This document shows positions 1-34,145 of a stretch of 34,145 nucleotides of DNA, in pieces. Numbering within the stretch: the stretch's first letter is position 1; each line of letters begins with the position of its first letter. The stretch is from positions 1 through 34,145 of the forward strand of contig JAGLLT010000025.1 of NCBI GenBank assembly GCA_023140385.1. The letters run 5' to 3'. The notes below the pieces were generated by a model. That model saw only the letters and a program-made list of their open reading frames with translations. It had not been told where the DNA came from and did no database searches. This DNA comes from Candidatus Omnitrophota bacterium (GTDB lineage: Bacteria > Omnitrophota > Gorgyraeia > JAGLLT01). The position numbers were made by a program, and so were the translations under genes.

Positions 1-396
1 ATTAAGGAGTTAGGCAGTCACTGCCTGGAGGATAAAAAGAAAGATTTTCTGAAGACGGTAAAGAAGGGCGATATTATCACAGCCGGCAGGAATTTCGGAT
101 GTGGTTCTTCGAGAGAGCACGCGCCTTTAGCCATAAAGGGCTGTGGGATTAGCTGTGTGGTGGCTGAGAGTTTTGCCAGGATTTTTTTCAGAAACAGCAT
201 TAATCTGGGCCTCCCGATATTAGAATGTGCCGAGGTTAAAAAGATTAAAGAAGGTGACGCGCTGGAGGTTGATTTGGATAAAGGCGTGATTAAGAATTTA
301 ACTAAAGATGAGACTTACAACACTCAGCCGTTTTCAGACTTTATAAAAAATCTGATTAATCAGGGCGGGTTGATGGCAACACTTAAAAAACCGTGA
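1..396 (+). CDS. leuD: 3-isopropylmalate dehydratase small subunit (5' end outside window)
   Basis: Frame is open from base 1 and reads ...[25 protein letters not shown]...[18 protein letters not shown], the LeuD/aconitase swivel signature; it precedes leuB. Confidence 0.93.
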
Positions 397-411
397 ATAA
401 GAGTTTGAAGC

Positions 412-572
412 AAACCCTAAGCACGAAGCACTAAATACTAAACAATATCAAATGTTCAAAATGGGAAGTTCAAAACATAAGATTTAATGTTTGGAATATT
501 TGAAAATTAGAATTTAGGATTTATTTAGGATTTAGATATTAGGATTTAGAATTTATTTGGAGTTTGGGATTT
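412..572. repeat. Gene-less inverted-arm element with ~7-nt periodicity (empty copy of the four-helix-bundle element)
   Basis: A/C-rich left arm (CTAAATA/CTAAACA units) and G/T-rich right arm (GATTTAG units) are roughly complementary. 433-455 is identical to 1648-1670 (23 nt); 518-554 matches 2113-2149 at 34/37. Confidence 0.85.
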
Positions 573-587
573 AATTAAAAGGAGAGA

Positions 588-1703
588 ATGACGATGTATA
601 AGATAGCGGTTATACCTGGGGACGGAACGGGGCCGGAGGTGGTCAGGGAAGGGCTGAAGGTTCTTGAGGCCGTTAGCGGGATGAAGGGTTTCAAATACGA
701 ACTTGTCAATTATGATTTCGGCGGTGAAAGATATAAAAAAACAGGCGAGGTTTTGCCTGAATCCGCCATTGATGAACTTAGAAAAGTAGATACTATTTTC
801 CTGGGCGCCGTCGGCCATCCCGACGTCAAACCCGGTATTTTAGAGAAAGGTTTACTGTTAAAGTTAAGGTTTTCATTAGATCAGTACATTAACTTAAGGC
901 CGGTTAAATTATATCCGGGCGTCTTAACACCGCTAAAGGATAAGGGGCCTGAGGATATAGACTTTGTGGTAGTACGCGAAAACACGGAAGGCCTTTATGT
1001 GGGTGAGGGTGAGTTTACCGATAAAGATACCGATAAAGAAGTAGCTATTCAGATTTCAAGAAATTCTTATAAGGGTGTTGAGCGTTGTTTAAAGTATGCT
1101 TATGAGTATACTTTAAAGAGAAATAAAGAAAAGAAACTTACTCTTTGCGGCAAGACAAATGTTTTAACATACGCCTGGGACTTATGGGAGAGAACATTTA
1201 ATAAGCTCTCCGCTAATTATCCCGACGTCAAGACAGATTATGCTCATGTGGATGCTACCTGTATGTGGATGGTTAAAAACCCCGAGTGGTTTGATGTCAT
1301 CGTAACGGACAATATGTTCGGTGATATTATTACAGACCTGGGGGCAATGATACAGGGCGGTATGGGAATTGCCGCGGGCGGCAATATCAACCCTGAGGGT
1401 GTTTCGATGTTTGAGCCCATAGGCGGCTCAGCCCCGAAATATACAGGCAAAGACGTCATTAACCCACTGGCGGCTATTTGCGCCTGCGGTATGATGCTGG
1501 AAAATTTAGGCGAAACAGAAGCCGCCGCCATGATTGAAAAGTCGGTTATGAAAGCCACTACCATGATGGACAGCATGTCAGCCGGCCGAATGGGCTATTC
1601 AACTCAGGAAGTTGGAGACTTAGTAGTTAAACATCTGGATAAATCCAAAATACTAAACAATATCAAATGTCAGAAACACAAAACTCAAAAGTATACGATT
1701 TAG
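588..1703 (+). CDS. leuB: 3-isopropylmalate dehydrogenase
   Basis: IAVIPGDGTGPEV, NLRPVK, VVVRENTEGLY, DNMFGDIITDL and FEPIGGSAP motifs; AGGAG RBS; follows leuD. Confidence 0.93.
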   Translation: MTMYKIAVIPGDGTGPEVVREGLKVLEAVSGMKGFKYELVNYDFGGERYKKTGEVLPESAIDELRKVDTIFLGAVGHPDVKPGILEKGLLLKLRFSLDQYINLRPVKLYPGVLTPLKDKGPEDIDFVVVRENTEGLYVGEGEFTDKDTDKEVAIQISRNSYKGVERCLKYAYEYTLKRNKEKKLTLCGKTNVLTYAWDLWERTFNKLSANYPDVKTDYAHVDATCMWMVKNPEWFDVIVTDNMFGDIITDLGAMIQGGMGIAAGGNINPEGVSMFEPIGGSAPKYTGKDVINPLAAICACGMMLENLGETEAAAMIEKSVMKATTMMDSMSAGRMGYSTQEVGDLVVKHLDKSKILNNIKCQKHKTQKYTI

Positions 1704-2150
1704 AAGATAGAACATTAAAATTCGCGAGACAAATTAGGGAATTTGTTAAAAAGTTACCTAAAAATATAGCTAACATTGAAGACATAAAACAATTAGTGAG
1801 ATCTTCGGGTTCTGTAGGAGCAAATTATATTGAAGCCAATGAATCTCTGAGTAAAAAAGATTTTGCCATGAGAATAAAAATATCCCGCAAGGAGGTCAAG
1901 GAAAGTCGATATTGGCTGAGGCTTGTGGAGACCATGTCTAATTCTTTAGAAGAAGTAAGAAATGAATTAATTAGAGAAGCAACAGAGCTTATGAAGATAT
2001 TTGGTTCAATAGTAGAAAAATCAAAGTAAGTTTTGATGCTATAATTTAGAATTTTGCTTTTTTTTGAATTTTGCATTTGCTTTTGTTTAGAGCCTTTGAA
2101 TTTAGTATTTGAGATTTGTTTAGGGTTTAGATATTAGGATTTAGGATTTG
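1641..2150. mobile_element. Putative inverted-arm element carrying a four-helix-bundle gene
   Basis: The same left and right arms as 412-572 enclose ORF 1667-2029; it sits between leuB and asd. Mobility is inferred, not shown. Confidence 0.6.
1667..2029 (+). CDS. Four-helix-bundle protein (23S rRNA intervening-sequence protein / bAvd-like family)
   Basis: YDLEDRT..FA, QLVRSSGSVGANYIEA, DF...IKISRKE.KESRYWL and EL.KIF motifs; 120 aa. Confidence 0.92.
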   Translation: MSETQNSKVYDLEDRTLKFARQIREFVKKLPKNIANIEDIKQLVRSSGSVGANYIEANESLSKKDFAMRIKISRKEVKESRYWLRLVETMSNSLEEVRNELIREATELMKIFGSIVEKSK

Positions 2151-2205
2151 TTCTTAGTTAGTAATTTATAACTAGGTTTTAAGAATGTAAAGAGAGGTAT
2201 TACAA

Positions 2206-3216
2206 GTGAAGCAGTATAATATAGCCGTTGTTGGTGTTGGCGCGGTTGGTAAAGAGATACTTAAAACCTTAAAGACGAGAAACTTTCCGGTCGCGTCTAT
2301 TAAAGTGCTTGCCAGAAGCGCGCGTGAAATTGACGTAGACGGGCAGTCTTATATGGTAGAGGAAATAAGCCCTGAGTCTTTTAAGGGAATTGATATAGCC
2401 TTGTTTGCCGGTACCGAGGGTGAAAAGGGAGCTTCTGTTACTTACGCGCCTTCAGCTGTAAAAGAAGGAGCGGTGGTTATTGATAACGGGGCTGACTTTC
2501 GTTTGAAGGATGATGTTCCTTTAGTTGTGCCTGAAGTAAACGCGGCTGATGTAAAAAACAATAAAGGCATCATCTCCAATCCCAACTGTTCCACCATCCA
2601 GATGGTTTTAGCCCTTCATCCAATTTATAAGTTATCAAGAATAAAGAGAGTCATAGCTAATACTTATCAGGCGGCTTCAGGGGCAGGCCAGAGTGCTTCT
2701 GATGAGCTGTATAATCAAACCGCTGAATTCTTAGACGGTAAAGATTTAACCATTAAGGCCTTTAGTAAAAGAATTGCCTTTAATGTGATTCCCCAGATAG
2801 GAAGTTTTGGCGAACTGGACTATACTACTGAAGAGTGGAAGATGGTATATGAAACCCATAAGATTCTTCACGATGATAATATCAAAATATCAGCCACCAC
2901 TGTCAGAGTGCCGGTTAAAACCGGGCACAGTGAGTCTATATATATAGAGACTGAAAAACCGCTTTTAGTCGATGAAGTGAGGACAGCCTTAAACGCGCAA
3001 AGCGGTATCAAAGTGGTTGATGATATAAACAGCCTCCAATATCCTATGCCTTATGAGTCAGAAGGCACTGATGACGTCTTTGTAGGCCGCATTCGTAAGG
3101 ATCCTTATGTACCTGAAGGCCTATGGCTTTGGGTAACGGCTGATAACTTAAGAAAAGGCGCCGCCCTAAATGCCGTTCAGATTGCGGAAGCATTAATTAA
3201 TGATGGTCAATTTTAA
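2206..3216 (+). CDS. asd: Aspartate-semialdehyde dehydrogenase
   Basis: VPLVVPEVN, NPNCSTIQM (catalytic Cys), VRVPV..GHSE and DNLRKGAALNAVQIAE; GAGG RBS with GTG start. Confidence 0.97.
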   Translation: MKQYNIAVVGVGAVGKEILKTLKTRNFPVASIKVLARSAREIDVDGQSYMVEEISPESFKGIDIALFAGTEGEKGASVTYAPSAVKEGAVVIDNGADFRLKDDVPLVVPEVNAADVKNNKGIISNPNCSTIQMVLALHPIYKLSRIKRVIANTYQAASGAGQSASDELYNQTAEFLDGKDLTIKAFSKRIAFNVIPQIGSFGELDYTTEEWKMVYETHKILHDDNIKISATTVRVPVKTGHSESIYIETEKPLLVDEVRTALNAQSGIKVVDDINSLQYPMPYESEGTDDVFVGRIRKDPYVPEGLWLWVTADNLRKGAALNAVQIAEALINDGQF

Positions 3217-3934
3217 GCTTACTATAGAATATGACGGTACAAATTACAGCGGCTGGCAAATACAACCCCACCAAAGAACCATCCAGCAGGAAATAGAAAA
3301 ACAACTAAGTAAGATACTCAATCATAAAATAAAGATTACAGGCTCCGGCAGAACAGATGCCGGAGTTCATGCTTTAGCCCAAGTTGCAAACTTCAAAACC
3401 ACATCAACAATAAAACCCGCCAACCTAAAAAAAGCCCTAAATTCACTCATAAATAAAGACATCAAGATAAAGAGCATTACGAAGGTGTCAGATGATTTCC
3501 ATGCCAGATTTTCCGCCAAAAGAAAAACCTACAGATACCAGATAGCCCTAAAAGAACCCAGCGTCTTTGAAAGGTTCTATTACAACTACATCCCATACAA
3601 ACTAAACCTATCCCTAATGAAAAAAGAAGCCAAAGATTTATTAGGCACCCACGACTTCAAATCATTCCAAGGCTCAGCCCGCCTAGCCAAAAACACCAAA
3701 AGAACCATAACCAAAGCCTCACTCATAAAAAAAGAAGATAAGCTCTACTTTACAATTGAAGGAAGCGGTTTTCTATATAATATGGTAAGAAACATAGCCG
3801 GCACCCTAATTGAAATAGGAAGGGGCAAATTCCCTCAAGGCAGTATAAAAAAAATAATAAAAACCAAAGACAGAAGAAAAGCAGGACCTACAGCTAAAGC
3901 TTGTGGGTTGTTTTTGGTTAGGGTGGGGTATTGA
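3200..3934 (+). CDS. truA: tRNA pseudouridine(38-40) synthase
   Basis: EYDGT.YSGWQ.Q, GSGRTDAGVHA, FHARFSA, GTHDF.SF, FLYNMVRNIAG and GPTA...GL motifs. Confidence 0.97.
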   Translation: MMVNFKLTIEYDGTNYSGWQIQPHQRTIQQEIEKQLSKILNHKIKITGSGRTDAGVHALAQVANFKTTSTIKPANLKKALNSLINKDIKIKSITKVSDDFHARFSAKRKTYRYQIALKEPSVFERFYYNYIPYKLNLSLMKKEAKDLLGTHDFKSFQGSARLAKNTKRTITKASLIKKEDKLYFTIEGSGFLYNMVRNIAGTLIEIGRGKFPQGSIKKIIKTKDRRKAGPTAKACGLFLVRVGY

Positions 3935-3940
3935 TTTGGG

Positions 3941-4026
3941 TTGAATTGTATGTGCATGGGGTGTAAGATGGGTGTGTATGGTATTGGATTGCTTTAAAGG
4001 GAGAGTTTGAGTGTTAATTGTTAGGT
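3941..4026 (+). promoter_or_regulatory. Promoter plus attI-like entry module, copy A
   Basis: TTGAAT(3941)-17 bp-TAAGAT(3964); ends TTAATT|GTTAGGT (core 4020-4026); alignable to 9961-10045 and 7946-7992. Confidence 0.6.
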
Positions 4027-4058
4027 CATAGAGAAGGTCGTGAGAAAGGAGCAATGAC

Positions 4059-5561
4059 ATGCCTATCAAGATTGCCATAAGTCCAATCTCGGATACTCAA
4101 AAGAATTACTTGCTGATCGCTCAGTCTCGGCCCACCTCATCGCGGGCTATTGAGGCGTTGCTTAACGTTTGTTGTGACGAGGATATAACATCTGGACGGG
4201 AAGCCGTTCACCCAGAATGGGCTAAGATTTTTACAGTGAACATTCGGCAACTCAAAAAACAGCTTAAAGCTTCGCAGTTAGTGCAACTTGAGCAGATTTT
4301 CGGTCAAGCAGCTTTCTATGATCCTGCTGTGCTCAAGATTAATCTCTCTGCGTCACGTCTCGTCTTTCTTTTGGGTGCGGGTGCATCGAAACCACGACCT
4401 TCAGGTATTCCAACAGTTTCAGAACTATTAGTAGACCTGCTTCAGCGCGCACGCAAACTGAACCGCCAAGATCTCGATCGGCTTGCTGATTTCTGCGAAG
4501 AAGCAAACATTACCAACATTGAAGATCTTCTCACGGCAGCACAGTTATCGGAATTCTGTAGCCGGAACCCAACAGTTCTTCGCCTCATTGAGTTTCTCAT
4601 CTATCGCAAAGGGCGTGATGACTCCGAGACCCAGCCTTATCCCACCATGTCACATTCTCGAGGATTCCGTTTGCCAATCGGGGATCTGTCGGCGGTAGCG
4701 TTTCTACAAGACACCCTTCAGGTACTCTTTGGTCTCTTGTCCAGCCGAATGCTCCCGGCAAAGCCCAATGCAGCACATAAGGCAATCGCCAAATATGCGC
4801 ATGCCAACAAATCAACATCAATTGTGACTACCAACTATGACTGCTGTATGGATCTTGCGCTGGGGACCGAAGGAAGGGATTTCTCTTACCTGGTCGATTT
4901 CATGAATAAACAATCCTCTGAAAATCGAGCACAAGCAAAGAGCTCATTGATCAAGCTCCACGGTAGTTTGAATTGGTTTTACTGCGATACATGCCAGCAG
5001 GTCCATCAGATCGATATCAAGAAGACGATTAAGGAGTATCTTACAGACCAAGGATGCTATTCCGTTATTGCTGTATGCAGAGAGTGTGGCGGGCAACGTC
5101 GTGGATTAATTGTTCCACCTTTAGCCATGAAGTTTGATATGGCGCCGCCCCTGACACCGTTGATTGGGAGGACGCAGGAATCGTTCAATGCAGCAGACAT
5201 CATTATAGCTGTAGGTTTCTCCTTCGCCGACGCTGACTTATACATCTCGCGTATGCTTACTAAAGCACTACAATCCTCCAAGGAAACGCAACTGGTCGTG
5301 TTTGACCCGGATTACACTGTTGTGGAAAAACTGAGGCGACAGATGTCTTTACACGTCTCCGGCTTTAACCCAGGCAGGATTCTTAGGGTTGGAGGAGATT
5401 GTTCAGAAATGCTTCCGGCATTTCTGGCGAGACGGCTAAAGTTCATAAAGACTAAGCCGATGGTTGAATTCAAGGACAAAGCGATCAGGGTGCCAACGAA
5501 AGAGAGACAAATCCAGCACCGAACAAAAGCATCCAGGCGACGTCCTAAAGGTCGCAGCTGA
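4059..5561 (+). CDS. SIR2-family (sirtuin-like NAD-binding) protein with Zn-ribbon, possible defence effector
   Basis: VFLLGAGAS..SGIPT, IVTTNYD, LIKLHGSLNW, CxxC...CxxC, IVPP and VGFSFAD motifs; ~100 aa unassigned N-terminus; AAGGAG RBS. Confidence 0.88.
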   Translation: MPIKIAISPISDTQKNYLLIAQSRPTSSRAIEALLNVCCDEDITSGREAVHPEWAKIFTVNIRQLKKQLKASQLVQLEQIFGQAAFYDPAVLKINLSASRLVFLLGAGASKPRPSGIPTVSELLVDLLQRARKLNRQDLDRLADFCEEANITNIEDLLTAAQLSEFCSRNPTVLRLIEFLIYRKGRDDSETQPYPTMSHSRGFRLPIGDLSAVAFLQDTLQVLFGLLSSRMLPAKPNAAHKAIAKYAHANKSTSIVTTNYDCCMDLALGTEGRDFSYLVDFMNKQSSENRAQAKSSLIKLHGSLNWFYCDTCQQVHQIDIKKTIKEYLTDQGCYSVIAVCRECGGQRRGLIVPPLAMKFDMAPPLTPLIGRTQESFNAADIIIAVGFSFADADLYISRMLTKALQSSKETQLVVFDPDYTVVEKLRRQMSLHVSGFNPGRILRVGGDCSEMLPAFLARRLKFIKTKPMVEFKDKAIRVPTKERQIQHRTKASRRRPKGRS

Positions 5562-5576
5562 TACTTACCGTTAGAA
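5518..5576 (+). mobile_element. Integron attC-like recombination site (59-base element)
   Basis: ACCGAAC (R'') ... GCATCCAG (L'' region) ... GCGAC/GTCGC inner stem ... CTGATAC (L' region) ... GTTAGAA (R'); 59 bp; R'' is complementary at 6/7 to the GTTAGGT that starts the cassette at 4020. Confidence 0.8.
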
Positions 5577-5584
5577 GGAGAAAA

Positions 5585-5791
5585 ATATTCGAAATATTTT
5601 TTTACATTTTGTTTTATCCGTTATTGCTTGTTATTTGGAAAATTCCCAAAAGACTATTTTTAAAAAAAAGCTGGATTACGATGTTTGCCTTCGGGGGAGT
5701 TATATTAAATTTTATAAAATCATTCAAATTTAACTTTATATCCATAGCATTTTTAGCCATAAGTTCTATATTGATTTGTCGTCAACAATGA
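5585..5791 (+). pseudogene. Small hydrophobic ORF, probably a decayed cassette gene (in-frame ATA where a start is expected)
   Basis: AGGAG at 5576-5580 is followed by ATA TTC GAA ATA..., in frame with the hydrophobic ORF 5609-5791; it lies between two GTTAGAAGGAGAAAA copies. Confidence 0.4.
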
Positions 5792-5859
5792 CGGCAATAT
5801 CAGAGCAAAGCGGTTAATTTACTGCCTTTTGCGGCTGTTGTTAGAAGGAGAAAATAACT

Positions 5860-6630
5860 ATGACATTAATTTTAACAGAACTTAGCGGAAGAGGAATTAC
5901 AATGGCTGCTGATTCAGCTATTACGCTTAGAAATAGACAAACAGGCCTGTTTTATATTTCTCATGAAAGAGCAAAAAAATTACAAGAAATTCCATATCTT
6001 AATGCTGGAATTTCATGTTGGGGGATGGGCCAAATCGATACTAAATCAACCGATAAGTGGTTATCTGACTTTATTCAGTCCAATTCAGGCATTGAAACCT
6101 TATCTGAATTTGCAGAGAAATTAGTAAGTAAGCTTAATGATCTCATTCCAAATAATGACAATGGAGAACCACGGTTAGGCTTTCACCTATCTGGTTTTGA
6201 AAAAAATAATGACCAAGAACCAATACCATCTTTCTATCATATACATGATGGGCCCAGTGAGGTACTGAGAGACAGAGAAATCGATATCAATTCTAATCAA
6301 TTTAATGCGAATCATGATATGCCACCATTAATATTCAAAAGAGACATTTTATCTCAAAGGAAAGCTTATATAACACGAAATGGAGATTATACATTATATG
6401 CTCAGTTATTTAATGGAATTGAAACCTTCTTAAGAAGCATAGCTAATGATGGAATCATAATTCCGCATTCTATTGATTTAGAAGATCGGGCGGAGTACCT
6501 AGTATTTCAAATACGAACGATGGCTGAACTATACCGACTGAGTAATCTTGTTCCTGGTATTGGTGGGGCTATTGACTATTTAACTATTGATTCTAATGGG
6601 ATCCATAGTTCAGGGACGAGATATCAATAG
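5860..6630 (+). CDS. Proteasome beta-subunit-like N-terminal-nucleophile (Thr) hydrolase
   Basis: After Met removal: Thr1, GITMAAD17S, a KKL strand (Lys33 equivalent), GISCWG (Gly47 equivalent) and C-terminal GIGGAIDYLTI..NG, matching the proteasome/HslV fold pattern. Confidence 0.72.
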   Translation: MTLILTELSGRGITMAADSAITLRNRQTGLFYISHERAKKLQEIPYLNAGISCWGMGQIDTKSTDKWLSDFIQSNSGIETLSEFAEKLVSKLNDLIPNNDNGEPRLGFHLSGFEKNNDQEPIPSFYHIHDGPSEVLRDREIDINSNQFNANHDMPPLIFKRDILSQRKAYITRNGDYTLYAQLFNGIETFLRSIANDGIIIPHSIDLEDRAEYLVFQIRTMAELYRLSNLVPGIGGAIDYLTIDSNGIHSSGTRYQ

Positions 6631-6633
6631 AAC

Positions 6634-6749
6634 TTATAATAATTTGCTTCACGCTGACTATTGCTTGCATTCTTTCAGATGTGGTTTGTGCTAGATAAGC
6701 TTATATGTTAGAGTGATAATAAAAATGAAGCAATATAATACTGTTAAAA
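6634..6749 (+). mobile_element. Degenerate long attC-like site
   Basis: TTATAAT just after the stop (5/7 to the expected TTCTAAC); inverted pair TTGCTTCA (6644-6651) / TGAAGCAA (6726-6733); GTTAAAA at 6743. Confidence 0.4.
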
Positions 6750-6856
6750 TGACAAATGCAAGAGTTCTATATTGTAAACTAAGAAATTTTATTTCGCAAT
6801 AATGTTATTTTAAATAATACTTAATGTTCATTATGCATTAAAAGGGGATAGGTGGA

Positions 6857-7867
6857 TTGGTGCAATTGAAAGCACAACAACAAAGAAAAAAATTTTTAGA
6901 AATTTACAACTTGGAATTTCCTCCATATATTAAGAAGCTAACCATTGGCGATTATAAATTTAAAAGAATAGGGAACTACAAAGAAGCTTCTGATAATATG
7001 ATGTGGCTCTTAACTTCATATGGAAGCGAATTTGATAGACAAACGAAAACAGGTTCACATCAAGTTACTGCAATTGTTGAAGTTCCGCAAACAGAAAAAA
7101 AATGCGAGTTGCCTTGGGGTGATAAAAAGTCAACACAGCTATACGATGTTTTATTTTTATTAACAATTTTTACTGGAAGGAATGTTTTTGAAAAGAATTG
7201 GGATGATGAGAATGATATTGCTATCATCCAAGATTACAGAATGCATCAGTATGGTGGCCAGTTAATTACGTCGTTGAATGGTGAATGGGTTTTTATGAAT
7301 ATAGATACTGGTGAATTTAGATCAGAAGAAGAAATAAAAGGCATGGACAACGTGGAGCAAATGGATTGGAATAAAGTCGATATTGGATTTGAGAAAAATT
7401 TAAATCAAGTTTTAAATAAAATCTCTAGTAAAAGTTGGCAAGACGAGTACGAAGGCGGCTATTTTTTATTATTGTTTAAATCGGCAATGCAAAGACAGAT
7501 TATTGGAACATCTTTTATTTTATGCTGGACAGTTTGGGAGCATATTTTCGCCATTAAAAATCGTAATTGGTTAGATGATAAAACTATTGAACAGATGAGT
7601 AGTGATAAAAAAATCAGTTATATATTAAACAAATATTTTTTAAAGGATATTGATGATGGTGCTAGAAAAAATATACAGAGAATTAATAAAACGAGAAACA
7701 GGTTAGTTCATTTTGGTAAGAAAACAGATAATGTTGATTTTGCAGAAATGAACATGTTTATTCGATTAACTGAGCAATTAATAGCTACTATTTTAGGTTT
7801 GCGGCCGTCAAATCTTTTTAATTCATTTGATGAGTTAGATAATTTTTTAAAAAAAAGTAAACATTAG
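6857..7867 (+). CDS. HEPN-domain protein (ApeA-like architecture), putative RNase
   Basis: C-terminal helical region with FILCWTVWEH and the RNRLVH (Rx4H) motif; AT-rich; start codon uncertain. Confidence 0.7.
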   Translation: MVQLKAQQQRKKFLEIYNLEFPPYIKKLTIGDYKFKRIGNYKEASDNMMWLLTSYGSEFDRQTKTGSHQVTAIVEVPQTEKKCELPWGDKKSTQLYDVLFLLTIFTGRNVFEKNWDDENDIAIIQDYRMHQYGGQLITSLNGEWVFMNIDTGEFRSEEEIKGMDNVEQMDWNKVDIGFEKNLNQVLNKISSKSWQDEYEGGYFLLLFKSAMQRQIIGTSFILCWTVWEHIFAIKNRNWLDDKTIEQMSSDKKISYILNKYFLKDIDDGARKNIQRINKTRNRLVHFGKKTDNVDFAEMNMFIRLTEQLIATILGLRPSNLFNSFDELDNFLKKSKH

Positions 7868-7894
7868 GAGGGTAAATGTTTAGTAAGCAATACG

Positions 7895-7915
7895 AAAAGG
7901 GGACAGATACCTTTT
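7895..7915. repeat. GGGGACA-type boundary motif
   Basis: AAAAGGGGACAGATACCTTTT; related copies at 8387-8409, 9051-9068, 9904-9925, 10811-10822 (reverse) and 16311-16353 (inverted pair). Confidence 0.6.
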
Positions 7916-7945
7916 AATAATATCTTAGGTGTAATAAAGTATATA

Positions 7946-7992
7946 ATATTAAAATTCCTTAAAAAATGAAGTTCGCATATTAACTGTTAGAT
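7946..7992 (+). promoter_or_regulatory. attI-like entry module, copy B
   Basis: 7946-7988 matches 9999-10041 at 36/43 ungapped; it ends TTAACT|GTTAGAT (perfect GTTRRRY); TATAAT at 7942. Confidence 0.65.
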
Positions 7993-8021
7993 GAAAGAGT
8001 ATAAATAAAAGGAGGTAAATC

Positions 8022-8363
8022 ATGGAGAACACATCGGGTCAAGGAGAATCGGCAATTGTTCCTGCTGAAATTAAAGGATGGAATTGGGGAGCTTTCTTGT
8101 TAAGCTGGATATGGGCTATAGGGAACAACACATGGATTGGCTTGTTAGCATTAATTCCCTATGCAGGATTTGTAATGGCAATAATACTTGGAATTAAAGG
8201 AAAAGAGTGGGCTTGGAAGAATAAGAAATGGGAAAGTGTGGATCATTTCCAGAGAGTGCAAAAAAAATGGGCATATTGGGGAGTCGCTATCTGTTTATTC
8301 TTTTTTGTAGTAGGTCTTCTCGCATCAATAATTGTACCTATATTAGTAAACATGAGACAATAA
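8022..8363 (+). CDS. Trp-rich small membrane protein (WNWGAF family, DUF2628-like)
   Basis: GWNWGAFLLSWIWAIGN, GKEWAWK and QKKW motifs; hydrophobic helices; AAGGAGGT RBS. Confidence 0.8.
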   Translation: MENTSGQGESAIVPAEIKGWNWGAFLLSWIWAIGNNTWIGLLALIPYAGFVMAIILGIKGKEWAWKNKKWESVDHFQRVQKKWAYWGVAICLFFFVVGLLASIIVPILVNMRQ

Positions 8364-8488
8364 AACCATTTAACACCTATATAAAACAGGGGACACTGGA
8401 CTTACCCTGACAAGACGGACAATTAATTAACCTTATTTCTTTACTCATACTTTACAGGGCTAACATATAACCCAGACTTAATCCCCCC

Positions 8489-8547
8489 CCATGCAAACTT
8501 CCTATAATTGAACTTGAAAGAAGTGCGGTTGCGATGTATTATATATA
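8489..8547 (+). promoter_or_regulatory. 59-bp repeated sigma70-type promoter block, copy 1
   Basis: 55/59 identical to 10856-10914; TTGAAA(8514)-17 bp-TATTAT(8537); followed by TAATT|GTTAGGA at 8554. Confidence 0.8.
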
Positions 8548-8566
8548 GTAATTGTTAGGAGAAAAA

Positions 8567-9040
8567 ATGAATAAAAGAATTATACTTGCTTTAATTCTAA
8601 GTAGCTCAATAATTGGGTGCGCGACACGCTTAGTTCAACAGCAATCTAGCAATACATCAATAAATGAAGAGTTTTCTCCGACTGATCCTTTTAAATGGGA
8701 AAACTTAACGCCAATAGAATTCCTAAACTATTTAAAAGAACGCCAAGGAACGCTACTTACAATTTGGGAACCGGCCCCAAGAGACTGGATAAAAAAAGAA
8801 CATATTCCAAAGCTAATGGAGCTCATAGAATCAAACACACCTTGCGCCCATACGGTCGCCGCAATATCATCTTGTCTGCCGCCACCAAAATCCACCATTG
8901 GAGATGAAGCAATATTTCTTATAGATGGTTTTATTGAAGGTAGATATCCGCCGGGTCTTTATTCAAAAGGAAAATCAAAACAAAAAATTGAAAGCATAAA
9001 AGAATGGTATGAAGAATGGAAAAGAAATAAAAAACTATAA
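8567..9040 (+). CDS. Putative lipoprotein, function unknown
   Basis: AGGAG RBS, then MNKRIILALILSSSIIG-C lipobox-like signal; start moved from the ORF-track TTG to ATG 8567. Confidence 0.7.
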   Translation: MNKRIILALILSSSIIGCATRLVQQQSSNTSINEEFSPTDPFKWENLTPIEFLNYLKERQGTLLTIWEPAPRDWIKKEHIPKLMELIESNTPCAHTVAAISSCLPPPKSTIGDEAIFLIDGFIEGRYPPGLYSKGKSKQKIESIKEWYEEWKRNKKL

Positions 9041-9102
9041 CAATTTCAAGAAAAAGGGGGCACCTTTTCCATTTAAATCCCCTTAAAGAGGTGAGAAGTA
9101 AA

Positions 9103-9357
9103 ATGAAATTAAATTTTTCAAGAAATGACTTTAAAGATGCATTTATAGGGATGGTAATACTTAGTATTATACTCAGTGTACTCTATTGTGCTATACTTCT
9201 ATTGCCTAATCAGTTCGGAGTGCATGACGAATGGAAAGTCACTCTATTGGCAACCACAAAGGAGCATTGGCCTATTTTTCTTGGTGGTATAATGGTTATA
9301 AGTCTTTTCTATAGTATATTGGAGTTAGTAAAAAAAATAAAAAAAAGACATAAATGA
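9103..9357 (+). CDS. Small two-helix membrane protein, function unknown
   Basis: Two hydrophobic segments and a basic C-terminus; GAGGTG upstream; start could be 9091 or 9103. Confidence 0.6.
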   Translation: MKLNFSRNDFKDAFIGMVILSIILSVLYCAILLLPNQFGVHDEWKVTLLATTKEHWPIFLGGIMVISLFYSILELVKKIKKRHK

Positions 9358-9463
9358 AAACAAAGTTAAAAGTTGACCATAAGCCGTTTAAAAAACTTGC
9401 AAAGAATTCCCCCTTTGCCCCTTTGTTTCTGTAAAGCTAATTTAGGATTATATTAAAACAGTG

Positions 9464-9889
9464 ATGAAAGAGGAAATTTATTCAAAAGATTTAGGGATCA
9501 ATCTTAAAACGGGCGGGGAGGAAGAAATCTTTAAATGGTTTTTAGCTTGTTTACTCTTCGGAAAACCCATTCAGCAGAAGGTTGCTAAAAGGGCCTACTT
9601 TGAATTTGAAAAAGAAGGAATTTTGAGCCCGGAGAAAATCTTAAAAGCCGGCTATGATAAATTAGTTGAGATATTAGACAAAGGTCATTATGTGCGTTAT
9701 GATTTCTCTACTGCCAACAAATTATTAGATATTTGTAAAAAATTGAAAAAAGATTATGGAAGTCTATCCAATCTTCTTAAAAAGGCTAAAGACAAAAAAG
9801 AGGTAGAAAAAACACTCCAAGAATTTAAGGGGATAGGGCCGGTGACCATCAAAATATTTTTAAGAGACCTTTGCAATAAAACTAACTAG
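9464..9889 (+). CDS. Helix-hairpin-helix (HhH-GPD/endonuclease III-like superfamily) protein
   Basis: FKWFLACLLFGKPI, GHYVRYD and the terminal HhH motif LQEFKGIGPVTIKIFL; the protein ends right after the HhH. Confidence 0.7.
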   Translation: MKEEIYSKDLGINLKTGGEEEIFKWFLACLLFGKPIQQKVAKRAYFEFEKEGILSPEKILKAGYDKLVEILDKGHYVRYDFSTANKLLDICKKLKKDYGSLSNLLKKAKDKKEVEKTLQEFKGIGPVTIKIFLRDLCNKTN

Positions 9890-9960
9890 AAAAAGGGAAA
9901 AAGAAAAAAGGGATAGGCGCCTTTTGCCGCCTGGATATTACATATAATTAAGCATCCAGC

Positions 9961-10045
9961 TTGAAAGTTTAATATATTTTATGTATAATATGTGTGTGAT
10001 ATTAAAGTACCTTAAAAAAAGAAGTTGGGGTATTAATTGTTGTAT
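9961..10045 (+). promoter_or_regulatory. Promoter plus attI-like entry module, copy C
   Basis: TTGAAA(9961)-17 bp-TATAAT(9984), then the 43-bp block shared with 7946-7988, ending TTAATT|GTTGTAT. Confidence 0.7.
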
Positions 10046-10072
10046 TATAAAAATCTTTAAAGAGAAAGATAA

Positions 10073-10786
10073 ATGAACTCACCTAATTTAAGACGCGAAG
10101 TTAGATATGGAATGCCGGCAGCAGACCAAGTAATGTTTAATAGATATTATGTGCTAGGTTATTCATATTATTTTCGTCAGGCAAAGTGGGCCTTAGAAAT
10201 TGTAGATCCTGATAATCTTGGCTTAGATCGTTCAGATAACTTTCGTCCAGATTATCGAATTCCAGATATGTTTCGCGCCGACCTTGTTGATTATGCTGGA
10301 TCCGGCTACGATCGCGGGCATCTTGTTGCAAGTGCTAATCAGAGAGAAACAGAATTACAAAATAGTGAAACATTCCTTTTGTCCAATATGTCTCCTCAGA
10401 GACCTCGATTCAATAGAAACACTTGGAGAGAATTGGAAGCTGAAGTCAGAAATTTAGACGCAAAGTCTAGAATATTAGAAACGTATGTTATCTGTGGCCC
10501 TATTTTTTATTTCGATCAGCCAGTCGAAGGTATAGGTGCTGACGACCCGAATGAAGTAACCATACCAATACCACACGCATATTTTAAATCTATTTTGACT
10601 GAGAATAATAAAGGGGCTTTGCATATGTGGTCATTTGTATTACCAAACGAAGAATCTGATCAATCACTTGACACGTTTTTAGTTCCAACAACACTTGTTG
10701 AAAAATTAGCCGGCATCAAGTTGTGGGAACAGCTGGTAGGTAAGAAAATTGATAAAGAAAAATCAAGGGTTCGTAGAATGTGGTAA
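10073..10786 (+). CDS. DNA/RNA non-specific endonuclease (NucA/EndoG beta-beta-alpha-metal family)
   Basis: SGYDRGHL, ETFLLSNMSPQ...FNR..W..LE, VICGPIF and IP..YFK motifs; no signal peptide. Confidence 0.93.
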   Translation: MNSPNLRREVRYGMPAADQVMFNRYYVLGYSYYFRQAKWALEIVDPDNLGLDRSDNFRPDYRIPDMFRADLVDYAGSGYDRGHLVASANQRETELQNSETFLLSNMSPQRPRFNRNTWRELEAEVRNLDAKSRILETYVICGPIFYFDQPVEGIGADDPNEVTIPIPHAYFKSILTENNKGALHMWSFVLPNEESDQSLDTFLVPTTLVEKLAGIKLWEQLVGKKIDKEKSRVRRMW

Positions 10787-10855
10787 AATTTCCAAGGATA
10801 TAACATTTATATGTCCCCTAAATCGGGGGAAGTCCACTCTGTCTCTCCATGCTAA

Positions 10856-10914
10856 CCATGCAAACTTCATATAATTGAGCTTGAAAGAAGCGCGTTTGCG
10901 ATGTATTATATATA
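10856..10914 (+). promoter_or_regulatory. 59-bp repeated promoter block, copy 2
   Basis: 55/59 identical to 8489-8547; TTGAAA(10881)-17 bp-TATTAT(10904). Confidence 0.8.
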
Positions 10915-10954
10915 TGCGCTATTAAATACTGGACAAAAATAAAAGGAGAATCAC

Positions 10955-11386
10955 TTGAAATATTTGATTATTTTATTGATAATTATCGCGATCGCGTTTA
11001 TAGCATTTACATACAGCCAAAGAAATCTAAACGCGCCGGATAACGCGATAGTAATAATAAAACCATATTGGCATAATGAAACATGGGTCTTTGATGATAA
11101 AAGAGTGAATTTATATCAAGAACCATTTGTAGCGGGAATACCTGAAATGATTAATCATATGACAAAAGATATTCCCAACGCTAAAAATGGATTTAGATTA
11201 TTGTTTTCAGCTAATTCATTTCCAGCTTATCAAATGAAATTAATCTGGATACGAGAAGAGAGTGGTGGAAATTGGTATTATTTAGAGGATTTACAAACGG
11301 AAGGCTGGTTATGTCCAGCTTTATTTAAGTATTACAAAAAGACTCCAAAAGAAATATACGCTAAAGCAGAGGCAATAAATGAATGA
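10955..11386 (+). CDS. Conserved hypothetical protein (resembles DUF6717) with N-terminal membrane anchor
   Basis: PY....WVFDD....L..EPFVAG, F.LLFSA..FP, GGNWY and GWLCPAL.KY motifs (family name from recall); AAGGAG RBS with TTG start. Confidence 0.7.
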   Translation: MKYLIILLIIIAIAFIAFTYSQRNLNAPDNAIVIIKPYWHNETWVFDDKRVNLYQEPFVAGIPEMINHMTKDIPNAKNGFRLLFSANSFPAYQMKLIWIREESGGNWYYLEDLQTEGWLCPALFKYYKKTPKEIYAKAEAINE

Positions 11387-11475
11387 TTATCCACCTAATT
11401 AGTTAATGCACCCGACCCTGAAGTGTCGGGGCGGGGGAATTTAAGTGTTCAAAGGAGAGAAAAGGGAGGTTGAAT

Positions 11476-11868
11476 ATGCGCTTGGAAGTATTTTCGTTAT
11501 GCGACGCGGCAACGGCCGACACAGGAAAGCTAAATATTTTAGGGGCTTTTGATATAATCTGGAGTTCAAAAATGCCGGCGATCCATCCACAATGCACTAT
11601 CGCTCTTAGAATTAGATTTGACGCGATTGAAAGGGGTGAACATAAAATTTCTGTTAATTTTGTAGATATAGACGGTAAGCACGTCCTTCCACCGGCTAAC
11701 GGCATAATTAAAGTCAATTTTCCCGATGAACAAAGCTCCGGTTCATCTCATCTAATCCTCAACATTCAAAGATTAAAGCTGGAAAAATATGGAGAATACT
11801 CTATAGACTTAGCTATAGATGGAAGAAGTGAAGCATCGCTGCCACTTTTTGTCAAAAAAAGACAATAA
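11476..11868 (+). CDS. Conserved hypothetical beta-sandwich protein (resembles DUF6941)
   Basis: LCDAA....GKLNILGAFD and C-terminal G.YSI.L.IDG pattern (family name from recall); GGAGGT RBS before ATG 11476. Confidence 0.7.
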   Translation: MRLEVFSLCDAATADTGKLNILGAFDIIWSSKMPAIHPQCTIALRIRFDAIERGEHKISVNFVDIDGKHVLPPANGIIKVNFPDEQSSGSSHLILNIQRLKLEKYGEYSIDLAIDGRSEASLPLFVKKRQ

Positions 11869-11907
11869 TGTAGGGCAGGTCCACTGAGCTATCCCGGAGG
11901 ACATAAT

Positions 11908-12270
11908 ATGAAGAAAACGTGGGTTCCTAAAATTATAGCCATTCTAATAACAACTGTTATAGTTACAACTACTATACATTTAAGTCATTTGACAGGAGGA
12001 AGTCTTGTTCGAAAGAAATTATTGAACGATGAAAAACTTGTGAAAGTTTTAGATTATATTAAGGAATCTGGAGTTAAAATACAAGATATTTCCTTAGCCG
12101 GCAAAGAGCCGCCAACGTATCCAAGTTTTTTTGTTTTTATATTTTTGCTTGTTTCCCTTTTTTTGGGCATTCATTTTGTTAGCATGAAGATTGTAAAAAA
12201 ACTTTTTAATATCTGCCGACAATCGCGCGAATGCCTATTGAAATTGAAATCGGAGGAACGCAATACTTGA
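11908..12270 (+). CDS. Hypothetical membrane protein
   Basis: GGAGG RBS; N-terminal and C-terminal hydrophobic helices. Confidence 0.55.
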   Translation: MKKTWVPKIIAILITTVIVTTTIHLSHLTGGSLVRKKLLNDEKLVKVLDYIKESGVKIQDISLAGKEPPTYPSFFVFIFLLVSLFLGIHFVSMKIVKKLFNICRQSRECLLKLKSEERNT

Positions 12271-12388
12271 ATTTAGTAATGGATAGTGTAAAAGATGTTC
12301 CTCTATTATGCTTAGAGATGTTTTTGTATCTTTTTAGCGGATGATAGTGTATGATGATTAAAGTAAATTATTAAAAAAGAGAGATATT

Positions 12389-13981
12389 ATGGAAAAGAAA
12401 AAGAGATTTAATGAACTTGGGCTTTCAGCAAAGGTGTTGGAGGCAATTAATAAAAAGGGTTTTGAAGAGCCAACCGCGATTCAGGCTCTGACTATCCCTG
12501 TTATGTTAAGAGATGATACTAATATCATTGCTCAGGCTCAAACAGGTACAGGCAAAACAGCCGCGTTTGGGTTACCTCTGATAGAAATGATTAACGCGGA
12601 TTCCAAAACAGTTCAGGCGCTAATCCTGGCTCCTACACGAGAGTTAGCCATTCAGGTATCGGAAGAAATCAATTCACTCAAAGGGAAGAAGGATATCAAA
12701 ATAGTTCCTATATATGGCGGCCAGTCTATTGATCAGCAGCTGCGCAGACTGAAAAAAGGTGTGCATATTGTTGTTGGAACTCCGGGCAGGATAATTGATC
12801 ATCTTAACAGAAGAACGCTAAAGCTTGGAGAAATTGAGCATTTGATACTTGATGAGGCGGATGAAATGCTTAATATGGGATTCATCGAAGATATGGAAAA
12901 AATAATGAAGTATACAAATCCCAAGAAAAGAACACTCTTGTTTTCCGCGACAATGCCCAAAAGGATAAAGGACCTTGCCCACAAATACATGGAAGGTTAT
13001 GAGTTTCTCGCGGTTAAGGCAGAGCAGTTGACAACTAATCTCACCGAGCAAATATACTTCGAGGTAAAAGTTTCTGACAGGTTTGAGGCGCTATGCAGGA
13101 TAATAGATATTGAAGATGAGTTTTACGGATTAGTTTTCTGCAGAACAAAGAGTAATGTTGATTCTGTTTCAGGCCATTTAATAGATAGAGGATATGACGC
13201 GGGAGCTATTCATGGAGATATTTCACAGGCGCAAAGAGAAAGAACTCTGGATAAATTCAGGAAACAAAGAGTTCGTATTCTTATAGCAACGGATGTTGCC
13301 GCTCGCGGAATTGATGTTATTAATCTCACCCACGTTATCAACTATTCACTGCCTCAAGACCCGGAGTCGTATGTTCATCGAATAGGCCGTACAGGAAGGG
13401 CCGGGAGTGAGGGTACGGCTATTACGTTTATTACCCCTAGTGAGTATAATAAGCTGATGCATATACAGCGGTTTGCCAAGACTGATATTAAGAAATCAAA
13501 AGTACCGCAGGTAAAAGATATCATCGAATCCAAAAAGAAAAAGATACATGATGATCTGACAGCTGTTCTTAATGATAAGATTGATCCTAATTATTATAAC
13601 TGGGCTAAGAAATTACTTGAGAATAATAACCCCCCGGAAATATTAGCCGCGATATTAAACCATTGCTTCGAAGAAGAGCTTAATCCTAATACTTATGGTG
13701 TGATAAAAGATGTCAGTGGAAAAGGAAAGCAGCTTGATCAACAGGGCAAAGCAAGGCTTTTTGTAGCGCTTGGCAAGAAAGACAAGATGAATGCCAAAAA
13801 ACTTGTTGAGCTTATTATGAGCAAGGTTTCAGTTAAGTCCAAACATATCAGTGATGTACAGGTAATGGAAAAATTCTCTTTTATAACAGTTCCTTTTGAA
13901 AAAGCGGAAAAAATCGTTGTCAGCTTTAGGGAGAAGGGTAAAAAACCGCTGATCAGTCATGCTAAGAAAACCAAAAAGTAA
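12389..13981 (+). CDS. DEAD-box RNA helicase with C-terminal DbpA-type RNA-binding domain (DeaD/CsdA-like)
   Basis: Q motif GFEEPTAIQ, AQTGTGKT, PTRELA, TPGR, DEAD, SAT, ARGID and HRIGRTGRAG; C-terminal RLFVALGKKD...FSFITV. Confidence 0.96.
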   Translation: MEKKKRFNELGLSAKVLEAINKKGFEEPTAIQALTIPVMLRDDTNIIAQAQTGTGKTAAFGLPLIEMINADSKTVQALILAPTRELAIQVSEEINSLKGKKDIKIVPIYGGQSIDQQLRRLKKGVHIVVGTPGRIIDHLNRRTLKLGEIEHLILDEADEMLNMGFIEDMEKIMKYTNPKKRTLLFSATMPKRIKDLAHKYMEGYEFLAVKAEQLTTNLTEQIYFEVKVSDRFEALCRIIDIEDEFYGLVFCRTKSNVDSVSGHLIDRGYDAGAIHGDISQAQRERTLDKFRKQRVRILIATDVAARGIDVINLTHVINYSLPQDPESYVHRIGRTGRAGSEGTAITFITPSEYNKLMHIQRFAKTDIKKSKVPQVKDIIESKKKKIHDDLTAVLNDKIDPNYYNWAKKLLENNNPPEILAAILNHCFEEELNPNTYGVIKDVSGKGKQLDQQGKARLFVALGKKDKMNAKKLVELIMSKVSVKSKHISDVQVMEKFSFITVPFEKAEKIVVSFREKGKKPLISHAKKTKK

Positions 13982-14055
13982 TGACTTAATATTCAATCTT
14001 CTGTAAATTGCAGCGACACAATACTAATTTCCTTTCCTAAAGTATCTAAAATACA

Positions 14056-15351
14056 ATGTCAATGAATAGATTGCCGATCAAAATAGTAGTCGTCGCAACA
14101 TTATTCCTAATGGCCGTAGTTATCTCACCGGTTAGCGGCGCGGAGAAGGTAGAGCCTTGTTTTGACAAGCTTCCCGTTGGATGGACTGTTGCTAAATCTT
14201 TCGTAGTGTCCGGGGATGGAACAGCTGCTATCGGCAAAAGGCTTGGCGTGCCCATCAAGAAGGTATCTAACATATTTCTCCTGGTGCATGGCCGGCAGAT
14301 TCAAGTAAACATTCTTGAGGCGAAAAGTGACGATGATGCTGTCAGGCTCCACTCGGTAATTTCACGGATGAAAGGAAGCCCCGCCTTTTGCGTTCAAAAG
14401 AACAGGCAGGTGATTGAATTTACAGGCAGTAACGTTACCGTTGCCCTCGCGACAAAGATTTCATATGAGTTGGGTTTTATCTGTAAGCCCAGCGAAGCGC
14501 AATACCGAATTACGGCTGATATCGCGACTATTGATGAAGCTGATTATATGTCTTCTAATAAACTGTTTAATTTGTTAATAAAAGCAACTATTAACTCTAT
14601 AGACAAACAAACGTCTTCTCAAATTGCCGAGCTCTCGAAACACTTCCAGTTTGGCAGCCAAATTACCTTGCGGGCATCCGGTCAAAAGACGCGGCCTGCC
14701 TATAGTTTTAGTCCGGTTCCTTTTAAAGAGGAAGCTTCAATCAAATCCGGAACCGCTACTTATTCATTCTGTGAGACGCATAATCTGCTTGGTGTGCCAT
14801 ATGTTACTCTTACAGCCGACATTACAACGCGCGAGGCCGGAGTTACACCAACGGCAAGAGAAGCGGACGAGATGCTTCTTGCTTCGACTACATTTTGGCC
14901 GGTTAATGATCCAAAAATAATATCGCTTGCCAAGAAAATTACCGCGGGCAAAGTAACCAGAGAAGACAAAGTTAACGCGATATTAAAGTGGCTTGTTCCG
15001 GGCAGGAACGTTAAATTTGGCGGGCCGATTATCGGTTCGCGATGGGGTGTTAAGAAAGTTTTGAGGCAAAAATATGGACGCTGCTGGGACTTTTCGGACT
15101 GCTTTGTTACCTTATGTCGTGCTTCTAATATTCCCTGCAGACAGGTTGGCGGCTGGCTCTATGGGATGGGCGGCCATATCTGGGCGGAAGTGCTTTTTGA
15201 GGGCAAGGGTTGGCAGCAAGTAGACCCCACAGGCGACGGTAAACTCAACTGTGGGATTTATCACATTCCCTATTTCGTAACCGAAGACGGCAATATGCCA
15301 ATCCTCTATATATCAATGCCGAAAATTGATGCAGTCGATACAAAAAGATAA
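14056..15351 (+). CDS. Exported transglutaminase-like (papain-fold Cys-His-Asp) protein
   Basis: Signal-peptide-like N-terminus; GRCWDFS..F..LCRA..IP.R, GHIWAEV and GWQQVDPT motifs. Confidence 0.85.
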   Translation: MSMNRLPIKIVVVATLFLMAVVISPVSGAEKVEPCFDKLPVGWTVAKSFVVSGDGTAAIGKRLGVPIKKVSNIFLLVHGRQIQVNILEAKSDDDAVRLHSVISRMKGSPAFCVQKNRQVIEFTGSNVTVALATKISYELGFICKPSEAQYRITADIATIDEADYMSSNKLFNLLIKATINSIDKQTSSQIAELSKHFQFGSQITLRASGQKTRPAYSFSPVPFKEEASIKSGTATYSFCETHNLLGVPYVTLTADITTREAGVTPTAREADEMLLASTTFWPVNDPKIISLAKKITAGKVTREDKVNAILKWLVPGRNVKFGGPIIGSRWGVKKVLRQKYGRCWDFSDCFVTLCRASNIPCRQVGGWLYGMGGHIWAEVLFEGKGWQQVDPTGDGKLNCGIYHIPYFVTEDGNMPILYISMPKIDAVDTKR

Positions 15352-15414
15352 TAGAAAGAAAAAGTCGCTATTAATGTATCCCAAAAAGCGTAGATAGCTT
15401 TATTTATTTTTTTA

Positions 15415-15442
15415 TTGATTTCATAGTTGATTCTGTTATAAT
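15415..15442 (+). promoter_or_regulatory. Sigma70-type promoter with extended -10
   Basis: TTGATT(15415)-16 bp-TATAAT(15437), with TGn before the -10. Confidence 0.5.
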
Positions 15443-15499
15443 AAAAAGTACCTGATTGAAAAGATAAAAAGCAAAATAACTTTAAATAAGGAGGCGGAA

Positions 15500-16285
15500 A
15501 TGAGAAAATTGTTAAATCAGAGAGCTTGTTTCATCATTTTTCTAATTGTTTTTTTAGTAGTTGCTTCTACCGCCTGGACAGAAGCGGCTATTTACAAATG
15601 GCTCCAGCCTTATGATTTGGAAAATGGTTATGATATTGAGTCATATTACGCGGAGGATTCCGGTGCTTTGCATATAGTGGCTGATGATTGGCTTTGCACA
15701 AATAATTTACCGGTGACCGATATTCACTGGTGGGGTTCTTACTGGGAAAACATAGGGGGAAATTGGGTTCCTTACGCGGGGGAAGAGGATCCTTATCGCG
15801 CGCTTGGAACGTCGCCTCAATTCCTTCTGCGTATTTACACGGATGTACCCGTGAGCGGAAATAACCCTTATAGCCATCCCGGTGACATGATCTGGGAACA
15901 CCCTACCTCTTTTCCGGGAGGTTTTGTCGGCCATGAGCAGAACCCTATTATGGAGAATGCTTCAAAGTTTGAATGGAATTGGAACCTGAGAGAAGAGTGG
16001 TATTTTAATCAGGATCCCGGTGAAAATGTCTACTGGCTGAGTATTTTTCAGATTCTTCGGCCGAACGACCAGTATCTTTGGGGCTGGGAAACTTCCTCCG
16101 AACACTGGAACGATATTGCCACTTATTGGGATGGCGATGAATGGTATCCTGTAGCGGAGGAACTGACCGATATGGCCTTTGGCTTGACCACACCTATTCC
16201 GACTCCCGGCGTGATGCCGCTTTTGGGCTCTGTTTTATTTGGCCTTTATGGATTTAACGCGGTATTCAGAAAGAAAAAACAGTAG
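15500..16285 (+). CDS. Secreted Trp/acid-rich protein with PEP-CTERM-like sorting signal
   Basis: Signal peptide; VADDW.C.....TDIHWWGSY domain; C-terminal IPTPG + hydrophobic helix + RKKK; AAGGAGG RBS. Confidence 0.75.
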   Translation: MRKLLNQRACFIIFLIVFLVVASTAWTEAAIYKWLQPYDLENGYDIESYYAEDSGALHIVADDWLCTNNLPVTDIHWWGSYWENIGGNWVPYAGEEDPYRALGTSPQFLLRIYTDVPVSGNNPYSHPGDMIWEHPTSFPGGFVGHEQNPIMENASKFEWNWNLREEWYFNQDPGENVYWLSIFQILRPNDQYLWGWETSSEHWNDIATYWDGDEWYPVAEELTDMAFGLTTPIPTPGVMPLLGSVLFGLYGFNAVFRKKKQ

Positions 16286-16310
16286 CAGAAAAAGATTACA
16301 CCTATTTTTT

Positions 16311-16356
16311 AAAGGGGGCAGGCGGATAATTAAAAAATCGCTCTGACCCCTTTTTT
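16311..16356. repeat. Inverted pair of GGGG(G/T)CAG motifs; terminator-like hairpin
   Basis: AAAGGGGGCAGGCG ... CGCTCTGACCCCTTTTTT. Confidence 0.65.
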
Positions 16357-16398
16357 GATGGTAAGGCCGGCGGCTCCCGGCTTCAATAATTGTTTTAC

Positions 16399-16427
16399 TT
16401 GACGGGGTTTTTAAAAAGGAGTATAAT
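16399..16427 (+). promoter_or_regulatory. Sigma70-type promoter
   Basis: TTGACG-17 bp-TATAAT. Confidence 0.7.
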
Positions 16428-16469
16428 GAAGTTGTTCTGTTGAGATGGTTGTTATTTTGACGGGAAGAG

Positions 16470-16772
16470 GTGAAAGAAATGAATGAGAAACAGATGAAAA
16501 GATGGGAGTGGATTAGAAGGCCGGGCAAAAAACACTTCATATGGGTTCGCTGTGTATTGGGATGGGGCGTACTTACGGCAGTTCTTTATTCGATTATTAC
16601 GTCAATACTTAATATGCAGGCTTTTTTTACTATTTTACCCATTGCTGTTATTGTGTTCCCAATCGGAGGTATTTTTATTGGTTCATGGGCGTGGAACATA
16701 ACCGAGAAAAAATATAAACGGGCAATGAGAAATAAATCAAAAATTACCGTAGGAGTGGATATACCCGCTTAA
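16470..16772 (+). CDS. Small two-helix membrane protein, function unknown
   Basis: W...R..GK..FI....VLGWG pattern, two hydrophobic helices and W...EKKY; the start may be ATG 16479. Confidence 0.7.
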   Translation: MKEMNEKQMKRWEWIRRPGKKHFIWVRCVLGWGVLTAVLYSIITSILNMQAFFTILPIAVIVFPIGGIFIGSWAWNITEKKYKRAMRNKSKITVGVDIPA

Positions 16773-16832
16773 AGAGTCAGGCACGTCTAAAAGCCCCCTC
16801 TACAGCTTAACGGAACTTCCCCATAAAACCCC

Positions 16833-16861
16833 TTGACAACAAGATGATATTGTGATAAGTT
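16833..16861 (+). promoter_or_regulatory. rplM-rpsI promoter
   Basis: TTGACA-17 bp-TAAGTT with extended TG. Confidence 0.65.
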
Positions 16862-16897
16862 AATTGGACAATTTAAACTGTATAACAAGAGTGAATT

Positions 16898-17338
16898 ATG
16901 TTAAATAAAGCAAAAACTTATACTCCTAACGTAAATGACATTAAGCGAGGCTGGTTTATTATCGATGCCAAAGGCAAGATATTAGGCAAGCTGGCGACCA
17001 AGGCGGCGGTTTACCTGCAGGGAAAAAATAAGACAGATTATACTCCGTATATAGATGGCGGAGATGAGGTGATTGTAGTAAATGCTGAAAAGATTGTCGT
17101 GACCGGCAAGAAGCTCGAGCAAAAGATGTATAAAAGATATTCAGGTTATCCGGGCGGATTAAAAGAGACGCCTCTTGAAGAGATGCTCAAGAGAAAGCCT
17201 GAAGAGGTTATAAGATTAGCGGTTAAGGGAATGCTGCCGAAAAACAGGCTGGGCAGTAGAATGATAGTAAGATTAAAGGTATATAAGGGAGAAGCTCACC
17301 CTCATAAGTCACAAAAGCCTGTGCCTTTAGAAATATAA
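16898..17338 (+). CDS. rplM: 50S ribosomal protein L13
   Basis: [38 protein letters not shown] and [11 protein letters not shown]. Confidence 0.98.
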
Positions 17339-17356
17339 AAACATTTCGGAGAAAAA

Positions 17357-17758
17357 ATGGCTAAGAAGGTTACGCAGAGTAAAGTATTAAAAGGAAAAAG
17401 GAAGAGCGCGGTCAGCAGAGTAAAGCTTTCAGGCGGTAAAGGAAACTTTGAAGTGAATGGAAAAAGCCTGGATAAATACTTTATCTCTGAAATTCAGCAA
17501 ATGCTGATTAAGGAGCCGCTTACCATAACCGAGACAATTACTAAGTACGATGTAATGGTAAATGTCAAAGGCGGAGGTTTGTCCGGGCAAGCCGGAGCTA
17601 CCAGACTTGCCATAGCCAGAGGGTTAATTCTGCAAGAACCAGATTTAAGAAACGTTTTGAAAAAGGCAGGTTTTTTAACTTGTGACGCGCGCCAGAAGGA
17701 ACGGAAAAAGTATGGCCAGAAGAAGGCGCGAAAACGCTTCCAGTTCTCAAAGCGTTAA
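17357..17758 (+). CDS. rpsI: 30S ribosomal protein S9
   Basis: GKRKSAV.RV, V.GGG.SGQAGA.R.AIAR and ERKKYG.KKARK.FQFSKR. Confidence 0.97.
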
Positions 17759-17792
17759 TATTTTCACGACAATTTAATTTAGAGAAAATTAG

Positions 17793-17851
17793 TGCCTATC
17801 CTTTCGGCTGTTCATAGATAAAATAGCTTGACGGGATAGGCATTTTCTTTT
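17793..17851 (+). terminator. Intrinsic terminator after rpsI (overlaps the -35 of the arg promoter)
   Basis: TGCCTATCC/GGATAGGCA stem with inner G-U pairing, followed by TTTTCTTTT. Confidence 0.65.
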
Positions 17852-17856
17852 ATAAT
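17828..17856 (+). promoter_or_regulatory. Promoter of the arg-lys operon
   Basis: TTGACG-17 bp-TATAAT. Confidence 0.75.
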
Positions 17857-17966
17857 TTTACCATCTGTAAAGTATTAAATATTAGACGGTAAAATAAGTT
17901 TCATTCTTAAATCAAAAAAAACCGCGCGGTGTGGTTTTTACACTCGTTTATAAAGAGAGAAAAGCG

Positions 17967-18989
17967 ATGTTAAAAGTAGGAGTTATCGGAGCGACCGGTT
18001 ATACCGGCGAAGAGTTGGTCAAGATATTGCTCAATCATCCAAAAGTAGAGCTTACTTCAATAACGGCCAAAGTTGAAAAGGAGAGCAGAATGTCCGACCT
18101 TTTTGGCAGGTTTTTGGGTAAGTGCGACCTGATGTGTAAGAATTTAGATGTTGATGAGGTGGCAAAAAAGACGGACCTGGTATTTTTAGCCCTGCCGCAC
18201 GGGGTCTCTATGCAGTACGCGAAAGCCTTCTTAAAGAAAGGGAAAAGGGTTATTGACTTAAGCGCGGACTACAGGTTAAGTGACGCGTCTTTGTATAAAG
18301 AGTGGTATCATATCAAACATACCGATGAGGTTAATTTGGCGGAAAGCGTCTACGGTATGCCCGAGGTCTATAAGAGCCAGATAAAAGAGGCACGCCTGGT
18401 GGCCAATCCCGGCTGTTATCCAACGGTGTCAATTTTGTCTTCTCTGCCTATGGCAGCCAGGCATCACCTGGGTTTATCCGGTATTATCATTGATGCCAAG
18501 TCAGGAATTACCGGTGCCGGCAGGAAGGCCGCTTTAGGGCTTCACTACTCTGAGATTAACGAGAGCATAAAGGCCTACAAGATAAATGAACATCAGCATA
18601 TACCGGAAATAAACCAGGAATTAACGAAGGCAAGAGGCAGTAGAGTAGACGTTACCTTTGTTCCTCACGTTGTGCCGCTAAACAGGGGTATACTGGCGAC
18701 TGTTTATATGATGTATAGGGAAAAGGTAAGGCAGGATGACGTCTTGAGCATTTACAAAGACTATTACAAAAAGGCGCCGTTTGTAAGGGTGCTTGACGAA
18801 GGAAGGCTTCCTGAGATTAAAGATGTGGTATATACCAACTACTGCCACATAGGATTGAAGGTTAACGAAGAAAAAGGGCTGGTAATCGCGGTTGCTGTAA
18901 TAGATAATCTGTTAAAGGGGGCCAGCGGCCAGGCGGTTCAGGATATGAATATTATGAATGGTTTTAATGAAACCGAAGGGTTGATATAG
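17967..18989 (+). CDS. argC: N-acetyl-gamma-glutamyl-phosphate reductase
   Basis: GATGYTG.EL, FLALPHG, IDLSADYR, ANPGCYPT and DNLLKGASGQAVQ; start moved to ATG 17967. Confidence 0.97.
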   Translation: MLKVGVIGATGYTGEELVKILLNHPKVELTSITAKVEKESRMSDLFGRFLGKCDLMCKNLDVDEVAKKTDLVFLALPHGVSMQYAKAFLKKGKRVIDLSADYRLSDASLYKEWYHIKHTDEVNLAESVYGMPEVYKSQIKEARLVANPGCYPTVSILSSLPMAARHHLGLSGIIIDAKSGITGAGRKAALGLHYSEINESIKAYKINEHQHIPEINQELTKARGSRVDVTFVPHVVPLNRGILATVYMMYREKVRQDDVLSIYKDYYKKAPFVRVLDEGRLPEIKDVVYTNYCHIGLKVNEEKGLVIAVAVIDNLLKGASGQAVQDMNIMNGFNETEGLI

Positions 18990-20189
18990 ATGAAATTTGT
19001 TTCAGGCGGCGTAACTTTACCTGTTGGTTTTAAAGCGGCGGGAATTCACTGCGGAATAAAGAAAAGAAAGCTTGATCTGGGGATTTTGCGTTCAGACTAT
19101 CCGGCAAAATCAGCCGGTGTCTTTACAACCAATAAGTTAAAAGCTCCTCATATTGAGCTTGATAAAGAACATATAAGAAAAGGTAAGATCAGGGCGCTTC
19201 TGGTAAATAGCGGAAATGCCAACTGCTACAACGGCAAAAGAGGCCTGGATGACGCGAAGGCCCTGATTCAAAAGACATCTGCCCTATTAAAGGTTAATAA
19301 GGGGGAAGTTCTTATTGCCTCAACGGGGGTTATTGCCAAGCCGTTACCTGTTTCTTTAATGGTTGGCAGGATACCCCAGCTTATAGATAAACTGGGCGAG
19401 GATAAAGAAGGCGGTTTTGCCCAGGCTATTTTGACAACCGATAAGAAAGTTAAGCAGGCGGCGATTGAATTTAAGATAGGCTCAAAGGTTGTCAGGCTGG
19501 CAGGCTGTATTAAAGGTTCGGGGATGATACAGCCGCATATGGCAACGACCCTTTGTTTTTTGACAACCGACGTTGAGATAAGTAAAGGAGCCCTTAATAA
19601 AGCTCTGAGATTGGCTGTGGATGAATCTCTCAATCTTGTAACCGTTGACGGGGACATGAGTCCCAATGACAGTGTTATAATTTTGGCTAACGGCCGGGCA
19701 AAAAATAAGGCTATTGATTTACATACAGCGTCTTTCGGTACCTTTACTAAGGCACTGACCCTTATTTTGATGAAGCTGACAAAGATGCTTATTGAAGACG
19801 CTGAAGGTTCGACAAAGGTTATTACTATAGAGGTTAAGGGCGCCAAAAACAGGCAGGAGGCGAGGAAGGCGGGTTTTGCCGTTGCCAATTCTAATCTTGT
19901 TAAAACCGCCTTTTACGGCCAGGACCCGAACTGGGGCAGAATGCTTTCCGCTGTAGGCTCATCAGGCGTTTCTTTAAAGCCGCGGGAGGTTGAGTTGTCG
20001 TTTGGAGGAGTAAAGGTTTTTAAAAATTTTGAGCCGCAGAAGATTGATAAAAGAAAACTGGAAAATATTTTCAGGAAGCCGGAAATTTTAGTCACGGTGG
20101 ACTTAAAGGCGGGCAGTAAGAGCGCGACCGTTCTTACCTGCGACTTGACAAAAGACTATATTAGTATAAACGCTCACTACAGGACATAA
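18990..20189 (+). CDS. argJ: Glutamate N-acetyltransferase / ornithine acetyltransferase
   Basis: GFKAAG, GVFTTN, NSGNAN, STGVI, KGSGMI.P.MAT, DGD.S.ND, DPNWGR and INAHYRT. Confidence 0.97.
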   Translation: MKFVSGGVTLPVGFKAAGIHCGIKKRKLDLGILRSDYPAKSAGVFTTNKLKAPHIELDKEHIRKGKIRALLVNSGNANCYNGKRGLDDAKALIQKTSALLKVNKGEVLIASTGVIAKPLPVSLMVGRIPQLIDKLGEDKEGGFAQAILTTDKKVKQAAIEFKIGSKVVRLAGCIKGSGMIQPHMATTLCFLTTDVEISKGALNKALRLAVDESLNLVTVDGDMSPNDSVIILANGRAKNKAIDLHTASFGTFTKALTLILMKLTKMLIEDAEGSTKVITIEVKGAKNRQEARKAGFAVANSNLVKTAFYGQDPNWGRMLSAVGSSGVSLKPREVELSFGGVKVFKNFEPQKIDKRKLENIFRKPEILVTVDLKAGSKSATVLTCDLTKDYISINAHYRT

Positions 20190-20194
20190 TTATT

Positions 20195-21061
20195 ATGGAA
20201 AGTATAATCAAAAAAGCTGACGTATTGATTGAGTCCCTGCCGTACATTCAACGCTTTAATAAAAAGATTGTCGTTATAAAATATGGCGGCGCGGTTATGG
20301 AAAACGATGAGATGAGAATGAGCACCCTTGAGGATATAGTCTTTATGAACTTTGTGGGGATGAAACCTGTTCTTGTTCACGGAGGAGGCCCCTTTATCAA
20401 CGAAAAGATGCAAGAGGCGGGTAAAAAGCCTGAATTTATCGATGGCCATAGAGTAACGGATGAGCATACCGTCCAGATTGTGGAAGAGACCTTGTCTGAA
20501 CTGAATAAAAAGATTGCCAAAGAGATCAGGCAATTGGGCGCTCTGACCGAGAGCCTGGGAGGCAGGGTTGACAACCTGCTAAAGGTGAAGGAGCAGACTG
20601 CCGCTCAGAAAAAAAAGTTTGGCTTTGTGGGTGAGATTGAAAGTGTTAATCCCCAGGCCATTAAAAAGACGCTTAAGGCGGGAAAGATTCCCGTGATATA
20701 TCCCGCGGCTTTAGGTGACAAAAATGAGGCATATAATGTTAATGCTGATTTAGCCGGCGCTAAAATAGCGGTGGCGCTTAAGGCTAAGAAGTTCGTCCTA
20801 TTGACAAATACTCAGGGAATAATGATGAATCAGGATGACGAAGAGTCTTTGGTGTCAACGCTGAGGGTGAAAGAGGTAAAGGATCTGATAAAAAGAGCTG
20901 TAATCAAAGGCGGAATGCTGCCCAAGGTTAAGGCGTGCGTAGAGGCCCTGAAGGGGGGAGTTGATAAAACTCACATAATTGACGGCAGAATTCCTCATTC
21001 GCTGCTGTTGGAAGTATTTACCGATAAGGGAATTGGAACGGAAATAATTAAGGTTAAGTAG
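20195..21061 (+). CDS. argB: Acetylglutamate kinase
   Basis: VIKYGG, VHGGGP.I, G.RVTD, NVNAD, GGM.PK and G.GT. Confidence 0.97.
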   Translation: MESIIKKADVLIESLPYIQRFNKKIVVIKYGGAVMENDEMRMSTLEDIVFMNFVGMKPVLVHGGGPFINEKMQEAGKKPEFIDGHRVTDEHTVQIVEETLSELNKKIAKEIRQLGALTESLGGRVDNLLKVKEQTAAQKKKFGFVGEIESVNPQAIKKTLKAGKIPVIYPAALGDKNEAYNVNADLAGAKIAVALKAKKFVLLTNTQGIMMNQDDEESLVSTLRVKEVKDLIKRAVIKGGMLPKVKACVEALKGGVDKTHIIDGRIPHSLLLEVFTDKGIGTEIIKVK

Positions 21062-21071
21062 AGAAAATAAT

Positions 21072-22253
21072 ATGGTTAAAAATAATGTAGTAGAACAATA
21101 TAGCAAATACGTAATGACTACTTACACAAGAACTCCGCTGGTAATTGTTAAGGGCAAGGGCAAATATGTCTGGGATGATAAAGGCAAGAGGTATCTTGAC
21201 TTTTTTCCGGGGTGGGCGGTAAGCGGTTTAGGCCACTGTCATCCGCGGGTTGTAAAAGGAGTTAAGGAGCAGGTAGAGAAAATCATCCACGTCTCTAATA
21301 ACTATTACAATGTTTTACAGGGAGAGTTGGCGGGAGAGATAATTAAAAACTCATTTCCCGGCAAAGTGTTTTTTTGCAATTCGGGAGCGGAGGCGGTTGA
21401 GTCAGCTATAAAGCTGGCCAGAAAATACGGCGGCTCCAAAAGATATGAGATAATAGGCATGAACAACTCCTTTCACGGCAGGACGCTGGCAGCTATAACC
21501 TTGACGGGACAAAAGAATTATCAAAAAGGCTTTGAGCCTCTACCCGCGGGATTTAAGCATGTACCCTTTAATGATTACACGGCGCTGGAAAAAGCAATAA
21601 CCAAAAAGACAGCGGCGATAGTTATTGAGCCCATACAGGGGGAAGGCGGAATTAACGTGGCCGGCAAGGCCTACCTGAAAAAGGTGAGGAAGTTGTGCGA
21701 CAAGAGAGATATCCTGTTGATACTTGATGAAATTCAGACCGGATTAGGCAGAACGGGAAAGATGTTCTGCTATCAGCACTACGGCATTACGCCTGACGCG
21801 ATGACCTTAGCTAAAACTTTAGGCGGGGGGCTTCCTATTGGGGCGCTGGTAGCCGGCTCTAAGGTGTCAGAGGTTTTAACCCCCGGGACACACGCGAGCA
21901 CCTTTGGCGGGAGTCCGATAGTTTGCGCGGCCTCTCTGGCAGTATTTGAGGCGATAAAGAAGGACAAACTGCTTAAAAATGTGAATTCGGTAAGCAAATA
22001 CCTGTTTAAGAAAATAGCGTGGTTAAAAGTTAAATATCCTGATATAATAAAAGGAGTAAGGGGTAAAGGCCTGATGATTGGAGTTGTCTTAAAATGTCCC
22101 GGAGCTGAAATTGCCTCCAGGGCATTAAAAAAGGGCCTGCTTATTAACTGTACGCAGACTAATATAATCAGGCTGCTGCCTCCTTTAACTATAAGTAAAA
22201 AGGATGTAGACAGAGCCGTGAGCATTTTGGATAAACTTTTAAAGACGAGATAA
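21072..22253 (+). CDS. argD: Acetylornithine aminotransferase
   Basis: LGHCHP, FCNSGAEA.E, SFHGRT, EPIQGEGG, DEIQTG.GRTG, LAK.LGGG and HASTFGG. Confidence 0.95.
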   Translation: MVKNNVVEQYSKYVMTTYTRTPLVIVKGKGKYVWDDKGKRYLDFFPGWAVSGLGHCHPRVVKGVKEQVEKIIHVSNNYYNVLQGELAGEIIKNSFPGKVFFCNSGAEAVESAIKLARKYGGSKRYEIIGMNNSFHGRTLAAITLTGQKNYQKGFEPLPAGFKHVPFNDYTALEKAITKKTAAIVIEPIQGEGGINVAGKAYLKKVRKLCDKRDILLILDEIQTGLGRTGKMFCYQHYGITPDAMTLAKTLGGGLPIGALVAGSKVSEVLTPGTHASTFGGSPIVCAASLAVFEAIKKDKLLKNVNSVSKYLFKKIAWLKVKYPDIIKGVRGKGLMIGVVLKCPGAEIASRALKKGLLINCTQTNIIRLLPPLTISKKDVDRAVSILDKLLKTR

Positions 22254-22256
22254 AAA

Positions 22257-23183
22257 ATGAAGCATAAAGATTTAATTTCCATAGAAGAGCTTACAGTAAA
22301 AGAGGTTAATCAGATTTTGGATTTAAGCGCCAGGCTCAAGGCAAATAAAGCCGGGGGTGTTAATCTTAAAGGTAAGACGCTGGGGCTGGTATTTCAGAAA
22401 CCTTCCAACAGGACGAGGGTTTCCTTTTGGGTGGGAATGAGTAAGCTAAAAGGACACTGCATCTATCTTTCTCCTCAGGAACTGCAGCTTGGAGAAAGAG
22501 AGTGCGTTAAGGACGCGGGCAGGGTTTTATCAAGGTATCTTGATGTTATCGCGGCAAGGACGTTTTCGCATAAAATGCTGCTGGAGCTTGCCAAATATTC
22601 TTCGGTGCCGGTAATAAACGCCCTGACAGACCTTTTGCATCCCTGCCAGGCGTTGAGTGATATATTAACGATTAAGGAGATAAAAAAGAGCTTTAAGGGT
22701 ATCAAACTTGCCTATGTCGGAGACGGCAATAATGTTCTGCACTCCCTGTTATACGCGGCGGCGAAGGTGGGGCTGGATATTTCTTATGCCGTGCCTAAGG
22801 GATATGAGCCTAATGAGGAGATTTTAAGGAAAGCAAAGGTTATAGCAAAAAAAACAAGGTCTAAAATTGAAAAGTCCAATGATGCTAAAAAGGCGGCAGA
22901 AGGAGCTGATTTTATCTATACAGACGTCTGGACCAGCATGCATCAGGAGAAAGCGGCCGCTAAAAGAAAGGAGGCCTTTAAGAGTTTTCAGATAAACACA
23001 AAGCTTTTGTCCTTTGCCAAAAGAGGCTGTCTGGTGATGCACTGTCTGCCGGCAAAAAGAGGATTAGAGATAACGGATGAGATTATGGACGGGCCTCAGT
23101 CGATTGTCTATGACCAGGCTGAAAACAGGCTCTATGTGGAGCAGGCAATATTGTATTTATTATTAAAGGATAATAAAAGATGA
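22257..23183 (+). CDS. argF: Ornithine carbamoyltransferase
   Basis: FQKPSNRTRVSF, HPCQAL.D, YVGDGNN, TDVW.SM, HCLP and QAENR; located in the arg operon. Confidence 0.93.
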   Translation: MKHKDLISIEELTVKEVNQILDLSARLKANKAGGVNLKGKTLGLVFQKPSNRTRVSFWVGMSKLKGHCIYLSPQELQLGERECVKDAGRVLSRYLDVIAARTFSHKMLLELAKYSSVPVINALTDLLHPCQALSDILTIKEIKKSFKGIKLAYVGDGNNVLHSLLYAAAKVGLDISYAVPKGYEPNEEILRKAKVIAKKTRSKIEKSNDAKKAAEGADFIYTDVWTSMHQEKAAAKRKEAFKSFQINTKLLSFAKRGCLVMHCLPAKRGLEITDEIMDGPQSIVYDQAENRLYVEQAILYLLLKDNKR

Positions 23184-24094
23184 AGATCGCGAAAATATTT
23201 ATTTTAGCTCTTGCATTTTTTTCCTTCGCGCAGGCGGCGCGGGGAGATATCGTTTATCTGAAGAACGGAGCTCAATATCAGGGTGAGGTTCTTAGAGAGA
23301 CTCCTGATCAGGTGATGATAAGGCTTAAAATAGGTGTCCTGACAATTGACAGAAAGGATGTGGAGTCTGTCAAAAGAGAGATAAAAAAGGTAGAGCCCGA
23401 AGAGGAGATAAAGACATTAACTAAAGATGAGAGTATCCTCGAAGAACTAAAGAAGGCGTCAGAAGATATCATTAGTTATAAATGCGATATGAGGGTTGAG
23501 CTTTATGATAAGTCTATCATAAAAGGCAATTTGCTTTTTATGAGGCCGGATAATATGAAGGCTAACTACAGTGTCTGGACTGATAAAGAGGGAATGGGAA
23601 GGCTTATTGTAACCGCTCTCTCGGACGGTAAGGTTTTCTGGATGTATTATCCGCAGTTAAACGTTGCCTACAGGCAGGACGCCTTTAAGTCTAACGCTTT
23701 TGTGCCCGGAGGCGATGAGTTACTGCCCTCCGCCCTGATAGAGAAACTGATTGAAAACGGCTGCCGGGTTTTGGAAGAGGACATAATCGGCGGGGATAAG
23801 GTGTACTGTATTGAAGGCGCCGGAGGTGAATTTGGCGGCGGATTCGGTGATGTAGGCCAAAAGATGGCGGTGGCTAAGTGCAGGTTGTGGCTTAGGATCG
23901 CGGATGGTTTTTTAGTGAAGAGTGTCGGCTATTCAGAGCAAGGCGATTTGCTCTTTATAACCAAAAATATGGATATAGAAACTAATATTGAGGTTGAAAA
24001 GGCTGAGTTTAGCTTTCAGCTTCCTGAAAATGTGCAGGTAATTGATTCCGCGTTTTTAAAAGATATGGAAAAGTTATTTGACGAAGAGAATTAA
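23180..24094 (+). CDS. Exported protein with small N-terminal beta-barrel domain and LolA-like domain
   Basis: Signal peptide (AQA-A); D.VYLKNG...GEV; F.RPD.MK, SDGK.FWMY.P, LW....DG and F.FQLPENVQVID LolA-like patterns; ATGA overlap with argF. Confidence 0.7.
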   Translation: MKIAKIFILALAFFSFAQAARGDIVYLKNGAQYQGEVLRETPDQVMIRLKIGVLTIDRKDVESVKREIKKVEPEEEIKTLTKDESILEELKKASEDIISYKCDMRVELYDKSIIKGNLLFMRPDNMKANYSVWTDKEGMGRLIVTALSDGKVFWMYYPQLNVAYRQDAFKSNAFVPGGDELLPSALIEKLIENGCRVLEEDIIGGDKVYCIEGAGGEFGGGFGDVGQKMAVAKCRLWLRIADGFLVKSVGYSEQGDLLFITKNMDIETNIEVEKAEFSFQLPENVQVIDSAFLKDMEKLFDEEN

Positions 24095-24106
24095 AGGAAA
24101 GAAATT

Positions 24107-25294
24107 ATGAAAAAAGTTGTTCTTGCTTATTCAGGCGGATTGGATACTTCTATAGCGGTAGGGTGGCTTAAGGATAGAGGGTTTGAGATTATTGCTTATT
24201 TGGGTGACGTTGGGCAGAAAATTGATAGAGCTAAAATAATCCCCAAGGCCAAGAGGTCCGGTGTCAGCAAGATTGTTATTGAAGACCTTAGAAAGGAGTT
24301 TGTCGACTCTTATATTAAGCCGGCTATTAAGGCAAATGCCGTCTATGAAGATAAATACTTTTTAGCAACAGCTCTTTCAAGGCCGCTTATAGCTAAGAGG
24401 CAGGTTGAGACAGCCAAGAAGGAAGAGGCCGGTTATCTGGCTCACGGATGTACCGGTAAAGGTAATGACCAGGTAAGATTTGAGATGACCTTTGCCTCAT
24501 TAGCGCCCGAGCTAAAAATTGTGGCGCCGGCAAGGGAGTGGGACTTTGCTTCGAGAGAAGAGCAGGTTGATTTTGCTGTGGAGCACAAAATACCGGTTGA
24601 CGTTAGTAAAAAAAGTCCTTATTCAATAGATGAAAACCTTTGGGGTGTAAGTATTGAGTGCGGTGTTCTTGAGGACCCTGAAAAGGTCTTGCCGGAAGAT
24701 GCCTACCTCCTGACTAAAAGCCCCGAACAGGCGCCTTCAAAGCCGAAACTTGTAAGCATTGCCTTTGAAAAGGGCGTTCCGGTCGGACTTGATGGGAAAA
24801 AGATGAACTTAATCGCGCTGATTAACAGTTTAAATACCATTGGCGGAGCTTGCGGAGTAGGCAGAAGTGATTTAATTGAAAACAGGACCGTAGGCATTAA
24901 GTCAAGAGAGGTATATGAAGCGCCTGCCGCCGCTATTTTAACCTTTGCCCATAAAGAACTTGAGGCAATGACGCTTGACAAGGAAACCGCCCACTTTAAA
25001 AAGACGATTGAGCAAAAGTACGGCCAGCTTATTTATAACGGCTGTTGGTTTACTCCTTTAAAGGCCTCTCTGGATGCTTTTATTAATGAAACGCAAAAGA
25101 CGGTCTCAGGAGAGATAAAGTTAAAATTATATAAAGGCAACATTATTATCTGCGGGAGAAAGTCCAGACTTTCCTTGTATTCAAAAGAGCTTGCCACCTA
25201 TTCACAAGAGGACATTTTTGACAGAACGGCGGCCAGCGGGTTTATTAAACTCTTAAGCCTGCCTTATAGATTAACGGGAAAAAGAAGAAAATAA
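24107..25294 (+). CDS. argG: Argininosuccinate synthase
   Basis: LAYSGGLDTS, TALSRP, HGCTGKGNDQVRFE, YSIDENLWG and ENR.VG.KSRE.YE.P. Confidence 0.98.
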   Translation: MKKVVLAYSGGLDTSIAVGWLKDRGFEIIAYLGDVGQKIDRAKIIPKAKRSGVSKIVIEDLRKEFVDSYIKPAIKANAVYEDKYFLATALSRPLIAKRQVETAKKEEAGYLAHGCTGKGNDQVRFEMTFASLAPELKIVAPAREWDFASREEQVDFAVEHKIPVDVSKKSPYSIDENLWGVSIECGVLEDPEKVLPEDAYLLTKSPEQAPSKPKLVSIAFEKGVPVGLDGKKMNLIALINSLNTIGGACGVGRSDLIENRTVGIKSREVYEAPAAAILTFAHKELEAMTLDKETAHFKKTIEQKYGQLIYNGCWFTPLKASLDAFINETQKTVSGEIKLKLYKGNIIICGRKSRLSLYSKELATYSQEDIFDRTAASGFIKLLSLPYRLTGKRRK

Positions 25295-25328
25295 TTCAGG
25301 ATTAAGTTTTTAATTTTTGGAGAGAAAG

Positions 25329-26717
25329 ATGAGCAAAAAGTTATACGGAACAGTTTTTGCTAAAAAAAATACAAAAGAAGTTGAGGATTTTGTAGCCAGT
25401 ATTGATGTTGACTATAAGCTTCTTGGATATGACATCTTAGGCAGTATAGCTCACGCGAAGATGCTGGGTGAAAGAAAGATAATTTCCAAAAAAGATTCTC
25501 AAAGCTTAGTTAAGGGTCTCAAAAATATCTTAAAGAAAATGGAGTCCGGTAAAATCAGTATGACTTCTGAAGGCGTGGAAGATGTGCATACATATGTTAA
25601 TTTGCTTCTTAATAAAGAAGTTTCTAAAAAAGTAGCCGATAAGCTGCATACAGCCAGGTCCAGGAATGACCAGGTAGTACTTGATACCAGAATGTATTGT
25701 CTTGATGCTGTCCAAGAAGTTGCTTTAAAGATTATTGATTTACAAAAAGCTATCTTAAAGCAGGCAGAAAAGAATATTTCTGTAATTATGCCGGTCTATA
25801 CGCATTTACAGCCGGCCCAGGCAATACTGGCTTCACACTTGTTTTGCGCTTATGTAGAAACGCTCCAAAAGGATAAACTAAGAATGATGCATGCTGTAAG
25901 CAATACCGATGAAATGCCTTTAGGTAGTTGCGCGGCCAGAGGGACTACTCTGGAAATTGACAGAAATTTTGTGGCCAAAGAGTTAGGTTTTTCGAAGGTC
26001 AGTTCTAACTCAATTGAGTCAGTATCATCCAGAGATTATATCTTGGAGATACTATCAGCTATAAATATCCTGGCTATTAACTTATCAAGGATAGCCGAGG
26101 ATTTAATTATTTATTCAACCTATGAATTTTCATTTATTGAAATTGATGAGGCTTATTTAACCGGCTCAAGCATGATGCCTAATAAGAGAAACGCTGATAC
26201 GTTGGAATTAGTTAGGGGCTTTGCTTCAAAGGCATTGGGCGCTCTTACACAGGTCTCAGGGCTTTTAAAAGGCCTGCCGCATGCCTACAACAGAGATATG
26301 CAGTTTGACAAGGAGGCTCTCTTTGAGTCCCTTGAAGGTATAATTGCTTGTCTTAAGATAATAGAAGGAGTATTTAACAGCCTTAAGTTTAATAAAAAGA
26401 AACTTGAGATTTATCTGGCTGAAAATGATTTTATCTTTGCCACTGATCTGGCGGAATATCTGGTTAAGAAGGGGGTTTCTTATAGGGACGCTCACGATAT
26501 AACCGGCAAAATGATCAGATTCTGTCTGGATAAAAAGCTAATGATAAAAGATATTTCAGATACGGAATTAAAGAAAATCTGTAAATATTTTAATAAGAAA
26601 GTGCTTGATAAATTGACTGATGCTTCTTCTTCGGTTAAAGCGGTTAAATCAGAAGGAGGAACTTCACCCGTATCAGTCAAGAAGCAGATTGGCCACTGGA
26701 GAAAGGTATTAAAATAA
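25329..26717 (+). CDS. argH: Argininosuccinate lyase
   Basis: EDVH, LHTARSRNDQV, MP.YTHLQ.AQ, TGSSMMP.K.N and YNRD.Q.DK; start set at ATG 25329. Confidence 0.97.
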   Translation: MSKKLYGTVFAKKNTKEVEDFVASIDVDYKLLGYDILGSIAHAKMLGERKIISKKDSQSLVKGLKNILKKMESGKISMTSEGVEDVHTYVNLLLNKEVSKKVADKLHTARSRNDQVVLDTRMYCLDAVQEVALKIIDLQKAILKQAEKNISVIMPVYTHLQPAQAILASHLFCAYVETLQKDKLRMMHAVSNTDEMPLGSCAARGTTLEIDRNFVAKELGFSKVSSNSIESVSSRDYILEILSAINILAINLSRIAEDLIIYSTYEFSFIEIDEAYLTGSSMMPNKRNADTLELVRGFASKALGALTQVSGLLKGLPHAYNRDMQFDKEALFESLEGIIACLKIIEGVFNSLKFNKKKLEIYLAENDFIFATDLAEYLVKKGVSYRDAHDITGKMIRFCLDKKLMIKDISDTELKKICKYFNKKVLDKLTDASSSVKAVKSEGGTSPVSVKKQIGHWRKVLK

Positions 26718-27968
26718 ATGCACGAATTTAAGTATAAGAAGAACAAGTTTTATTGCGAAGATGTGGCTCTTGAGAAACTGGCCGGTGAGTTTAAAACACC
26801 TTTGTATGTTTACAGCCATAAGACTATAGTTGATCATTTTAACAAGATAAAGAGAGCCTTTAGCGAGTTTAAACCGTTAATCTGTTATTCGGTAAAGTCG
26901 AACGCTAATTTAAATATCCTGCGTATTCTCGTTAAAGAAGGCGCGGGCTTAGATGTCGTCTCAGGCGGTGAACTTTATAAGTCCCTGAAGGCGGGGGTCA
27001 AACCTTCCAAGATAGTTTATGCCTCTGTGGGTAAGACCGATGAGGAAATACAAGAGGCCTTAAAGGCGGGGATTTTATTTTTTAATGTGGAGTCGGTTCC
27101 CGAGTTAGAGAATATAAACCGCATAGCTAAAAAGCTCAAGAAAAAGGCCAACGCGGCTATAAGGATTAATCCTGATGTTGATCCCGAGACACATGAGTAT
27201 ATTACCACCTCTAAGAAAGAGAATAAGTTTGGAATTGACTTAAAAGCGGCCGGGGAGATATTTTCATCAATGGATAAGTATGAATGCCTTAATTTAAACG
27301 GCATTCATCTGCATATCGGTTCTCAAATTACCAAGGCCAAGCCTTATAAGGATGCCCTTAAGAAGATTATCGGTTTTATTAAGGCTAATAAGATAAACCT
27401 GGATTATATTAACTTGGGCGGCGGCTTGGGTATTGTCTATGATAATGAGAAGCCGCAGACGGCTGAAAGCTTTGCTAAGGCTATCGCGCCTTTATTAAGA
27501 AAGATTAATGCCCGCCTCATCTTAGAGCCCGGCAGATTTATTATGGGTAATAGCGGCGTTCTGGCGGCCAAGGTGATTTATGTTAAAGACGCTCCCACTA
27601 AGACGTTTGTAATTACGGATACAGCCATGAATGACTTAATGCGGCCGTCATTATATAGGGCCTTTCACGCGATTGTGCCTTTGAGGAAGAAGTCGAGATT
27701 ATATTTTAAGAAGCCGGTTGATATCGTTGGCCCGGTGTGTGAAACGGGAGACTTTTTGGGTAAGTCAAGAAAGTTTCACAAGGTAGAAGGCGGCGACTTT
27801 CTGGTTGTCCTGGGAGCGGGGGCTTACGGATTTTCTATGTCTTCAAACTATAACGCCAGGCCCAGGGCGGCCGAGGTATTGGTAAAAGGTAATAAGTATT
27901 ATCTTATAAGAAAGAGAGAAACCTACCAGGATTTAATCGCGACTGATTTGAAGGTTAAGGGAATATAA
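26718..27968 (+). CDS. lysA: Diaminopimelate decarboxylase
   Basis: TPLYVYS, YSVKSN, DVVSGGE, HLHIGSQ, EPGR, GPVCETGD and GAYG.SMSSNYN. Confidence 0.98.
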   Translation: MHEFKYKKNKFYCEDVALEKLAGEFKTPLYVYSHKTIVDHFNKIKRAFSEFKPLICYSVKSNANLNILRILVKEGAGLDVVSGGELYKSLKAGVKPSKIVYASVGKTDEEIQEALKAGILFFNVESVPELENINRIAKKLKKKANAAIRINPDVDPETHEYITTSKKENKFGIDLKAAGEIFSSMDKYECLNLNGIHLHIGSQITKAKPYKDALKKIIGFIKANKINLDYINLGGGLGIVYDNEKPQTAESFAKAIAPLLRKINARLILEPGRFIMGNSGVLAAKVIYVKDAPTKTFVITDTAMNDLMRPSLYRAFHAIVPLRKKSRLYFKKPVDIVGPVCETGDFLGKSRKFHKVEGGDFLVVLGAGAYGFSMSSNYNARPRAAEVLVKGNKYYLIRKRETYQDLIATDLKVKGI

Positions 27969-28774
27969 TGAGTTTTGATTTTATAAAAGCGGAAGGGGCG
28001 GGTAATGATTTTATTATTATAGACGCGGTAAGTTTGCCCCCGGCCGCGAACATAAAAGAATTGGCAGAGAGGTTTTGCGAAAGAAATAAGTCAATCGGCG
28101 CGGATGGCCTTTTGGTCTATGGTGAGTCGACGAACTGTGATTTTAAGATGTCCATATATAACCCGGACGGCAATGAAGTAGAGATGTGCGGTAATGGAGC
28201 CAGATGTTTGGCTCTCTACGCGTATCAGAAGAAGGCGAAAGAGAACAGGATGATGATTGAGACGAAAGCCGGCCGCGTTGGGGTTGAGATAAAAGACGAG
28301 ACGGTTAAGTTGAAACTGACAGAGCCGAAGGACGCCAGGCTGAATTTTGATTTGGCGGTCGGCGGTGAGAATTTAAAAATAAGTTTTATAAATACCGGCG
28401 TACCTCATATTGTTTGTTTTGTGGATGATGTTAGCAAAATAGATGTTAAGACAATTGGCAGAGGCGCGCGTTTTCATGATGAGTTTAAACCTCAGGGAAC
28501 GAATGCCAACTTTGTGGAGATTTTGGAGCCCGGGAAGTTAAAGATAAGAACCTACGAAAGAGGCGTAGAGGAAGAGACGCTTGCCTGCGGTACGGGTTCG
28601 GCGGCCGCCGGGGTTATAGCGGGGCTGTTAAAAAAAGTTACTTCTCCGGTTGAGATTGAGACTGCTTCAGGGGAAGTACTGAAAATTTATTTTGATATTG
28701 AAACTGGTACCTGTAAAAATGTATACTTAGAAGGCAAATGCAGTCTGGTTTATGAAGGGAAGATAGGAATTTAA
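27968..28774 (+). CDS. dapF: Diaminopimelate epimerase
   Basis: G.GNDF, IGADG, EMCGNGARC, TGVPH and RTYERGVE.ETLACGTG. Confidence 0.98.
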   Translation: MSFDFIKAEGAGNDFIIIDAVSLPPAANIKELAERFCERNKSIGADGLLVYGESTNCDFKMSIYNPDGNEVEMCGNGARCLALYAYQKKAKENRMMIETKAGRVGVEIKDETVKLKLTEPKDARLNFDLAVGGENLKISFINTGVPHIVCFVDDVSKIDVKTIGRGARFHDEFKPQGTNANFVEILEPGKLKIRTYERGVEEETLACGTGSAAAGVIAGLLKKVTSPVEIETASGEVLKIYFDIETGTCKNVYLEGKCSLVYEGKIGI

Positions 28775-28790
28775 ATATTGGAGGTTGAAT

Positions 28791-29666
28791 ATGTTTAAAG
28801 GTAGTTTTACGGCGCTGATTACGCCTTTTGACAAGGATGGTCAGATAGATGAAGCTAAATTTAGGGAGTTGATAGACTTCCAGATTGAGAACGGCATAGA
28901 GGGTATTGTCCCCTGCGGATGTACGGGGGAAGCGGCTACGCTTTCGCATCCGGAGCAAAAGAGACTGATAAAAATCGCGGTGGAAGCGGTGAACAAAAGA
29001 ATTCCGGTGATGGCCGGGACCGGCTCCAATAGTACCGATGAGGCTGTAGATCTTACTGAGCACGCTAAAAAGGCTGGTGCCGATGGAGCTTTAATAATTA
29101 CCCCGTATTACAATAAGCCCACGCCCCGCGGCCAGGTACTGCATTATGAAAAAATCGCTAAAAAAGTAGATATACCTATCGTCCTGTATAATGTGCCTTC
29201 AAGGACAGGTGTTTCAATGAAGCCGGAGGTGATAGCTGAACTTTCTAAGATAGACAATATCACGGCTATAAAAGAAGCCAGCGGCAGCCTGGAGCAGGTG
29301 AGCCAGATTTTATCCCTTTGCGATATAGATGTATTATCCGGTGATGACTCTTTAACACTGCCGATGATGGCCTTAGGAGCCAAGGGTGTGGTTTCTGTAG
29401 CCGCTAATGTTGTACCGGAAGAAGTGAGTGGTATGACAAAGGCTTTTCTTGAGGGAAATACGGAAAAGGCCAAAGAGCTGCACTTTAAGCTGTATCCGAT
29501 TTTTAAGGCGATGTTTATTGAAACTAATCCCATAAGCGTGAAAACGGCTATGATGTTTATGGATATGCTTAACGGTGTTTTGCGTTTACCGCTTTGTGAT
29601 ATGATGGAGGAAAACCAAAAGGTACTCAGAAACGCGCTTATTAAAGCGGGGTTAATAAGAAGATAG
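28791..29666 (+). CDS. dapA: 4-hydroxy-tetrahydrodipicolinate synthase
   Basis: ALITPF, GCTGE, GTGSN.T, PYYNKP, LYNVPSRT, IKEASG and ETNPI.VK; GGAGG RBS before ATG 28791. Confidence 0.98.
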   Translation: MFKGSFTALITPFDKDGQIDEAKFRELIDFQIENGIEGIVPCGCTGEAATLSHPEQKRLIKIAVEAVNKRIPVMAGTGSNSTDEAVDLTEHAKKAGADGALIITPYYNKPTPRGQVLHYEKIAKKVDIPIVLYNVPSRTGVSMKPEVIAELSKIDNITAIKEASGSLEQVSQILSLCDIDVLSGDDSLTLPMMALGAKGVVSVAANVVPEEVSGMTKAFLEGNTEKAKELHFKLYPIFKAMFIETNPISVKTAMMFMDMLNGVLRLPLCDMMEENQKVLRNALIKAGLIRR

Positions 29667-29680
29667 AGGGAATTAATAAA

Positions 29681-30481
29681 ATGATAAATGTTGTTTTGAG
29701 CGGGGCTTGCGGTAAGATGTCGGGGCGCATTGCGGCTATGATGGCGGGCGAGAAGAATATTAGGATAGCGGCGGCCATTGAAAAAAAGGGGCATAGCGGT
29801 GTCGGCAAGAAATTTTCAGATGTAGCCGGTATTGACTCAAATATTGTCGCCTGCGGGATAACCGATGACTTAAAGAAGATTATTAATAATATTGACGTTA
29901 TTGTTGAATTTACCACTCCTAAAAGCACTTTGGAGCATCTGCAGGAAGCTGTAAGGTTTAAAAAGGCAATAGTAATCGGAACCACCGGATTTAACAGGAT
30001 TGAAGTTGAAAAAATTAATAATGCCTCGCAGAAGATTCCCGTGTTTTTTTCGCCGAACACGAGTATTGGAGTTAATTTGGTTTTTGATATCCTTGATAAA
30101 ATAGGCAGGGCTTTGCCGCTTAACTATAATGTAGAGATAGTTGAAACACACCATAAGTTTAAAAAGGACGCTCCCAGCGGGACGGCAAAAAAGATGGCTG
30201 AGATAATTGCCTCATCCAGAAAGCAGAATGCCGACAAGGTGGTTATATACGGCCGCAAGGGGCGGACCGAAGAAAGGCCGGAAAATCAGATATGTATTCA
30301 CGCTCTCAGGGCCGGCGGCGTTAAGGGGAAGCATGAAGTGAGGTTTGTCAGCGAAGAGGATGAGATAGTAATAACGCATAGCGCTTTCTCCAGGGATATT
30401 TTTGCCAAAGGAGCTGTGCAGGCCGTAAAATTTATTGTGAAGAAGAACAAAGGGCTTTATTCAACGGCGGATTTGATATAG
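29681..30481 (+). CDS. dapB: 4-hydroxy-tetrahydrodipicolinate reductase
   Basis: GACGKM, IGTTG, ETHH..KKDAPSGTA and R..FA.GA. Confidence 0.97.
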   Translation: MINVVLSGACGKMSGRIAAMMAGEKNIRIAAAIEKKGHSGVGKKFSDVAGIDSNIVACGITDDLKKIINNIDVIVEFTTPKSTLEHLQEAVRFKKAIVIGTTGFNRIEVEKINNASQKIPVFFSPNTSIGVNLVFDILDKIGRALPLNYNVEIVETHHKFKKDAPSGTAKKMAEIIASSRKQNADKVVIYGRKGRTEERPENQICIHALRAGGVKGKHEVRFVSEEDEIVITHSAFSRDIFAKGAVQAVKFIVKKNKGLYSTADLI

Positions 30482-30511
30482 TTACGGTTGACTATTAGGA
30501 GAATGGTAAAA

Positions 30512-31684
30512 ATGGGATTTAACATTGAAATAGCGGAAAGGTTGAAGAATTTACCTCCTTATCTGTTTGCTGAAATAGATAAAAAGAAAAAGCAGAAGAT
30601 AAAAGAGGGTAAAGATATTATAGATCTTGGCGTCGGTGATCCGGACACTCCTACGCCCCCATATATTGTTGACCGGCTGTGCGAAGAGGTAAGAGATGCC
30701 GGAAGTCACCGTTATCCGTCAGGCAGGGGACTTATTGAATTCCGGGTGGCGATAAGCAGGTGGTATAAGAAAAGGTTTAACGTGGCGCTTGACCCGGAGA
30801 GTGAAATCCTGCCTTTGATAGGCTCCAAGGAAGGTATTGCCCATATGCCGCTGGCTTTTATCAATCAGCGGGATACCGCCCTAATACCTGATCCGTGTTA
30901 TCCTCCCTACAGGTCGGGTGTTATCCTTGCCGGAGGGGTGCCTTACTATATGCCTCTTTTAGAGCAAAACGCTTTTTTGCCTGATCTGGATGAAGTGGAT
31001 TACCAGGTAGCCCAAAAGGCAAAGATTATCTATTTAAACTATCCCAATAATCCGACCGGCGCTTGCGCCACGGAGGATTTTTTTAAAGAGACTGTGAAGT
31101 TTGCCGAAACCAACAAGGTTATAGTTTGCCACGATGCCGCTTATTCGGAGCTATCATTTGAGGAGAATAAGCCGCTTAGTTTTTTACAGATTGAGGGGGC
31201 GAAGGACGTAGGTGTTGAATTTCATTCTCTTTCCAAAACCTTTAATATGACCGGCTGGAGGGTTGGTTTTGCCTGCGGTAGACCCGAAATCATAGCTGCC
31301 CTGGGCAAGGTCAAGGAAAATATAGACTCCGGTGTGTTTGAGGCTATTCAGCGCGCGGGTATTGAGGCTCTGGAGAAAGAGACCGACCACCTTAAAAATT
31401 TAATTGACCTTTACCGCCAGAGACGGGATGTCTTGGTGGAAGGGCTGGGTTCGTTAGGCTGGAAGGTTTTAAAGCCCCGCGCTACCTTCTACGTCTGGAT
31501 ACCGGTTCCGCCGGGATATACGTCTATGGAGCTGGCCGATAAACTGCTTGAGAAAGCAAGTGTCGTTGTTACCCCCGGGGTGGGCTTTGGAGATAACGGG
31601 GAAGGTTATATACGGATAGCCTTGACGGTTAATAAAGAAAGAATTGAAGAAGCGGTCGAAAGGATAGCGGGGCTTCATGAGTAG
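30512..31684 (+). CDS. dapL: LL-diaminopimelate aminotransferase (class I PLP enzyme)
   Basis: LPPYLFA.ID, LGVGDPD, GSKEG, NYPNNPTG, D.AY and SLSK.FNMTGWR.G; sits with dapABF-lysA, with no dapD/dapE in the window; start uncertain (30488-30512). Confidence 0.85.
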   Translation: MGFNIEIAERLKNLPPYLFAEIDKKKKQKIKEGKDIIDLGVGDPDTPTPPYIVDRLCEEVRDAGSHRYPSGRGLIEFRVAISRWYKKRFNVALDPESEILPLIGSKEGIAHMPLAFINQRDTALIPDPCYPPYRSGVILAGGVPYYMPLLEQNAFLPDLDEVDYQVAQKAKIIYLNYPNNPTGACATEDFFKETVKFAETNKVIVCHDAAYSELSFEENKPLSFLQIEGAKDVGVEFHSLSKTFNMTGWRVGFACGRPEIIAALGKVKENIDSGVFEAIQRAGIEALEKETDHLKNLIDLYRQRRDVLVEGLGSLGWKVLKPRATFYVWIPVPPGYTSMELADKLLEKASVVVTPGVGFGDNGEGYIRIALTVNKERIEEAVERIAGLHE

Positions 31685-32207
31685 GCTTTATATAGGGGTG
31701 GGATCTAATAAAGGCGACAGGCAGAAGTATATAAAAAGGGCTCTTGATCATCTTAGGGCGGATGAAAATATTGAGATAAAAAAGACATCGGAGATTATCG
31801 AGACCGAGGCGGAAGGCAATAATGACCACCCTATGTTTTTAAATTCAGTTATTGAGCTTGAGACCTTCCTTGATCCATATACCCTGTTTAAAAAACTTAA
31901 AAATATAGAACGCCTGCTTGGAAGAAAAGAAGGGCAGGATAAATGGTCTCCCAGAGTAATAGATTTGGATATAGTACTTTTTGATGATTTGGTAATTAAA
32001 GGAAGAAATCTTAAAATCCCCCACCCTTTAATGCATAAAAGATACTTTGTTTTAAAGCCCTTATCTGAGATCGCGCCTCTGGCAAAACATCCTATCCTCA
32101 ACAAAACCATCTCAGAGCTTTTAAATGAACTGGAGGCGGTTAATGAAGTTGATAAAAACTCCGGGAACCATGAACAGTGTATCCCGGATGAGGCACAAGG
32201 AGAATAA
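31677..32207 (+). CDS. folK: 2-amino-4-hydroxy-6-hydroxymethyldihydropteridine diphosphokinase
   Basis: YIGVGSN.GD, FLN.V, IE..LGR, W.PR.IDLDI and IPHP.M..R.FVL.PL. Confidence 0.95.
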   Translation: MSRLYIGVGSNKGDRQKYIKRALDHLRADENIEIKKTSEIIETEAEGNNDHPMFLNSVIELETFLDPYTLFKKLKNIERLLGRKEGQDKWSPRVIDLDIVLFDDLVIKGRNLKIPHPLMHKRYFVLKPLSEIAPLAKHPILNKTISELLNELEAVNEVDKNSGNHEQCIPDEAQGE

Positions 32208-32985
32208 GAGCATAGGATTTGTGCCGACTATGGGTTGTTTGCACGAGGGCCATTTAAGCCTTGTAAGAAAGGCAAAAGTGGAATGTGATGTTGTAGTCCT
32301 TAGTATATTTGTGAATCCTATCCAATTTGGCCCGCGCGAAGATTTCAAAAGATATCCGCGGTATCCGTCAAAAGATAAAATGTTAGCCCGGCGAGAAGGT
32401 GTTGATTATATCTTTATGCCGGCGCCTCCCGTTATGTATCCAGAGAATTTTCAAACCTGTGTTTTACCCGGTAAACTTTCAAGCGGCCTTTCGGGAGCGG
32501 CGCGCCCCGGGCATTTTAAAGGGGTATGTACCGTAGTGGCTAAACTATTCAATATTGTCGAACCCGACACCGCTTATTTTGGACAGAAGGATTTTCAGCA
32601 AGCGCAGGTTGTAAAGCAGATGATTAAAGACCTGAATATGAATGTCGGGGTGAAAATTTTACCCATTGTTCGTGAGCCGGACGGGTTGGCGATGAGTTCC
32701 AGAAACAGGTACCTTAATGACAGCGAAAGAAAAGAAGTTCCTGTTTTGTACGAATCTCTCAGAGAGGCAAAAAGGTTAATCAGGGACGGTTGTCGGAATA
32801 CGGGCAAAATAAAAAAAACAATAAAAAAGACGATAAACACCGCAAAATATGTTAATATTGAATATATAAAGTTATTAAATCCTGACACCCTGGAGCCGGT
32901 GGATAAAAATGACAAAAAATTTTTAGTCGTCATAGCCGCGAGGGTGGGTAAAGTTAGGTTGATTGACAACGTGATAGTTAGCTGA
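32143..32985 (+). CDS. panC: Pantoate--beta-alanine ligase
   Basis: GFVPTMG.LHEGH, SIFVNP.QF, RPGHF.GV, FGQKD.QQ, GLAMSSRN and RLIDN; GGAGG RBS before ATG 32143. Confidence 0.97.
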   Translation: MKLIKTPGTMNSVSRMRHKENKSIGFVPTMGCLHEGHLSLVRKAKVECDVVVLSIFVNPIQFGPREDFKRYPRYPSKDKMLARREGVDYIFMPAPPVMYPENFQTCVLPGKLSSGLSGAARPGHFKGVCTVVAKLFNIVEPDTAYFGQKDFQQAQVVKQMIKDLNMNVGVKILPIVREPDGLAMSSRNRYLNDSERKEVPVLYESLREAKRLIRDGCRNTGKIKKTIKKTINTAKYVNIEYIKLLNPDTLEPVDKNDKKFLVVIAARVGKVRLIDNVIVS

Positions 32986-33003
32986 GGAGAAAATTTATTT
33001 TAG

Positions 33004-33810
33004 ATGGTAAAAGTATCAATAGTTGGCTGCGGCACTATCGGTTCGGCAATAGCTGAGTCACTTGAAAATAGTTTTTCGGATAAGGTAGAATTGACCGCTC
33101 TCTGCGACATAGATAAGCGGCAGGCGGATAAGCTGGTAGAGAAGTTAAAGAAAAGCCCCAGGATACTCAGCCTTGACGCGCTGATTGAAGTTAGTGATTT
33201 GGTGGTTGAGGCCGCCTCGGGTAATGTGGCAGCTGAAGTTGTCAGAAAGTGTCTTGAGAACGGCAAGGATGTTATGGTGATAAGTATCGGCGGCTTGATT
33301 GGGCAGGCTCATCTATTTGAACTGGCTGAAAAAAGTAAAGGGCGTCTTTATTTACCGTCCGGCGCTTTGTGCGGCATTGATGCTGTCAGGGCGGTGTGTG
33401 AGACGGAGATTAAAATAGTGGAGCTGATTACCAGAAAACCCCTTGAGGGCTTAAGAGGGGCTCCTTATTTTAAGGAAAAGGGCATTGATATAGACAAAAT
33501 TGACAAAGAAACCGTAGTTTTCGAGGGAAGCGCGGCCGAAGCCATAAAAGGATTTCCTAAAAATGTAAACGTCTCTGCTATCTTGAGTATCGCGGGAATA
33601 GGCCCGGAGAAGACTATGGTAAAAATTGTGACTTCGCCGGCGTACAAAAAAAACAGCCACCAGATAATTGTAGAAGGCGCTTTTGGCAGATTAGAGGCAA
33701 GGACGGATAATGTGCCCTCTCCCCAAAATCCCAAGACCAGTTATTTGGCGATTTTGTCGTGTATTTCAACCCTGAAGCAAATTTTTAGCCATGTTAAAAT
33801 CGGAGGTTAG
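33004..33810 (+). CDS. nadX: L-aspartate dehydrogenase
   Basis: IVGCG.IG, LVVEAAS, PSGA..G.D, F.G.A.EA...FP.NVNV and N.PSP.NPKTS.LA.LS. Confidence 0.93.
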   Translation: MVKVSIVGCGTIGSAIAESLENSFSDKVELTALCDIDKRQADKLVEKLKKSPRILSLDALIEVSDLVVEAASGNVAAEVVRKCLENGKDVMVISIGGLIGQAHLFELAEKSKGRLYLPSGALCGIDAVRAVCETEIKIVELITRKPLEGLRGAPYFKEKGIDIDKIDKETVVFEGSAAEAIKGFPKNVNVSAILSIAGIGPEKTMVKIVTSPAYKKNSHQIIVEGAFGRLEARTDNVPSPQNPKTSYLAILSCISTLKQIFSHVKIGG

Positions 33811-33868
33811 TGTAGTTTTAGTATAGAAAAAGAAACAAAATCTAAACAAGGGGAGGAGGTGGAGATAA

Positions 33869-34063
33869 ATGGCGCAGAAAGTTGAAAGGTGTGGTATTAA
33901 AAAAGAGCCTGGCTATTTATACTTTATTGATAAAGACGGTGATGTAGCCAGAGCTAAAATGGCAAGAGGCGGTAAGAAGAAAGCAAAGAAGAAAGTAGTA
34001 AAGAAAAAAGTAGCAAAGAAAAGGGTTATCAGGAAAAAAGTAGTAAAGAAAAAAAAGAGGTAA
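33869..34063 (+). CDS. Small very basic protein with histone-H1-like KKKVV tail
   Basis: Strong GGAGG RBS; N-terminal GIKKEPGYLYFIDKDGDV.RAKM followed by Lys/Val/Ala repeats. Confidence 0.85.
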   Translation: MAQKVERCGIKKEPGYLYFIDKDGDVARAKMARGGKKKAKKKVVKKKVAKKRVIRKKVVKKKKR

Positions 34064-34118
34064 AAAAAAGGACGGGTTCGTTTTTTAGGTGATTAAGAAA
34101 ATGAACCCGTCCTTTTTT
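34064..34118. terminator. Long hairpin, bidirectional terminator-like
   Basis: AAAAAAGGACGGGTTC / GAACCCGTCCTTTTTT perfect 16-bp stem, extendable with G-U pairs. Confidence 0.8.
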
Positions 34119-34145
34119 GTATGTAAATTGTAATCACAAGTGCGA

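Follow-up and report, generated by a model that had tools for sequence, protein, structure and literature searches.

The 34,145-nucleotide stretch of Candidatus Omnitrophota DNA analysed here (the window, one contig of genome G000) holds a short block, ending in GTT, that recurs downstream of truA. This raises the question of whether an integron platform, that is the recombination site attI with the cassette promoter Pc, can be multiplied within an array that has no integrase gene (intI) beside it. A first-pass annotation of the window had proposed exactly this, describing repeated modules of promoter and attI-like site, each holding one or a few cassettes. To examine the proposal we used a sequence-only model made from four block copies (R1), a broader attI-like model (R3), an attC covariance model backed by compensatory changes in 12 of its 18 pairs (R2) and TIGR02249 for intI, a tyrosine recombinase with an IntI-specific insertion; the last three were applied to a sample of 151 genomes of the same class, G000 included.

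Three copies of the block lie within 6 kb

The three copies share one orientation and each has GTT at its 3' end (Table 1; GTT positions were read in the window sequence). The recurrence had been placed at 3981-4022, 7946-7988 and 9999-10041, and these coordinates are borne out, as is the identity of the latter two at 36 of 43 positions (by hand count); a repeat search gave 80% identity over 50 nt for 7939-7988 and 9992-10041 (family D3). R1 scores these two strong copies at 50.6 bits (7937-7991) and 51.1 bits (E about 1e-14). The weak copy reaches just 13.5 bits with R1 (3982-4024, E 0.009) and 25.4 bits with R3 (3973-4025, E 2e-5 for the genome). An nhmmer search of the whole of G000 returned four strong copies, split evenly between the window and contig C4, and did not recover the copy at 3981. 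A single independent metagenome contig of 10,206 nt spans positions 3000-10730 of the window.

Several other readings of the block were rejected. An RNA element or riboswitch leader was discarded, as the block has neither a stable fold (z-scores 1.14, -0.79, 0.12 and 0.62) nor an Rfam family (nothing up to E 1 except one chance lncRNA match at E 0.9). An invertible promoter was discarded too, since none of the promoters has the block beside it in inverted form, and the R''-type partner arm that an attC site would have is absent upstream. A leader peptide was dropped since an in-frame ATG...TAA is present in just 3 of about 12 copies inspected by eye. A presumed likeness to FRT arms and dif sites was also dropped.

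Table 1. Features of the truA-linked array, in window coordinates.
Feature	Position	Strand	Remarks
Module 1: promoter-like TTGAAT-17-TAAGAT (3942-3970) and diverged attI-like site (3973-4025)	3941-4025	+	About 90 nt past the truA stop; GTT 4020-4022
First cargo gene: SIR2-like, 500 aa	4059-5561	+	Pfam SIR2_2 9.5e-10; PADLOC SIR2 models, best 4e-14
Short attC-like site overlapping the SIR2 stop codon	5518-5576	+	GTT 5570-5572; R2 14.9 bits; E 0.039 in 8.6 kb, 0.16 in whole window
Spacer without gene; 15-nt start sequence GTTAGAAGGAGAAAA shared by 5570 and 5840	5573-5842	+	No ORF with a good start
256-aa cargo protein	5860-6630	+	No family match (Pfam search)
336-aa cargo protein, weak HEPN Apea-like match	6857-7867	+	HEPN_Apea 7.5e-5, below cut-off
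Module 2: attI-like site	7937-7991	+	R3 45.0 bits, E 1.4e-11; GTT 7986-7988
113-aa predicted membrane protein, immediately 3' of module 2	8022-8363	+	No Pfam family over cut-off
Second promoter type D1, TTGAAA-17-TATTAT (8514-8542), and last 10 nt of attI core	8489-8558	+	Promoter scan 10/12
Small cargo genes of 84 aa and 142 aa	9103-9889	+	No family match (ORF list, Pfam)
Module 3: promoter (9961-9989) and attI-like site (9989-10044)	9961-10044	+	R3 44.0 bits, E 2.8e-11; GTT 10039-10041
DNA/RNA non-specific endonuclease, 237 aa	10073-10786	+	Pfam Endonuclease_NS 1.9e-43; conserved far end of the variable stretch
Second D1 copy (10856-10914) without attI core, then DUF6717, DUF6941 and 120-aa genes	10856-12270	+	Repeat search, Pfam

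The block is homologous to intI-linked sites across the class

R3 found 82 matches in 37 of the 151 genomes. Nine of the 13 intI genes that score over the TIGR02249 cut-off have such a match directly upstream, within 800 bp and on the opposite strand; one further intI lies at a contig start, so that its attI would fall off the contig, and the three others (in G144, G092 and G091) have no adjacent match. In G025, G049 and G026 the match ends at G/TT just before the first cassette and is followed by classic attC sites. The block shares 35-55 nt with the intI-linked attI sites, and the same 35-45 nt are conserved in other families of the class. An attI-like site also heads an array on contig C6 of G000, about 250 bp from pilZ, which has at least four attC sites of 50-68 bits and, by eye, what we take to be a toxin-antitoxin-like gene pair. 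Homology and position together therefore uphold the earlier reading of the block as attI-like, and mark it as a candidate attI at the head of the array.

The other 73 matches lie away from intI. For at least 28 of them an attC site follows on the same strand within 3 kb (23 within 1.5 kb), where our own arithmetic puts the chance expectation at about 0.1%, and 45 have no nearby attC among those listed; at least one weak match, inside a DUF6941 gene (G108, contig C112), is a false positive. The genes behind the copies are unrelated to one another and mostly lineage-specific, and some are ordinary-looking, such as a YHS-ArsP permease. Internal attI-like sites, second to the one at the head, lie within attC arrays in G083 (contig C119) and G003 (contig C3), and in G025 a second copy of the whole intI-proximal spacer and attI is found beside mnmG, without intI and followed by attC cassettes. 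The claim that the platform is multiplied is thus confirmed well beyond the three copies in the window, as G000 has nine attI-like sites, among them two within 1.5 kb on C4, and G003, from the sister genus, has 12 in a 1.4-Mb genome of about 20 contigs that has no intI.

Nothing in the whole G000 assembly passes the cut-off for intI (265 bits; the best match has 89.2), none of the window copies has an intI fragment next to it, and three Xer-like genes of the genome are on contigs other than the window. The description of the array as integrase-less is accordingly correct for this assembly; since the genome is 92.7% complete, an intI may lie in its unassembled part. Among the relatives, intI is present in G001 (same genus as G000), G025, G049, G026 and others, and G001 has it exactly where C6 of G000 has the attI-like site and attC array by pilZ. 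The IntI proteins of this lineage have an N-terminal extension of roughly 110 aa. Sites of the attC type were found in 40 of the 151 genomes. A partial intI-like gene of 270 aa in G005 (contig C60) has no attI-like match beside it.

Predicted promoters and promoter-only relatives of the modules

Two of the copies had been credited with a promoter just upstream. That of module 3 is strong (TTGAAA-17-TATAAT, matching the consensus at 11 of 12 positions in a promoter scan), whereas that of module 1 was seen by eye and falls under the scan threshold. Module 2 has a -10 hexamer upstream and no good -35. By consensus match, predicted Pc-like promoters thus read into the array. Promoter-like sites in total show no excess (34, against 29.8, sd 6.1, in shuffled sequence).

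A fourth unit had been claimed at 8554, and it is real. It consists of a 59-nt promoter repeat, D1 (8489-8547), and then of 10 nt (8549-8558) in which the 3' end of the block is repeated exactly, GTT lying at 8554-8556. A 157-aa gene (8567-9040) comes next, and R3 does not score the unit as an attI-like site. The second D1 copy, at 10856-10914, is 93% identical to the first and its promoter (10881-10909) matches the consensus at 10 of 12 positions. Elsewhere in G000, on contig C54, a D1-related promoter precedes a full attI-like site, a Y1-transposase-like gene and an attC site. The three putative Pc-attI platforms of the window are therefore accompanied by two degenerate, promoter-only relatives.

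Most of the cargo has no intact attC

The cargo looks like phage-defence genes (SIR2-like, HEPN-like and nuclease), and the endonuclease and defence-like genes are in line with the recent proposal, as put forward in bioRxiv 10.1101/2024.07.02.601686, that chromosomal integrons bank defence systems. The SIR2-like gene has a GC content of 47%, compared with about 40% in its flanks. The 113-aa protein has no homologue among the 150 other class genomes. DUF6941 is found in 55 of the 151 genomes and, among the matches listed, never on a contig with attC.

The site overlapping the SIR2 stop codon agrees with the attC consensus in both arms and is the sole candidate in the window at E < 0.1, and judged by its sequence it is probably a decayed cassette end. 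Two very weak matches (6634-6713, R2 11.6 bits, E 0.32; 11393-11453, R2 10.9 bits) also lie at or directly after a stop codon, and both are at chance level. For comparison, the attC sites elsewhere in G000 score 26-42 bits (new sites) and 50-68 bits (training sites), and classic cassette arrays or CALIN-type clusters are present on contigs C6, C38 and C14. R2 detected no attC behind modules 2 and 3 or behind three copies on C4, and none behind the 113-aa gene, the endonuclease of G000 or that of G003. The genes behind modules 2 and 3 therefore cannot be called cassettes, and the claim that each copy holds cassettes is left with the first module, whose gene has the weak attC-like end. Where a CALIN has two or more attC sites and no intI nearby, the window falls short of two clear attC sites. 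An intact attC is missing from most of its cargo, whether through loss or from the outset, which suggests that the array is probably no longer freely shuffled and that the modules now serve mainly as promoters. A simple attC heuristic was uninformative (2 window matches, against 1-6 in ten shuffles) and was replaced by R2.

Metagenome contigs from four runs of one study were also inspected for joints. None links one attI copy to another, in contigs from which rare variants drop out. A joint from 3863 to 9328, seen in all four runs, lies between two A-rich stretches (repeat D6) and not at G/TT, and was set aside as a mapping artefact or unrelated contig. Low-depth joints were also seen at 3238 to 12375, 7858 to 6887, 7839 to 7750 and 7339 to 9327, and additional low-depth contigs stop at 5606 and 5653, inside the gene-less spacer.

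The truA locus of the sister genus carries different cargo

In G003 the corresponding locus reads leuB-asd-truA-attI-attC cassettes, followed by further attI copies and then by the endonuclease and a DEAD-box helicase directly after it. The attI that heads this attC array after truA (L041 9595-9650, 37.9 bits) is the counterpart by position, and hence the orthologue, of module 1, while orthologues of module 3 precede the same endonuclease gene in G002 and G003. The G003 endonuclease is 87% identical to that of the window, and in a tblastx comparison of window positions 3900-12500 with all retrieved loci it was the only shared gene. No cargo gene is common to the window and the G003 truA locus, from which the DUF6717-DUF6941-120-aa block is also missing. 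Cargo turnover at a locus syntenic with the sister genus has thus been complete.

The first-pass annotation had further claimed that similarity breaks down at or just after GTT. Paralogous copies do lose similarity at or just past GTTAG, but the endonuclease module does not: promoter, attI and endonuclease were inherited as one piece in G000, G002 and G003, with similarity extending beyond GTT and no attC after, a pattern that an ordinary conserved 5' region fits equally well.

What the multiplied block may be

We think it probable that the block is the attI and cassette promoter Pc of the integron lineage of this class, and that the stretch from truA to the endonuclease is a chromosomal integron-type array without intI in which Pc-attI is present three times. 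Each copy would act, or would once have acted, as a double-stranded entry site where incoming DNA was joined at G/TT, with IntI supplied from elsewhere, either by another replicon or by a gene since lost, and the promoter of each copy would drive whatever sits behind it. Two routes may account for the spread of the copies: attI x attI integration, with a copy forming the 3' end of each inserted segment, or carriage within composite cassettes. Recombination activity at the window copies is an inference. A bolder form of this scheme, which we consider rather unlikely, is that a second type of mobile unit has a promoter-bearing attI-type site for its 3' recombination site, and that its circle would enter a resident attI by duplex attI x attI exchange with IntI acting in trans. 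If so, there would be two cassette grammars, one of folded attC and one of duplex attI; integrase-less arrays would stay active landing pads, and arrays would become multi-headed as each inserted segment brought a promoter for the next gene.

It is also conceivable, if doubtful, that the window copies now amount to no more than a conserved promoter with its 5' leader or operator, read by a regulator and exapted from attI or sharing an accessory site with it, in which case they would define a small stress or defence regulon and the edge of similarity would be the boundary of a cis-element. Such a role would suit the conserved endonuclease unit with its lack of any attC, the ordinary-looking genes such as the YHS-ArsP permease that some copies precede, and a short palindrome of the ACGAAGTTCGT type inside the block, both halves of which vary together (ACGGATTCCGT in the C6 copy, ACGAATTCGT in G026) and a second copy of which adjoins the intI start in G025 and G026, like an operator of divergent promoters. 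However, it is the 3' core ending in GTT, rather than the palindrome, that is best conserved; 28 of the 73 orphan copies precede attC cassettes and nine copies are at the canonical attI position; and the genes behind the copies, being unrelated and mostly lineage-specific, do not resemble a regulon. A regulatory role would in any case be compatible with an attI origin.

Less probable again is that the copies are remnants of independent conventional integrons, each of which lost intI before rearrangement brought them together, the platform itself being immobile. Loss of intI as a source of CALINs is a scenario mentioned by Cury et al. (2016; PMC4889954), and here it is documented by the C6 platform, from which the intI found at the corresponding position in G001 is missing, and is in keeping with intI being kept in far fewer genomes than attC sites (13 against 40). 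Against this stand the close spacing of co-oriented copies in the window and on C4 and the sheer number in G003, the position of internal copies within continuous attC arrays and the lack of any intI fragment beside the window copies. Chance or low-complexity resemblance between promoter regions has practically no probability: the region is AT-rich and its promoter-like sites are no more frequent than in shuffled sequence, but the E values of the two strong copies, the 35-45 nt conserved across families and the positional link to intI rule it out.

Comparison with known integron systems

A multiplied Pc-attI platform without intI would bear on the assembly and maintenance of cassette arrays. 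Integron models and standard software assume a single attI and Pc beside intI, and treat integrase-less attC clusters as silent stockpiles. Should attI-Pc platforms be able to multiply and to survive where intI is absent, a single integrase could act on many landing pads throughout a genome, an array could offer several promoter-proximal positions, and many 'CALIN' cargo genes may be expressed from promoters of their own. Our literature searches, which extended to Omnitrophota integrons, turned up no account of attI-Pc platforms that are multiplied or orphaned. In the account of Cury et al. (2016; PMC4889954), attI was not searched for outside classes 1-3 because its sequence was unknown; an attI model is now supplied for a whole class of uncultured bacteria.

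As in class 1 integrons and sedentary chromosomal integrons such as that of Vibrio cholerae, a promoter is followed here by a putative double-stranded site ending in GTT and then by unrelated genes, and in relatives the homologous sites likewise lie between intI and the first attC cassette. Cury et al. (2016; PMC4889954) give the textbook platform as a single Pc and a single attI next to intI. By contrast, this array has three copies, and its genome, in which no intI passes the cut-off, has nine; across the class most copies are away from intI. The array resembles a CALIN in being integron-type cargo without a neighbouring intI. CALINs are defined in the same paper by attC alone, with cassettes described as cut off from Pc, whereas integrase-less arrays of this class keep a promoter and attI of their own (C6, C38 and C54 of G000; the truA locus of G003). 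Sites termed attG are double-stranded chromosomal sites outside the integron at which the integrase can insert cassettes, expression following when a resident promoter lies close by; as described by Loot et al. (bioRxiv 10.1101/2022.09.11.507474), they form a very large degenerate set with a GWT consensus for IntI1, unlike attI in sequence and structure. The sites analysed here are instead homologous copies of the lineage's own attI over 35-55 nt, with their own promoter, and so are not of the attG kind. Some cassettes of chromosomal integrons, for instance those encoding toxin-antitoxin pairs, carry their own promoter, so that genes further along the array do not depend on Pc. Such a promoter is that of the cassette gene itself and comes with no attI, whereas in the truA-linked array the internal promoter is paired with a copy of the insertion site.

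A repeated block between truA and the helicase gene

Every gene of the window lies on the + strand, and the gene order is set out in the table. The first-pass annotation had described three copies of a block, each ending in GTT, and their coordinates check out in the sequence, as does its count of 36 matching positions out of 43 for the two downstream copies, which a repeat search aligns at 80% identity over 50 nt. These two copies score ~51 bits (E about 1e-14) with a sequence model built from four genomic copies, and the truA-proximal copy is far weaker at 13.5 bits; the repeated block is real. Two more strong copies were found with nhmmer on contig C4 of the same genome (G000), one preceding a YHS-ArsP permease gene and the other the gene for a protein without a family match. 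The fourth unit that had been proposed does have a distinct promoter, itself a second repeat, but carries only the last part of the block. No RNA fold of the block was found, and it had no match in Rfam.

Positions of sites and genes in the window and at related loci
Feature	Location	Strand	Remark
leuB, asd, truA	truA ends at 3934	+	start of gene order
Unrelated, mostly small genes	~8.4 kb between truA and helicase	+
Block, module 1	3973-4025 (module 3941-4025)		GTT 4020-4022, read from sequence; SIR2-like gene behind
Block, module 2	7937-7991		GTT 7986-7988, read from sequence
Block, module 3	9989-10044		GTT 10039-10041, read from sequence
Promoter repeat	8489-8547, 10856-10914		93% identical; differs from block promoter
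Final 10 nt of block	8549-8558		behind first promoter repeat
DEAD-box helicase	12389-13981	+	then further genes, rplM, rpsI, arg genes
attC-like site	GTT 5570-5572		overlaps SIR2-like gene end
Gene-less piece with flanking 15-nt repeats	5570-5860		identical 15 nt at 5570 and 5840
GC-rich hairpin	7897-7916, 8389-8410; G003, L041 about 7475, about 6070		GGGGACAGA..CCCC type
attI-like pair, G000:C4	9115-9142, 10559-10612 (L007)	-	1.45 kb apart
attC array, G000:C6	about 22,500-25,360 (L040 7555-10361)	-	beside pilZ
Integrase, G025:C97	7350-8663 (L034)
Repeated stretch, G025	C97 about 6150-6470; C107 about 8265-8560
Second attI-like site, G083:C119	22,326-22,376 (L044 4826-4876)

The stretch is present in four metagenome runs of one study, and one metagenome contig covers 3000-10730 without a break. 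Across 10192-10667, an endonuclease gene variant that is ~6% different occurs in three of the four runs at 5-20 times the depth of the remaining stretch; in run X4 the high-depth contig matches the window exactly over 9019-10191, with divergence confined to this gene. In run X2 a contig of low depth (3.3) connects 11869 with 12314 and so omits a 120-aa gene, the skipped piece having ends of GT..TT and no G|TT cassette boundary. In all four runs a contig joins the A-rich positions 3863 and 9328 with one extra T, which is probably a mapping artefact.

The block as an attI site

The block model also matches other genomes of the class, the best-conserved part being a 3' core with a TATTAATTGTTAG end. 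No intI over the cut-off of TIGR02249, the integron-integrase family model, was found in the assembly; such integrases are present in relatives. In one of these (G025), a block match on the strand opposite intI lies ~135 bp from the start of that gene and ends in G|TT, immediately ahead of a series of at least three cassettes with classic attC sites, a layout also seen in G049 and G026. With a broader model of 21 sites, a match within 800 bp of intI on the opposite strand was obtained for 9 of the 13 intI genes in 151 class genomes; one of the others is at a contig start and three have no adjacent match. Since matches adjoin intI and end in G|TT before the first cassette, the earlier proposal that the block is the attI (cassette entry site) of this integron lineage is well supported by homology and position. 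Its promoter stands at the position of the cassette promoter, Pc.

The ORFs of the G025 integrase and other intI genes span 431-475 aa, with ~110 aa ahead of the TIGR02249 match, and the G025 protein contains two stretches of a SAM-like N-terminal domain (Pfam). This N-terminal part may serve as an additional DNA-binding module; its target might be the palindrome that occurs within attI and next to the start of intI.

attC sites in the window and elsewhere in the genome

An attC covariance model was built from 11 sites, with compensatory changes in 12 of 18 pairs. The short attC-like site at the SIR2-like gene end (14.9 bits, E 0.039-0.16) looks from its sequence like a decayed cassette end and is weak taken alone. 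Two other matches directly behind stop codons (11.6 and 10.9 bits) are at chance level, and no attC was found behind the genes of modules 2 and 3. Another attC heuristic applied to the window was uninformative. The 15 nt repeated at 5570 and 5840 (GTT plus ribosome-binding site) surround a 270-nt gene-less piece. Foreign metagenome contigs have breakpoints at 5606 and 5653, within this piece, which could be a cassette that is empty or decayed, or else a short repeat that also occurs in other organisms.

Beyond four training sites on C6, the covariance model found attC sites on C38 (4), C14 (2), C48 and C54. C6 carries an array of four or more classic attC cassettes with an attI-like site at its head. 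This array lies directly beside pilZ (~250 bp away), has no intI and includes two toxin-antitoxin-like pairs, named by eye. In a same-genus relative (G001), intI lies ahead of the syntenic pilZ-bamD-lptE-holA block, at the place of this array, and therefore either our genome lost intI or G001 gained it. Of the nine sites that the broader attI model gives in the genome, those on C6, C38 and C54 head attC sites, and a fourth is the copy next to truA. The other five, of which two are the strong copies of the window and three are on C4, have no attC behind. The tabulated C4 pair shares one orientation, each site upstream of a protein without a family match, with no attC.

attI copies across the class

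The broader model has 82 matches in 37 of the 151 genomes, with most in G003 (12), our genome (9), and G029, G093 and G143 (5 each). Seventy-three do not adjoin intI, 55 of these being in genomes without an intI over the cut-off. An attC follows within 3 kb on the same strand for at least 28 of the 73, a lower bound that draws on the 150 attC matches listed out of 211. At least one weak match, inside a gene, is a false positive. Beside mnmG, G025 has a second copy of the entire intI-proximal spacer and attI, followed by attC cassettes. The initial reading of the copies as mini-integrons gains support in relatives, where attC cassettes stand behind attI copies, but only partial support in the window, where attC evidence is weak.

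Two G025 contigs share a GC-rich, gene-less, palindrome-rich stretch behind the cassette junction. Possible explanations are a pair of empty cassettes or the presence of two strain variants in one assembled genome, each represented by a contig. On C119 of G083 an attI and four attC are followed by another attI-like site, behind which come two further attC. This second site, a perfect hairpin (15-nt inverted repeat) built from the attI core, forms a cassette end, standing in for a normal attC. This attI/attC hybrid hints at possible interconversion of the two kinds of site. On C3 of G003 an attC, a 70-aa ORF, an attI, a gene and an attC follow in one run.

The truA locus in G003

G003 (~20 contigs, no intI), which represents a sister genus within the family, has leuB-asd-truA with 79-88% amino-acid identity to the window, followed by an attI-like site, cassettes with attC of 41, 32 and 16 bits, several more attI-like sites and, at the end of the locus, the orthologous endonuclease with the DEAD-box helicase directly behind it (87% each). 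No cargo gene common to both was found between truA and the endonuclease, while several same-orientation attI copies persist, and thus the truA locus is an old hot spot with fully turned-over content. The promoter-attI-endonuclease unit is orthologous in our genome, G002 and G003, with homology that starts ~20 nt before the -35 element and extends into the gene; no attC was found behind it. The GC-rich hairpin that recurs after cargo genes in both our genome and G003 may be a shared terminator or small repeat.

Possible routes to multiplication

Site identity (by homology and position), site multiplication, the lack of intI over the cut-off and cargo turnover are established here, and we propose a model in which each attI copy would be a present or past landing pad for IntI acting in trans, its promoter driving the gene behind. 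Copies could have arisen by attI x attI integration of circles with one attI at the 3' end, which would explain same-orientation tandem copies without a left-edge attC. Excision between two attC sites that chance to flank a platform would fit the G003 C3 run, and repeated intI loss from separate integrons would fit C6 but not the tandem copies.

Relation to known integrons

A full-text literature search for additional attI sites, be they orphan, internal or duplicated copies, with subscription papers mostly outside its coverage, returned no natural multiplied attI platform, and none of the literature it covered dealt with integrons in Omnitrophota. Cury et al. (2016, PMC4889954) give integrons one Pc each, which does not reach the cassettes of CALINs (attC clusters without intI), and attI was not searched for because it is unknown for most integrons. 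Loot et al. (bioRxiv 10.1101/2022.09.11.507474) describe attG sites as degenerate, unlike attI. Judged by their sequences, multiplied attI platforms appear to be a new form of integron architecture.
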